Assembly: GCA_041937175.2 (NCBI GenBank) | Contig: CP166615.1 | Coordinates: 4,032,001 to 4,096,000 of the forward strand | From: Limnothrix sp. BL-A-16 | GTDB lineage: Bacteria > Cyanobacteriota > Cyanobacteriia > CACIAM-69d | DNA length: 64,000 nt | Direction: 5' to 3' | Shown here: positions 1 through 64,000 of the stretch, piece by piece | Layout of the letters: every line of letters begins with the position of its first letter | Numbering within the stretch: the first letter of the stretch is position 1 | The notes under the pieces: model-generated | What the model saw: only the letters and a program-made list of their open reading frames with translations | Databases searched by the model: none | Told to the model about the DNA's origin: nothing | Program-made: the position numbers and the translations under genes

Positions 1-118
1 TGCTCGCGAGATCTCCCGGCGGGTATTGGTCGATGCGCCTTGGTTGAAAGACCAGCGCGACTTGTATGTTTGTTAGTATTCTTGAGCGCTTACTCGCAAA
101 ACAGTATCGGGTCTGATT

Positions 119-1828
119 TTGAGCTTGTCGCCTTCCCAACTTCCAGTTTCCTGGTCTTCGGCTGACCTTGATCCGCAGCCAGCGGCCCTGGCCAGGGTGG
201 CTGAGTTGCGATCGGCTCTGCGCCAGCAACCGATCGGGCCAGAAGCAGCGGTGTGTTATGGCCAGTTGGGGGCAGCGCTGGCAATGTTGGGGCGACGAGT
301 GCCGGCCCTGTGGGCGTTTTTGCATCAGGCTCTTTGTGCCGGTTGGGACGATGCGGACTTGGCCTACCAGGAATATCATCTGCTGCCGACCTGCGCGATC
401 GAGCAGCAAGCCCACGCCCATCACCAACTGGCCCTGTGGCTGCGCGATCAGGGCTGTTGGTTGGGGGCCCGAGTGGCCCTGGAGGAGGCGATCGCCCTCA
501 ATCCAGACGCACCGACCACTTGGACGGCCCTAGGCGATTGGTGGCGAGACTGTCCCGACCCGGCCTTGGAACCGGAGCGGGTCGATCGGGCCTTGGCGGC
601 CTATCTCCAGGCCTTGTATCGCAACCCCACCTACCGCCGACCCTACGATCACTTGTTTCGGTTGCTCCAACGGGCGGGCCGTTTTGAGGATGCCCTGTCC
701 TGTGGGCGCAAGTGGGTTCCGCGTTCCCTGGTGTTGGCCGATCGCCAGCAAGTTCCCCCGGAATTACCCGCCGCCACCTTGGACTATTGCCCGATTGACC
801 CGGCCGATCGGGTGCAGCTCAGGGCCTCCCGATCGCCCCTCGGAGAGCCGCCCCATCCCGACCTTTGCGCCACTGAATACGAAGTCGATCCCACCTTTGT
901 GGTCACCCTGCCCCAGGGCCGGGCCTGGACGGATCATTACACCAGCGCCATTTTTACCGAAACGGGCGCATTGGTTCAGGAACTCTCCCTCGGCAGCGCG
1001 GAGTTGGTGGCCCTGTCGGAGCAATTGCCGCCGCCGCGTCGGGTTGCGGGAACCGTCGCCCTGTTGTCGGTGGCGGGGGGGTCAATGTTTTGTCACTGGT
1101 TGCTAAATCTCCTGTCGCGGTTGCGGCTGCTGGCCGATGCGGGCTGGACGTTGGATCAGTTTGACTATGTGGCGGTGAATGAGCAGGAATATCGCTACCA
1201 AACGGAAACCCTCGAACTGTTGGGCATTTCGCCCCAAAAGCTGATTATTAGCAATCCAGACGATCGCCATATTGTGGCCGATCGGTTGGTGGTGCCCTCG
1301 CGGGTCGATCGCGCCACGCCCTGGATTTGCGACACCCTGCGGCAACTGTTTTTGCGACCCGCCATTATTCAGTCCATGGCCCCGCACGATCGGCTCTACA
1401 TCAGTCGTGACTGGGCCAAATATCGCCGCGTTGTGGACGATCGCCAACTCAGTGATTGGCTGGTGCGTCAGCATGGGTTCAAAATCGTGCTGCTGGAAAG
1501 TCTGTCCTTTGCCCAACAGGTTTCCCTTTTAGCCCAAGCCAAGGTGGTGATTGCGCCCCATGGAGCCGGCCTCACCAACCTGGTTTTTTGCCAACCGGGC
1601 ACGATCGTCCTGGAACTGTTTTCGCCGCGCTATGTGCCCAGCTACTTTTGGGAAATTGCCGACCTGATTGGCCTCGCGCACTATCACCTGGTGGGTGAAC
1701 CCCTAGATCACTATCCCGATCCGGAGGCGATTTTGAACTATCGCTTCTCGGATCCCGGGGCGGATGGGATTTGGATTCCGTTCGATCGCTTCCAAACGGC
1801 CGTCAACCATTTGCTGACTCAGGGGTAA
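119..1828 (+). CDS. TPR-containing glycosyltransferase family 61 (DUF563) protein
   Basis: N-terminal TPR-like helices; C-terminal GT61 motifs (HWLLNLL, LYISR, VIAPHGAGLTNLVFC); start codon uncertain. Confidence 0.85.
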   Translation: MSLSPSQLPVSWSSADLDPQPAALARVAELRSALRQQPIGPEAAVCYGQLGAALAMLGRRVPALWAFLHQALCAGWDDADLAYQEYHLLPTCAIEQQAHAHHQLALWLRDQGCWLGARVALEEAIALNPDAPTTWTALGDWWRDCPDPALEPERVDRALAAYLQALYRNPTYRRPYDHLFRLLQRAGRFEDALSCGRKWVPRSLVLADRQQVPPELPAATLDYCPIDPADRVQLRASRSPLGEPPHPDLCATEYEVDPTFVVTLPQGRAWTDHYTSAIFTETGALVQELSLGSAELVALSEQLPPPRRVAGTVALLSVAGGSMFCHWLLNLLSRLRLLADAGWTLDQFDYVAVNEQEYRYQTETLELLGISPQKLIISNPDDRHIVADRLVVPSRVDRATPWICDTLRQLFLRPAIIQSMAPHDRLYISRDWAKYRRVVDDRQLSDWLVRQHGFKIVLLESLSFAQQVSLLAQAKVVIAPHGAGLTNLVFCQPGTIVLELFSPRYVPSYFWEIADLIGLAHYHLVGEPLDHYPDPEAILNYRFSDPGADGIWIPFDRFQTAVNHLLTQG

Positions 1829-1961
1829 CCCAGGGCTAACCCAACGCAAATCCAGAACTGCTCGATCGCTCCAATTTCCTGCCGTTCTGCTGCCTTTCCC
1901 CTCCTTCCTCAGCAAGCCTGCTCCCCCGATCGGGTGCGTCCGGTTGTTGACTGCGATACTT

Positions 1962-1982
1962 TTTGAAAGTCATTTGCATTTA
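1962..1982. promoter_or_regulatory. Putative Fur box upstream of the AraC regulator
   Basis: TTTGAAAGTCATTTGCATTTA, an AT-rich imperfect palindrome resembling cyanobacterial Fur sites, at the head of an iron-uptake cluster. Confidence 0.45.
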
Positions 1983-2062
1983 AAATAAATGCCAACTTTT
2001 GAAACTGCTAGCAATTCCTAATAATTCCATTCCTAAATTTCACCAAAAATCACTTATCTGAC

Positions 2063-2695
2063 ATGGCTCCTGGCATCTCTGACGGTGACTGGCGGGACTT
2101 GTGGCAAGCCAGCCGCCAGATGGCCCACCCCTTCAATCCCCAAAATTCCCCCGATTTCCAAGATTCCCCCGATTCCACCGATCCATTGACCCTAATCACG
2201 CCTGCGATGCAAGTGGTGCTGCAACAGATGCTCCATTGCCCCCATCACGGCGCGATGAGGCAGATGTATTTGGAAAGTAAGTTCGTGGAACTGTTGACCC
2301 TGTGGTTAGCTCAAGTGGAAGACCAAGGGGGAGCTGATCGACCCATCGCCGATCGCTCGCTGCCCATGAAGGGATCTGACCTCGATCGGATCTATCAGGC
2401 GCGGGATATTTTGCTGCAACGGTTCCAGACTCCCCCGTCCTTGACGGATTTGGCGCGACAGGTGGGGCTAAATGACTGCACCCTGAAGCGGCAGTTTAAG
2501 CAGGTGTTTGGCAAAACCGTCTTTGGCTATTTACACGATTACCGAATGGAGCAAGCCCGCCGCTGGTTGCTCGATCGCCAGTGGTCTGTGACGGAAGTGG
2601 CCCGGCGAGTGGGCTACACCAACCTTTGCGCTTTCAGTACGGCATTTCGCAAAAAATTTGGCCTCAGTCCCCGATCGTTCCAGCGACAAGGCTGA
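2063..2695 (+). CDS. AraC-family (PchR-like) transcriptional regulator, short form
   Basis: MYLESK motif and C-terminal double HTH (LARQVGLN...FKQVFG...VGY...FSTAFRKKFG). Confidence 0.9.
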   Translation: MAPGISDGDWRDLWQASRQMAHPFNPQNSPDFQDSPDSTDPLTLITPAMQVVLQQMLHCPHHGAMRQMYLESKFVELLTLWLAQVEDQGGADRPIADRSLPMKGSDLDRIYQARDILLQRFQTPPSLTDLARQVGLNDCTLKRQFKQVFGKTVFGYLHDYRMEQARRWLLDRQWSVTEVARRVGYTNLCAFSTAFRKKFGLSPRSFQRQG

Positions 2696-2769
2696 AACTG
2701 ACGGCCGGCCGAGGCTCAAGGGGCGATCAAGGGACTACTGCGCGATCGTCCCCTGGCCCCAATTTCACT

Positions 2770-2804
2770 AAAAATTCCGTTTCGCCAAAGAAAAATTCCG
2801 TTTC
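2770..2804. promoter_or_regulatory. Direct repeat AAAAATTCCGTTTC x2, putative AraC/PchR operator
   Basis: Exact 14-bp copies at 2770-2783 and 2791-2804 (21-bp period) between araC and exbB. Confidence 0.6.
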
Positions 2805-2861
2805 AGCAAACTTTTGTTCCCCATTTTCGGGGAATGACACCGTAAGATCATCTCGCCAATT

Positions 2862-2882
2862 AATTGAAAGTAGTTCTCAACT
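2862..2882. promoter_or_regulatory. Putative Fur box upstream of exbB
   Basis: AATTGAAAGTAGTTCTCAACT imperfect palindrome. Confidence 0.6.
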
Positions 2883-3264
2883 GAGAGGCTCGGCGGTGGC
2901 GCTCCACCGTCGTGTTGGCTGGCGCGAGGGGATTGGTGTGGCTCGTGGATTTAAATTTGATGGCTGGCAAACCCGTGATCAAGGGCGCTTGAACAGTAAA
3001 AATATCAGCTCAGAATAAAAAACGTCTGAAGCCTCAAGCTTGATCTATTTGCCTCCAGCCACCGTAACCAACAAGAACCAGCAAGAAACTTGAACTCTTT
3101 GTTTTCATTGCTGTTTTGGTTTGACGAACATTTCAGAATAAATTTTTGAAAAATCTCCTTGAAAACTGAAAATGAACAATTCATTGACGAGCATTAAATG
3201 AGCATTTATTGGCATTTTTTGCAAAATTTGCAGGCAATTTGTTGACAAGGTGGGTGAAGGCACA

Positions 3265-3939
3265 ATGCAGAAACTGGGTGAAATTTTGGTGGCAGCGGGA
3301 GCAGTTGCGGTTCCCCTCACGTTGTTTTCAGTGTTGGCGATCGCCCTGATCATCGAGCGAGTGGTTTTTTGGTTTCGAGTTAATCGACGACAAACCAAAG
3401 CCATTCGGGAAGTGTTGGATCTCTATGAATTTGATCCATTGCTAGCGGTTGAAAAACTCAAGCGAAATGTGGATTTACCTCTGGGGCGAATTTTCCTGGC
3501 GGCAGCATCCTTAGAAGAAGCGGAACCCGATGAAATTGCCCTGGCGATCGATGGGGCTACTCAGGCAGAAATTCCCGTTTTAAAACGCTTTAACAACATC
3601 TTCGACACCATCATCACGCTCTCCCCCTTGTTGGGATTGCTGGGAACCGTGTTGGGGCTAATTCAATCCTTTAGCTCCCTGAATTTAGGTGATGTGGGCG
3701 GTGCAAAGACCACCGCTGTGACTTCCGGGATTAGTGAAGCCTTGGTTTCTACGGCTTTTGGGTTGGTGGTGGCACTGTTTACGCTGTTTTTTGCCAATAC
3801 CTTTCGAGGGTTTTACCTACGGCAAATTGCCCTGATTCAAGAATATTCGGCGGAACTGGAACTCCGGCATCGGCGCTATTGGAAAAAAATGCGACTCAAA
3901 CAAACCGAGGAGACACCCTATGCGCAGACGAAGTATTGA
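3265..3939 (+). CDS. exbB: ExbB (MotA/TolQ/ExbB proton channel)
   Basis: SPLLGLLGTVLGLI and GISEALVSTAFGLVVA motifs. Confidence 0.93.
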   Translation: MQKLGEILVAAGAVAVPLTLFSVLAIALIIERVVFWFRVNRRQTKAIREVLDLYEFDPLLAVEKLKRNVDLPLGRIFLAAASLEEAEPDEIALAIDGATQAEIPVLKRFNNIFDTIITLSPLLGLLGTVLGLIQSFSSLNLGDVGGAKTTAVTSGISEALVSTAFGLVVALFTLFFANTFRGFYLRQIALIQEYSAELELRHRRYWKKMRLKQTEETPYAQTKY

Positions 3940-4336
3940 AGAACCGGATTTGCCACCTCGGATTGAAATTGTGCCGATGATCGATGTGATCTTCGCCATC
4001 TTGACCTTTTTTATTATGTCTACGCTCTTTTTGGGGCGGTTTGAAGGGTTGGCGGTGAACTTGCCGAAAGCCCAATCCGCTAAACCTCAAAAGGTGATTC
4101 GAGCCACGGTGACACTCGATCCCCAAGGTGGTTTATTTCTGAACAAAACCCCCGTGGCGATCGAGTCTTTGACCAACGCGATTCGAGGACTTCAGCAATC
4201 GGGACAGGATTTAACGATCGTCCTGAATGCGGATGGTTCGGTGACCCACGATCGCGTGGTGGCGGTGATGGATCGGGTGCGCCAAGTGGAGGGGGCCAAA
4301 CTGGCGATCGCCACCCAAAAAATCACTCCGCCTTAA
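3920..4336 (+). CDS. exbD: ExbD/TolR biopolymer transport protein
   Basis: IVPMIDVIFAILTFF, VNLPKA and VVAVMD motifs; overlaps exbB. Confidence 0.93.
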   Translation: MRRRSIEEPDLPPRIEIVPMIDVIFAILTFFIMSTLFLGRFEGLAVNLPKAQSAKPQKVIRATVTLDPQGGLFLNKTPVAIESLTNAIRGLQQSGQDLTIVLNADGSVTHDRVVAVMDRVRQVEGAKLAIATQKITPP

Positions 4337-4386
4337 GGGATTGCTTACCTATTTTTGCCCGATCGCTCGATGGTTTAAATCCGCCT

Positions 4387-5832
4387 ATGGACAGCTCACA
4401 ACTGATTGGTCAGCAGCGCCAAAAAGAATCTCGGTGGCTGCAACGGTTTCTGTTAGGTAGCCTTTGCGGGTCGGCGGCGCTGCATGGTTTGGCTTGGGGC
4501 TGGCAGGTGCAGGATTTGTGGGGCGATCGCCCGGTCAGTGACGACACCGAAATGGAAGTGACCATTTCCAACGTCACGCCCGACCAACCGCCGGAACCTC
4601 TCGCCCCACCGCCCAAAACCCAGGTGCCCCAACCCGTCCAGCGCGATCGGGTTCCTTTGGCTCCCCAAAGTCAGGCTCCTTTGAAAGCCGGTGAAGACGC
4701 ACCCACCCGCAGCCCCAACCCCACAGCCGATCGCGACCCGATCGCCCCCGGCACTAGTCCCACGGGGGATGCACCGGCCCTGGCGACGGGCACCGGCCCG
4801 ATTAGCGACCCCAATGGTACGGGGGACGGATTTGGCAATGCCAGCCAAGCCACCGGATTCACCCCGGGCGCACCGACCGGCGATCCCGAAGGCACGGGGT
4901 CGAGCGATGGGGAACCGGCTGGCACCTTGGAGGGGCCGCCCGTGGCCAGCCCGCCCCCGAGTCCGCCGCCCGCGCGATCGCCCGGCCAGCCCCAATGTGT
5001 GAGCTGTCCCCTGCCGCGCTATCGGGGTACGGAAGCCAGTCCCCGCGTGGATTTGCGAATTCGACCCGATGGCAGCGTAGAGGTGCGGTTGCGCCAATCC
5101 AGCGGTAACCCCGAGGTCGATCGCGAAACCCTAGAAGCGATGCGGCAATGGCGCTTTGACCCGCAAACCGTGCCCGAGGGTGGCCTGCGCCGACCCATGC
5201 GCGTCACCTACGAAGAGGAGGGATCGCGGTTCCAGCGGGCCAACGAGGCGCGCCGTCGCGAGGAAGTGGAGCGCCGTCAGGCGGCGGAGCAGGCGGAACG
5301 GCAACGGGCCGCTGAACGCCCCGTGGAACAGCCCGTTACATCCACGGCCGATCGCCCCGTGGAACCCGCCGCCGATCGCCCCTCTGAACGCCCAACGGAA
5401 CGCCCCACCGAGCGCCCCACCGAGCAACCGGCCAGCCCCGCCCCAGCGGCCGCTTCCACGGGATCCGCCCCCGCTGCTCCGGCGAGCACTGACCGGGAAC
5501 CGCGCCCCAGTCGCCCCAGCGCGCCCAGCACCGCTAGCGATCCAAGTCCTAGCCGCCCGGCTCCAGAACCGGCGCGCCCCGCAGTGGTGGCCCCCGCCCG
5601 ATCGCCCGTGGCCCCAGCGGAGCCACCGGCCCGCAGTCCCGCCGCCGAGCCCCGGCCGCGCCAGTCCGCCGCAGTCCCCGGCCCACTCGATCGCCCCGGC
5701 CTCGGCGATCGCCCCGCCCGGCTCAAGCGGCCCCGGCTCCTCAGCCCGCGCCCGCCGCCCCGGCTGCGCCCAGCGCTCCGGAACCCGCCCCCGCCAGCAG
5801 TCCCGCCAACTAGATCGCTCGAACACCATTGA
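4387..5832 (+). CDS. tonB: TonB energy transducer with long Pro/Ala-rich regions (probable 1-nt frameshift near 5718)
   Basis: N-terminal TM with S...LH motif, Pro-rich linker, TonB_C-like segment (SSGNPEVDRETLEAMRQWRF); follows exbBD. Confidence 0.8.
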   Translation: MDSSQLIGQQRQKESRWLQRFLLGSLCGSAALHGLAWGWQVQDLWGDRPVSDDTEMEVTISNVTPDQPPEPLAPPPKTQVPQPVQRDRVPLAPQSQAPLKAGEDAPTRSPNPTADRDPIAPGTSPTGDAPALATGTGPISDPNGTGDGFGNASQATGFTPGAPTGDPEGTGSSDGEPAGTLEGPPVASPPPSPPPARSPGQPQCVSCPLPRYRGTEASPRVDLRIRPDGSVEVRLRQSSGNPEVDRETLEAMRQWRFDPQTVPEGGLRRPMRVTYEEEGSRFQRANEARRREEVERRQAAEQAERQRAAERPVEQPVTSTADRPVEPAADRPSERPTERPTERPTEQPASPAPAAASTGSAPAAPASTDREPRPSRPSAPSTASDPSPSRPAPEPARPAVVAPARSPVAPAEPPARSPAAEPRPRQSAAVPGPLDRPGLGDRPARLKRPRLLSPRPPPRLRPALRNPPPPAVPPTRSLEHH

Positions 5833-5966
5833 TGTCCTGCCTCGGATCCGCCGTTACCTCGGCGTGATTCCCGATCGTGCTGCGCAAAATTCGGGCGCAA
5901 TGGTTCTGGCTGAAGGGTTTGTCTGTTTTGAATTTGCTGTTTTGAATTTGTTTTTAGGAAGCCCCC

Positions 5967-8489
5967 ATGAAGCCTGCATCTCCCCTGTCTCTGTCGGTTT
6001 TGGTGATGGCGATCGGCTTGTTGGCCGCTCCCGCTGGGGCTGAGTCTGTTCCCCCGGAGCCACTCGATCGATTCCGCAGCACCGCCCCCGCCACGTCGGT
6101 AGAGTCCTGGCTAGCCCAAGCCGATCGCCCGGCCACCGTCACTCGTGTGGTGGTCACAGCTCTGCCCGATGAGTTGGAAATTGCCCTAGAGACTCCAGCC
6201 GGTCAGTCCTTGCTGATTGATGCGAACCAGTTTCGAGCTGAAGGCAACCAACTGATCGCCGAGATCAACAACGCCAGCTTGGTGCTGCCGGAAGGGGCAG
6301 AGTTCAACCAAGCTGATCCCACTTCTGAAGTCGCTGCCGTGCGGGTTTGGCAGGTTGCACCCGATCGAATCCAAGTGGTGGTGACAGGTCGTAATGGTTT
6401 ACCCATTCAGGACGTGACCTTGGCCACGGGTGACTTGGCCTACAGCCTGAACGTGGATGCCAATGCACCCGAAGAAGAACTGGTCGTCACCGGGCAGCGA
6501 TCGCCCAGTTACCGGGTTCCCAATGCCTCCAGTGCCACTGGCACGGACACCCCAATTCTGGAAACGCCTTTCTCAGTGCAGGTGATTCCCCAAGCCGTCC
6601 TGCGCGATCAGCAAGTAATCAACATCGAAGATGCGTTGAACAACGTGAGTGGCGTGGCTTTTGCTGGGAGCAATGGCAGCCGGGAAGCCAGTTTCAGCAT
6701 TCGCGGATTCGGCAATCAATTTTCCACTGGAGCCCCTCTATTGCGCGATGGGTATCGCATTTATGGCGGCTTCCAAGCCATTCCCGAAGTGGCCAACCTG
6801 GAACAAATTGAAGTGTTGAAGGGGCCAGCTTCCATTTTGTATGGGCAAATTGAACCGGGTGGCATTATTAATCTGGTTTCCAAACAACCCTTGGATCAGC
6901 CTTTTTATGAAGCAGAATTCCAAGCTGGCAGTGATGAGCTAGTCCGTCCTCGAATTGACTTCAGCGGCCCCTTAACCAGCGATGGCAGTTTGCGCTATCG
7001 ACTGAATGCCCTTTATCAGCATCGATCACCTTTTCGGGACTTTGACACTGATATTAATCGATTCGCGATCGCCCCAGTCTTGGCTTGGAAAATCAGCGAT
7101 CAAACTGATTTGGCTCTCAATTTGGAATATATCCATCAAAAGGGGCCAGCAGACTTTGGAATTAGCCGATTTGGGGATGGTGTTGCGCCTGTTGATCGGG
7201 AATTTGTGATCAACAACCCCGATGACTCAATTACCACTGAATACTTGAATACCGGCTATCAATTTGAGCACCGCTTCAGTGATAACTGGAAAATTCGCAA
7301 TGGCTTCCGCTACATCAACTACACCTATGACTACAGCGTTATAGCCCTGCCGATTATCGTGAATGATGCGGAGATTACTCGCTTTTATGCTGATCAAGAT
7401 GGAGACGATCGCTCCTACACAGCCCAAACCAGTGTTATTGGGAACTTCAAAACGGGTTCCCTAGAACACGAAGCGACGATCGGCCTCGATCTCAACTACA
7501 GCGAGTTCGCAATTGAGACTTTGTTTGATACGGCTAATCCGAGCACGATCAATATTTTTAACCCGGAATATGAGCGAGTTCCCAAGCCCGATCGCTCAGA
7601 TTTGCCGTCTTTTCAAGACGATATTACGATATCCACTCGGTTAGGAATTTATCTGCAAGATCGTATCAAGCTAACTGATAACCTGTTGATCATCGCCGGG
7701 TTGCGTTACGACACGATCGACAGCAAAACCGATCAAAAATTGACCGATGAGAGCAGCAGCTTCAATGCGGATGCTTGGACACCTCGCCTCGGAATTTTAT
7801 ATCAACCAATCCCTGAATTAGCGCTCTTCGCCAGCTATTCCCAATCCTTTCGACCCACGACGGCCACCAGTTCCAGTGGTGCAATTTTGCCTCCGGAAGA
7901 GGGCGAAGGATTTGAAGTGGGTGTGAAGGCCGAATTGTTCGATCGTCGCCTGCTGGCCACCCTCACCTACTTCGACATTGCCAAGCAAAATGTTGCGGTT
8001 TCAGATCCCGCAAATCCTCTCTTTTCTGTGGCTTCCGGTGAACAACGTAACCGAGGAATTGAGCTGGATCTGATTGGGGAACCATTACCCGGCTGGAAAA
8101 TTTTGGGTTCCTATGCCTACATCGATGGGGAAGTTACTGAAGACACCGATGAAGCCTTAATTGGTAATCGGCCGGCTGGTTTGGCAAAGCATAAAGCCAC
8201 CCTCTGGACAAGCTATGAAATCCAGTCCGGTTCCTTCAAAGGATTGGGCTTTGGGGTGGGGTTTGAATATGCGAGCGATCGCTACGGAAGCTTAGCCAAT
8301 GACTATCGATTGGGTGATTATCTGATTGGTAATGCAGCAATTTTCTATCAGCGAGATAACTATCGCTTCGCTTTGAATTTCCGCAACTTCACCGATGAAA
8401 ACTACATCAAAGGGGCCACTGGAAACGAAGGCGGTATTGAAGTGGGTTCACCCTTCACGGTCACAGGGTCAGCTTCAATTCGGTTCTAA
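5967..8489 (+). CDS. TonB-dependent siderophore receptor with AMIN domain (copy 1)
   Basis: Signal peptide, EELVVTG TonB box, plug (ETPFSVQVIP; IEVLKGPASILYG), C-terminal Phe. Confidence 0.95.
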   Translation: MKPASPLSLSVLVMAIGLLAAPAGAESVPPEPLDRFRSTAPATSVESWLAQADRPATVTRVVVTALPDELEIALETPAGQSLLIDANQFRAEGNQLIAEINNASLVLPEGAEFNQADPTSEVAAVRVWQVAPDRIQVVVTGRNGLPIQDVTLATGDLAYSLNVDANAPEEELVVTGQRSPSYRVPNASSATGTDTPILETPFSVQVIPQAVLRDQQVINIEDALNNVSGVAFAGSNGSREASFSIRGFGNQFSTGAPLLRDGYRIYGGFQAIPEVANLEQIEVLKGPASILYGQIEPGGIINLVSKQPLDQPFYEAEFQAGSDELVRPRIDFSGPLTSDGSLRYRLNALYQHRSPFRDFDTDINRFAIAPVLAWKISDQTDLALNLEYIHQKGPADFGISRFGDGVAPVDREFVINNPDDSITTEYLNTGYQFEHRFSDNWKIRNGFRYINYTYDYSVIALPIIVNDAEITRFYADQDGDDRSYTAQTSVIGNFKTGSLEHEATIGLDLNYSEFAIETLFDTANPSTINIFNPEYERVPKPDRSDLPSFQDDITISTRLGIYLQDRIKLTDNLLIIAGLRYDTIDSKTDQKLTDESSSFNADAWTPRLGILYQPIPELALFASYSQSFRPTTATSSSGAILPPEEGEGFEVGVKAELFDRRLLATLTYFDIAKQNVAVSDPANPLFSVASGEQRNRGIELDLIGEPLPGWKILGSYAYIDGEVTEDTDEALIGNRPAGLAKHKATLWTSYEIQSGSFKGLGFGVGFEYASDRYGSLANDYRLGDYLIGNAAIFYQRDNYRFALNFRNFTDENYIKGATGNEGGIEVGSPFTVTGSASIRF

Positions 8490-8601
8490 GTTTCGTAGGA
8501 AGCGCTTGCAACCATTGTGTTGATCTCATCCCCGGTCTTCATGAGGCCAATGTTCAAAAAATTTTCCCTGATTACTCCTTGAATTCCCTTAGAACATTCC
8601 C

Positions 8602-11127
8602 ATGAACTCTGCATCTCCTCTGTCTCTGTCGGTTTTGGTGATGGCGATCGGCTGGTTGGCCGCTCCCGCTGGCGCTGAGTCTGTTCCCCCGGAGCCGCTC
8701 GATCGATTCCGCAGCACCGCCCCCGCCACCTCGGTAGAGTCCTGGCTGGCCCAAGCCGATCGCCTGGCCACCGTGACTCGTGTGGTGGTCACAGCTCTGC
8801 CCGATGAGTTGGAAATTGCCCTGGAAACTCCAGCCGGTCAGTCCTTGCTGATTGATGCGAACCTGTTTCGGGCCGAGGGCAACCAACTGATCGCGGAGAT
8901 CAGTAACGCCAGCTTGGTGCTACCGGAAGGAGCAGAGTTTAACCAAGCCGATCCCACCACCGAAGTGGCCTCGGTGCGGGTTTGGCAGGTTGCACCCGAT
9001 CGAATCCAAGTGGTGGTGACGGGTCGTAATGGTTTACCCGTTCAGGACGTGACCTTGGCCACGGGTGACTTGGCCTACAGCCTGAACGTGGATGCCAATG
9101 CGCCCGAAGAAGAATTAGTTGTGACGGGCCAGCGATCGCCCAGTTACCGGGTTCCCAATGCCTCCAGCGCCACTGGCACAGACACCCCAATTCTGGAAAC
9201 GCCTTTCTCGGTGCAGGTGATTCCCCAAGCCGTCCTGCGCGATCAGCAAGTAATCAACATCGAAGATGCGCTGACCAACGTCAGCGGCGTGTCCTATGCC
9301 GGGAGTAACAGCGGTCGGGAATCGACGGTTAGCATTCGCGGATTTGGTAACCAATATCCCGCCACGGTCTCGATTCTGCGAGATGGCTATCGGCTTTATG
9401 GTTCCTTTCAAGCGATTCCCGAAGTCGCCAACCTTGAACAAATTGAAGTGTTGAAGGGGCCAGCTTCCATTCTGTATGGGCAAATTGAACCGGGTGGCAT
9501 TATCAACCTGGTGTCCAAACAACCCCTCGCCGAACCCTTTTATGAAGTCGAACTTCAGGGCGGCAGCAATGAATTAATTCGTCCTCGAATTGACTTTGGT
9601 GGCCCGCTGACGGCAGATGGTAGCTTGCGCTATCGGCTGAATAGTGTTTATCAGCACCAAGCCCCTTTTCGGGACTTTGAAACTGATACCAATCGCTTTT
9701 CGATCGCACCCGCTCTGGCTTGGAAAATTAGTGACCAAACTGATTTATCGCTCAACCTTGAATACATTCACCAGAAGGGGCCGTCTGACTTTGGTCTAAG
9801 TCGATTTGAAGATGGGGTTGCACCGGTCGATCGCGAGTTGATTATTACGGATCCTGAGGACTCCATTACAACGGACTATTTCAGCACCGGTTATCAATTT
9901 GAGCATCGATTTAGCGACAACTGGAAAATTCGCAATGGCTTCCGCTACATCAGCTATGACTATGACTACAGTGTGGTGGCGCTTCCCCTGACTGCCAACG
10001 GACCCAGGGTCACTCGCTTCTATGCTGATCAAGATGGGGAGGATCAATCCTACACCTTGCAAACCAGTCTTGTGGGTACTTTCAAAACCGGATCGATCGC
10101 CCACCAAGCAACTATTGGTCTTGATCTGAATCGTAGTGAATCGCGAATTTCTACGCTGTTTGATCGCTCGAAACCGTCAATCATCAACATTTTTGACCGC
10201 AATTATGATGCGGTGGTTCGCCCCGATCGCTCTGATCTACCCCCTTTCAATGATGACCTGACCACTGCCAATCGTCTCGGATTTTATCTTCAGGATCAAA
10301 TTAATCTCACGGACAATTTGATCGTGGTTGCCGGTCTGCGTTACGACACGATCGGCATTGAAACAGAAGATCAATTGGGCCGTCGCGAAGGCAACAACAT
10401 TGAACTGAGTTCTTGGACACCGCGCCTCGGGATTCTTTACCGCCCGATTCCTGAACTGTCGCTGTTTGCCAACTATTCGCAGTCATTTCGCCCCACCACT
10501 TCGACCGGTGCCGATGGTTCAATCCTGAAGCCTGAAGAAGGTGAAGGGTTTGAGGTGGGCGTGAAGGCTGAATTGTTCGATCGCCGCCTCCTGGCCACCC
10601 TCACCTACTTCGACATCACCAAACAAAATGTGCCGGTGACTGATCCAGATAACCTGCTCTTTTCGGTTTCTTCAGGAGAGCAACGAAATCGCGGAATTGA
10701 GCTTGATTTGATTGGTGAACTGTTGCCCGGCTGGAAAATTTTGGGTTCCTATGCCTATATCGACAGCGAAGTTACGGAAGATACCAATGAGGCGCTGATT
10801 GGAAATCGACTGTATGGCATTCCTGAGCACAAAGCCACTCTTTGGACGACCTACGAAATTCAGTCGGGTTCCTTCAAAGGACTGGGCTTTGGGGTGGGGT
10901 TTGAATATGCGAGCGATCGCTATGGCAACCTTGCTAACGACTACAAAATTGGAGACTATTTCATCGGAAATGCTGCCATTTTCTATCAGCGGGATAACTA
11001 TCGTTTTGCCTTGAACTTCCGAAACTTCACGGATGAAACCTACATCAAATCCACGGTGGGAAGCAACACGGGTCTCGAAGTAGGTACACCTTTCACGGTC
11101 ACTGGATCGGCTTCCATTCGGTTCTAG
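8602..11127 (+). CDS. TonB-dependent siderophore receptor with AMIN domain (copy 2)
   Basis: Tandem paralog of 5967-8489 with the same motifs. Confidence 0.95.
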   Translation: MNSASPLSLSVLVMAIGWLAAPAGAESVPPEPLDRFRSTAPATSVESWLAQADRLATVTRVVVTALPDELEIALETPAGQSLLIDANLFRAEGNQLIAEISNASLVLPEGAEFNQADPTTEVASVRVWQVAPDRIQVVVTGRNGLPVQDVTLATGDLAYSLNVDANAPEEELVVTGQRSPSYRVPNASSATGTDTPILETPFSVQVIPQAVLRDQQVINIEDALTNVSGVSYAGSNSGRESTVSIRGFGNQYPATVSILRDGYRLYGSFQAIPEVANLEQIEVLKGPASILYGQIEPGGIINLVSKQPLAEPFYEVELQGGSNELIRPRIDFGGPLTADGSLRYRLNSVYQHQAPFRDFETDTNRFSIAPALAWKISDQTDLSLNLEYIHQKGPSDFGLSRFEDGVAPVDRELIITDPEDSITTDYFSTGYQFEHRFSDNWKIRNGFRYISYDYDYSVVALPLTANGPRVTRFYADQDGEDQSYTLQTSLVGTFKTGSIAHQATIGLDLNRSESRISTLFDRSKPSIINIFDRNYDAVVRPDRSDLPPFNDDLTTANRLGFYLQDQINLTDNLIVVAGLRYDTIGIETEDQLGRREGNNIELSSWTPRLGILYRPIPELSLFANYSQSFRPTTSTGADGSILKPEEGEGFEVGVKAELFDRRLLATLTYFDITKQNVPVTDPDNLLFSVSSGEQRNRGIELDLIGELLPGWKILGSYAYIDSEVTEDTNEALIGNRLYGIPEHKATLWTTYEIQSGSFKGLGFGVGFEYASDRYGNLANDYKIGDYFIGNAAIFYQRDNYRFALNFRNFTDETYIKSTVGSNTGLEVGTPFTVTGSASIRF

Positions 11128-11132
11128 TTTTA

Positions 11133-11263
11133 GAGGATGCCTGAAAAGCCAAAATTGCTACTCTGTCCGCCCCGGTGATCGACCCAGACAAGGGGCTTAA
11201 GCCCCTTGCTCCCACAATAATTGATGCCTAGCCCGTACTGCAAGTTACTTCCCAGATATTCTC
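11133..11263. mobile_element. MITE-like element A (simple copy)
   Basis: Ends GAGGATGCCTGAAAAG...CTTCCCAGATATTCTC; central palindrome CAAGGGGCTTAAGCCCCTTG. Confidence 0.75.
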
Positions 11264-11376
11264 TTCAGCCTCGGTTCTGGAGTTGATTTCTGGTTTGTCA
11301 TCTTCCCTGTTCTAGCCATAACCGATGCTTGAATTAGCGTTTCAAGCATGACTCAAAACGTTCTTCAAACCCAACC

Positions 11377-12150
11377 ATGATCATGACAAAGAACCACGCG
11401 ATCGCCCTGCTGACCTTGAGCTTGATCACCGCTTGCCAATCTGCTCCAAGCCCTGAAGCGTCTAGCCCTGCCAGCCCTGCCGCTGTTGAATCCGCTAGCA
11501 GCCCCCAAGCTACCGATGCTGCGATCAAAAATGCTGCGGCTAATGACAATACTCGACATTTTGATCAAGCCCTTTATGCCCTCGCCTATCCCGAAGTGAA
11601 TAAAGAGGTGAAAGCCGGTAAATTCGCTTCTCCCCTCGCCCACTATCAAGCCGTTGGACAGTCAGGAAAAGATGCCAACGGCGAAGACATTGCGGGCTTT
11701 TTTATGGGCACGGGTGGCAATGACACCATTTCGGGTTTTGGCCATCACCCTCACATCTCAGGCGTGGCATTCGAGATTCTGGCTGATAAGGGCGGTGAGT
11801 TGCCAATTCGCCCCAAAACTTTGGGTCAAGGGGAGGTCGATCGCCTGGTGGGTCAACCCGGCTCCGAGGATGAATTTATCCTGGGCAGTTTGATCACGAC
11901 CGCTAATCCCAAGTCTGAGACTTTTTATGTGGGTAAAGGGGACGCAGACTACGCCCAAATTGACAATTTCAAACCCGGTGAGGACACAATTTTGCTCGCA
12001 GGTAAACCGGAAGATTACACCCTTCAACCCCAGGATAAAACCCTGCGTATTTCAACTAAAAGCGGTGATTTGGTGGCGATCGTGCAAGGGGTCGATCGTC
12101 TCACGGTGGGTGATGTGGTGGCCGATTACGGCATTTTCATCTTGAAGTAG
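11377..12150 (+). CDS. Lipoprotein of unknown function in the iron-uptake cluster
   Basis: Lipobox LITAC, Ser/Ala/Pro linker, FDxxxYxxxYPxV-type surface-protein motif. Confidence 0.75.
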   Translation: MIMTKNHAIALLTLSLITACQSAPSPEASSPASPAAVESASSPQATDAAIKNAAANDNTRHFDQALYALAYPEVNKEVKAGKFASPLAHYQAVGQSGKDANGEDIAGFFMGTGGNDTISGFGHHPHISGVAFEILADKGGELPIRPKTLGQGEVDRLVGQPGSEDEFILGSLITTANPKSETFYVGKGDADYAQIDNFKPGEDTILLAGKPEDYTLQPQDKTLRISTKSGDLVAIVQGVDRLTVGDVVADYGIFILK

Positions 12151-12194
12151 ATTTTCAGGATTGATTTTCAACTAAATCGGAACCCGAGGGGACT

Positions 12195-13325
12195 ATGCAA
12201 GCTCGCCAAATTCGATCGATCCTATTTCCGCTGCATCGTTATCTGGGCTTAGTCGTTGGCCTAATTTTGATCGTTGTGGGTATAACGGGAAGCTTGCTGG
12301 TGTTCTCCCACGAATTGCAAGATCGGCTGGTTGTTCAAAAATTTGGCGAAATTGCCCCCCAAGAAACCCTGGTCAGCATTGACCAAGTGTCCAATGCTGC
12401 CCAAACCTTTGCTCAACAGTTATCGGGTTCCATGGTTGAGGGCATTTTGTTTCCTCAGCATCCTGGCCAGCCTTACCAAGTTCGCCTTTGGCAGAGTGAT
12501 CAGCTCATTCAGCTTTTTATTCATCCCTACAATGGAAAAGCGCTAGGAACCCTATCAGCGCAAGATAACTGGATGAATTGGACTTTCCGTCTGCACTATC
12601 AATTATTAGCCGGCACTACTGGCTTGATTATTGTGGGAATTTCGGGTTTCTTAATGACTATTTTGGGTATTACTGGCATTGCACTTTGGCCCGGTTGGCG
12701 ACGGTTGGCAGCGGGTTTCAAAATTAAGTGGAATACTCACCCAAAGCGACGCAATTTTGATCTTCACAAGGTTGTGGGTATCATTGCCGCTGTTTTTTTA
12801 GTGCTGACCGGATTCACAGGGTTTTGTTGGAATTTTTACGCCCAATCAACGGCGGTCACTAAGGCAATTACCTTCACCCCTGCGGAGCCGGTTTGGCAGT
12901 CCAAGGTGTTGCCCAATCAAAAACCCTTGCCCTTGTCGGAACTGGTCGGGCGATCGAACCAAGCATTACCCGGAGCTGCCACGACTTTTATCGCGCTGCC
13001 CAGAACACCGGATGGAGTGGTGCGGATTGGCAAGCGCCAGAGCCACGAACCCAGCTCCTACGGCCAGAGCAACGTGATTCTGGATGCCTACAGCGGCCAA
13101 GTGTTGCGGGTAAATGACAGTCGGCAGGCGGCCTTGGGCGATCGCGTCTTGAGCAGCTTTGGACCGCTGCACTTTGGCACCTTTGGCGGTTTGTGGACGC
13201 GCTGGCTTTATGTGCTGGTGGGCCTGTCCCCGATCGCCTTAATGTGGACGGGCGTGAGGATGTGGCAGTATCGCAAACGCCCCAGCGCTCCAGCCCAACC
13301 TCAACCCGATCTCCCCAGCCCCTGA
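12195..13325 (+). CDS. PepSY-associated TM helix protein (putative ferric reductase)
   Basis: LHRYLGL, LHYQLL, LHKVVG and LHFGTFGG His motifs. Confidence 0.9.
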   Translation: MQARQIRSILFPLHRYLGLVVGLILIVVGITGSLLVFSHELQDRLVVQKFGEIAPQETLVSIDQVSNAAQTFAQQLSGSMVEGILFPQHPGQPYQVRLWQSDQLIQLFIHPYNGKALGTLSAQDNWMNWTFRLHYQLLAGTTGLIIVGISGFLMTILGITGIALWPGWRRLAAGFKIKWNTHPKRRNFDLHKVVGIIAAVFLVLTGFTGFCWNFYAQSTAVTKAITFTPAEPVWQSKVLPNQKPLPLSELVGRSNQALPGAATTFIALPRTPDGVVRIGKRQSHEPSSYGQSNVILDAYSGQVLRVNDSRQAALGDRVLSSFGPLHFGTFGGLWTRWLYVLVGLSPIALMWTGVRMWQYRKRPSAPAQPQPDLPSP

Positions 13326-13447
13326 CTCCCATCCACCGCCCCGATCGCCCCCTTTGCAAAAGTTTTGTCCTAGAGAAGGGTTGCTTCCCGCCCAAGTTGG
13401 CGATAATGGGAAAACCATTGCTAACTCAGCGCAGGAGCCGCGCCCGC

Positions 13448-14635
13448 ATGAGCAACACTGAGCCACTTCCCGCAAGCAAGCTGGTTCAATGGTGGGAATC
13501 GCTCTCGCCGCTATCACGGTTTCTATTCTTTGCCCTGGCTGCTCCCCTGACCGTGCTCAATGCCTGGGCCTTGGCCACGATTTTTGGCTACTTCCAATCA
13601 TTGCTGGGGGTGTTGTTGGTCACGGCTTTGCTGGCCTTTTTGCTGAACTATCCCGTGAACTGGCTAGCGGCCAAGGGTGTGAAGCGAGGGCTGGCCGCCG
13701 TCGTGGTGTTTTTGGTGGCCCTGTCGATCGTCATTGGTGTGGGCGTGACCCTAGTGCCGCTGGTGGTGGCACAGGCGCAACAGTTGGTGGCGCGGCTGCC
13801 GGAATGGATTGACTCGGGCCAGCGCCAACTGATGATGCTGAATGAGCGAGCCGACTTGTTTGGTTTGCCCATCAGCTTAGATGGCGTGATTTCCCAACTG
13901 AACGATCGCCTCAAAACCGAACTCCAAAGCATTGCCGGCCGCACCCTCAACTTGGCCCTGAATGTCACGGTGGTGACGGTGGTTCGGTTGTTGGATGTGG
14001 TGTTAACCATCGTCCTCACCTTCTATTTGCTGCAACACAGCGAAGAAATTTGGGATAGCTTGATTGCTTGGCTACCCGATCGGGTTCAGCAGCCCTTTTC
14101 CCGCACCCTGCGATCGAGCTTCCAAAACTACTTCATTGGGCAAATCCTCACGGCCACCTGCTTGGGTCTGGGGTTAACCACCATGTTTGTGTTGCTCAAA
14201 ATTCCCTTTGGCCTACTCTTTGGCCTCACCATTGGGTTGATGGCCCTGGTTCCCTTTGGCGGCTCCGTGGGCATTGGCACGGTCATTTCCCTGATTGCCC
14301 TTCAGGATATTGGCCTGGCCCTGCAAGCCTTGGCTGCGGCCCTGATTGTGCAGCAAGTGGTGGAAAACCTGGTGGCTCCTCGAGTGTTGGGCAGCGTGAC
14401 GGGCCTCAATCCCTTTTGGGTGTTTGTGGCCATCCTAACCGGTGTGCGTGTGGGCGGCCTGTTGGGCGTGGTGGTGGCCGTGCCCATGGCTGTGTTGCTC
14501 AAGGAAGCCTTGGCCAATTTGCGGGCCCAAGATCCCACTCCCGGTGCTGTGAAATCTCTGCCCGAAGTGGAACCGGAATCACCATCTGTGGGTATTGCGG
14601 CGGCGGCCCCTTCCCCGGTTGCGGAATGCGATTGA
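13448..14635 (+). CDS. AI-2E family transporter
   Basis: Multi-TM protein; ENLVAPRVLGSVTGLNP...GGLLGVVVAVP. Confidence 0.9.
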   Translation: MSNTEPLPASKLVQWWESLSPLSRFLFFALAAPLTVLNAWALATIFGYFQSLLGVLLVTALLAFLLNYPVNWLAAKGVKRGLAAVVVFLVALSIVIGVGVTLVPLVVAQAQQLVARLPEWIDSGQRQLMMLNERADLFGLPISLDGVISQLNDRLKTELQSIAGRTLNLALNVTVVTVVRLLDVVLTIVLTFYLLQHSEEIWDSLIAWLPDRVQQPFSRTLRSSFQNYFIGQILTATCLGLGLTTMFVLLKIPFGLLFGLTIGLMALVPFGGSVGIGTVISLIALQDIGLALQALAAALIVQQVVENLVAPRVLGSVTGLNPFWVFVAILTGVRVGGLLGVVVAVPMAVLLKEALANLRAQDPTPGAVKSLPEVEPESPSVGIAAAAPSPVAECD

Positions 14636-14814
14636 TGTCTTGCATTAAGTCATCATTTTTCAAATCAAACTGATCAATTGGAGTCGCTTTAAAAGCAACG
14701 GTTCTGAGCGTCATTCAATAGTATTGATTGTGAAAAAGTCGGGTAGGCTAATTTGCTTGCTCTCTCAAGATTGAGATCGTAAAACTGAACAGAAGACCAA
14801 TAGCCAAGCTTGTT

Positions 14815-15417
14815 ATGTCCTGTTCAGTTGCCCTGATCCTGATTGGGTTCCAAAACGACTATTTTGCTGCCGATGGGATCCTGCGGTCTGTGATTGACCA
14901 GGCTGTCCCAGTCGATCGCATCTTAGACAGTACGGTACAAGTGGTGCGCGGGGCGATCGCCCATGGAGTCCCCACCATTGCAACCCCAATTTTTTTCACC
15001 CCCACCTATGAAGAATTGGTGGATCCCGTTGGTATCCTTAAAACCGTCCGCGACGTGGGAGCCTTCCAAGCAGGGCAAAAAGGGTCAGAAATGGTTGAGG
15101 CCCTCTTGCCCTTTCAAGATCAAATTTGGGTTGTGCCCGGAAAGCGGGGTTTAAACGCCTTCACGGGAACCTCGTTGCATGAGCTGCTCCAAAAACATCA
15201 AATCACCCAGATTGTGTTGGCCGGTGCGGTCACTTCCGTTTGCATTGACTCCACCGGTCGGGCTGCCCACGAAAAGGGCTATCGCGTGTCAGTTTTGGCC
15301 GATTGCACCTGTGCCAGAACCCAATTTGAGCAGGAATTCTACTTAGAAAATGTGTTTCCCCTTTATGCCAATGTAATTTCCGCTGAGTCCTTTCTTGAGT
15401 CTTTGGCGGATGTCTGA
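14815..15417 (+). CDS. Isochorismatase-like cysteine hydrolase (catalytic Asp position is Gly)
   Basis: LIGFQNDYF, GKRGLNAF and GAVTSVCIDSTGRAA motifs. Confidence 0.85.
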   Translation: MSCSVALILIGFQNDYFAADGILRSVIDQAVPVDRILDSTVQVVRGAIAHGVPTIATPIFFTPTYEELVDPVGILKTVRDVGAFQAGQKGSEMVEALLPFQDQIWVVPGKRGLNAFTGTSLHELLQKHQITQIVLAGAVTSVCIDSTGRAAHEKGYRVSVLADCTCARTQFEQEFYLENVFPLYANVISAESFLESLADV

Positions 15418-15533
15418 AAAGTGTTTTGAGATACCGAGCTAGGGGCCAGCAGTTGGCAAAGGCGCTTGAGCATCCTGTGTTTGCCGGTGACTGGAGCTTG
15501 CAGAGTATCCATTGGGGCTTTTCAGACATCCTC
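15406..15533. mobile_element. MITE-like element A (degenerate; overlaps the hydrolase stop codon)
   Basis: GCGGATGTCTGAAAAG...CTTTTCAGACATCCTC inverted ends. Confidence 0.75.
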
Positions 15534-15550
15534 TTAGGTAAAACAGGATA

Positions 15551-16972
15551 ATGACCGATTTTAGTAAAGGTGATGAGCTAAACACCCAAATTCAATACCG
15601 ACTTATTGAAAGGCTGGCGGAGTCAGAACGCCGTTATCGAACTCTGGTTGAGAACCTCAGTGAAATTGTTTTTAAGGTTGATCATTTGGGTCAAATCACC
15701 TTTTTAAATCCGGCTTGGACGAAGATTCTGGGGTTTCCCATTAACTCCTGCCTGGGTAAACCCTTGGCTCAGTTTATGGACGAAACCGAGCAAGCTAGTT
15801 GGCAAATGACAATCGCCAACTTAGATCATTGCGCCATCTTGCGACAGGAACTTCACTTTCGAGACCACAATCAGCAAACAGTTTGGTTAGAAATTACGAT
15901 TCAGCCCCGTGGTGCAGATGGTGAATTTTCAGGATCCTTAACGGATGTGACCGATCGCCACCAGGCTGAGCAATTGTTGCAACGGATGAATACGGAACTC
16001 GAAAAACGGGTTGCCCAACGAACGCAAGCTCTAAATGCGGCTAATCAGAAGTTACAGGCCACGATCGAGCGGCTTCAGCAAACCCAATGCGAGCTGGTGC
16101 AGTCTGAAAAAATGTCGGGCTTGGTGCAGCTTGTGGCTGGGGTTGCCCACGAAATCAATAATCCCGTGAACTTTATTCATGGCAATTTGGAATATTTAGA
16201 AGAATATCTACAAATGCTGATTCAGTCCTTGGAAACGTATCAAGCTCAGAATCTGGAAACCACCGCTACGATTCCATTACTCACAGAACCGATTGATTTG
16301 GATTTTTTGAAAGAGGACTCTCAAAAAATCATCAACTCGATGCGAACAGGGACGCATCGAATTCGGCAAATTGTCTTGGATTTACGCAATTTCTCGCGAA
16401 TTGATGAATCTGAGTTGAAAACCATCAGTGTGCATGAAGATATTGATGGAATTTTGAAAATCCTAGGCTATCAACTAAAAGCAAAACTGCAATCCATTTC
16501 GATTTCAAAAAACTATGGTCAATTACCTTTAATTGAATGCTATCCCCGATATTTAAATCAGGCATTGATGAGCATTTTGGAAAATGCGATCGATGCCATT
16601 GAGGAAGCTGTTAAAAAAGTAGACTCAAAAATTATTATGCCCAGTAGTTCCACTTATTTTGGAACCATTGAAATTAATACGTTTGTCTTGGATAGCCAAT
16701 GGGTTGCGATCGAGATTTCCGATAATGGTATTGGTATTCCGTTACTGATTCAGGGCCAAGTTTTTAATCCTTTTTTTACGACGAAGGATGTGGGTAAGGG
16801 AACCGGGATGGGGCTGGCCATTAGTTACCAAATCATTACGGAAAAACATCGGGGGAAACTCAGTTTTCGATCGCAATACGGCCAGGGCACAACTTTCACG
16901 ATCCAAATTCCAATTCAGCAAACCAATTTGGCGGATTCGCCCGCGCAGGAGTCGGCGAATTCCCAACGCTAG
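15551..16972 (+). CDS. Cytoplasmic PAS-domain sensor histidine kinase
   Basis: PAS domain, H-box VAHEINNPVNFI, G-boxes DNGIG and GKGTGMGL. Confidence 0.93.
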   Translation: MTDFSKGDELNTQIQYRLIERLAESERRYRTLVENLSEIVFKVDHLGQITFLNPAWTKILGFPINSCLGKPLAQFMDETEQASWQMTIANLDHCAILRQELHFRDHNQQTVWLEITIQPRGADGEFSGSLTDVTDRHQAEQLLQRMNTELEKRVAQRTQALNAANQKLQATIERLQQTQCELVQSEKMSGLVQLVAGVAHEINNPVNFIHGNLEYLEEYLQMLIQSLETYQAQNLETTATIPLLTEPIDLDFLKEDSQKIINSMRTGTHRIRQIVLDLRNFSRIDESELKTISVHEDIDGILKILGYQLKAKLQSISISKNYGQLPLIECYPRYLNQALMSILENAIDAIEEAVKKVDSKIIMPSSSTYFGTIEINTFVLDSQWVAIEISDNGIGIPLLIQGQVFNPFFTTKDVGKGTGMGLAISYQIITEKHRGKLSFRSQYGQGTTFTIQIPIQQTNLADSPAQESANSQR

Positions 16973-16974
16973 GC

Positions 16975-17769
16975 CTAGGCTTTGGGGGTGGCAAGCTGGG
17001 CCTGGAGGGGGCGGGCATTGCTTCCCAATCGGGTTTGCAACTCGGTGAGCAGGGCGGGGGCGATCGCCTGGGGTTCTGGCAACAGCAGCCAAGTCACCCC
17101 TTCAGAACAGGGGGGCGTGGTGAGGGAGCCTTGGTAGTGGTAGAGCGATCGGGGAATGGGGGGCAACAGGTCGGCGGGGTTCCCTTGCCAAGCGCGATCG
17201 AGGCTGGTTCCGAGGGCGATCGGGGCGCGGGCTAATAATTCTTGCAACAGTTGGGGGGCGGCCTGCGGGGGACTGGCGGCCTTGGTTGGGGCTGCGGCCG
17301 TTAACCAAAGACCCAACACCAACAGGCCCCCGGCCCGATCGCGATGGACAAAATGCACTTCTGCGGGGAAGGTGCGGCCAGCGCGGTGATGCTCGCTGGG
17401 GTGGTGAAAATGGAATTGCAAGAGGTCATGGGGGCGATCGCCCAGATGCAGGATGCAAGCGCCGGGCGGGCAGTCCACCAAGATCGATCGCCCCGTGTTG
17501 CGGGCCGTCAGGGGCGCGGATTGGTAATCCAACCGCAAATCCACGGGCCCAAGCTGTTCCTGGGCGGTCAGGTCGATCGGGGATTGGCGCTGGCCCAGGC
17601 CACAGGTCGCAAAGGCAGGATCCAACTCGCTCCAGTGGTTGGGGCCGGTGGGGCCGTCATAGCTCCAACGGGTGGCGGCCCGAACGGGGCGATCGCCCAA
17701 TCCCGCCCAACTGCCAAGGGCCCCGCCCAGCGCGAGGGATCCTTGCCACAACCACTGACGACGTTTCAT
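16975..17769 (-). CDS. ecaA: Alpha-class carbonic anhydrase with Tat signal (EcaA-like)
   Basis: MKRRQW twin-Arg leader, QSPIDL, QFHFH..SEH, EVHFVH, YQGSLTTPPCSEGVTW. Confidence 0.9.
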   Translation of the reverse strand: MKRRQWLWQGSLALGGALGSWAGLGDRPVRAATRWSYDGPTGPNHWSELDPAFATCGLGQRQSPIDLTAQEQLGPVDLRLDYQSAPLTARNTGRSILVDCPPGACILHLGDRPHDLLQFHFHHPSEHHRAGRTFPAEVHFVHRDRAGGLLVLGLWLTAAAPTKAASPPQAAPQLLQELLARAPIALGTSLDRAWQGNPADLLPPIPRSLYHYQGSLTTPPCSEGVTWLLLPEPQAIAPALLTELQTRLGSNARPLQAQLATPKA

Positions 17770-17856
17770 GGCTTGCTCTTGACTTCCGAATGGCCTGATT
17801 TCTAGTTCCCGATTCCCAAGGTTCAGGAACCAGCGTTCAGGAACCGGTTCCCAAGC

Positions 17857-17890
17857 AAAAGGAGCGATCACCGGGGCGATCGCTCCTTCT
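17857..17890 (-). terminator. Intrinsic terminator after the RNase R-like gene
   Basis: AAGGAGCGATC stem, loop, GATCGCTCCTT then T-run on the minus strand. Confidence 0.65.
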
Positions 17891-17906
17891 AGGATAGGCA
17901 GCGGAT

Positions 17907-20318
17907 CTAGTCGTCGTCGAACTCGTCGAGGGGCGCTTCCAAATCGTCTGGCTCATGGAGATCCACAAGATCCGATTCTTCCGGCTCCTCAGCCCCGTAG
18001 CCAAAGGTCAGATCCGAATCATCGGTGTCGTCCTCATCGTCCACCAGCGCATCAAAGTTGGACTCGGCCCCGCCACTGACGGCCACCAAATCAATTTGCT
18101 GGCGGTAGTAGTCCACGCCGCGCACTTCCACTTCCACACGGCCCCCGAGGGCATATTGGCGGCGGCTCTTGCGACCAATCAACATTTGCTGGCGCGATCG
18201 ATACTCGTACCAGTCGTCCTTGAGGGAGGACACATGCACCAGCCCTTCAATGCCCAAGGCCTCTAGCTCCACAAAGAAGCCGTAGGACTGCACTCCCACG
18301 ATCGGGCCGCTGAAGGTTTCGCCAATCCGGGCCCGCATGGCGGCGGTTTTGCGGAGGCCGTGGCTGTCGGCGGCGGCTTCTTGGATCAAGCGTTCCCGAT
18401 CGCTTAGCAGCCAGGCCGCGCTGGTGATCGAGGCTTCCAACTCCTGTTGATCTTCCGTGGGCAACAGATTCCAGCCGATCGCCCCATGGCAAGAACTGTG
18501 GTGCAAATTCACGCCTTCTTTGCTGCGGGCCGTGCGTCGATCGCGTCCCTTGGCAAAGAGGGTGTTCAAGCTCCGTTGCACCAACAGGTCTCCGTAATGG
18601 CGGGTGGGTGCATTCAGGGTGGTGTAAACCGGCAGGGCCAAACCAAAGTGGGAGCGGGGTTCGTGGCTGTAGGCGGCTGGCTTCAGAGCTTCCACCAACA
18701 GACGATTCAGGATTTTGCGGGTGTCGCTGTCGGTGGCCTGTTGCAGCCACTGCTGCACATCGTGGGGGGTCACCTGATCTGGCTGCTCCAGGGTCAGCTC
18801 CAAGCCCAGGTTGCCGGCCAACCGCAAGGTTTCCTGCACATCCCCGGGACTGGGGGCCGCTTGCACTCGATAGAGCGTGGGCACTTGCAGGGCTTGCAGA
18901 TGGCTGGCGACCACGGCATTGGCGGCGATCGTCACTTCCGCTAACAGGACACGGGCCGTGGGGGCAATCCCGATCGGGGCGATCGGCGCACCGGGCACAT
19001 CCTCGCGATCGAACGAGGTCAGCCCTCGGTAACCGCTCAGATCAAACCCACCTCGGCTGAGCCGCTGGCCCCGCAGGGCTGCCGCCAGGGTTTTCAGTTG
19101 GGTTAACAAATCCCCGATCGCGGGGGCTTGGGGCAACTCCGGATCCGCCTGGTTGCCGTCCAAGAACGCATCGAGCTGTGCTTCCGTTAGGGTGGCATCG
19201 GCCCGCACCACGCTGGGATGAATTTCAAACTCCAGTAATTCACCCTGATCATTAAAGGTCAGCAGCACGGAAGTGGCCAGGCGATCGCACCCTAGACCTA
19301 AGGAACCATGGCGCGCGTAAAGATCCGCCGGGAACAGCGGCAACCATTGGGCCCCCAAGTCGGCCGCCACACCCCGCCGCCGGGCTTCGCGATCGAGCGG
19401 TGAATCCGGTTCCACATAGTGAGCCACATCGGGCACATGCAGCCCCAACCGCATATGGCCCGCCGGGTTGGTTTCCAGGGTAATGGCGCGATCGATCACC
19501 GGGGGCAACTCTCCGGCCGTGGCGGTCACCGTTGCCACCGTCAGCAGCGATCGTAAATCCAACCGTCCTTGAATTTCGCTCGCCTTCAAGCTGTCCACCG
19601 GAGCCGGTAACGCTGCGGCCGCCGCCAAAACTTCCTCCGGGAAGCTTTCATGTAGCCCATATTTACAGACCACAATGTCCGCCGGAGCCGCCGCGTCCGC
19701 ATCGGCTCCCAACACCTTGATCACGCGGCCCAAGGGCGGCAACTGCCCGATCGGATAACGGACAATCTCCACGCTCACCAGGTAGTTGACGATCGCGTCC
19801 AAGTCCACCCCGCTGGTGTCCAGTTCCACTCGGAACAGCAATCGATCGTCCAACGGAGCCGCCCGAAAAATGCCGTCCTCCCCCTTTTCCACCCGGGCCA
19901 ACAGAGACGAATTCGCCCGATCGAGCACCAACTCCACATGACCTTCAGGACTGCGCCGCCGACTGCGACCGCCGCCCTCTTTGATCACCTTCACCAACAC
20001 TCGATCGCCATTCCAGGCATGATTCAGGTGACATTCCCGCACATAGACATCTTCCGCGTCGTCGTCATCCTGAATGGCAAAGCAAAACCCCTTGCTAGAG
20101 CAACGCAGCTTGGCCTCAAACATGCCCTCCTGTTCCAACCGGCGATAGCGACCGCGCTCCTTATTCAAAATCCCCAACTTTTCCAGTGCGTCCAGGGCAA
20201 TCTGAAGCTGGCGATTGCCGCGTCCTTCGCGAGTGCCCAACTTTTGTTCAAGAACCTTTGGCGTGAGCGACTTTTCTGAGGTAAAGCTCGCGAGTAGGGA
20301 AGCGATCGAAAATTCCAT
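17907..20318 (-). CDS. RNase R/II family protein with degenerate RNB active site (Zam-like)
   Basis: Cold-shock domains (SKGFCFA), RNB region (HFGLAL), S1 (GLVHVSSL), acidic tail. Confidence 0.88.
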   Translation of the reverse strand: MEFSIASLLASFTSEKSLTPKVLEQKLGTREGRGNRQLQIALDALEKLGILNKERGRYRRLEQEGMFEAKLRCSSKGFCFAIQDDDDAEDVYVRECHLNHAWNGDRVLVKVIKEGGGRSRRRSPEGHVELVLDRANSSLLARVEKGEDGIFRAAPLDDRLLFRVELDTSGVDLDAIVNYLVSVEIVRYPIGQLPPLGRVIKVLGADADAAAPADIVVCKYGLHESFPEEVLAAAAALPAPVDSLKASEIQGRLDLRSLLTVATVTATAGELPPVIDRAITLETNPAGHMRLGLHVPDVAHYVEPDSPLDREARRRGVAADLGAQWLPLFPADLYARHGSLGLGCDRLATSVLLTFNDQGELLEFEIHPSVVRADATLTEAQLDAFLDGNQADPELPQAPAIGDLLTQLKTLAAALRGQRLSRGGFDLSGYRGLTSFDREDVPGAPIAPIGIAPTARVLLAEVTIAANAVVASHLQALQVPTLYRVQAAPSPGDVQETLRLAGNLGLELTLEQPDQVTPHDVQQWLQQATDSDTRKILNRLLVEALKPAAYSHEPRSHFGLALPVYTTLNAPTRHYGDLLVQRSLNTLFAKGRDRRTARSKEGVNLHHSSCHGAIGWNLLPTEDQQELEASITSAAWLLSDRERLIQEAAADSHGLRKTAAMRARIGETFSGPIVGVQSYGFFVELEALGIEGLVHVSSLKDDWYEYRSRQQMLIGRKSRRQYALGGRVEVEVRGVDYYRQQIDLVAVSGGAESNFDALVDDEDDTDDSDLTFGYGAEEPEESDLVDLHEPDDLEAPLDEFDDD

Positions 20319-20809
20319 GAAGCGCGTCAACCTCCGGGCACAGAGAATGGGATGGGGCGAATGAGGCGCGAGCGACAGCCATCACAGTGCTGCGAACAGC
20401 ATTGTTGAATGCCATGAACATTAACCGTACTGACGACGATCCCTATGCCTCTGGAGCGTTGCTGGTCGGGGCCCGTCGCATCGATCGGGCGGGAAATCCA
20501 CAAGCGTCACTCGAGCTAGGGCCGGAAGGGTTCCGCATTGGGTGCTGCAAGATCTTGAACCGGCAAGATCGAAGTTGCAGCGCTGTGGCATTGGGAGGGG
20601 GTGGTCGATGGGAACCCTCGTCCAAAGACACTCCAAACACCAAATCAATGCAGGAACACACTGGAGGGAGCGGCTGCGCTCGGGCCCATCTACGCTAGAG
20701 CGTGGCGTGCACCTTGTCAATCATTGACATGCGGGTTACCCTAGCCGCACGATCGCCGCCATCCCCCCGTTTGCCCAGCCTGCCCACCTAACCGAGATCG
20801 GTTTGTGCC

Positions 20810-21604
20810 ATGTTTGCCGAATTCCGTGCCCGTTATCCCAACGGCAGCCTCACATCCGAAATCATTGAAGTGAACCAGGGAAAATTTATTGTGCGGGCAG
20901 CCGTCACCCTGGAAGGCACGGTGTTGGCCACGGGGTTTGGCGCTTCGGAGCAACTGGAGGAAGCCGAAGATCGGGCCCGGTTGCGGGCCCTGGAAGCGGT
21001 GGGTTTGTTTTTGGAGCCGGCCGATCGGGGGCAGGCCCAACTGATCAGCAGCGCCCCCACTTACCAGCTTCCGGCCGCCTTGTCCGTGGTGACCCCAATT
21101 TCGACCCCGATTCCGGCTCCCCTGGCCGCGCCGATGGTTGATGTGGTGGGTGACCGATTTGATGATCGATCGCCCGATCGATTTGACGGCCGATCGGGGG
21201 TTGATCCAACCCTGGAATCCACATCGCCCGGCTATGAGGATCTCTACGAAGTCGAGCATGGGGAGAGCGACCCCTTGCCCACCATGGAACCAGAATGGCC
21301 CCCAGAGCCGGAGCCAGAGCCAGCCCCGGCTCCCGCCCCCAAGCGATCGCGCCGCGCCGCCAGCCCACCTGCGCCCACCCCTACCCCTGTGCCCACACCG
21401 GCCCCCGCGCCCGCGCCCACGGACTTATCCGATGCGATCGCCCAAACAGACGTGCTGATGAAGCGTTTGGGCTGGAACAAGCAACAGGGCGTGGAATATT
21501 TACAGATGGCCTTTGGTAAGCGCACCCGGGCCCAACTGACCGATCGGGAACTGTTGCAGTTTTTGCAGCACCTGCAAACCCTGGCCGACGACCCGGACTT
21601 TTAG
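20810..21604 (+). CDS. Conserved hypothetical protein with Pro-rich linker
   Basis: Long ORF with two compact domains separated by a Pro-rich linker. Confidence 0.75.
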   Translation: MFAEFRARYPNGSLTSEIIEVNQGKFIVRAAVTLEGTVLATGFGASEQLEEAEDRARLRALEAVGLFLEPADRGQAQLISSAPTYQLPAALSVVTPISTPIPAPLAAPMVDVVGDRFDDRSPDRFDGRSGVDPTLESTSPGYEDLYEVEHGESDPLPTMEPEWPPEPEPEPAPAPAPKRSRRAASPPAPTPTPVPTPAPAPAPTDLSDAIAQTDVLMKRLGWNKQQGVEYLQMAFGKRTRAQLTDRELLQFLQHLQTLADDPDF

Positions 21605-21676
21605 CGCCCGACTGGCCGGGCTTGGGGCCGAAAGGCCATGAGCTATAACCAGGAAACTGGCGAGACATCAACAACG

Positions 21677-21712
21677 CCATGACCCAGCAACCATGACCCA
21701 GCAACCATGACC
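21677..21712 (+). repeat. 14-bp tandem repeat CCATGACCCAGCAA x2.5
   Basis: Directly visible, overlapping the start of the next gene. Confidence 0.8.
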
Positions 21713-23383
21713 GATCGAGCAATGCGAGCACCACGTTGGTTGGTTTGGGGATCGATTGGGCTAATCACCATTGGCTGCCTGCTGCGATTTTCCGGTCTAG
21801 GCCATTTCCTGCCTTGGTATGACGAACTGGCGACATTGCAGCACATCGCCGTTCAATCGGAATCGGATCTCACCCAACTGTGGCAGGGGCGCGAACAGGT
21901 TTTGGCTGACCTATGGCACAGCCTATCGACAAAACCCCAAAAGACCACCTGGGATATGGTCACATCCCTCGCCACCCATGATGCCCATCACCCGCCCCTG
22001 TATTACCTGTTTGTTCGCGTCTGGGCCGACTGGTTTGGCAACACGATCGTCAGCCTCCGCACCGCCACGGCGATCATGGGGGTGATCCTGCTGGCCAGTG
22101 TTTTTTGGCTCCTGCGGCAACTGAGCCAGCGTCCCAGCCTGCCTTGGGTGGGCACGGTGCTGGTGGCCCTGTCACCCTTGCAAATTCTCTATGCCCAAGA
22201 GGCGAGGGAATATGTGATCTGGCTGATTTTTTTTGTGCTGTCCAGCGGATTGTTGGCCCGATCGCTGCGTCATTCCTCTTGGCCTCACTGGTTGCTGTAT
22301 GGGATTACCCTCACCCTGAATTGGTATAGCCATTTGCTGGGGGGATGCGTGCTGCTGGGCCATGGCCTTTGGGTTGGGGTGTGGGTGTGGCGATCGGGCG
22401 ATCGAAACTGGCGACGGGCAATCCCTTGGGCGATCGCGGCGAGTGGAACCCTGCTGGCCATTTCCCCTTGGATTTGGGTGCTTTACCGGGCCCAAACCCA
22501 ATCGATCGCCTCCCTGGCCTGGCTCAACCAGGCGGGGCCCCCAGGAATTCACCGTTGGGCGGCCCTGCGGGCCTTTGCCGCCACCCTGTGGGATAACCAA
22601 CCGAATCTTTGGGCTTCCTTTCCAACGGCGACCGATGTTCCCTGCCTGATGGTGACCCTGTGGATGATCGTGGCCTTGGTGGGATGTTGGCGATCGGGAG
22701 AACCCTTGCTCAAGGGGTTTGTTCTCAGTGCAGTGGCCCCGTTCCTCGTGCTGGTCTGGCTGCCTGCGATTGTGATGGATCGAACGATGGCTTCCATCAT
22801 TCGCTACCAGTTCCCCTTGCTCTTGGGAATGCAAGTGGTGTTGGCCAACTGGATTGTCACGACCTGCGAGCAAATGACCCCGAAGCCCGTCCAAGAATGG
22901 CCCCAGCCCCTATCGTTCTATCTATTCCGCTGGCGCTGGATGCCCCACTGTTTTGCGGCGCTGTTGGCGATTTTGCTGCTGGTTGCGAACCTGAACGCCG
23001 CCAGAGCACGCTCCTGGCAATTGTCCTGGTGGAGCAAGGGGGGAACCGTTTCTGTTGAAATTGCCAAAGCCCTGAAGGAAATTGATCGCCCCCTATTGGT
23101 GATGACCGATATCCCTGGGTATTCCCTCTCCGCTTTGGCCTTGAGCCACGCCAGCGATCGCTTGAAATCTCGCGGCGTTACCGTTTGGCTGGCTCCCAGT
23201 TTCCAAGGCCTGAACTGGCCCGATCGCCCCAATACCTTTGTGTTTAGTCCATCCCCCGATCTCCGCCAGGCGATCGAGCAGCGGGGTCAGCGGTTGATTC
23301 CCTTCGGAACTAGTTGGTGGAATTTGTGGCGATTGCAGTCCTCAACCCCCGATCGCCCCGCGCCCGATCGTCCCTCAACTTAG
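21707..23383 (+). CDS. GT-C fold (family 39/PMT-like) membrane glycosyltransferase, copy 1
   Basis: WYDE, HPPLYY and YAQEAREY motifs; many TM helices. Confidence 0.88.
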   Translation: MTDRAMRAPRWLVWGSIGLITIGCLLRFSGLGHFLPWYDELATLQHIAVQSESDLTQLWQGREQVLADLWHSLSTKPQKTTWDMVTSLATHDAHHPPLYYLFVRVWADWFGNTIVSLRTATAIMGVILLASVFWLLRQLSQRPSLPWVGTVLVALSPLQILYAQEAREYVIWLIFFVLSSGLLARSLRHSSWPHWLLYGITLTLNWYSHLLGGCVLLGHGLWVGVWVWRSGDRNWRRAIPWAIAASGTLLAISPWIWVLYRAQTQSIASLAWLNQAGPPGIHRWAALRAFAATLWDNQPNLWASFPTATDVPCLMVTLWMIVALVGCWRSGEPLLKGFVLSAVAPFLVLVWLPAIVMDRTMASIIRYQFPLLLGMQVVLANWIVTTCEQMTPKPVQEWPQPLSFYLFRWRWMPHCFAALLAILLLVANLNAARARSWQLSWWSKGGTVSVEIAKALKEIDRPLLVMTDIPGYSLSALALSHASDRLKSRGVTVWLAPSFQGLNWPDRPNTFVFSPSPDLRQAIEQRGQRLIPFGTSWWNLWRLQSSTPDRPAPDRPST

Positions 23384-23513
23384 CCACCGTCGATCGCTTT
23401 TCTAGAGTGAACAACGCGGATTTCTTGTGCAGATTTTTCGCACTGAACTGGCGCGAATTGGGCCCACGAAACATGGACTATAACCAGAAAAATGGCGAAA
23501 AATTGACAAAAAC

Positions 23514-25199
23514 ATGGCTGATCCAAACGCACGAGCACCACGCTGGCTAGTTTGGGGGTCGATCGGGCTAATCACCATTGGTTGCTTGCTGCGATTTTCC
23601 GATTTAGGACAGTTCCTCCCTTGGTACGACGAATTCTCGACCCTGCGGCATATTGCGAACCAGACGGATCCTGAACTCATTCAACAATGGGGAGGCCGCG
23701 AGCAGGTGATGGCCGATCTCTGGCGCAGTCTTGCTGCAAAACCGGGCAAAACAGCTTGGGATACGGTTCAGTCTTTGGCTTCTGCCAATGCCCATCACCC
23801 ACCCCTCTATTACTTGCTAGCCCGAGGTTGGGCCCACTGGTTTGGGAACAACATTGTCAGCCTCCGCATGGTGACGGCTCTGATGGGGGTTGCGCTGTTG
23901 CCCAGTGTGTTTTGGCTCTTACGCCAATTGAGCGATCGCCCCAGTTTGCCTTGGATTGGCACGGTGTTGGTGGCCCTGTCACCGCTACAAATTCTCTATG
24001 CCCAAGAGGCGCGAGAATATGCCATTTGGCTAGTTTTTGTGGTGCTTTCCAGTGGATTTTTAGCCCGATCGCTACGCAACTCTGCGCAAAATTCTGTGCA
24101 AAAGTCCACTGGAGTTCACTGGTTGCTGTATGGCATCACCCTGACCCTCAATTGGTACAGCCACTTGCTTGGGGGGTTGGTGTTGCTGGGCCATGGCCTT
24201 TGGGTTGGGGTTTGGTGGTGGCGATCGGGCGATCGGCACTGGCGACGGGTTATCCCTTGGGCGATCGCGGTGAGTGGAACCCTGTTGGCCATGTCCCCTT
24301 GGCTATGGACACTTTTTCAAGTGCGAGAGGGGGCTGTGATATCTCTGGAGTGGTTGAATCAAACCTACCAACCCGGGATGCAGCGTTGGTCGGCCATGCG
24401 TGCGTTTGCGGCCACCCTGTGGGATAACCAGCCGAATATTTGGATCCCAGCTTCCAGGGTTGTGGATTCAATTCGACTAGGGGTCTTGGTGTTATCTGTG
24501 GGGGCGCTGGTGCATTGTGGGCGATCGAGCGAACCAATGGTTAAGCGATTTGTCTTTAGTACCATTGCCCCGTTTTTCCTGTTGCTTTGGTTGCCAGCCA
24601 TCGTGATGGATCGCGCCATGGCCACCATCATTCGCTATCAATTGCCGCTGATCATTGGTGTTCAAGTGGCCCTAGCCGATGGGATTGCCGCGCTTTGCGA
24701 CCAGCTCCCCCCCAAGCCTGGTCAGGAATTGCCCCAACCTCTGTGGTTCTATCTCTGCCGTTGGCGTTGGATGCCTCAACTGTTTGCGAGTAGCTTGGCG
24801 ATTTTGTTGGTCGTGGCTAACTTGAATGCGGCAAAGGTTCGCTCCTCGCAATTAACCTGGTGGAGCAAGGGTGGGCCAGGCTGGGTGGAAGTTGCCAAGG
24901 CCTTGAAAGAGGTCGATCGCCCGTTAATCGTGATGACAGCGGTTCCTGGCTATTCTTCCTCGGCCCTGTCTTTGAGTTATGCCAGCGATCGCCTGAAGGC
25001 TCGTAACATCAGCTTTTGGTTAGCTCCCAGCATTCAAAACTTGAACTGGCCCGAGCGTTCCAATACCTTTGTGCTCGTTCCCGGCAAGAAACTGCCCAAA
25101 GCGATCGAGCAGCGGGGTCAACGGTTGGTTCCCTTTGGGGCCAGTTGGTGGAATTTGTGGCGTTTGGAATCCGCAACCCCCGATCGCCCCTCAACTTAG
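23514..25199 (+). CDS. GT-C fold (family 39/PMT-like) membrane glycosyltransferase, copy 2
   Basis: Tandem paralog with the same motifs. Confidence 0.88.
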   Translation: MADPNARAPRWLVWGSIGLITIGCLLRFSDLGQFLPWYDEFSTLRHIANQTDPELIQQWGGREQVMADLWRSLAAKPGKTAWDTVQSLASANAHHPPLYYLLARGWAHWFGNNIVSLRMVTALMGVALLPSVFWLLRQLSDRPSLPWIGTVLVALSPLQILYAQEAREYAIWLVFVVLSSGFLARSLRNSAQNSVQKSTGVHWLLYGITLTLNWYSHLLGGLVLLGHGLWVGVWWWRSGDRHWRRVIPWAIAVSGTLLAMSPWLWTLFQVREGAVISLEWLNQTYQPGMQRWSAMRAFAATLWDNQPNIWIPASRVVDSIRLGVLVLSVGALVHCGRSSEPMVKRFVFSTIAPFFLLLWLPAIVMDRAMATIIRYQLPLIIGVQVALADGIAALCDQLPPKPGQELPQPLWFYLCRWRWMPQLFASSLAILLVVANLNAAKVRSSQLTWWSKGGPGWVEVAKALKEVDRPLIVMTAVPGYSSSALSLSYASDRLKARNISFWLAPSIQNLNWPERSNTFVLVPGKKLPKAIEQRGQRLVPFGASWWNLWRLESATPDRPST

Positions 25200-25241
25200 C
25201 CACTGGCCACCGCTGATCGCTTTAATCGCTTGGATTGTTGT

Positions 25242-25278
25242 GCTGGGTTTGCTGGATTTGCTGGATTTGCTGGATTTG
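25242..25278 (+). repeat. 9-bp tandem repeat GCTGGATTT x4
   Basis: Directly visible in intergenic DNA. Confidence 0.8.
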
Positions 25279-25321
25279 TCTATTTCAACCTGTTCAAACC
25301 GGCCAAGCCGGCTTCGGAACC

Positions 25322-25822
25322 ATGGATCAATCAGGGATGCCCGTTACCGCTTCGATCGAGTCGTCACCATCGGCCCCTAGGCTCGATCGAGCCATTGATC
25401 GAACTATTGATCAAGCCATTGACGGTGAAATTGTGACCGTTCGCCCCGATGCGGAAACTCTCACGCGCCAGCGATTGCCCTACTTTGTGGGCATTTCAGA
25501 AGCCACCGCAGGATCCAAGGGCATTTCCCTGAATCTGGTGATTATTCCGCCCGGGGGCGCGGCGGAACCCCACTTCCATCGGGACTATGAAACAGCGATT
25601 TATCTGCTCCAAGGACGGGTTGAAACCCGCTATGGCAAAGGGCTGAAACAATCGATCATCCATGAGGCGGGTGACTTTATTTTCATTCCCGCTGGCGTTC
25701 CCCACCAGCCCCACAACCTCAGCACCAGCGAGCCGGCCCAAGCGTTGGTGGCCCGCAATGACCCCAACGAACAGGAAAATGTGGTGCTCTATGACCCGGC
25801 GGCGGATCAGGATACGGATTAA
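25322..25822 (+). CDS. Cupin domain protein
   Basis: PHFHRDYETAIY and GDFIFIPAGVPHQP cupin motifs. Confidence 0.88.
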   Translation: MDQSGMPVTASIESSPSAPRLDRAIDRTIDQAIDGEIVTVRPDAETLTRQRLPYFVGISEATAGSKGISLNLVIIPPGGAAEPHFHRDYETAIYLLQGRVETRYGKGLKQSIIHEAGDFIFIPAGVPHQPHNLSTSEPAQALVARNDPNEQENVVLYDPAADQDTD

Positions 25823-25943
25823 TTGGAGTTAATTGGAGCCGCCGCCTGTGGAATTCGGAAACCGTTGTTTAACCCAAACAGGTACAGTAGAAGCCAGTGT
25901 TACAAAGCTGTTACAGGCTGGGCAATTCACAGGCAAGAAAACA

Positions 25944-26795
25944 ATGGGCGCGGCGGTTTCCCTCCACAACGTACAAAAAATCTATGGCGATCGCCCCGTG
26001 GTGAAGGATCTCAGCTTCGAGATCCAAGCGGGAGAAATGTTTGGGCTGCTGGGCCCCAACGGCGCGGGCAAGTCCACCACCATTCGGATGATCACCACCC
26101 TCACTCGCCCCACCGCTGGACAAATTCAGGTGGCTGGGTTTGATGTGGCTCGCCAAATGCAAGAGGTGCGGCAACAAATTGGCGTGGTGTTGCAACAAAC
26201 CAGCGTGGATGGCGATTTAACCGTTTGGGAAAATTTGGAATTCCACGGCCGGTTGCACCATATTCCCGCCAAAGAACGCCAAGGGCGGATCGATCGCTGG
26301 TTGGACTATGTGGAACTGGGCGATCGCCGCGATAGTCTCGTGAAAACCCTGTCGGGCGGGATGAAGCGTCGGTTGCAAATTGCCCGGGCCCTGTTGCATG
26401 AGCCGGAAATTTTATTTTTGGATGAGCCAACGGTGGGGTTGGATCCGCAAACGCGCCGCCGCCTGTGGGAAATTATTCGCGACCTGAATCGCGGCGGCAT
26501 GACCATGCTGCTGACGACGCACTACATGGACGAAGTGGAATATTTGTGCGATCGAATCGGCATCATGGACGCGGGCCAACTGATTGAGTTGGGAACGCTC
26601 CAAGATTTTCGCACCAAGCATGGGGAAGGATTGGTCATGAAACAAACGGCCGATCGCTGGGATTACAAATTCTTCCCCACCCTTTTGGAAGCGAATCAAT
26701 ACTTAGATTCCCAGGCGGTGAAAACCGGGTTGATGGTGCGTCCATCGAACCTAGAGGATATCTTTGTGGAGCTGACAGGCCGCCAACTGGATTAA
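25944..26795 (+). CDS. ABC-2 type transporter ATP-binding protein
   Basis: Walker A GPNGAGKST, signature LSGGM, Walker B LFLDEPT. Confidence 0.93.
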   Translation: MGAAVSLHNVQKIYGDRPVVKDLSFEIQAGEMFGLLGPNGAGKSTTIRMITTLTRPTAGQIQVAGFDVARQMQEVRQQIGVVLQQTSVDGDLTVWENLEFHGRLHHIPAKERQGRIDRWLDYVELGDRRDSLVKTLSGGMKRRLQIARALLHEPEILFLDEPTVGLDPQTRRRLWEIIRDLNRGGMTMLLTTHYMDEVEYLCDRIGIMDAGQLIELGTLQDFRTKHGEGLVMKQTADRWDYKFFPTLLEANQYLDSQAVKTGLMVRPSNLEDIFVELTGRQLD

Positions 26796-26811
26796 CTGGG
26801 GGCAACCGCCC

Positions 26812-27675
26812 ATGGAAATTGATCAAACCACTCACCAGACTTTCGGTTCCAAAGCATCGCCCTGGAAAATCCTGGCTCAATATGTGCTTTTAGGGGCGAT
26901 CGCCCTGGTGATGTTGTTGCCCCTGCTCTGGCTGATGGGCACATCGTTGAAGTCGCCCACGGAAGATATTTTTTCCTTTCCGCCTCGGCTGATTCCCGCC
27001 GCGCCGACCTTAGAAAATTTTGTCAAAGCCTGGACGAGTGCCCCCTTTGCGCAATATTTGCTCAACAGCACGCTGGTGGCAGGGTTAACCGTGGCGTTGA
27101 ACTTATTGATCTGTTCCTTGGCGGCCTATCCCTTGGCGCGGTTGTCGTTTAAGGGGCGGGAATGGATTTTTAGCGCGATCGTGGCCACCATCGCCATTCC
27201 CTTCCAAATTGTGATGATTCCGCTCTATATTTTGGCGGTGAATTTAGGGCTGCGAAATAGTTTTATTGGCTTAATTTTCCCGGCGATCGCCTCGGCCTTT
27301 GGCATTTTTTTGATGCGCCAGGCCTTCATGGGTGTGCCGAAGGATTTGGAAGAAGCGGCCCGGATTGATGGCTGTTCTGAGTTGGGAATTTGGTGGCATG
27401 TGATGTTGCCATCGGTGCGGCCGGCGCTGATTACCCTGGCAATTTTTGTGTTTATTGGGGCTTGGAGCGATTTTCTCTGGCCGCTGCTAATTTTGGATGA
27501 CCCGAATTACTACACATTGCCGCTGGGGGTGGCGCGGCTGTCGGGCACGTTTTCCCTCGATTGGCGCTTAATTGCGGCGGGTTCGGTCATTTCGATCGCC
27601 CCAATTTTGGCTTTCTTTGTGGTGATGCAAAACTACATTGTGCCCAGCGAAACGGGCAGTGGCGTGAAGGGTTAG
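26812..27675 (+). CDS. Carbohydrate ABC transporter permease (MalG/LacG type)
   Basis: EAA loop LEEAARIDG; six TM helices. Confidence 0.92.
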   Translation: MEIDQTTHQTFGSKASPWKILAQYVLLGAIALVMLLPLLWLMGTSLKSPTEDIFSFPPRLIPAAPTLENFVKAWTSAPFAQYLLNSTLVAGLTVALNLLICSLAAYPLARLSFKGREWIFSAIVATIAIPFQIVMIPLYILAVNLGLRNSFIGLIFPAIASAFGIFLMRQAFMGVPKDLEEAARIDGCSELGIWWHVMLPSVRPALITLAIFVFIGAWSDFLWPLLILDDPNYYTLPLGVARLSGTFSLDWRLIAAGSVISIAPILAFFVVMQNYIVPSETGSGVKG

Positions 27676-27898
27676 TCAACGGTTAGGGCGGTTGCCCTGG
27701 GTTTAGTCCATGCCGCAAGGGATGATTTCACCCGTTTTTGAGCGATCGCCCGTTTCAACGGAACGGTACAGTTGAGACGGTTTGGAATTTTGGTGTCCTG
27801 GGGGTTGGCATGGGGTTGATCGCCCGATCGCCCAGCTTTTGCCCGGGTCGCTGCCCAACCGCAAGCCTCAACTTAGCCGTCCGGCAAATTTTTTAGCA

Positions 27899-28801
27899 AT
27901 GGCCGTTATCTGGGAACTGGATTTTTACTCGCGTCCGATTTTAGATGCAGACCAAAAAAAGGTTTGGGAAATCTTGATTTGTGAGAGTCCCACCGACTCG
28001 CGGGCCGATTGGCAATCCCTGTTTCGCTACAGCAAATATTGCTCCAACAGCGAGGTCAATTCCGTGACCCTGATGCAGGCGATCGAAGAGGCGATCGCCA
28101 AGGCGGGCCAGGCCCCCAGCCGGATTCGTTTTTTCCGGCAGGCCATGAAGAACATGATTGTCAAAGCCTGCCAGGATGCGGAGTTGCCCTGCTCCCTCAG
28201 CCACCGCACCCACGCCATCAAGGATTGGATTGCCGATCGGCTCGAAACGGTCTATCCCCAAGAACCGGGCTACCAAGCCACCGCCCAAACGGCGGGCGTG
28301 TTCATGCCGCCACCGGCCGCCCAGCCCTTGCCCGATGCGCTGTTGGGGCAAAAGTGGGCCTTTGTTTCCCTGGAAGCGTCGGCCTTTGGCGAGCTGCATG
28401 AATGGGCGATCGACTTTGGCGAGGCGTTTCCCTTGTCCATGGTCAATTTAGCGCCCGATACGCCAGTTCCCGGGCTGCTGATTTTTTCGCCTCGGGCCAT
28501 GGCCATCTCCGCTTGGATGTCGGGTTTGGAAATGGGCTTTGTGCGGATTGAACAACAGGTGAAGCCCTCCAGCCTGTCAAGCGATCGGGAGGAATTTCCC
28601 GATCGGGTGATTCTGGAAACCGGCATTGGCGATGCTTGGGTGCTCTCGACCTTGCCCAATGCGGCCCAAAAAGCCGAAGGACAAACCTTCGAGGCCCAAA
28701 AGCAAGGAGCACAAGGGGTGCATTTTTTGGCGGTGCAAACCAACCCCGATGAGGAACGCTTTGCGGGCTTTTGGCTCATGCGCGATCGCCGCGACAGCTA
28801 A
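27899..28801 (+). CDS. Tab2/Atab2 family RNA-binding protein
   Basis: IWELDFYSRP...KVWE and GVHFLAVQ...FAGFWL motifs. Confidence 0.9.
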   Translation: MAVIWELDFYSRPILDADQKKVWEILICESPTDSRADWQSLFRYSKYCSNSEVNSVTLMQAIEEAIAKAGQAPSRIRFFRQAMKNMIVKACQDAELPCSLSHRTHAIKDWIADRLETVYPQEPGYQATAQTAGVFMPPPAAQPLPDALLGQKWAFVSLEASAFGELHEWAIDFGEAFPLSMVNLAPDTPVPGLLIFSPRAMAISAWMSGLEMGFVRIEQQVKPSSLSSDREEFPDRVILETGIGDAWVLSTLPNAAQKAEGQTFEAQKQGAQGVHFLAVQTNPDEERFAGFWLMRDRRDS

Positions 28802-28926
28802 ACCGTTGATTGACCCCCAAAGTTCAGCCCCCAACTCAACCCCAGCAGAGCAAGACCCAAGGCAACTGGGAATTAGCCCAGCGCGATCGCCCCGCAGCCC
28901 TCAATCAAAACACGCTCAAACCCCCC

Positions 28927-28967
28927 AAAAACTATCCGCTCCTACCCGAAACAACGGATAGGAGCGG
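28927..28967 (-). terminator. Strong intrinsic terminator of a minus-strand transcript
   Basis: 13-bp stem 28936-28948/28955-28967 followed by TAGTTTTT on the minus strand. Confidence 0.75.
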
Positions 28968-29066
28968 TCTAGCGGGTTATCAACTTGAAACTCAACTGCC
29001 GGGTATTGCGAAAGCTTTAACCGCCCCGTCGAGTGACGTGACCCTTTTTGAAGAGGGAGGGCTTAC

Positions 29067-29141
29067 CTAGGCAACCAGCCCGGTACACAGCCAGTATCCT
29101 CCAACTTGAAAACCCTGAGACATACTACTGCTACTACCCAT
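29067..29141 (-). CDS. Candidate 24-aa small protein (MGSSSSMSQGFQVGGYWLCTGLVA), or part of an sRNA
   Basis: Perfect SD AGGAGGTGAT just upstream; own terminator downstream; too short for the ORF track. Confidence 0.45.
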   Translation of the reverse strand: MGSSSSMSQGFQVGGYWLCTGLVA

Positions 29142-29470
29142 GGGCATCACCTCCTGCTTTATTCAAAGGGCCTCAATCACCTTGAGCCAACTGCTAAAAC
29201 TTGGACATTGCCCGAAGGCTGAATGCCCGCTGTTTCACGTTAAATGGCGGACTAGGCCTGATTGCCATTCAAATTAGCACGTTTTCCAAAAAGGCAGCAA
29301 CCTGGCAGAGTTCATTAATCTAGCAAGCGTTGATCACTGGTCACCCGCAAGCCGTGATTAGTGACTCTCCACTGGCAAGCATGACCTGGCGATTAATCGG
29401 CAAGCACTAATCGGCAATAACCATGGAACGCATCACCCCCATGCCCCCAACCAGCGATCCGAAGGCGGAA

Positions 29471-30193
29471 ATGGCCACGATTTTGCTGGTGGACGATGAG
29501 CAAGCGTTGGCCGATCCGCTCAGTCGGCTTTTGACCCGCGAGGGCTACAGCGTTGATCTGGCCAGCGACGGGCAAGCGGGCTATCAACTGGCCAGCCAAA
29601 ACACCTACGATTTGCTGATTTTGGATTGGATGTTGCCAGAAATCAGCGGGGTGGAAATTTGCCAGCGCCTGCGCCAAATGGGTCAGGGTGTGCCGGTGTT
29701 GTTTTTGACGGCGAAGGACACGATCGACGATCGAGTAGCAGGGTTGGATGCCGGAGCCGATGATTACCTGGTGAAACCCTTTGAGTTGCGGGAGTTGCTG
29801 GCGCGGGTGCGGGCCCTGTTGCGACGGCCCCGAACCACCCCGGACGAGGCCCCAGAAACCCCAACGGGAACCGATCGCCCCGGCCGCTTGCAGTGGCAGG
29901 ATCTTGGCCTCGATTGCGATAACCAGTTGGCCTATCGGGGCGATCGGCTGATTGAACTCTCTGACAAGGAAACCTGTCTATTGGAATACCTGATGCGCCA
30001 TCCGGGGCAAGTGTTGACCCATGACCAGATCTATAACCACCTGTGGCCCACGGGCGATCGCCCCAGCAGCAATGCCTTGGCCGCTCAAATTCGCCTGCTG
30101 CGACGCAAGATTGAAGCCGTGGGCGAACCCCCAGTGATTCACAGTGTCTATGGCAAGGGCTATCGGTTCGGTCTCACGACCGGCGACCCCTAA
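29471..30193 (+). CDS. OmpR-family response regulator (ManR/RppA-like), no adjacent kinase
   Basis: Receiver (LLVDDE, LILDWMLP, KPF) and winged helix (IHSVYGKGY). Confidence 0.9.
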   Translation: MATILLVDDEQALADPLSRLLTREGYSVDLASDGQAGYQLASQNTYDLLILDWMLPEISGVEICQRLRQMGQGVPVLFLTAKDTIDDRVAGLDAGADDYLVKPFELRELLARVRALLRRPRTTPDEAPETPTGTDRPGRLQWQDLGLDCDNQLAYRGDRLIELSDKETCLLEYLMRHPGQVLTHDQIYNHLWPTGDRPSSNALAAQIRLLRRKIEAVGEPPVIHSVYGKGYRFGLTTGDP

Positions 30194-30489
30194 ACCCTAA
30201 CCAGCCCATTTTGCGGCCAGCCCATTTTGCGGGCAAGCTACCAGGCCCGGGACAAAGGCCCCCCTCTTCCCGGGGATTGGTGCTCTGATTCAACGATTGA
30301 GCGGCTCAACTCGGAGGCGTTGGTCGTGAAGCGATTGACGCTCCGAGTCCATGACTCGCGCACTAACTCAATCGGTCAGTGGGTTGGAGGCTTGTCAATT
30401 ATGAAGAAACGATGAAGACGTAGTTCAAAAAAATCAAAAATCGGTGCAAAAGCGTTTACTGAAAGGCTGATCTTCTTGATAGATCAACC

Positions 30490-30942
30490 TCACAGATAAA
30501 AACGCTCTTCATCGTCATCGACAGCTTCAAAGTTTCGCAGCAAGACTCGATCGAATACAGCATCAAGGGCCGCATCGTCAAAGTCCGTTGATCGCTGCTC
30601 TTGCAACGGATTCGATAGGGGATAGAGCTGTAGTTGTCTCCGGTCTTGAACTAAATAGAAATAGGGTTCCAAATCTGTTGTTTGGCCAATTTCTAAATAA
30701 TCAAAGCTACAAACATTCAGGTAGAGCGTTCGGTTCGCAACCAACGTTGCCTGATGCTCATCGGCAAAGACATCAAGGACGAGACCTTCTCCGGTGCTCG
30801 TGGTTGTGCCGTCCTGGATATGCGTGTAGCGCACCCGATTCAGCCCAGCGAGCAGTTTTTGCATATCCTGCTTGTTGGCAATGATGCCACGATCGACAAT
30901 GCAGGGAGCCGGTAATTGCGTTGTAGATGGACGTTTGTTCAT
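30490..30942 (-). CDS. Conserved hypothetical cyanobacterial protein
   Basis: 150-aa ORF with protein-like composition and acidic C-terminus. Confidence 0.75.
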   Translation of the reverse strand: MNKRPSTTQLPAPCIVDRGIIANKQDMQKLLAGLNRVRYTHIQDGTTTSTGEGLVLDVFADEHQATLVANRTLYLNVCSFDYLEIGQTTDLEPYFYLVQDRRQLQLYPLSNPLQEQRSTDFDDAALDAVFDRVLLRNFEAVDDDEERFYL

Positions 30943-31498
30943 GACAACCCAAGCTGAGGCGCACGCCTAAAGATATCTTGCTCGATCTTATCGGAAGGTC
31001 TTCACTTGTGCGCTGAGAAAATTACTGAAGTTGTTGGCTTGAGATTAACTCAGATCGAGAGCGATCGCCAACTGGGAAAAAATCAGGATGATTGAATCGA
31101 TCGATGGGCCGATCTCAGCATTGCTCCCCCCTGAGAAGCGGCAGCAAAATTGATGCCTAAGAATCATGCCCCCCAAAAAATATGTGACCTGCACTGATCG
31201 AAAGCCCATCGAAAGCGATTGGAACCGATCGAACCCAATCGCAAACCAAATCAGAATGATGATTCATCCATTTCGACAGTTTCAATCAAAATGGAACCGT
31301 AGTTCTACGGAGAGAGAAAGGGGCAAAAACGCTCAGTAATTTCCAGGGTAACAACTACCAACGGGCCCTTACCACTCACCGAGCGCGTAACCTGATGGAC
31401 GAGCCGGGGAAATGGCCCATCCCCCAGCCTGACTGTCGATGGCTCAAAGCTGGCTCCCAGAGCCGCAGCGGAGTTGAATTGAATGGAGATTGCTCCCT

Positions 31499-32395
31499 AT
31501 GACGGAACCCCGACGATCGGCTAAATCAACAGCTAATTCTTCGCCGAACCCCGCGCCCAAGTCTTCCTCGAAACCCTCACCGCCCCGATCAGCTCGATCG
31601 CCCCGTGACCCCTGGTGGCAACCCTGGCGATCGGCGGGGCTACACTTGCTGGCGGGGTTGGCGTTTTATACGGTGCTGCCTGTTCCCTGGCAAGGATCCT
31701 TGGACTTTCGGGGCATTGCTCGCCTTGCGCCGTTGATTGGGGCGTTCTTGGGGCTGTTGGTGGGTTTGGGGGATGGCCTGTTGGGCTGGGTTGGGGTGCC
31801 AATTCTGACGCGCAGTGCGATCGCGGTGTTGGGCTGGCTGGCTTTGACGGGGGGGCTGCACCTCGATGGGGCGATCGATACGGCCGACGGGCTGGCGGTG
31901 CAAGATCCCCAACGCCGTTTGACCGTGATGGCCGACAGCACCACCGGAGCCTTTGGGGCCATGGCTGCGGCCGCAATTCTGTTGTTAAAAACGGTGGCCC
32001 TGGCGGATTTGGCGCAGGCCCGCTGGCTGGTGATTGCGGCGGTGGCGGCCTGGGCCCGCTGGGGGCAGGTGGTGGCCATTTTGTCTTATCCCTACCTACG
32101 ACCCAGGGGAAAGGGGCGAATGCACAAGGATGCGATTCGATCGCCCTGGAATTTGTTGCCTGGTTGGGCGCTGGCCCTCAGCTTCAGTGCGCTTTATGGG
32201 GTGTTGTTTCCGGGCAGTTGGCTGCCAGCGGTGGGGCTGGCCTTGGGAGGCGGGGCGATCGCCCTGCTGACGGGTGCTTGGTTTAATCGGCAATTGGGCG
32301 GCCAAACCGGCGACACCTACGGGGCGATCGTGGAATGGACTGAAGCGCTGCTGCTGTGTTTGATGGCCACACTGCAACAGCCTCCCAATGGTTGA
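31499..32395 (+). CDS. cobS: Adenosylcobinamide-GDP ribazoletransferase (cobalamin synthase)
   Basis: TGGLHLDGAIDTADG and GGQTGDTYGA motifs. Confidence 0.93.
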   Translation: MTEPRRSAKSTANSSPNPAPKSSSKPSPPRSARSPRDPWWQPWRSAGLHLLAGLAFYTVLPVPWQGSLDFRGIARLAPLIGAFLGLLVGLGDGLLGWVGVPILTRSAIAVLGWLALTGGLHLDGAIDTADGLAVQDPQRRLTVMADSTTGAFGAMAAAAILLLKTVALADLAQARWLVIAAVAAWARWGQVVAILSYPYLRPRGKGRMHKDAIRSPWNLLPGWALALSFSALYGVLFPGSWLPAVGLALGGGAIALLTGAWFNRQLGGQTGDTYGAIVEWTEALLLCLMATLQQPPNG

Positions 32396-32464
32396 CGCTC
32401 AATGGGCGATATCCAAGGACTGATGCCCAATGGCTAATTCTCAATGTTTCAAGGATTGATGGGA

Positions 32465-32920
32465 TCAAGGTTTGCGGGTTTCGGTGCGATAGGGCAAAAT
32501 GCGCGTCCCGATCGCCAAACTTTCAGCCTCGTAGCTGGGGAGCTTGTCGCCAAAGGGAGCAGGAACCAACTCTTGGAGGCTCAGCTCAGTGCGGTACAGA
32601 CTAAAGAGCCAAAAATTCTGGCGATCGGTATTTTGCAAAACCACCTGGCGGATGGCGGGCCGCAGTTGGCCCACGGTTCCCTGGCAAGCCACCTGCAAAA
32701 AGCCGGGAGCTTCCTGGCAAGTGCTCTCCTGCACCTCTCGGCCGATGTAGTCCGCAGCAAAATCCGCATAGCGATCGGGGTTGGGATTGGTGACGGCCAG
32801 ACCCGCCCCGATCGCCACAATCACACCGCTAACCACCACAATCGCTTTCACATCCGCCACCTTAAAGAACAATTCGACGGCCACCGATCCTGAATTCCGG
32901 TTTTGAACTCGATCCGTCAA
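32465..32920 (-). CDS. DUF4359-like protein
   Basis: N-terminal TM, TNP...Y, Cys pair, RQNFWLFSLYRT; start uncertain. Confidence 0.7.
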   Translation of the reverse strand: MTDRVQNRNSGSVAVELFFKVADVKAIVVVSGVIVAIGAGLAVTNPNPDRYADFAADYIGREVQESTCQEAPGFLQVACQGTVGQLRPAIRQVVLQNTDRQNFWLFSLYRTELSLQELVPAPFGDKLPSYEAESLAIGTRILPYRTETRKP

Positions 32921-33064
32921 TCTGGATGATCTTTGCCCGTGGCTTCCATCCTATCGAGCGGCCGTTGCCGGCGCGATCGCCCCCGCCAAAATCAGGCTCC
33001 CAAGAAATTTGTCTATAGTAGGTATGCTTTTCAGCACAAAGTTGTTATAATGACCCACTACAGT

Positions 33065-33138
33065 GGCGAGCGTAGCCAAGGGGTTAAGGCAGCGGATTGT
33101 GGTTCCGCCATTCGTGGGTTCAAGTCCCATCGTTCGCC
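33065..33138 (+). tRNA. trnH: tRNA-His (GTG)
   Basis: Cloverleaf with G-1, acceptor GCGAGCG/CGTTCGC, anticodon arm GCGGA-TTGTGGT-TCCGC, T-loop GTTCAAG. Confidence 0.97.
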
Positions 33139-33219
33139 CTCTTCAAAACTCAATATCCAATGTCCCAAGCTTTCAGATTTCCGAGAAACCGAATTCTGAG
33201 AGTCTGGAAACATTGAAAA

Positions 33220-33253
33220 CAAAGGGGTACATTCCATTTTGTACCCCTTTTTG
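33220..33253. terminator. Bidirectional terminator between tRNA-His and the amidase gene
   Basis: AAAGGGGTACA...TGTACCCCTTTTT hairpin. Confidence 0.75.
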
Positions 33254-33313
33254 ATTGCCTTTGAATTGGCTGGGCTTGTTTCCCCAAGCTCGTCTCCCCA
33301 AGGTTGAGGCTGG

Positions 33314-34372
33314 CTACTGGGTTGGGCTATTCGGCTTAAAGTCAGAATCCAGGAACAGGCGCGGCGTGAGATCCAGCAGGGGCGGCGGTTCCGGCGTGGG
33401 CTTGGGTGGTTCGCTGGCGGTTCCGGTCAGCTCGCGTGCCAGTCGGGTTGCTTCCGCGATCGCCGTTTGGGGCACGATCGGGGAAATGGGCATGTTGGAA
33501 TCCTGTTTCCAGGTGGTTTCCATTTCAAAGGTTAGGCGCTGCCCTGCGATCGTCCGCTGTTGAAGTTGGGTGGCCAGTTGCCTCACGCCGCCTGCTTGTT
33601 CGATCGCGCTGGCCAGTCGGGGCGAAATTTCAGCCGCACTGTTCAGCAAAATCAAGAAATTGGGCGCAACCTGGGCATTCGGCATCAAAAATAGATAGGT
33701 TGGCTCGCTCAGGGCCCGGCTGCGCCCGCCTTCCGAAAAATTTTGGATCCCATGGCCAACAATTCGCGCCACGTCCAAATCGGGATAAGCATTCAGCAGG
33801 GCCCCAATTAAGCGCCCACCGGCCACGATCTGCTCACGGCTGGGGCGCTCGCTGTCTGGGTCGTAGTGAAACTCAATCCCGATCGACCGCATATTGATCC
33901 AATTCACCGGGCGGTTGGTTTGGGGATCGGGATAGGCTGCTTGCTTCAGGATGTGAAAGGCCGTTTTGCTGGGTGGCACAGTCATCAAAATGTCGCCGTG
34001 CATCCCCACAATAAAATGGGCGCTGACTTCAGCCGGGTCGTTTTGCCACGATCGCGCCACTTGGGCGATCGAGAGCCGTCGCCCACTCAGGGCCGTGTGG
34101 TGAATCACGATCGTGTCCACCGGGCGATCGGTCGGGCGATCTTCATAATCCCGCCGCGACAGGGATCCCGTGGCTAAATAATTAGAAATTGCAAACCCGG
34201 GCAACCCAATTTGCTGGGTTGGATCAGCGGTCTTGGCGTATTTCAGGGCCGCTTCGGCCCGACCATCAGGCGGCAAAACTCCATCGGAAGTAGATGCACC
34301 CACCGCAATTAAGAGTGCCGCCGCTAACACCAGCAAACAGTAACGCAGTACCTTGCGCGGATTCGACAGCAT
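33314..34372 (-). CDS. N-acetylmuramoyl-L-alanine amidase (Amidase_2) family protein
   Basis: Signal/TM segment; IVIHHTA, VSAHFIV, NMRSIGIE, IVGHG. Confidence 0.85.
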   Translation of the reverse strand: MLSNPRKVLRYCLLVLAAALLIAVGASTSDGVLPPDGRAEAALKYAKTADPTQQIGLPGFAISNYLATGSLSRRDYEDRPTDRPVDTIVIHHTALSGRRLSIAQVARSWQNDPAEVSAHFIVGMHGDILMTVPPSKTAFHILKQAAYPDPQTNRPVNWINMRSIGIEFHYDPDSERPSREQIVAGGRLIGALLNAYPDLDVARIVGHGIQNFSEGGRSRALSEPTYLFLMPNAQVAPNFLILLNSAAEISPRLASAIEQAGGVRQLATQLQQRTIAGQRLTFEMETTWKQDSNMPISPIVPQTAIAEATRLARELTGTASEPPKPTPEPPPLLDLTPRLFLDSDFKPNSPTQ

Positions 34373-34564
34373 AATCACGGGATCTCTAGCGATCGCTGAT
34401 GTGGAAACAAAGTTGGGGTTGGTGGCGGAGCGATCGAGCAAGCTGCCCAAAATCAGCCAAAAGCGTCAAATTTCAAGCAGCAGCCTGGAAGTTTGGCGCA
34501 ATCTTAGCATCTTGCTTTTGCGAGGGACTGTGGCCAGGCGATCGAAACTGATATTGAAAGCTAA

Positions 34565-34838
34565 GAGGATATCCGGGCAGCCAAAATTGCTACCCTGCGG
34601 GCATCATCGATCGACACAAACGAGGGGCTTAGGGCCTGTCGTCATTTCTTAGGGTCAGGCGAAAACAGTTGATTATCCTTACCCCAATCGTCGCAACAAG
34701 GGGCTTAAGCCCCTTGTCCCCCACGATCTGTCAACGGCGGAATCAAGGTTTCAGGCGATTTGGCGACACCCCCTAAGCTCCTTGCCCCATGACTCTTAAT
34801 CCTTGGCCCTGGCCAAAAGATACTTTTCAGATCTTTTC
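34565..34838. mobile_element. Nested MITE: element A containing element B (34632-34773)
   Basis: A ends flanked by TAA/TAA; B ends GGGCCTGTCGTCA...TGGCGACACCCCC flanked by TA/TA, splitting A's central palindrome. Confidence 0.8.
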
Positions 34839-34949
34839 TAAATACCCGCAGCAGGTAATACCAAAAACTCATACTGAGAATATCAAGGCTCCAGAAATAC
34901 CCAAGACCTTGTAAAGAAATTCAAGATCGAAAATTTAGGGCTGAAATGG

Positions 34950-34987
34950 CAAAAACCGCAGCGGCTTGTGGGAACCGTGCGGTTTTT
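34950..34987. terminator. Terminator downstream of hli
   Basis: AAAAACCGCA...TGCGGTTTTT hairpin. Confidence 0.65.
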
Positions 34988-35144
34988 GATTGCTGAGCCA
35001 AACCTAATCAAAGGTTTGCGGATGCTTGCCGTTGACTATCGATGATGATCGCCCAAGCGGCTAGATCATGACATCGATGGTACGTTGGCGGTTCTGAACC
35101 AATAATCTTGCCGAGGGAACCAGGCTGAGACTCGATCGAGCCAA

Positions 35145-35288
35145 TTACAGCAGGCCCAGTTGCGACAGGATGCCTTGGCCGGTGATGAATTCCGTAGCGA
35201 TACCGATCACGAAGCCCAGCATTGCCAGACGACCGTTCCAGGTTTCGGCGAAGGCAGTGAAGCCGTATTTAGCCTTTTGCTCAGTCAT
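35145..35288 (-). CDS. hli: High-light-inducible protein (HLIP/SCP)
   Basis: AETWNGRLAMLGF chlorophyll-binding motif. Confidence 0.95.
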   Translation of the reverse strand: MTEQKAKYGFTAFAETWNGRLAMLGFVIGIATEFITGQGILSQLGLL

Positions 35289-35604
35289 GGTTGAAGACCT
35301 CCAAAAAGGGGTTTCGAGCGAATAGATAGAAGTCGAGTTGGGCGAGCGTCCTGGTGTCAAGTTGCTCTATAGAAAATTTAACGCAATTTTTTGTTTACTG
35401 CAACGTTTCGTTACGAATCCATGAGTAAAAACTCTTACTGCTTCCCCTGCTGCCCCGCTGGCCTGCCGTAATTTCCCCCCGCAGCGCCCTTGCCCCATGG
35501 AGCCTCAACGTTTGCTCAATCCTTTGTGGGACAATGGTTCGCGGGCATTAATTCCCAAAAATTTGCCCGGAAAGTTGCCCCTTGGGGGCTGAATTTCGCT
35601 GCTG

Positions 35605-36435
35605 TTGAGTTGGGTGGGGATTGTGGCTGTGGATGGGGAAATTTCGGCAAAGTCGTTGACCTTGGAAGAGGCGATCGCCAATTTGCGCAGTGAAGATGCC
35701 AGCTTGCGTTACTACGCAGCTTGGTGGGTGGGGCGGTTTCGGGTTTCGCAGCCGGACGTGATTGAGGCGCTGATTGAAGCCTTGGATTACGAGGGCGATC
35801 GCACCGAGGCGGGAGGCTTGCCGCTTCAGCGCAATGCGGCGCGGGCGTTGGGGAAATTGGCCGATCGCTCGGCGGTTCCGGCCCTGATTCGATCGCTCAC
35901 GTCGCCCGATTATTACGTGCGGGAGGCGGCGGCCCAGTCCCTCGGGCAGTTGGCAGACGATCGCGCTGTTCCCGGTTTGGTGGCCCTGTTGGATGGAGGC
36001 GTGGCGGCGGCGGTGGTCGTGCCGGGCCAGCCCCACTTGGTGCAGCCCTACGATGCGGTTCTGGAAGCCTTGGGGAATTTGCAGGCGCAGGGGGCGATCG
36101 ACGTGATTCGCCCCTTCACGGAACATTCCGTGCCCAAGGTGCAATACGCGGCCGTGCGGGCCCTGTATCAGCTCACGGGGGATGACCAATGGGGCGAGCG
36201 ACTGGTGGCCGCCCTGCGGGGGCCCGATTTACAGTTGCGGCGGGCCCTGATGGGCGATGTGGGGGCGATCGGCTATTTGGCGGGGGCAGAGGCAATCGCC
36301 CAAACGGAGGCGGAAAATAGCTTGAAACTGATTGCGCTCAAAGGGTTGGCAGAACATCCCAACGCTACCCCCGATGGCCAAACCCTGACGGATGAGGGCC
36401 GCCGCATTTTGGTTTTGATGGATGGCTTGTTGTAG
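35605..36435 (+). CDS. cpcE: Phycocyanobilin lyase subunit CpcE (HEAT repeat)
   Basis: RYYAAWW.G, GGLPLQRNAARALG, AENSLKLIALKG, MDGLL terminus; start uncertain. Confidence 0.88.
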   Translation: MSWVGIVAVDGEISAKSLTLEEAIANLRSEDASLRYYAAWWVGRFRVSQPDVIEALIEALDYEGDRTEAGGLPLQRNAARALGKLADRSAVPALIRSLTSPDYYVREAAAQSLGQLADDRAVPGLVALLDGGVAAAVVVPGQPHLVQPYDAVLEALGNLQAQGAIDVIRPFTEHSVPKVQYAAVRALYQLTGDDQWGERLVAALRGPDLQLRRALMGDVGAIGYLAGAEAIAQTEAENSLKLIALKGLAEHPNATPDGQTLTDEGRRILVLMDGLL

Positions 36436-36493
36436 GGCAGGTCAACAGTACTAAATGGGTCGATCGCACCCCAATGCCGATGAGTGGGCGGCT

Positions 36494-37411
36494 TTATGGC
36501 CGGAGGCGGGCCGATCGGGCGAAAGTCTGTCGGCTGGCCGGTTGGGGATGATTCAGTTGCGACAGGGGGCGGGTTGGTGGTTGTTGGGTTTGGGAATTTG
36601 GCCCCAGCAGGGTTCGGTAATTTTGCAAAAACACCAGTGAGGCGATCGCCAACAGAAAATAGCCAAACCAGCGTTGTAAGCGATCGGCGGGCACCAATTT
36701 TGATAAATAGGCTCCGGGCAACGTGCCCAGGGCCGCCGCCCCCGTGAAGGAAAGGGTCAGGGGCCAATCGATCGCCACATGGCCCGCATAGCCCGCCAGA
36801 CCCGCGATCGAGTTAGCCGCAATAATCACTAGGGACGTGCCGATCGCCTGTTTCATCGGGACATTGCCCAACAGCACCAACGCCGGCACGATCGCAAAAC
36901 CGCCCCCCACACCCACCAACCCGGTCAGCATTCCCACGCCGATGCCCTCCGTTAGCAGCCACAGCCAACAGTAGCGACAGACGGGTTTGGGATAGGCTGC
37001 CAGGGCCGAATCTGGCGATCGATCTGCTGGGGCCGGTTGGTTGCTGCGACGAATCGTGGCGATCGCCGCCAACAGCATCATTCCCACAAACAGCATCATT
37101 TGAATGGGGGGCGTAACCCAAGGTTGGGTGGCCAACTTAGCGCCCCCAAAAGCCCCGATCGCCGTGGATAGCCCAAAAATTGCCGCTATCCGCCAGCGCA
37201 CCCGCCCCGCCCGCCAGTGGGGAATGACTCCCAACAGGCTCACGGTTCCCACAATGGCCAACGTCATGGCGATCGCGGGTTTCACGGGCACGCCCATCAC
37301 CGAAGTCAAAATCGGCAGGGCCAACACCGATCCGCCCCCGCCCAACAGCCCGAGGGCAATGCCGATCACCACGGCCAATCCATGGCCGATCGCCCATATC
37401 AAACTATCCAT
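36494..37411 (-). CDS. Sulfite exporter TauE/SafE family protein
   Basis: LGLLGGGGS and GLVGVGGGF repeats; internal CRYC. Confidence 0.9.
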
Positions 37412-37450
37412 AAACCCATCCACAGAACCATCTATAGAACTGACCCTTAA

Positions 37451-37581
37451 GAGGATGTCTGAAAAGCCAAAATCGACACTCTGCACGCCTCCTCGATCGA
37501 CGAAGACAAGATGCTCAAGCCCCTTGCCCCCACGACTATTGGTGCATTGCCCGTGCCAAAAGACACTTTTTAGACATCCTC
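37451..37581. mobile_element. MITE-like element A (simple copy)
   Basis: TAA-GAGGATGTCTGAAAAG...CTTTTTAGACATCCTC-TAA; degenerate central palindrome. Confidence 0.82.
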
Positions 37582-37779
37582 TAAGAAGTGATCCTTAAAT
37601 TGGCTGATTGCGATCTCAATCAATCGCGATCAATCGACCAACTGAGAATCTTGGAAAGCCACTGCAAATCCGGCCAATTGCATCGGCGATCGGAGTTGAT
37701 CCATTTCGCCTGGCAATTGGCAAAGCTTTCTGAAGCCTGTTTCTGAAGTCTGTTGTTGTGCAGTTTCGCTGCTTGTTCC

Positions 37780-38421
37780 CTAGGACGCACGCTGGTTATA
37801 GGGCAACTTCGCCAGCAGCATGGCCAAAGCGCAGGTGTTGGTGATGCCCGCAAACGTCAGCCCAGCCCCCACAAACCCGCTCAACAGCAAGAACCAAGGG
37901 GAAACCAACGCACCCAGAACCGTGCCCGTGAACACCAAAGAGCCGGCCACGATTTGCACCTGTCGCATCAAACTGATCGGGGCTCGGCGATCGACCAAAA
38001 TGTCCAAACCCGCTGCCTTCCAAGCCTGAAGACCGCCGATCAGGTCGATCGCTGGCGTGCGGCCCGCCTGCATCAATTGATTCGCCACCTCCGCCGATCG
38101 ATTCCCTGTTTGGCAACAGAGCACCACCCAGCGATCGGGCTGAGAAACCGGCACTGTTTGCAAATCCAACTTGCTCATCGGCATCGACAGCGCCCCGGGA
38201 ATGCGTTCCCCGGCAAATTCTCCCGGCTCGCGCACATCCACCACGATCGCCCGATTGGTGGCCAACCAAGCCTGAAGCTCAGTGACGGAAACCCGTTGGC
38301 GCACTGGCCCCACAGGCATCGGCTCAGTTGTCTTACCAAAATCATCGACCACCATCGGTTGAGAGTGGGTTCTGGGCAGTTGAGTAGACGGGGAATTAAC
38401 TTCAGGTTGAACAGGGGTCAT
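37780..38421 (-). CDS. Rhodanese domain protein with C-terminal membrane anchor (YgaP-like)
   Basis: VDVREPGEF, active-site CQTGNRS, GGLQAW, ISLMRQVQI. Confidence 0.9.
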   Translation of the reverse strand: MTPVQPEVNSPSTQLPRTHSQPMVVDDFGKTTEPMPVGPVRQRVSVTELQAWLATNRAIVVDVREPGEFAGERIPGALSMPMSKLDLQTVPVSQPDRWVVLCCQTGNRSAEVANQLMQAGRTPAIDLIGGLQAWKAAGLDILVDRRAPISLMRQVQIVAGSLVFTGTVLGALVSPWFLLLSGFVGAGLTFAGITNTCALAMLLAKLPYNQRAS

Positions 38422-38498
38422 CGATCTAAATCCTGGGAAGATTTGGGAACAGGGAGAAAAGGGGAGGAAACTCAGAACCTCCAGGGCGGACAGCGCGT

Positions 38499-39194
38499 TC
38501 AGACCGTCACCAGTTGCCCGCATTGTTGATTGGCAGGCACGGCCTCAGCCATCTTTTGGGGATTTGGCAGCCCCAAATTTTGCATCAGGGTCACGAAGGT
38601 TGCGCGATCGTGCCCCACAAACCGAGGATTGCAGCGTTTTTCTTCCCCGATCGTGGAAACCGAAAAGCCGCGATAGTCATGGCCCGGGTAAACCAAGGTT
38701 TCATCGGGCAGCGCAAACAGCACTTCTGTCACCACTTGATAGAGCTGTTCGGCATTGCCGCTTTGGAAGTCCGTGCGACCACAGCCGCGAATGAGCAGGG
38801 AATCTCCCGTCAGCAAATGGGTTTGATTCACCAGATAGGCTAAGTGGCTGTCCGTGTGGCCCAGGGTGGCGATCGCTTGAATGGGCACTGAGCCAACCCA
38901 AAACACTTCGTCATCGTCCAAAGTGCGATCGGCGCAGGCGACCTTGGCCCCCATGGGAACAATTCCTTGGCAATCGGTCAAATCGCGTAGCCGACCGGCT
39001 CCGGTCACATGATCCGCGTGGACATGGGTTTCTAGGCAAGCCACCAGGGTCAAGCCCAGTTCCTGAATCAGTTTGTAGTCCCGATCGACCTGTTCCAAAA
39101 CCGAGTCCACCAAGACCGCTTGGCGACTGTCCCGATCGGCGATCAGGTAACTGTAGGTGCTCGTTTCCCGATCGAACAATTGCCGAAACAACAT
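38499..39194 (-). CDS. Persulfide dioxygenase (ETHE1-like MBL-fold)
   Basis: FRQLFD, ETHVHADHVTG, GCGRTDFQ, YPGHDY. Confidence 0.92.
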   Translation of the reverse strand: MLFRQLFDRETSTYSYLIADRDSRQAVLVDSVLEQVDRDYKLIQELGLTLVACLETHVHADHVTGAGRLRDLTDCQGIVPMGAKVACADRTLDDDEVFWVGSVPIQAIATLGHTDSHLAYLVNQTHLLTGDSLLIRGCGRTDFQSGNAEQLYQVVTEVLFALPDETLVYPGHDYRGFSVSTIGEEKRCNPRFVGHDRATFVTLMQNLGLPNPQKMAEAVPANQQCGQLVTV

Positions 39195-39306
39195 AGGGCA
39201 GTTCCTAAGAGTGAAGGGTGTTGGGCAAATTAGGAGGCAAATTGAAGGAGCAAGCAGCGGAATATGGTCTGAGAGAGGCTCTTGGTTCTTTTATGCTTGA
39301 TTAATT

Positions 39307-39328
39307 AATATAACTATATACTCATATT
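39307..39328. promoter_or_regulatory. Putative ArsR operator
   Basis: AATATAACTATATACTCATATT imperfect palindrome (18 of 22 positions) between the divergent PDO and ArsR genes. Confidence 0.55.
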
Positions 39329-39641
39329 TGGGATTTGCCACCCGATCGCCCCCATTTTTTCACCGGCTCCGTTAGCCTGGGTGGCCAGTCGTCACCCAGC
39401 TTCACTGGAATCGGGTTACCACCAGAATGCTCGATCGCCTTGATTTTGCCCAATACTTTCCTTCAGGGACAATTGAGCCATTCAATGGGGTAGAGTTGCC
39501 TTCGCAAGGGGATCAGAATCATTAACATCCTGTCGGGATCTCTCCTTCCCTGTCCGCTTCTGCCCTCGGTCAAGCCCTGATTCTGCATCCATGGCACCCC
39601 TCCGCAACTCTCCTTTTCCCTTCGCTTGGACATCGAGTTCT

Positions 39642-39986
39642 ATGGCTAATACCCTTGACCATGAGTTAGACGCACTGGCATTCGTCGCGGACTATCTCAA
39701 GGTTTTGTCGGAACGCAATCGATTGCGAGTGCTGTGCTGCTTGCGGGAGGGGCCCCGAAATGTGGCGGAAATTGTGGAAGCAACGGGCCTGACCCAGGCT
39801 AATACTTCCAAGCATCTAAAAGTTTTGTCTCAAGCGGGCATGGTTGCTCGACAATCCCAAGGCACCAGCGCCTATTACCGAATTGTGGATCCGCTGATTT
39901 TTGATCTTTGTGAATTAATTTGGCGGCGACTGAGCGATCGCTTGGAACAGCAACAACAGGTGATCGCCAGTTTTCGGGTGCAGTAA
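39642..39986 (+). CDS. ArsR/SmtB family transcriptional regulator
   Basis: LKVLSERNRLRVL, SKHLKVL winged HTH; three Cys. Confidence 0.92.
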   Translation: MANTLDHELDALAFVADYLKVLSERNRLRVLCCLREGPRNVAEIVEATGLTQANTSKHLKVLSQAGMVARQSQGTSAYYRIVDPLIFDLCELIWRRLSDRLEQQQQVIASFRVQ

Positions 39987-40168
39987 TTGGCCGATCGGGT
40001 GGCTATGCCAACGCGCCCTTAACGCGCCACTCACTCGCCATTAGCTCGCCCGCCATGAATTCGTCATGGAAGTGGGCTGTATGAAAGTGGGCTGCAATCA
40101 CCGGGGATTGTGCAATTTTTGCTACCGTTCAGACAGTCCCTCGAAATCGCGCCCCTCGAAATTTCGCC

Positions 40169-40861
40169 ATGGTAGCTCACCCTCGCATCACCCACGTTAT
40201 CTACGATCTCGACGGTTTGTTGCTGGATACGGAATCAATTAATGAAGCGGTGAACCGGGCGATCGCCGATCGCTACGGTTGTGCTTACGATCCAGCGGTG
40301 CGGGGACGCATCGCCGGGCGCGATGCCCACACGTCATCGGCGATTTTGGTGGAATGGTTGGGGTTGCCCATCAGTCCCGAGGAAATGTTGCAACAGCGGC
40401 GATCGCTGGTGGCCCAGTGGCAACCGGTGGCTAAACCGATGCCGGGGGCGGTGGAGTTGACCCATCACCTGCACCGATCGGGCGTTCCCCAGGCGATCGC
40501 CACCAGTTCCAGCCGCGGCCCCTTTGGTTGGAAGGCCGCACCTCACCGGGATTGGTTTCGCCTGTTTCACTGCACGGTGCTGAGTGATGATCCGGGGGTG
40601 CGCCAGGCCAAGCCCGCGCCGGATCTGTTTCGGGAAGCGGCTCGACGATTGGGGGCCGACCCGCGCCACTGTCTGGTGTTTGAGGATGCGCCAGCGGGCA
40701 TTGAGGCGGCCCGGGCGGCAGGAATGTCGGTGATTGCGATTCCGGATCCGGCCTTGGAGCGATCGAGCCTGGCCCAGGCCGATGCGATTTTGCCCTCTTT
40801 GCAGGCCTTTGAGCCGGCCGATTGGGGATTGCCCGCTCGGGTTCCAGCGGCGGTTTGCTAA
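40169..40861 (+). CDS. HAD-IA family phosphatase
   Basis: DLDGLLLDTE, KPAPDLF, VFEDAPAG. Confidence 0.92.
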   Translation: MVAHPRITHVIYDLDGLLLDTESINEAVNRAIADRYGCAYDPAVRGRIAGRDAHTSSAILVEWLGLPISPEEMLQQRRSLVAQWQPVAKPMPGAVELTHHLHRSGVPQAIATSSSRGPFGWKAAPHRDWFRLFHCTVLSDDPGVRQAKPAPDLFREAARRLGADPRHCLVFEDAPAGIEAARAAGMSVIAIPDPALERSSLAQADAILPSLQAFEPADWGLPARVPAAVC

Positions 40862-40894
40862 AGGGATGGGGCGATCGATGGGGCGCGTTCCGGC

Positions 40895-41467
40895 TTAACG
40901 GTTGGCTTCATCACCGTTTGCTTCAGGACTGAGCAGGTAGGTAGGGAGCCGATCGATGCTGGTTTGGTTCTTTGCTTGCCAATAGGCTTGCAGACCATCG
41001 GGGCCTTTGCGCTCCGCCCATTCCACTAACTGGGTGCGATCGCCCTGATAGTCAAACAACGGAACCCCAAACCCACAGGAGGTTTGCACCGAATCCACCG
41101 ACAGCAACATGATTTGGCGCGTACCGGGCAGGGCCTCGAATCGATCGAGCCAGGATTGCCAATCGAGATCCCGTGGCCGAATCACGCGCCCTTGGCCATA
41201 CAGCCGCAAAATTAACGGCGCACCCACAAAGCTGCAAAACATGAGGGTTAACCGGCCGTTTTCCGTTACGTGGGCTGCGGTTTCGTTGCCGCTGCCAGTC
41301 ACGTCCAAATAACCCACCAAATTGGGTTCAAAACAGCGAAAGGTGTCCATCCCCTTGGGCGACACATTCACTCGTCCCTCTTGGGGAGCGGATGCCGTGA
41401 AAAACAGCTTCTGTTGTTCAATAAAAGCGGCCAGTTCCGGTGTGATTTGCTCGTAAAATTTTGCCAT
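40895..41467 (-). CDS. Pyridoxamine 5'-phosphate oxidase family (FMN-binding) protein
   Basis: NVSPKG, GSGNETAAH, TSCGFGVP. Confidence 0.88.
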   Translation of the reverse strand: MAKFYEQITPELAAFIEQQKLFFTASAPQEGRVNVSPKGMDTFRCFEPNLVGYLDVTGSGNETAAHVTENGRLTLMFCSFVGAPLILRLYGQGRVIRPRDLDWQSWLDRFEALPGTRQIMLLSVDSVQTSCGFGVPLFDYQGDRTQLVEWAERKGPDGLQAYWQAKNQTSIDRLPTYLLSPEANGDEANR

Positions 41468-41609
41468 TTTGTTATCTCTAAACCTCTCTAGGGTTTTCTG
41501 AAATTCTCTGAAATTCTCTAAAATTTAAGCATTTGGAATTCGCAGGCTGGCGTGAATCCTCCAGCACCTTCTCCAATTTCTCAATTTTAGGTTATCCCTA
41601 GGTTATTCA

Positions 41610-43178
41610 ATGGCTGCTGCTTCTCCATCTGCTAGCTGCGCGATCGTCTGGTTTCGTACTGATTTGCGTCTCCATGATCATGAACCGCTCTTGGCGGCTG
41701 CCGAAAGCCACAAGACGTTGATTCCGGTCTATTGTTTTGACCCACGACAGTTTGCGGAAACTGCCTTTGGTTTTCCCAAAACGGGCCCCTTCCGCGCTCG
41801 ATTTTTGCTGGAATCGATTGCTGATCTGCGAGCAGCCTTACGAGCGAAGGGCAGTGATTTAATCGTGCGATCGGGGCTGCCAGAAGTGGTGTTACCGGCC
41901 CTGGCAGCGGAATATGGAGCACAGGCTATTTATTATCACGAAGAGGTGGGAACCGAAGAACAAGCGGTTGAATTGGCCCTCGAAGCAGCTCTGAAGACTC
42001 CACAAGCGCCCAGACCGATCCCGGGAAACATTCAAAGCAAAGTTTATTGGGGCCACACCCTCTATCACCCGGATAATTTGCCCTTTGAGATTGGTCAAAT
42101 CCCAGAGCTATTTACGGAATTTCGGAAAACCGTTGAAGCGCGATCGACCATTGATCCCCCCTTGCCCCCGCCCGATCGCCTGCCACCTCTGCCGCCGGAT
42201 CTGAACCCCGGTGAATTGCCCCGTTTGGCCGATTGGGGGTTGGTGGAACCGGAACCCAGCCCCTTGGCGCTGATCTCGTTTACGGGTGGCGAACAGGCCG
42301 GCTTCCAGCGGCTTCAGGAATACATTTGGGATGGCGATCATTTGCGGGTTTATAAGCAAACGCGCAACGGTATGTTGCAGCCCAATGATGCATCGAAATT
42401 CTCGCCTTGGTTGGCGCTGGGCTGTCTTTCGCCTCGGAAAATTTGGGCCGAAGTGCAAGCCTATGAACAGAAAGTGATTCGCAATGAATCTACCTATTGG
42501 CTCATTTTTGAACTGTTGTGGCGCGACTATTTCCGCTGGATTGTGGCGAAACATCGCCATCGAGTTTTTCGAGTGACGGGTTTGCAGGGAATAGCAATTC
42601 CTTGGCGACGGGATGCGGCGGCTTTTGCGGCTTGGTGCAACGGGCAAACGGGCTATCCCTTGGTGGATGCCAACATGCGAGAACTCCGCGCCACAGGGTT
42701 TATGTCGAATCGAGGTCGTCAAAATGTGGCCAGCTTTTTAACCAAGAATTTGGGAATTGATTGGCGAATGGGGGCCGAGTGGTTTGAATCTTGGTTGATT
42801 GATTATGATGTGTGCAGCAATTGGGGTAATTGGAACTACACGGCTGGGGTGGGAAATGATGCAAGAGGGTTTCGCTTTTTCAATATTTTGAAGCAAGCCA
42901 AGGATTACGATCCGCAAGGGGAATACGTGAAACATTGGCTCCCGGAATTGCGTCAATTGCCCGCTGGAAAAGTGCATCATCCCTGGATGTTGTTGCCCGT
43001 GGAACAGGAGCGGTTTGGTGTACAAATTGGCTGTGATTATCCAGGGGCGATCGTGGATTTGTTTGAGTCGGCGGCGGAGAATGAAGCCCTTTATAACCGA
43101 GCGATCGGGCAGGGTGCTGCGGGTCGCTCAAAGCCGGCCCATCGGGGTTCCCGGCGCGATCGCCCCCGACGACCTTAG
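41610..43178 (+). CDS. cry: Cryptochrome DASH
   Basis: WFRTDLRLHDH, YKQTRNG, MSNRGRQNVASF, DYDVCSNWGNW. Confidence 0.93.
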   Translation: MAAASPSASCAIVWFRTDLRLHDHEPLLAAAESHKTLIPVYCFDPRQFAETAFGFPKTGPFRARFLLESIADLRAALRAKGSDLIVRSGLPEVVLPALAAEYGAQAIYYHEEVGTEEQAVELALEAALKTPQAPRPIPGNIQSKVYWGHTLYHPDNLPFEIGQIPELFTEFRKTVEARSTIDPPLPPPDRLPPLPPDLNPGELPRLADWGLVEPEPSPLALISFTGGEQAGFQRLQEYIWDGDHLRVYKQTRNGMLQPNDASKFSPWLALGCLSPRKIWAEVQAYEQKVIRNESTYWLIFELLWRDYFRWIVAKHRHRVFRVTGLQGIAIPWRRDAAAFAAWCNGQTGYPLVDANMRELRATGFMSNRGRQNVASFLTKNLGIDWRMGAEWFESWLIDYDVCSNWGNWNYTAGVGNDARGFRFFNILKQAKDYDPQGEYVKHWLPELRQLPAGKVHHPWMLLPVEQERFGVQIGCDYPGAIVDLFESAAENEALYNRAIGQGAAGRSKPAHRGSRRDRPRRP

Positions 43179-43454
43179 GAAGCTGTTTCAAAAGCCAAAA
43201 TTGCTACCTTGTAGGTCTGATCGATCGGGACAAACAAGGGGTTTAGGACTTGTCGCCAAATCGTCTGAAACCCTGATTCCACCGTTAGCGGATCGTGGGG
43301 AGCAAGGGGCTTGAGCATCTTGTTACGACGACTAGGGTACGGAAGATCAACCGTTTCAGCCTCACCTCGAAAAATGACGACAGGCCCTTAATCCCTGTGC
43401 TCCGCGATTTATGGATCCTTGCCCCATGCCCAAAGACACTTTTCAGACATTTTC
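43179..43454. mobile_element. Nested MITE: element A containing element B (43246-43387) in the opposite relative orientation
   Basis: A ends GAAGCTGTTTCAAAAG...CTTTTCAGACATTTTC; B ends GGACTTGTCGCCA...TGACGACAGGCCC. Confidence 0.78.
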
Positions 43455-43566
43455 TGAGGCATCAAGGGGTTTCATTGATGTTTTGGAGCGGTAACGTTGG
43501 GCCAGGAACTTTGGATAGATACGGTGACGAGAGTAATTCTGGGCAAGATTTGGAGGTAAGAGGGTG

Positions 43567-45324
43567 ATGGAGCGATCGATGACAACGGCAGCAACCCACC
43601 AAAATCGGGTCAGCCCTTCCGGTTACGGACTGCGACGGCGGTTGGGGCGATCGCTGGTGGCCTTGGGGGCCAGCCTGCTGGCCGGTGGCTTCGCGCCCGC
43701 CTTGGCCCAAGCTGCCGAGCGGATTGAGCTGACCTTTGGGGCCTTGGGCCTGTCGATCGAAATGAAGTCCCTAGAAGACTTTGTGGCGACCGGTGAAATT
43801 TCCGATGAGCTGGAGTTCTATACCCGGTTTCTGACTCCCGATCAATTGGCTCAGGTGCGATCGGCCCTGACCGATCGCCTGGATATCAACCTGTTGGCCG
43901 TGTCGCAATTCTTCAATGCGCCCCAAGGGGAAACCATCCTGCGGCGCTTGGCCCAAGTGATCCGCACCGGGCGCAATTTACAAAGTGTGCCGGCCCTGCG
44001 TGCTGCGATCGTCCGTTCCGCCGCCGACCCGGAAGGACTAACCCCCCTGAATTTGCTGCGCTACTATCCCACTCCCAGTATGCGAGTGGACTTGGCCCAA
44101 GCCCTGAGCCTGTGGCGACAAATTGAGGAAACCACCATTCACCAAGACCAAGCCACCGCCGCCGTGGAAACGGCCTTTGCGGCCCAAGCTGGCTCTCCCA
44201 TTACGCCGCCCCCTTTTGAGTTGCGACAACCGGGCCCCTATGCGACCGCCAAAACCAACCGTGTAATTCAGCCGCGCGATCGTCGTCCCTTTGCGGCCGA
44301 TCTTTACTGGCCCTTGGCCGCGACGGGCGATCGCCCCGTGGTGGTCATTTCCCACGGACTCGGATCCGATCGACGCACCTATGGTTACCTGGGCGAACAC
44401 TTGGCCTCCCACGGTTTCATTGCCATCCTGCTGGAGCACCCCGGCAGCGACAGCCGCTACATCCAAGCCCTGATTAACGGCGAGGCCAGCGAAGCCGCCG
44501 ACCCCAGGGAGTTCATTTCGCGGCCGGCCGATGTGCGCGACATTCTCAACGAACTGGCAACCAACCCCCAAGCCCCTGGAGGATTCACCGGGGTCATTGA
44601 CCTCGATCGCACGGCCGTAGTGGGGCAGTCCTTTGGTGGATACACCGCCCTGGCCAGTGCCGGGGCCCCGCTGAATTTCAAGCGGCTGAAAACCGACTGC
44701 GCCTCCGACGACCTGTTTTGGAATACGTCGCTGCTGTTGCAATGTCGGGCTTTGGTGGTGCGCCCCACGCCTGACACGGATTATCTATCCCTGCAAGATG
44801 CCAGGGTGAAGGCCGTGGTGGCCATTAGCCCAATTACTTCCAGCCTGTTTGGGCGCGAAGGGATTGCCCAACTGCAAGTGCCCACGGCGATTTTGTCGGC
44901 CAGTAATGACCCGATCGCCCTGCCCTTGTCGGAGCAGTTGCGCCCCTTTGCTCAAATGTCGATCGCGGATAAGTATCTGTTGGTGCTGCGAGGTGGCACG
45001 CATTTTTCAACGCTGGGGGCCACGGGCGATGAAACCGTGCAGCTTCCGGCTAGCTTGGTGGGCCCCCGGCCGGACTTGGCTCGCGACTACACGAAAGCCT
45101 TCATCACGGCTTTTTTGAAGCGATATTTGGGGAACGATCACACTATGGCGAACCATCTCACCCCCCAATGGGCCAATTCCGTTTCTCAGCCAGAGTTGCC
45201 GCTGTATTTGCTGAGTCAACTCTCGATCGAGCAGTTGCCGCGCCCCGTGGCCCACAGGCCAACCAAAAATTCCCGATGGATTGCCAATCGCCACCGGCCC
45301 GATCAACCCATCCAGACCCGCTGA
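43567..45324 (+). CDS. DUF1400-domain alpha/beta hydrolase
   Basis: AERI N-terminus after signal peptide, ISHGLGS, GQSFGG nucleophile elbow, GTHFS. Confidence 0.88.
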   Translation: MERSMTTAATHQNRVSPSGYGLRRRLGRSLVALGASLLAGGFAPALAQAAERIELTFGALGLSIEMKSLEDFVATGEISDELEFYTRFLTPDQLAQVRSALTDRLDINLLAVSQFFNAPQGETILRRLAQVIRTGRNLQSVPALRAAIVRSAADPEGLTPLNLLRYYPTPSMRVDLAQALSLWRQIEETTIHQDQATAAVETAFAAQAGSPITPPPFELRQPGPYATAKTNRVIQPRDRRPFAADLYWPLAATGDRPVVVISHGLGSDRRTYGYLGEHLASHGFIAILLEHPGSDSRYIQALINGEASEAADPREFISRPADVRDILNELATNPQAPGGFTGVIDLDRTAVVGQSFGGYTALASAGAPLNFKRLKTDCASDDLFWNTSLLLQCRALVVRPTPDTDYLSLQDARVKAVVAISPITSSLFGREGIAQLQVPTAILSASNDPIALPLSEQLRPFAQMSIADKYLLVLRGGTHFSTLGATGDETVQLPASLVGPRPDLARDYTKAFITAFLKRYLGNDHTMANHLTPQWANSVSQPELPLYLLSQLSIEQLPRPVAHRPTKNSRWIANRHRPDQPIQTR

Positions 45325-45412
45325 AGAAATGGGGCTATGGCGAGTGGATTGGGGCGATCGTCAGGGAATTGGGACGAGCAAGCGCTCAATCCTCTAGTTC
45401 AATCCTCTGGGC

Positions 45413-45553
45413 CTAATCTTCGTGATCTTCAAAGGGATCCGACAAATTCTCAGACGGCGGCCCAAAAGCCACATAAATCGAGTACCCCGTGATGGCAACC
45501 AGAATTGTGCCGAGGGCAATTCCCAATGTTAAAGCAGAGTTGTCTTCTAGCAT
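45413..45553 (-). CDS. psbN: Photosystem II assembly protein PsbN
   Basis: Translated by hand: [46 protein letters not shown]; divergent from psbH. Confidence 0.95.
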
Positions 45554-45885
45554 GGTTTAAGGGTCTCGATGGCCGGGCCGCTGGCCCATTTCTCGCAAAT
45601 TGTAACAATTAGTTAAGTAAAATCGCAAACTTCTCAGGGAGTCCGCCCGATCGCCCACTGCCCGCTAGCCTTAGTTCTCAGGCCACCGCTGGCTTGCCCC
45701 CACGGAACTCCCCAAACAGCAGGCACAGCCGTTTGATAGAATACCCAATCAAATAGCATTGGCGGCGTGCTGCATTCGTGCGGCAATTGCTGCACTATTT
45801 AATAAAAAGCAACATCAACGGCAACGCCCAGTTGCTTCAACGGCTGCAAGACTCCATTGTTGCGAAACACTACGGTAGGGATAAG

Positions 45886-46089
45886 ATGGCTCAACGGACT
45901 CGCCTGGGCGACATTTTGCGCCCGTTAAATGCGGAATACGGTAAGGTGGCTCCCGGCTGGGGGACGACCCCGCTGATGGCTGTTTTCATGGGGTTGTTTT
46001 TTGTGTTCCTGCTGATCATCTTGCAGGTGTACAACACCTCGATCTTGATTGAAGGCGTTAATGTCGATTGGAAGTCGCTGGGTCAATAG
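45886..46089 (+). CDS. psbH: Photosystem II protein PsbH
   Basis: [29 protein letters not shown]. Confidence 0.97.
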
Positions 46090-46272
46090 ATTTCGGTGAA
46101 TGGCTTGGGGTGATGAGTCTGCATCAACAGATTTCAGATTTCCACCCCAAGAATGGCCCGCCCGATCGACTGGTTTGAGGAACTAACAGCTAGAGAATTG
46201 CTGAGTTCTGAGCGTTGGATTCTACAAATCTTTGAGAGTTAAGTCATCAACTGGTCGATCGCCCAGTCCCAC

Positions 46273-46298
46273 AGCCCCGGTGTATCCGGGCTTTTTTA
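46273..46298 (+). terminator. Terminator downstream of psbH
   Basis: GCCCCGG-TGTAT-CCGGGC-TTTTTT. Confidence 0.65.
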
Positions 46299-46346
46299 TG
46301 GGCAACATTCGCCATACCACCGACCTTGATCTTGGCTTGCTCTTGG

Positions 46347-46624
46347 AAGGATGTCTGAGAAGTAGCTCGGGATGCTGGCAAAGCGCGGGTAGTCGTGGGG
46401 GCAAGGGGCTTAGGGCCTGTCGTCGTTGAGCACGAAACCCTAGACCTGACCTTAACGGATCGTGGGGGGCAAGGGGCTTAAGCCCCTTGTTACGACGATC
46501 TGGGCGCGAAAGATCAACCGTTTCAGCATCACCTTGAAAAATGACGATACCCCCCAAGCCCCTTGTCTCTGTTGCTCGACGAGACGACCGACAGGGTAGT
46601 CGTTTTGGCTTTTCAGACATCCCC
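46347..46624. mobile_element. Nested MITE: element A (reverse) containing element B (46413-46554)
   Basis: A ends AAGGATGTCTGAGAAG...CTTTTCAGACATCCCC; B ends GGGCCTGTCGTCG...TGACGATACCCCC with its own intact central palindrome. Confidence 0.8.
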
Positions 46625-46849
46625 TGAGTCAGACGGACCCTGAGCCTGCGCGACGGGGCCTTGGGATGGAATAATCTGAACGTGCAAATTACTGTTCGAT
46701 TATTTTCGATTATTGGTGTTGACTCGTTGCTAGCCAGTTACGGATTAGCGTTTGTTTGATCATTTTCGTTCGAGCATTTTTGTTTCAGCGTTGTTGCTTG
46801 ATCGTTTTCTTGCGATCGCCCCGGTCATTTCCATTGCAAGGATCGCCCC

Positions 46850-47182
46850 ATGAACATTTTTGGCATTGGCCCAGCAGAGTTGTTTTTGATTGGCGTTGTC
46901 GCTTTGTTGGTCTTTGGCCCGAAAAAGTTGCCGGAAATTGGCCGCAGCCTGGGCAAGACTCTGAAATCCTTCCAGGAAGCCTCGCGGGAATTTGAATCGG
47001 AACTGAAGCGGGAAATGGATCGGGCCGAAGCCCCTGCTTCCACCAGCATGACCGCCACGATCGAGCCGCCTGCACAACCTGCCCTGGCCAGTTCGGAGCC
47101 GGCCACCCCTGTCACCCCCGCCGAAGCGGAACCGGCCCCAGCCGCCAAAACCAATGCGGTAGATTCGATCGATCCGGTTTAG
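46850..47182 (+). CDS. tatA: Twin-arginine translocase TatA
   Basis: FGIGPAEL...FGPKKLPEIGRSLGK. Confidence 0.95.
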   Translation: MNIFGIGPAELFLIGVVALLVFGPKKLPEIGRSLGKTLKSFQEASREFESELKREMDRAEAPASTSMTATIEPPAQPALASSEPATPVTPAEAEPAPAAKTNAVDSIDPV

Positions 47183-47279
47183 GGGCTTCCGGTTGGATCG
47201 CTTCCGGTTGAAGTGTTTTCGGTTGGAGTTCTGTTGATTCACCCTTGAAGTCGTCTGCGCTTAAGTCGATTCCAAAGCC

Positions 47280-47981
47280 ATGCCCAAAGGTCAATCTGCA
47301 TCGTCATCAGAACCCCTAATTCCGAAGCTGATTGTGGGGCTGGGCAACCCAGAACCCAAGTACGATCGCACCCGCCACAACATTGGCTTTGAAGTCATTG
47401 ATGAGCTGGCGAAGGTGTGGGGCATTTCCCTGAGCGAAAATCGCCGGTTCAATGCCCTCGCCGGAGAGGGGCGATCGCCCTTTGGCAAGATTTATTTGCT
47501 GAAACCCCTGACCTATATGAATCGATCGGGCCAGGCCATCCGCGCCGCGATCGATTGGTATAAGCTGCCACCGGAATCAGTCCTCACGATCTACGACGAT
47601 ATGGATCTGCCCTTGGGCCGGTTGCGGCTGCGGGAAACCGGCTCGGCCGGCGGTCACAATGGCATGAAATCCACGATTGCCCATCTGGGAACGCAGGATT
47701 TTCCGCGTTTGCGGTTGGGAATTGGGCGGCCCCGGGTGGTCAGCGGCGAAACGGTGTCCCATGTGTTGGGCAAGTTTGCGCCCGAGGAACAACCCACGGT
47801 GCAAGCCCTGTTGCGGTTGAGTGTGGAGACGATCGAGCGATCGCTCCGAGATGGCGTGGCCAAAGCCGCCAGCTTGTATAACAATCGCGATGTGGCTCCA
47901 CCCAAGCCCAAACTGGCCCCCACGCCCGAAGCACCTGCAACGCCCGATCGGGCCCCGCAGGATCCGCAACCGGTTTCCTAG
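47280..47981 (+). CDS. pth: Peptidyl-tRNA hydrolase
   Basis: GLGNP...TRHNIGF, KPLTYMNRSG, GGHNGMKS. Confidence 0.97.
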   Translation: MPKGQSASSSEPLIPKLIVGLGNPEPKYDRTRHNIGFEVIDELAKVWGISLSENRRFNALAGEGRSPFGKIYLLKPLTYMNRSGQAIRAAIDWYKLPPESVLTIYDDMDLPLGRLRLRETGSAGGHNGMKSTIAHLGTQDFPRLRLGIGRPRVVSGETVSHVLGKFAPEEQPTVQALLRLSVETIERSLRDGVAKAASLYNNRDVAPPKPKLAPTPEAPATPDRAPQDPQPVS

Positions 47982-48077
47982 CCGAGTTTCCAGCGGCCTA
48001 GCCTGATTCGGTTGATCTGGTTGACCCTGCCCGCTTGTCCACGGTTCATCTACTATTCCGCACTGTCGGCCTGCGCC

Positions 48078-48347
48078 GTGAGTCGTCGAGAAAATCCGTT
48101 GCCCCAAACGATCGCCCTTGTGCGCATTACCCGCCAGTCCTGGAATGAGGGCAAACTAGAAGGCGAAGTCAGCGCTGGGGAATTCACCTGGGAATTTGTT
48201 TGGCACTTTCGCCAAGGAGGGTTGCGGGTTCAGCCGTCCATGGGGCGGGCCCTGATTCGGGAGCCGCTGGCCCGATTTCTGGAAACCCACGACTATCAAC
48301 TAGAAGCGGGCGGCGATTATTCCTTCCCAATCCGGGCCCGGCTCTAG
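48078..48347 (+). CDS. DUF3146-like cyanobacterial protein
   Basis: PQTIALVRITRQSW, PSMGRALI.EPL.RFLE. Confidence 0.75.
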   Translation: MSRRENPLPQTIALVRITRQSWNEGKLEGEVSAGEFTWEFVWHFRQGGLRVQPSMGRALIREPLARFLETHDYQLEAGGDYSFPIRARL

Positions 48348-48422
48348 GCATTGCCTCGGGATTTTCTGAAGTTTGCCCGCAGAATTCCTCCCCGCGATTG
48401 TTCAACAACGGAGCAACGAACC

Positions 48423-49880
48423 ATGGTCAAAATTCTGCACCTGTCGGATATTCACATGGGCAGCGGGTTCAGCCATGGGCGCATTGATCCTCAAACGGGT
48501 TTAAACACGCGGCTGCTGGACTTTACGGCGGCCCTGGAGCGTTGCATCGATCGGGCAATTGCTGAACCGGTGGATCTGGTGTTGTTTGGGGGCGATGCCT
48601 TTCCCGACGCTACGCCGCTGCCCATGGTGCAAGAAGCCTTTGCACAACAGTTTCGGCGGCTGGCCGATGCGCAAATTCCGACGGTGTTGTTGGTGGGAAA
48701 CCATGACCAACATGCCCAAGGCCGTGGAGGAGCCAGCCTTTGTATTTACCGCACGCTGGGGGTTCCGGGCTTTGTGGTGGGAGACACGCTGGCGCTGCAT
48801 CGACTGGAAACCAGCCAGGGGCCAGTGCAGGTGCTGACCTTGCCTTGGTTAACCCGATCGACCCTGCTCACCAAGCGGCAAACGGAGGGCCTGTCGTTGG
48901 CGGAAGTGGGGGCGCTGCTGCTCGATCGACTCCAGGCGGCCCTGGAGGGGGAAATTCGGAAGCTCGATCCCGACCAACCCACCATTTTGTTGGCCCACCT
49001 GATGAGCGATCGGGCGCAATTGGGAGCCGAGCGGATGTTGGGCGTGGGCAAAGGCTTCTCGATTCCCCTCAGCACCATCACGCGCCCTGAGTTTGACTAT
49101 GTGGCCCTGGGCCATGTCCACAAGCACCAAAACCTGAATCCCAATAATCAGCCCCCGGTGGTCTATCCCGGCAGCATTGAGCGGGTGGACTTCAGCGAGG
49201 AAACCGAAGAAAAGGGCTATGTATTGCTGACGATCGAGCCAGGGGAACGGGGCCAGCGCCAAACCCAATGGGAATTTTGCCCCCTGCCAGCCCGACCGTT
49301 TCGGACATTGCGGGTGGATTTGGCAGACTGTGACGATCCGTTGGCGGAACTGCTCGGGGCGATCGACCCGGCGGCCATTGAAGGGGCCGTCGTCCGGTTG
49401 GTCTATCGTGTGCGGGCAGAACAGCTTCACCAAATTGAGCTGGCGGCCGTGCGCGATCGACTAGCCGCCGCCCACACCTACAGCCTGCAAGCGGAGTTGA
49501 TGAGCCAACTGGCCCGCCCTCGCCTGCCCAACTTGGATGCCACCACCCTGGATCCGCTGTTGGCCCTAGAGGCCTATTTGGGAGAGCGATCGGACTTAAA
49601 AAACCTGGCCGGCGACATGATCGAGGCCGCCCGAGATCTCTTGGGCTATGCCAGTCCGGCCATTGTGGTGAATCTGCCGGAGCCAACCACAACCCAGACT
49701 GCCAATCCAGATTGCCCAGATCCAGAGTCCAGCCCAGGCCAAAATCCAGCAGCGACATCCAGCGCCGAGCTGGCCACCGATGCTGACGATCTCGAACCGA
49801 CCTCACCCAGCGCCAATGGCCCTGATCGAGCCGTTCAGTCTCCAGCCATTGACCGATCGGGTCAACTCAGACTGCTTTAG
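48423..49880 (+). CDS. sbcD: Exonuclease SbcD (Mre11-like)
   Basis: HLSDIHMG, GGDAF, GNHD, ALGHVH, YPGSIER. Confidence 0.93.
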   Translation: MVKILHLSDIHMGSGFSHGRIDPQTGLNTRLLDFTAALERCIDRAIAEPVDLVLFGGDAFPDATPLPMVQEAFAQQFRRLADAQIPTVLLVGNHDQHAQGRGGASLCIYRTLGVPGFVVGDTLALHRLETSQGPVQVLTLPWLTRSTLLTKRQTEGLSLAEVGALLLDRLQAALEGEIRKLDPDQPTILLAHLMSDRAQLGAERMLGVGKGFSIPLSTITRPEFDYVALGHVHKHQNLNPNNQPPVVYPGSIERVDFSEETEEKGYVLLTIEPGERGQRQTQWEFCPLPARPFRTLRVDLADCDDPLAELLGAIDPAAIEGAVVRLVYRVRAEQLHQIELAAVRDRLAAAHTYSLQAELMSQLARPRLPNLDATTLDPLLALEAYLGERSDLKNLAGDMIEAARDLLGYASPAIVVNLPEPTTTQTANPDCPDPESSPGQNPAATSSAELATDADDLEPTSPSANGPDRAVQSPAIDRSGQLRLL

Positions 49881-50374
49881 AGGCCAATCACGTACTTGCG
49901 CCATTCCTGGTGTACGCCGCTCTTCACATGCTTCGTCACTTCAAAGTAGAGACTGCTGTGGGGACGGCGGGGCGGCTGGCGCAAAGGCATGTTGGCTTCC
50001 TTGGGGGTGCGATTGCCCTTGCGGATGTTGCAGCGCACGCAGGCCGTGACCATATTTTCCCAATGTTCACCGCCCCCGCGCGATCGGGGAACAACGTGAT
50101 CCAGCGTCAAATCATCGCCCGTGTAGCCACAGTATTGACAGGAGTGGCTATCTCGGTGCAATATGTTTTTCCGCGTTAAGGGAATCTCTTTGTAGGGAAC
50201 CTTGATGTAGTGGCGCAAACGGATCACGGTGGGCAACGGAATGTTGCGGTAAACCACTCGGCCATTATGCTCGACTTGCTCCGCCTTGCCTTTTAGCAAT
50301 AAAACGACTGCCCGCCGCCAACTGGTAATATTGAGCGGCTCATAAGAAGCGTTGAGCACAAGTACTTTGCCCAT
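49877..50374 (-). CDS. HNH endonuclease
   Basis: VLVLNASYEP, CQYCG, TLDHVVPRSRGG, CVRCN. Confidence 0.92.
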   Translation of the reverse strand: MGKVLVLNASYEPLNITSWRRAVVLLLKGKAEQVEHNGRVVYRNIPLPTVIRLRHYIKVPYKEIPLTRKNILHRDSHSCQYCGYTGDDLTLDHVVPRSRGGGEHWENMVTACVRCNIRKGNRTPKEANMPLRQPPRRPHSSLYFEVTKHVKSGVHQEWRKYVIGL

Positions 50375-50474
50375 CGGACAAAACCGCAATTAATTGCAAA
50401 TTATTAAGAATTGCAAACAAAGCTTGCGAAGCGTCGGAGCCAATTGGGACTGATAGTAGCACAACTGACTCGGG

Positions 50475-51176
50475 GTGTGGTTTGCTGATCCCATGGATTA
50501 CCCATCGTTCTGTGGCGGCGGATTCCGGACAAAAACCGCCGATCGCTCAGTGGTGGCGATCGACAATTCTGGTTTGCGGGCCGCAGTTGAGCGATCGCCC
50601 TGGGGATGGGGCTTGCTCACGGGATTTCTGAGTTTGAGCTTCAGTTTGCTCCTAAGTTTGCTGCTGGGTGGTTGTGGGATGCTGCCCTGGGACGGGCCAC
50701 CAACGGCCGTGGTGCAACGGGCGGTGGCGTTGCAGTTGCTGCAAACCCAGACCGATCTATTGCAAGAGTTGGGCGATTCCCCGCTGGCCGCCGGTCGCCA
50801 CCTGAATCCACAGATGTTGCCCGATCGCCCGGTGATCACCCTCGATGACTTGGCGGCAGAACCAGGATTCCGCATCGATCGACTGCGCATCCAAACCCAA
50901 CAGGCCGTGACCATCAACGACAAACCGGGCTGGCAACTGAGCGGTACTTACGATTGGAGCCAAGCTGGGAGCCAAGATTCGCACCATGCTCAGGAAAACC
51001 AGGGCGATCGATTTCCCGCCTCCCGGCAACCGCAACCCAAGGCCCAACAGCACCGATCGCAGCCCTTTTCGGTTTACTTGCAACGCCAAGCTCGGGGCCA
51101 AACCTGGCGACTGGCGCGGCCTGACCTGACCCAATCCACACCCGATCGAGTGGCTTGGCTCACCTACCGTCTCTAA
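50475..51176 (+). CDS. Hypothetical probable lipoprotein
   Basis: Hydrophobic stretch ending LLGGC; start uncertain. Confidence 0.6.
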   Translation: MWFADPMDYPSFCGGGFRTKTADRSVVAIDNSGLRAAVERSPWGWGLLTGFLSLSFSLLLSLLLGGCGMLPWDGPPTAVVQRAVALQLLQTQTDLLQELGDSPLAAGRHLNPQMLPDRPVITLDDLAAEPGFRIDRLRIQTQQAVTINDKPGWQLSGTYDWSQAGSQDSHHAQENQGDRFPASRQPQPKAQQHRSQPFSVYLQRQARGQTWRLARPDLTQSTPDRVAWLTYRL

Positions 51177-51358
51177 GGGCCGTCTCTAGGGGCCGTCTTT
51201 AGGGATTCTGGGCGAATTCAAGATCAGTTCAGGAGCAATCCAAAAGCAATTCCGCGTTACGACAACAGGCCATCGGGGATCGCGAAAGGGTTGCCCGTTG
51301 GCAAAGGCCCGGCCCGGCCCGAAAATAGACAAGCCGATCGCCATAGAACGCGCCTCCC

Positions 51359-52117
51359 GTGAACGAAATCCGCACCGTTTCAGAAACCAAACGCACCTTC
51401 TATTCGCTCCACCAACGGCCGATCAACGCGATCTACCGACGAGTGGTTGAGGAATTGATGGTGGAAATGCACCTGCTATCCGTCAGCGTCGATTTCCGCT
51501 TCGAGTCCATCTATGCCCTCGGGGTGGTGACGGCGTTCGATCGCTTCATGGCAGGCTACCAGCCCGATCGGGACTTGGGTTCCATCTTCAACGCGCTCTG
51601 TCAGTCCGTGGGCGGCAACGTAGACGACTATCGCCACCGGGCCGATCGCCTGTTGGAAGCGGCAAAAGTTGCCAGTGCCGACGACCTGGCCGCCGCGATC
51701 AACCGGGCCGAGGGCAGTGGCGGGGCCTTGCGCGAAGCCGCCGATGTGCTCGCCAATGGTCAACCTTTCAAATACAGCCGCCTGTTTGGGATTGGGCTAT
51801 ATACCCTGCTCGAGTCCACCACCTCTGACCTGGCTGGCAATGCCGAGCAGATCAAAGCGTGGATCGATCGCCTAGGGACAACCCTCAACCTCCCGATCGA
51901 GAAGCTGCAAAAGGATCTGGAACTATATCGCGGCAACCTGGAGAAAATCGCCCAGGCTCGAATCACCTACGAAGACATGCTGGAGGCCGAACGCCGCAAA
52001 CGCGAACAACGGGCCCTGGAAAAAGCCGCCGCCGCCGAAGCCAAAGCCGCCAGCGAAACCGCCAGCGAAACCGCCAGCGAGTCGAATGCTGCCCCTTCGT
52101 CTGCCGACCCCAGCTAA
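51359..52117 (+). CDS. psb29: Psb29/Thf1 photosystem II biogenesis protein
   Basis: RTVSETKR.F, YRRVVEELMVEMHLL, KYSRLFGIGL, KDLELYR. Confidence 0.95.
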   Translation: MNEIRTVSETKRTFYSLHQRPINAIYRRVVEELMVEMHLLSVSVDFRFESIYALGVVTAFDRFMAGYQPDRDLGSIFNALCQSVGGNVDDYRHRADRLLEAAKVASADDLAAAINRAEGSGGALREAADVLANGQPFKYSRLFGIGLYTLLESTTSDLAGNAEQIKAWIDRLGTTLNLPIEKLQKDLELYRGNLEKIAQARITYEDMLEAERRKREQRALEKAAAAEAKAASETASETASESNAAPSSADPS

Positions 52118-52154
52118 GTTCCTCGAACTTTCCGAGCTTCCCGCCAACTTTAAT

Positions 52155-52200
52155 GAAGGGGCCTAGACCGCGCATGGTTTCTGGGCCCCTTCCGGGTTTT
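52155..52200 (+). terminator. Hairpin after psb29
   Basis: GAAGGGGCC...GGCCCCTTC stem. Confidence 0.5.
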
Positions 52201-52305
52201 CAAGGGCCAGCCTGATCGCATCGGTTGCGATCGACGGTTGGCAATCCAGGCGATCGGCTCAGATCGGTAAGATAAGCGATAGGTATTTTAGGCCCCGACT
52301 CCCCA

Positions 52306-55300
52306 ATGACCCCGGACGATCGCGATCGCGTTGCGGCATTCCTCAAAAAATGGCAAGGCTCGGAAGGCAACGAACGGGCGAATTATCAATCATTCTTTGG
52401 GGATTGGTGTCGGGCCTTGGGTGTCGAAGAACCACCGCCCAAGGGAACCGTTCCCGGCGATCCCTACTGCTTCGACAAGGACATTAAGTTCTACAGCGAC
52501 AAGGCCGAATCCACGCGGTTTGCGGATTTTTATAAGGCTGGTTGTTTCCTGATTGAAGCCAAGCAGGGCAGCGATTCTTCGGCCAAAGGCCATGGAAAAC
52601 GGGGCACGAAGATCTATCGCGACAACCTGCAAAAGGCTTTTAACCAAGCGAAATCCTACGCCTACAACCGAATGCTGGGATCGTTGCCGCCATTTTTGAT
52701 GGTGTGCGACATCGGCTCCCATTTCGAGATTTGGCAAGGGTTCAGCGGCGAATATGGCGGCTATGGGGCGCGGGAAACGGTCAACCTGGCGGACTTGGCC
52801 CAGCCGGAGGTGTTCGATCGCTTCGTCAAAATCTTCACGGATCCGCAGGCGCTGAACCCCGAAAAGCTGCGGGCGCGGGTGACTCGGGAAGTGGCGGCGG
52901 AGTTGGCCAAGCTGTCGCGTTGGCTGGAGGAGCAGGGCCACGATCCCCAGGCAACGGCGAGTTTCCTGATGCGCTGCATTTTCACGATGTTTGCGGAGGA
53001 TGTGGCGCTGCTGAAGGGGGAGGTGTTCACGAAGGCGCTGCGCGATCGCTGGATTCCCAACCCGGCGACCTTTAAGCCGGAAATTGAATCCCTATGGGAA
53101 ACGATGAATCGGGGTGGCTCCTTCGGTTTCGAGAAGGTGCTGAAGTTTAACGGCAGTTTTTTTGAGAATGCGACGGCGATCGCCCTGCCCAAGGAACAAC
53201 TAGAAATCCTGTACGCGGCGGTGGCGAAGGATTGGAGCCAGGTGGAGCCAGCGATTTTTGGCACGTTGTTGGAGCGGGCGCTGGACAAGGCGGAGCGCAG
53301 CCGGTTGGGGGCGCACTACACGCCGCGATCGTATGTGGAGCGGTTGGTGCGGCCGGTGGTGATGGAGCCGTTGCGATCGCAGTGGGAGGCGATCGAGTTG
53401 GAGGTGAAGCGGCTGTTGGATGGCAGTGCGGGGGCGGTGGTGAAGGCGGTGGCAGAAATTCAGGGGTTTTTGGAGCAGTTGCGATCGATTCGGATTCTCG
53501 ATCCGGCCTGTGGGACGGGGAATTTTTTGTATGTGTCGTTGGATTTGCTGAAGGGTTTGGAGCAGGAGGTTTTGACGCGGCTGGTGGATGTGGCGGGAGA
53601 GGTGCAACTGAATGTCTTGGAGCAGGTGAATCCGTCGCAATTTTTAGGAATTGAAATTAATCCTCGGGCCAAGGAAATTGCAGAGTTAGTAATTTGGATT
53701 GGCTATTTGCAGTGGCATTTCAAGCGGTTTGGCAATGCGGAGCCATCCATGCCTGTTTTACGAGCATTTGACAATATCGAATGTCGCGATGCGGTGCTGG
53801 CCTATGACGGGATAGAGCCAGATATTGACCCGAAAACGGGGCAGGTGCGAACTCGTTGGGGTGGCAAGATGATGACTCACCCAGTAACAGGACAGGAAGT
53901 TCCTGATCTGACTAATCAAGTAGTGATCTATCGCTATCGAAATCCACGTCCCTCTGAATGGCCAAACAGCGATTACATCGTTTCTAATCCGCCTTTTATT
54001 GGCAATGCCAGAATGCGCGAAAAGCTGGGCGATGGCTATACAGAAACTCTTCGGCAAGCCTATGCCGATGTGCCCGACACAGTTGATTTTGTCATGTATT
54101 GGTGGTACAAAGCAGCGGATCTTGCTATTAAAAATCAAACAGGTACTTTTGGCTTAATTACAACTAACAGTATTAATCAGCCCAGATTGCGATGCGTCCT
54201 TGAAAAGCAATTTCAAAAAGCCCCAGATCTGCAATTGAAATTTGTGATTCCTGATCATCCCTGGGTTGATGATGGTGCTGATGTTCGCATTGCTATGACT
54301 GCCTGTCAGCTAAATCCGACGACTCAGAGTTTAGGTTCAGTCATCAGCGAAACGGAATCGTTAGACCGGGACTTCTCAGAAGTTGTTATTGAATACAAAG
54401 ACACTCAAGCAATTTTTAGTAATCTGCGTGATGATTCCGACTTAGAGCAGATCACTGCCCTTAAATCAAATGAAGGACTTGCTAGCCGAGGAATTATGCT
54501 TGGTGGCAAGGGATTTTTGCTCAAAGATTCGCAGAGAGAACTGATTGAACCAGACTTAATTAAAAGGTATATGAATGGCAGAGATCTTCTTAGGAAATCC
54601 CGAAACCTAGTTGTGATCGATGCATTTGGACTGTCTCAAAGAGAGTTGCAATCAAAATATCCGCGTACCTATGAATGGCTCTTGAATAATGTCAAGCCAG
54701 CAAGGGAAGCGAATAATGATCCAAAACTCAAGAAGGAGTGGTGGCTATATCGTCGATCCAATATTACGATCAGACAAGCTTTGAGCAATCTAAGACGATA
54801 CATTGTAACGGTCGAAACCGCAAAGCATCGAATCTTCTCTTTTGTTGATCGAGATATTATTTGTGACAACAAGATTCTGATCGTTGCCCTAGAAGATTCC
54901 TACGCTTTAGGAATTCTTTCTAGTGCAATTCATATTCGTTGGGCTTTGACGGTTGGTGGGCGACTGGAAGATCGCCCGGTCTATGTCAAAACAACTTGCT
55001 TTGATCCGTTTCCATTTCCTGAGCCAGACGATCGCCTAAAACAAGAAATTCGCGAACTGGGCGATCGGCTCGATGCCCATCGCAAAACCGTGCAGGCCAA
55101 CCACCCCGACATCACCATCACCGGGATGTATAACCTGCTCGAAAAACTCCGCGCCGGTCAACCCTTCACCGACAAAGACCGCGAACTGAACGATCGCGCC
55201 CTCGTCTCCACCCTCAAACAAATTCACGACGACCTCGATCGCGCCGTCTTCCGCGCCTACGGTTGGGACGACCTCATCCCCCTACTGACCACCCACCAGA

Positions 55301-55779
55301 CAAGGGGCTTAAGCCCCTTGCCCCCCACCGACGATCGCCCCTTGCCCCCCGACGAGGAACCCGCCAACGGCCTCGATGAACAAATCCTGGAACGGCTGGT
55401 GAAACTCAACGCCGAACGCGCCGCCGAAGAACGCAACGGCCACATTCGCTGGCTGCGGCCCGACTACCAAGCCCCCGCCACCCAAACCACCCAAACCGCG
55501 ATCGCCAACCTAATCGACAGCCCCGAGCCGATCGTCCCCGCCGCCGAGCCACAGCCCTGGCCCACGCAACCGAAAGCCCAACTCGCCGCCATCCGTGACC
55601 TCCTGCGCAGCAACCCCGGCAACTGGTCGATCGACCAAATCGCCGCCCAATTCAAAGGCAAACCTACCGACAAACGCAAACAGGTAATTCGCGAAAACCT
55701 CGATCGGCTCGAATGGTTTGGCCTCGCCATCCAACAGGAAAATACCTGGCACTACGCCGCCCCTAACCCGATCGCCTAG
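52306..55779 (+). CDS. MmeI-like type IIL/IIG restriction-modification enzyme (nuclease, N6-adenine MTase, TRD)
   Basis: D...IEAK nuclease motif, GAHYTP, LDPACGTGNF, NPPF, FDPFPFP. Confidence 0.92.
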   Translation: MTPDDRDRVAAFLKKWQGSEGNERANYQSFFGDWCRALGVEEPPPKGTVPGDPYCFDKDIKFYSDKAESTRFADFYKAGCFLIEAKQGSDSSAKGHGKRGTKIYRDNLQKAFNQAKSYAYNRMLGSLPPFLMVCDIGSHFEIWQGFSGEYGGYGARETVNLADLAQPEVFDRFVKIFTDPQALNPEKLRARVTREVAAELAKLSRWLEEQGHDPQATASFLMRCIFTMFAEDVALLKGEVFTKALRDRWIPNPATFKPEIESLWETMNRGGSFGFEKVLKFNGSFFENATAIALPKEQLEILYAAVAKDWSQVEPAIFGTLLERALDKAERSRLGAHYTPRSYVERLVRPVVMEPLRSQWEAIELEVKRLLDGSAGAVVKAVAEIQGFLEQLRSIRILDPACGTGNFLYVSLDLLKGLEQEVLTRLVDVAGEVQLNVLEQVNPSQFLGIEINPRAKEIAELVIWIGYLQWHFKRFGNAEPSMPVLRAFDNIECRDAVLAYDGIEPDIDPKTGQVRTRWGGKMMTHPVTGQEVPDLTNQVVIYRYRNPRPSEWPNSDYIVSNPPFIGNARMREKLGDGYTETLRQAYADVPDTVDFVMYWWYKAADLAIKNQTGTFGLITTNSINQPRLRCVLEKQFQKAPDLQLKFVIPDHPWVDDGADVRIAMTACQLNPTTQSLGSVISETESLDRDFSEVVIEYKDTQAIFSNLRDDSDLEQITALKSNEGLASRGIMLGGKGFLLKDSQRELIEPDLIKRYMNGRDLLRKSRNLVVIDAFGLSQRELQSKYPRTYEWLLNNVKPAREANNDPKLKKEWWLYRRSNITIRQALSNLRRYIVTVETAKHRIFSFVDRDIICDNKILIVALEDSYALGILSSAIHIRWALTVGGRLEDRPVYVKTTCFDPFPFPEPDDRLKQEIRELGDRLDAHRKTVQANHPDITITGMYNLLEKLRAGQPFTDKDRELNDRALVSTLKQIHDDLDRAVFRAYGWDDLIPLLTTHQTRGLSPLPPTDDRPLPPDEEPANGLDEQILERLVKLNAERAAEERNGHIRWLRPDYQAPATQTTQTAIANLIDSPEPIVPAAEPQPWPTQPKAQLAAIRDLLRSNPGNWSIDQIAAQFKGKPTDKRKQVIRENLDRLEWFGLAIQQENTWHYAAPNPIA
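55301..55320. repeat. Perfect palindrome CAAGGGGCTTAAGCCCCTTG inside the RM gene
   Basis: Identical to the core of elements A and B; read in frame. Confidence 0.9.
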
Positions 55780-55791
55780 GACAACGGCCCC

Positions 55792-56445
55792 ATGACTCCT
55801 AACCCAACCCTCGCTGAAAAACTCACCCTGCGATCGCTTCGGGAACAGTTTGGCCTGACCTACACCGAAGAAGCCACCTTTTTTCCCGAGTGGCGAGGGG
55901 CGATCGACACCCTCCAGCCTGCCGATCGCGATCTTTGTCAGCGGCTGCGGCAACGCTACCGCTACTACCTCGAAAATGATTTGCTGATCGAAGAGGGCAT
56001 CAAAGTGATGTTGGTTGCGCCCTTGCTCGAGGCAGCCGGTTTGTTTGATGCACCGTTTCAAAGTCGGTTTGAGGAACCCGTTGCCTTGGAGCTTGCCAAT
56101 GCTGACGAAGGGGCGATCGTCTATCGGGGCCGTATGGATACTTTAGTGGTGCAAGATCGTCTCTGGATTTTGGTGATTGAGTCCAAACGAATGAGCTTTA
56201 GCTTAGAAAATGGCCTCGCTCAAATCTTGGGGTATATGTTGGCTAATCCCATGCCCGATCGCCCGGTATTTGGATTACTAACCAATGGTGGCCATCATCG
56301 ATTCTTGAAGCTACAGTGCTGCCAAGACCAATGGATCTATGCTGAGTCCGATGAATTTTGGGTGACGCGATCGGGCGATCTTGATCGGGTATTAGCCATC
56401 CTCAAAACCTTGACCACTAACGTTGAGTCGGTTCGTCAGCCGTAA
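55792..56445 (+). CDS. PD-(D/E)xK nuclease-fold protein (HsdR N-terminal-like)
   Basis: GRMD...VIESK...Q..GY...GLLTNG. Confidence 0.8.
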   Translation: MTPNPTLAEKLTLRSLREQFGLTYTEEATFFPEWRGAIDTLQPADRDLCQRLRQRYRYYLENDLLIEEGIKVMLVAPLLEAAGLFDAPFQSRFEEPVALELANADEGAIVYRGRMDTLVVQDRLWILVIESKRMSFSLENGLAQILGYMLANPMPDRPVFGLLTNGGHHRFLKLQCCQDQWIYAESDEFWVTRSGDLDRVLAILKTLTTNVESVRQP

Positions 56446-56556
56446 TTTTGTGGTTTCGTGAACCCGGCAACTGCCCAAGTTGGCACATGCGCACCAAACC
56501 CCTAGCCGCGATGCCGATATTCTGAGGGCGATGTTGCTATGTCTTGATGAACGCCC

Positions 56557-57429
56557 GTGAGTAGCCCCGACGCGATCGCCGCCCTCGAAGCCGCCAAAGC
56601 CAAAGTCATCGCCGAGTTTGGTGACTGGACGAACCACAATATGCGCCTAGCGGACGGCTGCTACACGATCGCCCCGACCCCGACCCCCTCAGAACCCAAG
56701 CTGCGCCGCATGACCCAAATCGTCATGGACTGGTGTGGTGGCTCCGTAGAAGGGCTGCGGATTCTGGACTTGGCTTGTTTGGAGGGGATGTATGGCCTGG
56801 AGTTGGCCATGCAGGGTGCGCAGGTGGTGGGCATTGAAGGGCGCGAAGCCAACTTGGCCAAAGCTCGCTTCGTGAAAGATAGCCTGGGTCTGACCAACAT
56901 CGACTTTTACTGCGACGACGTGCGCAATCTGTCCGTGGAGCGCTACGGTCACTTCGATGTGGTGCTCTGTTTGGGGATTTATTACCACCTGGATGCGCCG
57001 GACGTGTTCCGGTTCATGGAACAGATCGGCTCCGTTTGCACCAAGCTGGCGATCGTTGATACCCACGTCAGCCGCACCGCTGAAATGCAGCATGACTATG
57101 CGGGGTTGACCCTGGCCTGTTGTCGCTATGTGGAGCACGCGCCGGAAGCTTCCACGGACGATCGCCTGAAAATCCTCTGGGCCTCGCTGGATAACGACTA
57201 CAGCTTTTGGTTAACGCGCCCGTCGTTGTTTAACCTGATGCAACATTGTGGGTTCACGTCGATTTACGAATGCCACTCGCCGCTGGTAGAGAAATTCGAG
57301 CAACTGCGGCGATCGGGGACGGGCGATCGGGCCACCTTCGTCGCCTTCAAGGGCAACCCCGTGGCCCTCAAGGCTTCCGATCTCAGCAACGACAGCCGCC
57401 CCCTGCCCTGGCCGGAAATCCCTCGCTAA
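56557..57429 (+). CDS. Class I SAM-dependent methyltransferase
   Basis: ILDLACLEG, VGIEGR, FDVVLCLGIYYHL. Confidence 0.88.
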   Translation: MSSPDAIAALEAAKAKVIAEFGDWTNHNMRLADGCYTIAPTPTPSEPKLRRMTQIVMDWCGGSVEGLRILDLACLEGMYGLELAMQGAQVVGIEGREANLAKARFVKDSLGLTNIDFYCDDVRNLSVERYGHFDVVLCLGIYYHLDAPDVFRFMEQIGSVCTKLAIVDTHVSRTAEMQHDYAGLTLACCRYVEHAPEASTDDRLKILWASLDNDYSFWLTRPSLFNLMQHCGFTSIYECHSPLVEKFEQLRRSGTGDRATFVAFKGNPVALKASDLSNDSRPLPWPEIPR

Positions 57430-57486
57430 AAGTCCAAGAGAGGAGGAGTCTGGCCCGCTCAGTCGGCGGGCCAATGGGCTAGGCAT

Positions 57487-58125
57487 CTAGCGCCGGTAGT
57501 GCTGTTGGGCCCAGAGGGCCGCTTGGGTGCGATCGGTCACCTGTAGCTCACTCAAAATGCGACTGATGTGGTTTTTGACAGTGCCGTGGGCTAAATACAA
57601 AATCTGGGCGATTTCTTGATTGGTTTTGCCCTCGCCCAGCAGTCTGAGCACGGCCAATTCGCGATCGCTAAAGCGCTGGGTCAGGTCGGCCGGGGTGGTC
57701 GGTGGATGGGTGGTTAAATGCGCAAAAACTTTCGGGGCGATCGTCGGGCCCAGTTGACTATAGCCATGGTGGACGCTGCGAATCGCATCGGCCACTTGTT
57801 TGGAGGGGGCGTTTTTGAGGATATAGCCCAAGGCCCCAGCCTGGAGCGATTGCCAAATATAATCCTCGCGATCGAACGTGGTCAGCACCAAAACTCGGAT
57901 CCAAGGAAATCGCTGATGAATTTCCTGTGTTGCCCGAATCCCATTACAAATGGGCATTTCAATATCCATCAAAATAATATCGGGTTGCTGTTGCTCAGCT
58001 AGGGCGATCGCTGCCTGGCCATTGTCCGCTTGACCCACAATTTCTAGATCCGTTTCTAGGGCTAGCAATGTGGCTAATCCCTGCCGAAATAGATCTTGAT
58101 CATCAACCAATAGCAGCCGAATCAT
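57487..58125 (-). CDS. NarL/LuxR family response regulator
   Basis: LLVDDQ, ILMDIEMP, LuxR HTH (TVKNHIS). Confidence 0.95.
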   Translation of the reverse strand: MIRLLLVDDQDLFRQGLATLLALETDLEIVGQADNGQAAIALAEQQQPDIILMDIEMPICNGIRATQEIHQRFPWIRVLVLTTFDREDYIWQSLQAGALGYILKNAPSKQVADAIRSVHHGYSQLGPTIAPKVFAHLTTHPPTTPADLTQRFSDRELAVLRLLGEGKTNQEIAQILYLAHGTVKNHISRILSELQVTDRTQAALWAQQHYRR

Positions 58126-58131
58126 AGCGGC

Positions 58132-59352
58132 TTAATCCTCAGGGGTTAATCCCCATGATCGGGGAATCGTGATGCTTAGGGTAGTGCCTGTTCCCGGTGT
58201 GCTGGCGATCGCAAACTGTCCACCGAGAAGCTGCACTCGTTCTCGTATGCCGCGCAATCCATAACCGGTTGCGGCCGCGCCCAGATCAAAGCCTTGGCCA
58301 TTGTCCGTAATTTCCAACGTAAGCGTCGATGCTGTGTAGTGGCTCAGCAAATTCACCATCGAGGCCCGCGCATGTTTTTGCACATTGGTTAATGCTTCTT
58401 GAATCATGCAATAAACCTGATGGCTAGTTTGGATATCGATCGCCGGTAGGTTCAATCTTGAGGTAATCACCAGTGATTGGGTGTTGTGAATCTGATTGAT
58501 TAACCGCTGCAAAGCCACATCGAGCTGAAAAGAGGGATCACGGGTGGTTTGAACCGCTTGGTGTACTGCCTCTAAGCATTGACTGGCTAGGGTTTGTGCA
58601 TGGTTGAGGGCGGTGGCCGCTTGATCGCGATCGCGCCCTTGCATCACTTGAACTAGTTCGAGTTGCAGGCGAAGGGTGGTCAGCGCATGGCCCAAGGAGT
58701 CATGAATTTCGCGAGCAATGCGCGATCGCTCCAAATCCGCCGCTAGGGTTTCGATCGCTTGGGCCAGGGCTTCCGATCGTTGGCGGCTGCGACGCTCAGC
58801 CATGATCAAAAAGCCAATCACCATCACCAACGCACTGATGCTGATGTATTCCACTGAACTCGACAAAATAATCGCCTGTGGCTTGTAAATTTCCTCCCAT
58901 TGTTGCGATCGCGTGGTTTCAATGAACAACTTTTCAATGATAGGAATCGTCCACCAGACACAGAGCAAGTAACTAATTCCTGATCCTGTTACGAGATAGA
59001 TAATGGTTTTTCGGTTAAATAAAAAACAACTTTTAATTAAGATTAAATATAGCAACAAATGCAGATCAACTAGTAACAATTGCGCCACTAGCACCATCGA
59101 TATCTCCAATCCAATATAGGTGTATCGCACCCAGTGAGGTTGCTTGATTGGAAAAAACCAACTCAGCAACCAAAAGACGGTGACAAACACCAAAACCTTG
59201 CTGAATAAATCGGGTAAGGTCGGCAATTTATAAAAATACCAATCAATGCCATAGGCCAAGCCATACATTAAGAGCAAGACCCATTCCGCATAGCGCATCA
59301 TGGGCCGTAACTTAAAGAAAGAGGAACCAAAGTAGCTGCGTAGAGCTTTCAT
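58132..59352 (-). CDS. Membrane sensor histidine kinase (HisKA_3, DesK/NarX-like)
   Basis: TM helices, ERSRIAREIHDSLGH, EALTNVQKHA, DNGQGF. Confidence 0.93.
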   Translation of the reverse strand: MKALRSYFGSSFFKLRPMMRYAEWVLLLMYGLAYGIDWYFYKLPTLPDLFSKVLVFVTVFWLLSWFFPIKQPHWVRYTYIGLEISMVLVAQLLLVDLHLLLYLILIKSCFLFNRKTIIYLVTGSGISYLLCVWWTIPIIEKLFIETTRSQQWEEIYKPQAIILSSSVEYISISALVMVIGFLIMAERRSRQRSEALAQAIETLAADLERSRIAREIHDSLGHALTTLRLQLELVQVMQGRDRDQAATALNHAQTLASQCLEAVHQAVQTTRDPSFQLDVALQRLINQIHNTQSLVITSRLNLPAIDIQTSHQVYCMIQEALTNVQKHARASMVNLLSHYTASTLTLEITDNGQGFDLGAAATGYGLRGIRERVQLLGGQFAIASTPGTGTTLSITIPRSWGLTPED

Positions 59353-59413
59353 CCTGCAATGCAGCGGGCAATTCCCACTGGAGAACGATTCAAAAGTCTG
59401 CAAAGGGATTTGG

Positions 59414-59554
59414 GGGATTGTCACCATTTTTTGAGGTAATTCTGAAACGGTTGATCTTCCTTACCCCAATCGTCGTAACAAGGGGCTTAAGCCCCTTGTC
59501 CCCGCGATCCGCTAACGGCAGATCTAGGGTTTTGGGCTAAACGACGACAGATCC
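59414..59554. mobile_element. Element B inserted in a degenerate palindrome-bearing remnant
   Basis: Ends GGGATTGTCACCA...CGACGACAGATCC; central palindrome intact; right flank TAAGCCCCTTG continues as a B-like arm. Confidence 0.75.
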
Positions 59555-59602
59555 TAAGCCCCTTGCTTCCCACGATCGGCTAACGGCAGCCCGTAGCAGC
59601 CC

Positions 59603-59623
59603 GTAGGGTGGGCACTGCCCACC
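59603..59623 (+). repeat. GTAG-type REP-like hairpin
   Basis: GTAG followed by GGTGGGCA-C-TGCCCACC. Confidence 0.6.
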
Positions 59624-59688
59624 TAATAATTGCTTCATGGTATCTGCGATCTGTCGTACCCATCGTGTTAGGTAAAAGCTGTATTTCC

Positions 59689-60894
59689 CTAGGACGTTTT
59701 CAATGCCGTAATCGGGTCAAGCCGGGACGCTTGGCGAGCCGGAACCACCCCAAAAACCAGACCGATCGCACCGGAAATAGCCGTGACCACCACCACGACC
59801 GGCACAGGAACGGTGGGCTTGAAAGGAGTCAAAGTGCCGATCAGGGCCATGCCGCCCGCGCCCAGGGAAATGCCCACGACACCACCGGCCACGGACAAGA
59901 TCGTGGCTTCAATTAAAAACTGCTGCAAGATCGCCTGAGGAGGAGCACCGATCGCCTTGCGGAGACCAATTTCCTGGGTGCGCTCGGCAACGGAAACCAG
60001 CATGATGTTCATGATGCCAATGCCGCCCACCAGCAAGGAAATCCCCGCAATCAAGGTGAGCATTGTTCCCAACGCGCTGGTAATTTGCCCTAACAAATCC
60101 TGAATGGATTTATTTGCCACCACTGAGAAATCCTGTTTGCCATGCAAGCGTGTCAACAGATTTGTGACTTGGAAGGCCGCCGATCGAATTTGGGCTTGGT
60201 CGCGGGCGGTGATCTCAATTTCATCGATCAGCAGTCCTTGGGGGACTCGTCGCCCCACGACTTGATGGGCCATGGTTGTGATTGGAATGAAGGCATTGGC
60301 ATCGGGATTCACACCGAGAAATGCACCTTTTCTTTGGATGATGCCAATGATCTGAAAGCTCTGATAGTTAATTCGGATTTCCTGCCCGATCGGGTTGGTG
60401 CGATCGAACAGTTTCCGGGCCAGCTCCCCACCCAACACCGCCACCTTGCGATCCTGACGTTGGGCAGCCTCATCCCAAAAAATCCCCTGGGCCATGCGAA
60501 TATTCCGCACCTTGAGAAAGTCGGGGGTGACTCCCTGCACCGTTGTCGTCACGGTGCGACTTTGACGACCGATCGCCAAGGAACTCGAAATCGTGGGTGA
60601 CACCCATTGAACGGCCGGTGCTTGGGTGGCAATCAAGTCAGCTTCGGACAACAGCAAGCGCGGCACTTCGCCGGTCAGTTCCTTGCTTTGTTGCTCACTC
60701 AAAAAAACGTACAGGGAGTTTGCACCCAAGGATTCCACCTGGGTGGCGGTGAAATGTTGGGCCCCTTCACCCAGCCCCACGGTGGCCACCACTGAAGCAT
60801 TGCCAATCACGATGCCCAGCATGGTCAGCAGGCTCCGCATTCGATGGCTGACCAAAGTGCCGATCGCCATGTTGAGCGTATCTAGAGGGTTCAT
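59689..60894 (-). CDS. MacB/FtsX-like ABC permease
   Basis: RSLLTMLGIVIG, GGIGIMNIMLVSV.ERT.EIG, PITALK. Confidence 0.93.
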   Translation of the reverse strand: MNPLDTLNMAIGTLVSHRMRSLLTMLGIVIGNASVVATVGLGEGAQHFTATQVESLGANSLYVFLSEQQSKELTGEVPRLLLSEADLIATQAPAVQWVSPTISSSLAIGRQSRTVTTTVQGVTPDFLKVRNIRMAQGIFWDEAAQRQDRKVAVLGGELARKLFDRTNPIGQEIRINYQSFQIIGIIQRKGAFLGVNPDANAFIPITTMAHQVVGRRVPQGLLIDEIEITARDQAQIRSAAFQVTNLLTRLHGKQDFSVVANKSIQDLLGQITSALGTMLTLIAGISLLVGGIGIMNIMLVSVAERTQEIGLRKAIGAPPQAILQQFLIEATILSVAGGVVGISLGAGGMALIGTLTPFKPTVPVPVVVVVTAISGAIGLVFGVVPARQASRLDPITALKTS

Positions 60895-62240
60895 TAGAAA
60901 CCGCTTCCTTCGGGATTATCAACACCCGGAATCACTTGGTTGATCGGAGGACTCAGCAAAATGCGATCGCCCGCTTGCAGGCCCGATCGCACCTGGGCTT
61001 GGCTGCCACTTTCCGCGCCAATTTCCACGGTTTGAAAGCGTGCTTCCTGGTTCGGCACAAGTCGCCATACGCCCTTGCGGCCGTCCTTTTGGGTGACAAG
61101 GGCCGCGAGCGGCACCACCAACGCATTCCGAATCGGCTGGCCCAAAAACGCTAACTTGACGTTCATGCCAGCTTTTAAGATGTCCAGTCCCGTTTGCAGG
61201 GAAACTTTGATGCGAAAGGTGGTGACGTTGTTTTCCGGCACAGCCCGGGGGGCGATGCGCTTGACCCGGCCCTGAAACGTGCGATCGGGATAGCTGTCGC
61301 TGCGAATTTCGACGGCTTGGCCCTGGCGAATTTGACCGATCGCGGTTTCGGGAATTTTGGCTTCGACTTCTAAACCACTGAAGAGTTCGGCAATGGCGGC
61401 GGAGGTGGCCCCATCACTGCTGGATGCGGTGGTGGTGGGTGCAACAAAATCCCCCACATCGGCGAATCGGCGGGTGATGATTCCCCCAAAGGGCGATCGA
61501 ATCAGCGTGTTTTGTAACTGAATCCGCACGACTTGCAGTTGCGATCGCGCTTCTGCCACTTGGGCGCGGGCTTGGGCAATTTCCTCGGCGCGAAACCCCT
61601 GGCGCTGTTTATGGAATTCCTGTTCGGCGGTGGCCAAGCTGGCTTTGGCCTGCTCAACGGTGGCGCGGGCGTTGCGGGCTTCGGTCAAGGTCTCATCCAA
61701 AGCATCTTGACTCAGTACGCCCTCGGTGGCCAAAAGCTGGCGGCGCTGCAGTTTTTGGGTGGCTAATTGCCACTTGCCTTCGGCCTCTTGCAACTGGGCT
61801 TGCTGCCGTTGCACCTCGGCTTGGGCTTTGGTGATGTCCTCAGGGCGATTCCCCGCGAGTTTCAGTTGCAATTCCGCCTGCGATCGCGCGAGTGCCCCTT
61901 GAAATTGGTTGACTTGGGCTTGCAGTTGCTCGCCGTCCATGCGGGCCACCACTTGCCCGGGCTGCACTCGATCGCCCTCGCGCACAAACAAGGCCGCCAC
62001 CTTGCCGGCCTCCTTCGGGGCCAAGTTGACCTTCCGCAGAGGCTGCACCACCCCATTGGCCTGTACTTGCACCACCAAATCTTGCCGCTGCACTAGGGTC
62101 GTGTCTTGGGCAAGATCTACCTTGGGGGCAGGCGCTGGGTGAGGGATCGCCAGGGCGATCGTGCCCAACAGGCCCAGGGCCCCGAGGCCCCCAACCCACA
62201 GCCGCCATTGCTGAAACTTGAACCGAATCGCAGGTTGCAT
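60894..62240 (-). CDS. Membrane fusion protein (MacA/HlyD-like)
   Basis: TM anchor, lipoyl halves (VREGDRV; IRSPFGG), coiled coil. Confidence 0.92.
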   Translation of the reverse strand: MQPAIRFKFQQWRLWVGGLGALGLLGTIALAIPHPAPAPKVDLAQDTTLVQRQDLVVQVQANGVVQPLRKVNLAPKEAGKVAALFVREGDRVQPGQVVARMDGEQLQAQVNQFQGALARSQAELQLKLAGNRPEDITKAQAEVQRQQAQLQEAEGKWQLATQKLQRRQLLATEGVLSQDALDETLTEARNARATVEQAKASLATAEQEFHKQRQGFRAEEIAQARAQVAEARSQLQVVRIQLQNTLIRSPFGGIITRRFADVGDFVAPTTTASSSDGATSAAIAELFSGLEVEAKIPETAIGQIRQGQAVEIRSDSYPDRTFQGRVKRIAPRAVPENNVTTFRIKVSLQTGLDILKAGMNVKLAFLGQPIRNALVVPLAALVTQKDGRKGVWRLVPNQEARFQTVEIGAESGSQAQVRSGLQAGDRILLSPPINQVIPGVDNPEGSGF

Positions 62241-62328
62241 CGACGTTGCCCAAACCGGGATCAAATGCCACCCCATCAATCTAAAAAGATCGCCCCCATC
62301 TCGACGACTGCCGCCGGTCATCAGTGCC

Positions 62329-62344
62329 CATGACTAGAGTCATG
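62329..62344. promoter_or_regulatory. Palindrome CATGACTAGAGTCATG, putative NarL-type operator
   Basis: Near-perfect inverted repeat upstream of the exporter and two-component genes. Confidence 0.5.
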
Positions 62345-62458
62345 ATTTCCCAGCGGCCGCCATCAGGGGCAGATTGCCGGAAATTCCCCGCTAGCGCAAC
62401 GGGCCGGCCGCTTGGTATAAGCACCTTGTCTATATCGATGCGAAGCACAGCAAATACA

Positions 62459-63337
62459 ATGGCAAAAACCCTCTGGATGTTCCCGGGCCAAGGCTCCCAA
62501 GCCGTGGGCATGACCGCCGACCTGCTCGACTCGGCCGCTGCTCAGGTCAAACTGGCGATCGCGGATGAAATTTTGGGTTGGTCGGTGGCGGAGGTTTGCA
62601 ACGGCGACGAGGCACAACTCTCGCAAACCCAATACACCCAGCCTTGCTTGTATGCGATCGAGGCGATCTTGGTTGACGCTCTGAAAGCCGCTGGCCAAAT
62701 GCCCGACCTAGTGGCGGGCCACAGTTTGGGGGAATATGTGGCCCTCTACGCGGCCGGGGCCTTCAGCTTTGAAGCGGGTCTGAAGTTGGTGAAGCGGCGG
62801 GCGGAGTTGATGCAAGGGGCTTCTGGCGGCAAAATGGCGGCCATGATCGGGTTCAACCGCGCGGCCCTGACCGAGGCGATCGCCGCCACCGAAGGCGTGG
62901 TGCTGGCCAATGATAACAGCGATGCCCAAGTGGTGATTTCCGGAACGCCCGACGCGGTAGATGCGATCTTGGCCAGCGTGAAAGCCAAGCGGGCCGTGCC
63001 GTTGGCCGTGTCCGGTGCATTCCACTCGCCCTACATGGCGGAAGCATCGGCGGAATTTAACGAAATCCTGGCGGCTACGGAGTTTGCGGACACGGCGATC
63101 GGGGTGCTCTCCAACACTGACCCCACCCCGGAAACTAGCGGCGCGGCTTTGAAAGAACGGCTCTCGAAGCAGATGACCGGTTCGGTGCGCTGGCGGGAAA
63201 CGATGGTGATGTTGAACCAGGTGGCCTGCACGGAGGCGATCGAAGTGGGGCCGGGCAAGGTGTTGACGGGATTGCTGAAGCGCGCCTGCCCGAACACCGC
63301 CCTGGTCAACATTGCCGCCCTTGCCGACATCGCTTAA
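62459..63337 (+). CDS. fabD: Malonyl-CoA:ACP transacylase
   Basis: FPGQGSQ, TQP, GHSLGE, VSGAFHS. Confidence 0.97.
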   Translation: MAKTLWMFPGQGSQAVGMTADLLDSAAAQVKLAIADEILGWSVAEVCNGDEAQLSQTQYTQPCLYAIEAILVDALKAAGQMPDLVAGHSLGEYVALYAAGAFSFEAGLKLVKRRAELMQGASGGKMAAMIGFNRAALTEAIAATEGVVLANDNSDAQVVISGTPDAVDAILASVKAKRAVPLAVSGAFHSPYMAEASAEFNEILAATEFADTAIGVLSNTDPTPETSGAALKERLSKQMTGSVRWRETMVMLNQVACTEAIEVGPGKVLTGLLKRACPNTALVNIAALADIA

Positions 63338-63481
63338 ATCTGCTTGCTGGTGACGTGATGAAGTGATCGCTAGTTATCCGTAACAATCACTGGTAACTGG
63401 CGATCGATTCCATCAAAATGGGTATTAATTAAGTGAAAAAGTTCATCATCAACGCTTTATTTAAAAGAAATTCTACAACTG

Positions 63482-63763
63482 ATGAAAGTCATTCATCTAA
63501 CTCATGGTGTTCAGTTTCTCCTGAATCTCTTTGCCCAAGCTCAAGATGATGTTCTGCTTTTAAAGCTGCCCGATGGTCGCGAATTTGTGTTGACCTCCGT
63601 TGAGCGATTGCAAGATTCGGCCGAGGATTTGACCACGGAGGTTCAGCAAATTACTCAAAACCCAGAACTGATGGCCCTGTTGCAAGAGCGCAAGACGGAT
63701 CGATCGCGCTTGAGTTTGGCAGATGCTTACGATCTCCTGGGCCTAGAACAGCCCGAGTCATAA
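63482..63763 (+). CDS. Small hypothetical protein, antitoxin-like
   Basis: 93 aa; Phd/YefM-like layout with C-terminal SLADAYDLLGL helix. Confidence 0.6.
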   Translation: MKVIHLTHGVQFLLNLFAQAQDDVLLLKLPDGREFVLTSVERLQDSAEDLTTEVQQITQNPELMALLQERKTDRSRLSLADAYDLLGLEQPES

Positions 63764-63773
63764 GCTGAGATTC

Positions 63774-64000
63774 ATGAATGATTTTCTAAGACGACGCGAT
63801 CGGTATATTCGCGATAGTTTGGCGGTGCGTTTAGGTGGCATTGCGGCGAATTTGGCGCGGGTTAAATCCTTTGGTAAAAACCCTGATAATGGGCAGCTCA
63901 TTTCTAGTTTGCTGCGGGAAAGTGGTTGGTTTATTGAATGGTCAGCCCCCGAGACCGATTTACCGGTGGCGATCGAGCTGGTGGCAATTCAGCGGCAGAT
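63774..64000 (+). CDS. Hypothetical protein, truncated by the window edge
   Basis: Open frame MNDFLRRRDRYIRDSLAVRLGGIAANLARV... starting 10 nt after the previous stop. Confidence 0.65.
   Translation, partial: MNDFLRRRDRYIRDSLAVRLGGIAANLARVKSFGKNPDNGQLISSLLRESGWFIEWSAPETDLPVAIELVAIQRQ

Follow-up and report, generated by a model that had tools for sequence, protein, structure and literature searches.

Results

Short repeated elements in the window

The window, i.e., the whole 64-kb stretch of DNA analysed here, contains three composite elements in which the central palindrome of one short element (MITE A) is split by another (MITE B), together with three A copies devoid of such an insertion (Table 1). 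The coordinates and structure that a first-pass annotation had given for these copies hold, as does the TA duplication that it had read on both sides of the B at 34565; at 34565 and 46347 the B insertions point the same way with respect to A, and the one at 43179 is reversed. The same annotation had all of the empty A copies carrying the palindrome, which is exact at 11133, whereas the copy at 37451 carries a 3-base variant and that at 15406 a decayed core. Overlooked at that stage were a fourth B (59414-59554) and a palindrome lying in frame at 55301.

Lake-metagenome contigs from four runs belonging to four studies (one run could be the source sample) span from the unique flanks into A/B junctions, which makes it unlikely that the composites were created by the assembly. 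Among the matches listed for the lake runs there was no joint that skips B, contigs being a type of data that cannot show absence.

Table 1. Coordinates of the elements and palindromes within the 64-kb window (P, palindrome; V, its variant)
Position	Strand	Feature	Flanks and remarks
11133..11263	+	Empty MITE A, exact P at 11189-11208	
15406..15533	-	Old empty MITE A, decayed core	Also in G002
34565..34838	+	A+B composite: MITE A with IS5-family ends, central palindrome split by B	TAA/TAA duplication
34632..34773	+	MITE B in A of 34565, 142 bp, own palindrome at 34697-34716	TA at 34630-31 and 34774-75
37451..37581	+	Empty MITE A, variant core V at 37507-37526	
43179..43454	+	A+B composite: MITE A with B in opposite orientation	Immediately 3' of DASH cryptochrome stop codon
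43246..43387	-	MITE B in A of 43179, variant core V at 43303-43322	TA/TT
46347..46624	-	A+B composite: MITE A with B inside	
46413..46554	-	MITE B in A of 46347, exact P at 46470-46489	TA/CA
55301..55320	no strand	Palindrome in frame (TRGLSPL) within MmeI-like restriction-modification gene 52306-55779	
59414..59554	+	Fourth MITE B, then half palindrome and partial second right arm	One-sided type

MITE families and the palindrome at their centre

MITE A (131 bp, 16-bp TIRs) and MITE B (142 bp, 13-bp TIRs) are each present in 113 near-full copies in the genome, and both show the hallmarks of MITEs, being short, non-coding, TIR-bounded and numerous, with target-site duplications, empty orthologous sites and autonomous ISs sharing their ends, the latter in relatives only. 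The TAA flanks noted earlier for A were seen, but its duplication is more generally TNA (identical 3-bp flanks in 67/85 end pairs), and B duplicates TA in 45/61 end pairs. The initial view of a two-family system is too narrow: the system comprises at least three MITE families, the third being C, plus free copies of the palindrome, which itself would stem from a RAYT/REP system. A, B and C each have a single central palindrome, IS-type TIRs and duplications, and are not built as REPINs, in which two inverted REPs around a spacer form the mobile unit. When elements were defined by their ends alone, the core was found in 97/99 A, 73/74 B and 9/10 C copies; no ancestral form of A or B clearly lacking the core came to light.

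The palindrome (P) is a 20-bp hairpin with the centre GGGCT-TA-AGCCC, and its variant V (CAAGATGCTCAAGCCCCTTG), differing by 3 bases, is bulged and found in both orientations. Exact copies of P or V in the chromosome number 326 and near copies 528, far more than chance would give (0 for the reversed control); only 7 of the 528 are deep inside ORFs of at least 250 aa, so that P has the size (20-40 bp), the copy number and the extragenic location of a REP. It lacks a fixed GTAG-type foot, the commonest 5' tetramers (n = 652) being GGGG (125), GGGA (79), CAGA (76), GTAA (71) and TAGA (63), and is therefore not filed here as a GTAG-family REP; its sequence was not found in the literature searched. 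An assembly error as the source of V was ruled out by its presence in G001 (9 copies), in G002 (34 copies) and at orthologous sites, and recombination of P with a second palindrome was likewise rejected, there being no second palindrome in G000 and only 3 look-alikes in G001 and G002.

P is native to neither A nor B. It is present in 77 of the 401 genomes of the class and is central in MITEs of several genera, including TA-ended families of distant cyanobacteria: 28/28 of the sampled P copies in G042 and about 24/25 in G388 lie within such families, and, where C-type ends occur in other genera, the REP between them is absent or different. An automatic TIR score performed poorly on families with short TIRs: it picked up 15/137 mixed loci (vs. 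2/204 controls, p = 4e-5) and, in G042, only 2/28 loci (vs. 4/48 controls) despite the families being plain by eye.

Orthologous sites in a sister species

Eight window loci were compared with the sister species G002, where the site at 34565 holds an A whose palindrome is intact and free of B, that at 43179 an A likewise without B, and that at 46347 neither element. The G002 counterpart of the A at 37451 belongs to a different A subfamily and has P as its core, while the old empty A at 15406 is common to both genomes; no orthologue was obtained for 11133 and 55301, and that for 59479 is unclear. Across 1.59 Mb of G002, cores were absent at the orthologous site for 20/30 A-hosted and 23/33 B-hosted copies.

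The empty G002 orthologues, the occurrence of both orientations among the 11 strict A hosts of B (7 same, 4 opposite) and the relatedness of the hosts (in 11 or 12 of the 12 composites, the host is at least as close to an empty A as to the host of another composite) support the B-into-A insertions as independent events, as had been proposed from the window.

Insertion preference of B

Mapped genome-wide, B copies split P in 25/113 cases when scored strictly and in 38/113 when scored leniently (22-34%), against an expectation of 1-2% from the share of YTAR sites in P (2.3% for sites outside long ORFs, p = 2e-17); relative to YTAR sites in intergenic DNA, P is enriched 10- to 15-fold. About half of the copies (59/113), however, are at unrelated YTAR sites, and B is thus to be seen as using a hot spot rather than as obligately targeting P. 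The non-P insertion sites have the consensus RRGCYTARGCYY, in which the centre of the palindrome can already be read. A matrix built from these sites would place 8-60% of insertions in P, a range that includes the share observed; as this prediction is wide and depends on matrix width, it leaves room for recognition of the hairpin shape.

Since B often lands in the palindrome that they carry, the elements nest in each other and in themselves, and six cases of B in B bear out the idea that each B brings a new target with it. None of the 113 A and none of the 30 C copies splits P, so the landing site cannot be regarded as shared by two transposases, contrary to what had been suggested. Arrays of an arm plus half a hairpin involve the right arm of B in 25 cases and the left in 2.

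Parent insertion sequences

The relative G003 harbours an IS of 862 bp (L032) whose ends are of the B type and whose ORFs carry DUF4096 and DDE_Tnp_1; it sits at the centre of a P inside B-like arms and has no P of its own. Among the 30 loci fetched, no other IS with B-like ends is in P. With about 850 bp, two frameshifted ORFs, the DUF4096/DDE_Tnp_1 pair and a TA or YTAR target, the parent of B belongs to the IS5 family (presumably to the IS427 group of the ISfinder scheme), and B cannot be kept apart as the separate TA-duplicating family it had been taken for. The only such trace of a B parent in the own genome is a 5' fragment of a B-type IS inside a P at C1:1150889. The ends of A had been called IS5-like, in agreement with which G006 has an IS5-type pseudogene whose ends are of the A type; A-type parents in relatives are L135, a broken copy flanked by TAA/TTA, and L136. 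The DDE_Tnp_1 transposase, ends starting with G(A/T)G and the 3-bp TNA duplication place the parent of A in the IS5 family as well, in what we take to be the IS1031 group. A and B are thus both of IS5-family parentage, and their being MITEs that would be moved by two different transposases, as first proposed, is supported.

This complete genome yielded no transposase that is intact and has the ends of A or B. Resident transposases (nine IS702-like copies, one IS1031-like element and three IS630 copies) were rejected as movers on account of their different ends, and so was the sole resident Y1 gene, both as mover and as cognate RAYT, there being no P in its neighbourhood. A search of viral contigs with an A end gave 4 matches, none assigned to an IS, and no parent IS of C was found in 301 genomes.

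A RAYT-like domain within restriction-modification genes

An HUH/Y1 RAYT-like domain (P0002), with DHVH and Y motifs, lies in frame inside restriction-modification (R-M) genes; it scores above the cut-off for Pfam Y1_Tnp and, at 63 bits (E 2e-17), below the cut-off of 80 for NCBIfam REP_Tyr_transpos. P flanks this domain in 5/5 genome loci, 15/16 close metagenome loci and 0/55 distant ones, and in the most diverged loci its sequence changes along with the protein, i.e., P flanks and varies with a cognate HUH-Y1 gene in the manner of a REP. In G001, a type ISP gene contains P in frame, at the loop that elsewhere holds the cassette. Searches with P0002 found no cognate RAYT in G000, G001 or G002, and among the 401 genomes surveyed only 5 of the 77 bearing P have one. 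As far as sequence comparison goes, P behaves as though it were the REP belonging to a clade of RAYT-like HUH domains that lie within R-M genes.

Discussion

Our preferred reading, to which we would assign a probability of about 0.7, is that P is a RAYT-clade REP hairpin carried as MITE cargo, spread by DDE transposases, and preferred by B as a target. Directly observed are the anatomy of the elements, their duplications, the ends of the parents, the empty orthologues, the enrichment, the target consensus and the RAYT-P association; cleavage of P by the R-M-borne domain is presumed. P and a few flanking bases would have become the central cargo of several unrelated MITE families (delivery by the RAYT being the likeliest route of entry) and would now spread mainly on them, with A, B and C mobilised in trans by ordinary DDE transposases reading only the ends, those for A and B being of the IS5 family. 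The B transposase would prefer the symmetric target RRGCY-TA-RGCYY, to which the centre of P, available in hundreds of intergenic copies, is a near-perfect match, so that B and its parent IS land in P, be it in A, B, C or a free copy, and every new B would supply a new P. The uniformity of the core and the swaps between P and V, which are seen between near-identical copies, may reflect hairpin-triggered gene conversion.

Conservation of the core exceeds that of the arms about tenfold, divergence being 0.8-2.3% in the core (the best of three core types being scored) vs. 14-21% in the arms and 9-16% in the TIRs; core-less copies are almost absent, the central position recurs in several genera, and a compensated variant is present in 10 copies. 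All of this would also suit a core that is a functional part of the MITE, such as a central hairpin or protein site bending short elements for end pairing and fixed by selection for mobility. We consider this unlikely, however, as C-type elements without the core do occur, the bulged V is tolerated in both orientations, and old immobile copies retain an exact core, an observation more in keeping with rewriting in place than with selection for mobility. The MITEs might instead have been born from REPs, two Ps near the IS ends recombining with loss of the transposase gene and leaving left arm-P-right arm behind, which would account for the single central P in families with unrelated ends, for the chimeric elements joined at P that do occur, and for the 15/16 match of the B right arm to the stretch just upstream of the IS-fragment start at C1:1150889; yet the arms beyond the TIR are unlike the ends of the parent-type ISs in G003 and G006, and no IS with an internal P was seen, making such an origin quite improbable.

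The strong enrichment of B in P, shared by its parent IS, could further be taken for a dedicated two-family system, with the B transposase specifically recognising the palindrome and two transposases having a landing site in common, but the many B copies elsewhere, the failure of A and C to ever split P, and the wide distribution of P in the class, with no P-B junction in the 5 distant P-rich genomes tested, make this very unlikely. RNA folding of four elements (z of -1.9 to -3.7) does not discriminate between the explanations.

A bolder idea, which we put forward tentatively and ourselves find somewhat doubtful, is that P is a hyperparasite of MITEs: the RAYT-like R-M domain would plant or exchange the hairpin at the centre of MITEs from several IS families across cyanobacteria, or carve MITEs from ISs, the MITEs would amplify P, the core would be rewritten independently of the arms, and a B end would attack its own P in cis. 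If true, MITEs would amplify P to hundreds of copies long after the loss of the RAYT, the core would be rewritten from P to V and back in both orientations, B would be a closed loop that carries its own best target and builds arrays through one end attacking in cis, and the spread of REPs in genomes without a RAYT would be explained.

The preferred reading, with P as MITE cargo, bears on the question of how REP hairpins can multiply to hundreds of copies, often without a RAYT in the genome: a defined REP, with its RAYT clade identified, that in several genera is nearly confined to MITEs of the DDE type offers hitch-hiking on MITEs as a testable route. B, in turn, is a natural example of a MITE bringing along the target it prefers, a "safe harbour" steering insertions into existing junk DNA, and the full-length B-type transposase of G003 makes an assay possible.

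Comparison with known systems

A description of a REP common to several MITE families was not found in the literature searched, although surveys of cyanobacterial small repeats and MITEs, lying outside the search scope, could hold one, and four of five search phrasings for MITE self-insertion gave no match. Nezha and the MaeMITEs of cyanobacteria (PMC3184786) resemble A and B in length (130-170 bp), in having IS-like TIRs and duplications, in being present at some orthologous sites and missing from others, and in having a parent IS only in another species; unlike here, no shared central REP or self-nesting is mentioned in the available part of that source.

The REPtrons, in which TnpA_REP (RAYT) is accompanied by REP or BIME sequences (PMC6006769, PMC5581495), share with our system an HUH-Y1 domain flanked by several copies of a short palindrome read in frame, hundreds of extragenic copies, and tandem arrays of palindrome and linker, whereas here the domain is within R-M enzymes, the GTAG foot is lacking, DDE-type MITEs hold most of the copies, and few of the genomes carrying P also have the RAYT; the supplement of PMC6006769 does not contain P. 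REPs are also known as IS targets: according to PMC1525189 and PMC3184786, IS1397, ISKpn1, IS621, ISRm22 and ISNm1106 insert into them, several with 100% REP specificity, a looser link to REPs being listed for a member of the IS5 family. ISRm22 and B both insert at the REP symmetry axis; those ISs, however, have no REP of their own, whereas B carries one and enters P in 22-34% of cases.

A MITE-borne REP serving as an IS target has a precedent in Coxiella burnetii, where, according to PMC5896051, QMITE2 carries a REP that is the insertion target of IS1111. The invader there is an autonomous IS of the IS110 family with one host MITE, while here it is an IS5-family MITE itself carrying the target, and, unlike in QMITE2, the REP is common to several unrelated MITE families and genera, with its cognate RAYT clade identified.

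The palindrome and its carriers

A nested system of two miniature families, in which a 142-bp MITE (B) enters the central palindrome of a 131-bp one (A), had been proposed in the first-pass annotation, and although the observation is real and was correctly read, it is part of a wider arrangement: many MITE families carry a hairpin that is associated with RAYTs and that fits the target preference of one IS5 lineage. The source chromosome (C1 of G000; cyanobacterial, 4.54 Mb, 5252 HIP1 sites, one cpcE gene) holds 326 exact copies of the 20-bp palindrome (P, the core) and 528 sites with at most three mismatches or as its three-base variant (V), while a reversed control palindrome has none. Profile searches gave near-full copies of A (113), B (113) and a third MITE, C (30), and elements defined solely by their ends carry the core in 97/99 (A), 73/74 (B) and 9/10 (C) cases. 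A is flanked by a 3-bp duplication, nearly always TNA (67/85), and B by a TA duplication (45/61). No match to the A or B arms (the halves flanking the core) was seen at 200 of the 528 sites; among them are C copies, decayed MITEs and tandem arrays, as well as seven in-frame copies within genes.

A search of 301 genomes for a parent insertion sequence (IS) of C found none; a 105-bp element at G000:C1:649325 has C ends and lacks the core. BIME-like tandem arrays of palindrome and linker (G000:C1 1649053-1649433, 2371934-2372110, 3729638-3729795 and 1008432-1008506) have fewer units in the sister species G002 wherever an orthologue was found. A ~36-bp repeat with 85 identical copies in G000:C1 (core CAAACCTCTGATGCCGTAAGGCGTTGAGCAC) is probably a CRISPR array.

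Core-bearing elements of the window and chromosome
Element	Position	Length, ends and sites	Core
Empty A (A without B)	37451-37581 (window)		V
Empty A	15406 (window)		decayed
MITE C, ~30 copies	e.g., G000:C1 12870-13015, 124765-124910	146 bp; ends TAGTAGCG; CTAG-type sites	P, central

In the window, all six elements at issue, three composites of A with B and three A copies free of B, lie where they had been placed, with the ends described, and the clean TA duplication at 34630-31/34774-75 is confirmed; the other two composite B copies are flanked by TA/TT and TA/CA, and of the empty A copies, a single one has exact P. The composites are intergenic, with housekeeping genes as neighbours, and lake-metagenome contigs (four runs, four studies) extend from unique flanks into A/B junctions. 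At 37451-37581, G002 also has an A, its arms from another subfamily; either conversion replaced A here or the same TAA was used twice.

Independent insertion and target choice of B

G002 (93-94% identity; 1.59 of ~4.5 Mb compared) has A without B at the orthologues of composites 34565 and 43179 and neither element at that of 46347, i.e., both empty and A-only states were found; for C1:338178 and 3646614, too, comparison revealed empty P sites of this kind. Across 12 A+B composites, the hosts are at least as close to empty A copies as to other composite hosts, 10 of the 12 have their nearest B outside this set, and no sign of a composite moving as one unit was seen. The A-only sites, the occurrence of both orientations and the host similarity bear out the suggested minimum of two independent insertions of B into A.

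By a strict count, 25 of 113 B copies are flanked by a P half at either end, their hosts being A (11; seven in the same orientation, four opposite), B (6), C (1) and free P copies (7), whereas lenient reconstruction places 38 in P, 16 in one-sided structures and 59 elsewhere. The proposed targeting of the palindrome by B thus holds as an enrichment, not for the 59 copies elsewhere; as P accounts for 0.3% of the TA sites and, where long ORFs are left aside, for 2.3% of the YTAR sites, this enrichment is strong (p 2e-17). Non-P insertion sites show a symmetric consensus, RRGCY-TA-RGCYY, matched by the centre of P, and a matrix trained on 37 clean non-P sites predicts 8% (three bases per side, all TA sites) to 60% (six bases per side, intergenic sites) of B insertions in P; sequence preference is therefore enough to account for B in P, hairpin recognition being also possible. 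P is never split by A (0/113) or C (0/30), so a landing site common to A and B is not borne out.

At G000:C1:3807085, B sits at a TA in the stem of a different, GTAG-type hairpin, and is absent from the G002 site; an identical non-TA sequence adjoins a B end at both G000:C1:438683 and 3394390.

Parent insertion sequences

At C1:1150889, a B-type end and the start of a DUF4096 transposase lie inside a P within a B arm. A search of 401 genomes with this fragment led to G003, a member of the same family, where an IS of 862 bp has B-type ends and carries two frameshifted ORFs, one with DUF4096 and one with DDE_Tnp_1. Bordered by TA at each end, this IS sits between two P halves and is preceded by two B-like arms; it contains no P itself. 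Related ISs of genomes outside this family resemble it in their ends and have flanks of the YTAR type, but none of those compared was in P. A broken DDE_Tnp_1 element bounded by A-type ends occurs in G006 and G004, which agrees with the IS5-like ends ascribed to A. Both A and B thus derive from IS5-family elements, presumably of the IS1031 (A) and IS427 (B) groups. The postulated two transposases are thus matched by separate IS types with A-type and B-type ends, although B, too, is IS5-derived, and the full-length IS sought exists for B (G003), while A has only a broken copy. No intact parent of either was found in the source genome, so that present mobility there is at most putative.

The genome has nine IS702-like IS5 copies; at G000:C1 280500-281500 and 3693400-3694300, such copies are inserted in arms of core-bearing MITEs.

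Core rewriting and one-sided structures

Cores diverge by 0.8-2.3% vs. 14-21% for arms, and V, with three fixed changes, 68 exact copies and almost no intermediates, is found in all three MITEs, with A and B having it in either orientation. Of the copy pairs whose arms share 97% identity or more, 28/78 (A) and 19/30 (B) have different core types, and at C1:1034655 and 2162382 the core has switched between G000 and G002 with nearly unchanged arms. This rewriting is most simply explained by gene conversion at a fragile hairpin; RAYT-type exchange is an alternative, as is selection. G000:C1:1034655, 2162382 and 906319 and their G002 orthologues differ in core (P, V or a new symmetric type) but hardly in the arms; the first locus is a chimera in which the core joins a B arm to a C arm.

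One-sided structures, also present in G003, read end, right arm, half P, TA and then B. The excess of right-arm over left-arm forms (25 vs. 2 among 140 junctions) suggests that one B end attacks its own element's P on a sister copy; part of the skew may arise because the left arm, being more diverse, is harder to detect.

P as the probable REP of a RAYT-like clade

Exact P occurs in 77 of the 401 class genomes and in other phyla. Two genomes have a 450-bp stretch, encoding an HUH-Y1 domain in frame within a type ISP restriction enzyme, that is surrounded by four copies; close homologues of the domain occur in five genomes, all with 3-5 P copies around them. Metagenome loci of at least 53% identity have P or a co-varying form in 15/16 cases (the sixteenth ends at the match), vs. 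0/55 distant loci. Hosts of the domain are type ISP and Eco57I-like restriction-modification enzymes of many bacteria (loci L262-L266, L377-L390 and L460). The window's MmeI-like gene (52306-55779) has a lone in-frame P at 55301, and a type ISP gene of G001 has P at the cassette loop, at a break in the assembly; bases adjoining both resemble those adjoining the core of A and B. From these associations, we infer that P is probably the REP of a RAYT-like HUH clade; evidence to the contrary is that P lacks a fixed foot, that the NCBIfam score of the domain falls below cut-off and that a cognate domain was looked for in the genus and not found. The only Y1/HUH gene of the source chromosome (G000:C1:1721500-1722280) is of another RAYT-like type, with no P near and its 3' end partly repeated ~500 bp downstream.

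P is carried by MITEs in other genomes as well. In G042 (182 P copies, RAYT present), 28/28 sampled copies fall in two repeated ~95-bp families ending in TACAGC or TATAGC, and in G388, about 24/25 fall in two TATAGC-ended families, assigned by eye (an automatic TIR score passes 2/28 and 10/25). Further end types surround P in 15/137 mixed loci vs. 2/204 controls, and in other genera, the sequence between C-type ends has either no REP or another hairpin. No P-B junction was found in five distant P-rich genomes, which leaves this family as the only known source of the nesting loop.

Comparison with known systems

In the portions of the literature retrieved, no description was found of P, of a REP common to several MITE families or of a MITE bearing its own preferred target. 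That ISs insert into REPs, also at the symmetry axis, is well known (PMC1525189; PMC3184786); in Coxiella, an IS targets a REP-bearing MITE, as here for P in MITEs (PMC5896051; PMC10969869), and RAYT genes with in-frame REPs, like P around the HUH domain, have been described (PMC6006769). The nested arrangement is, as far as these sources extend, a variant on known kinds: IS into REP, REP-bearing MITE and in-frame REP.
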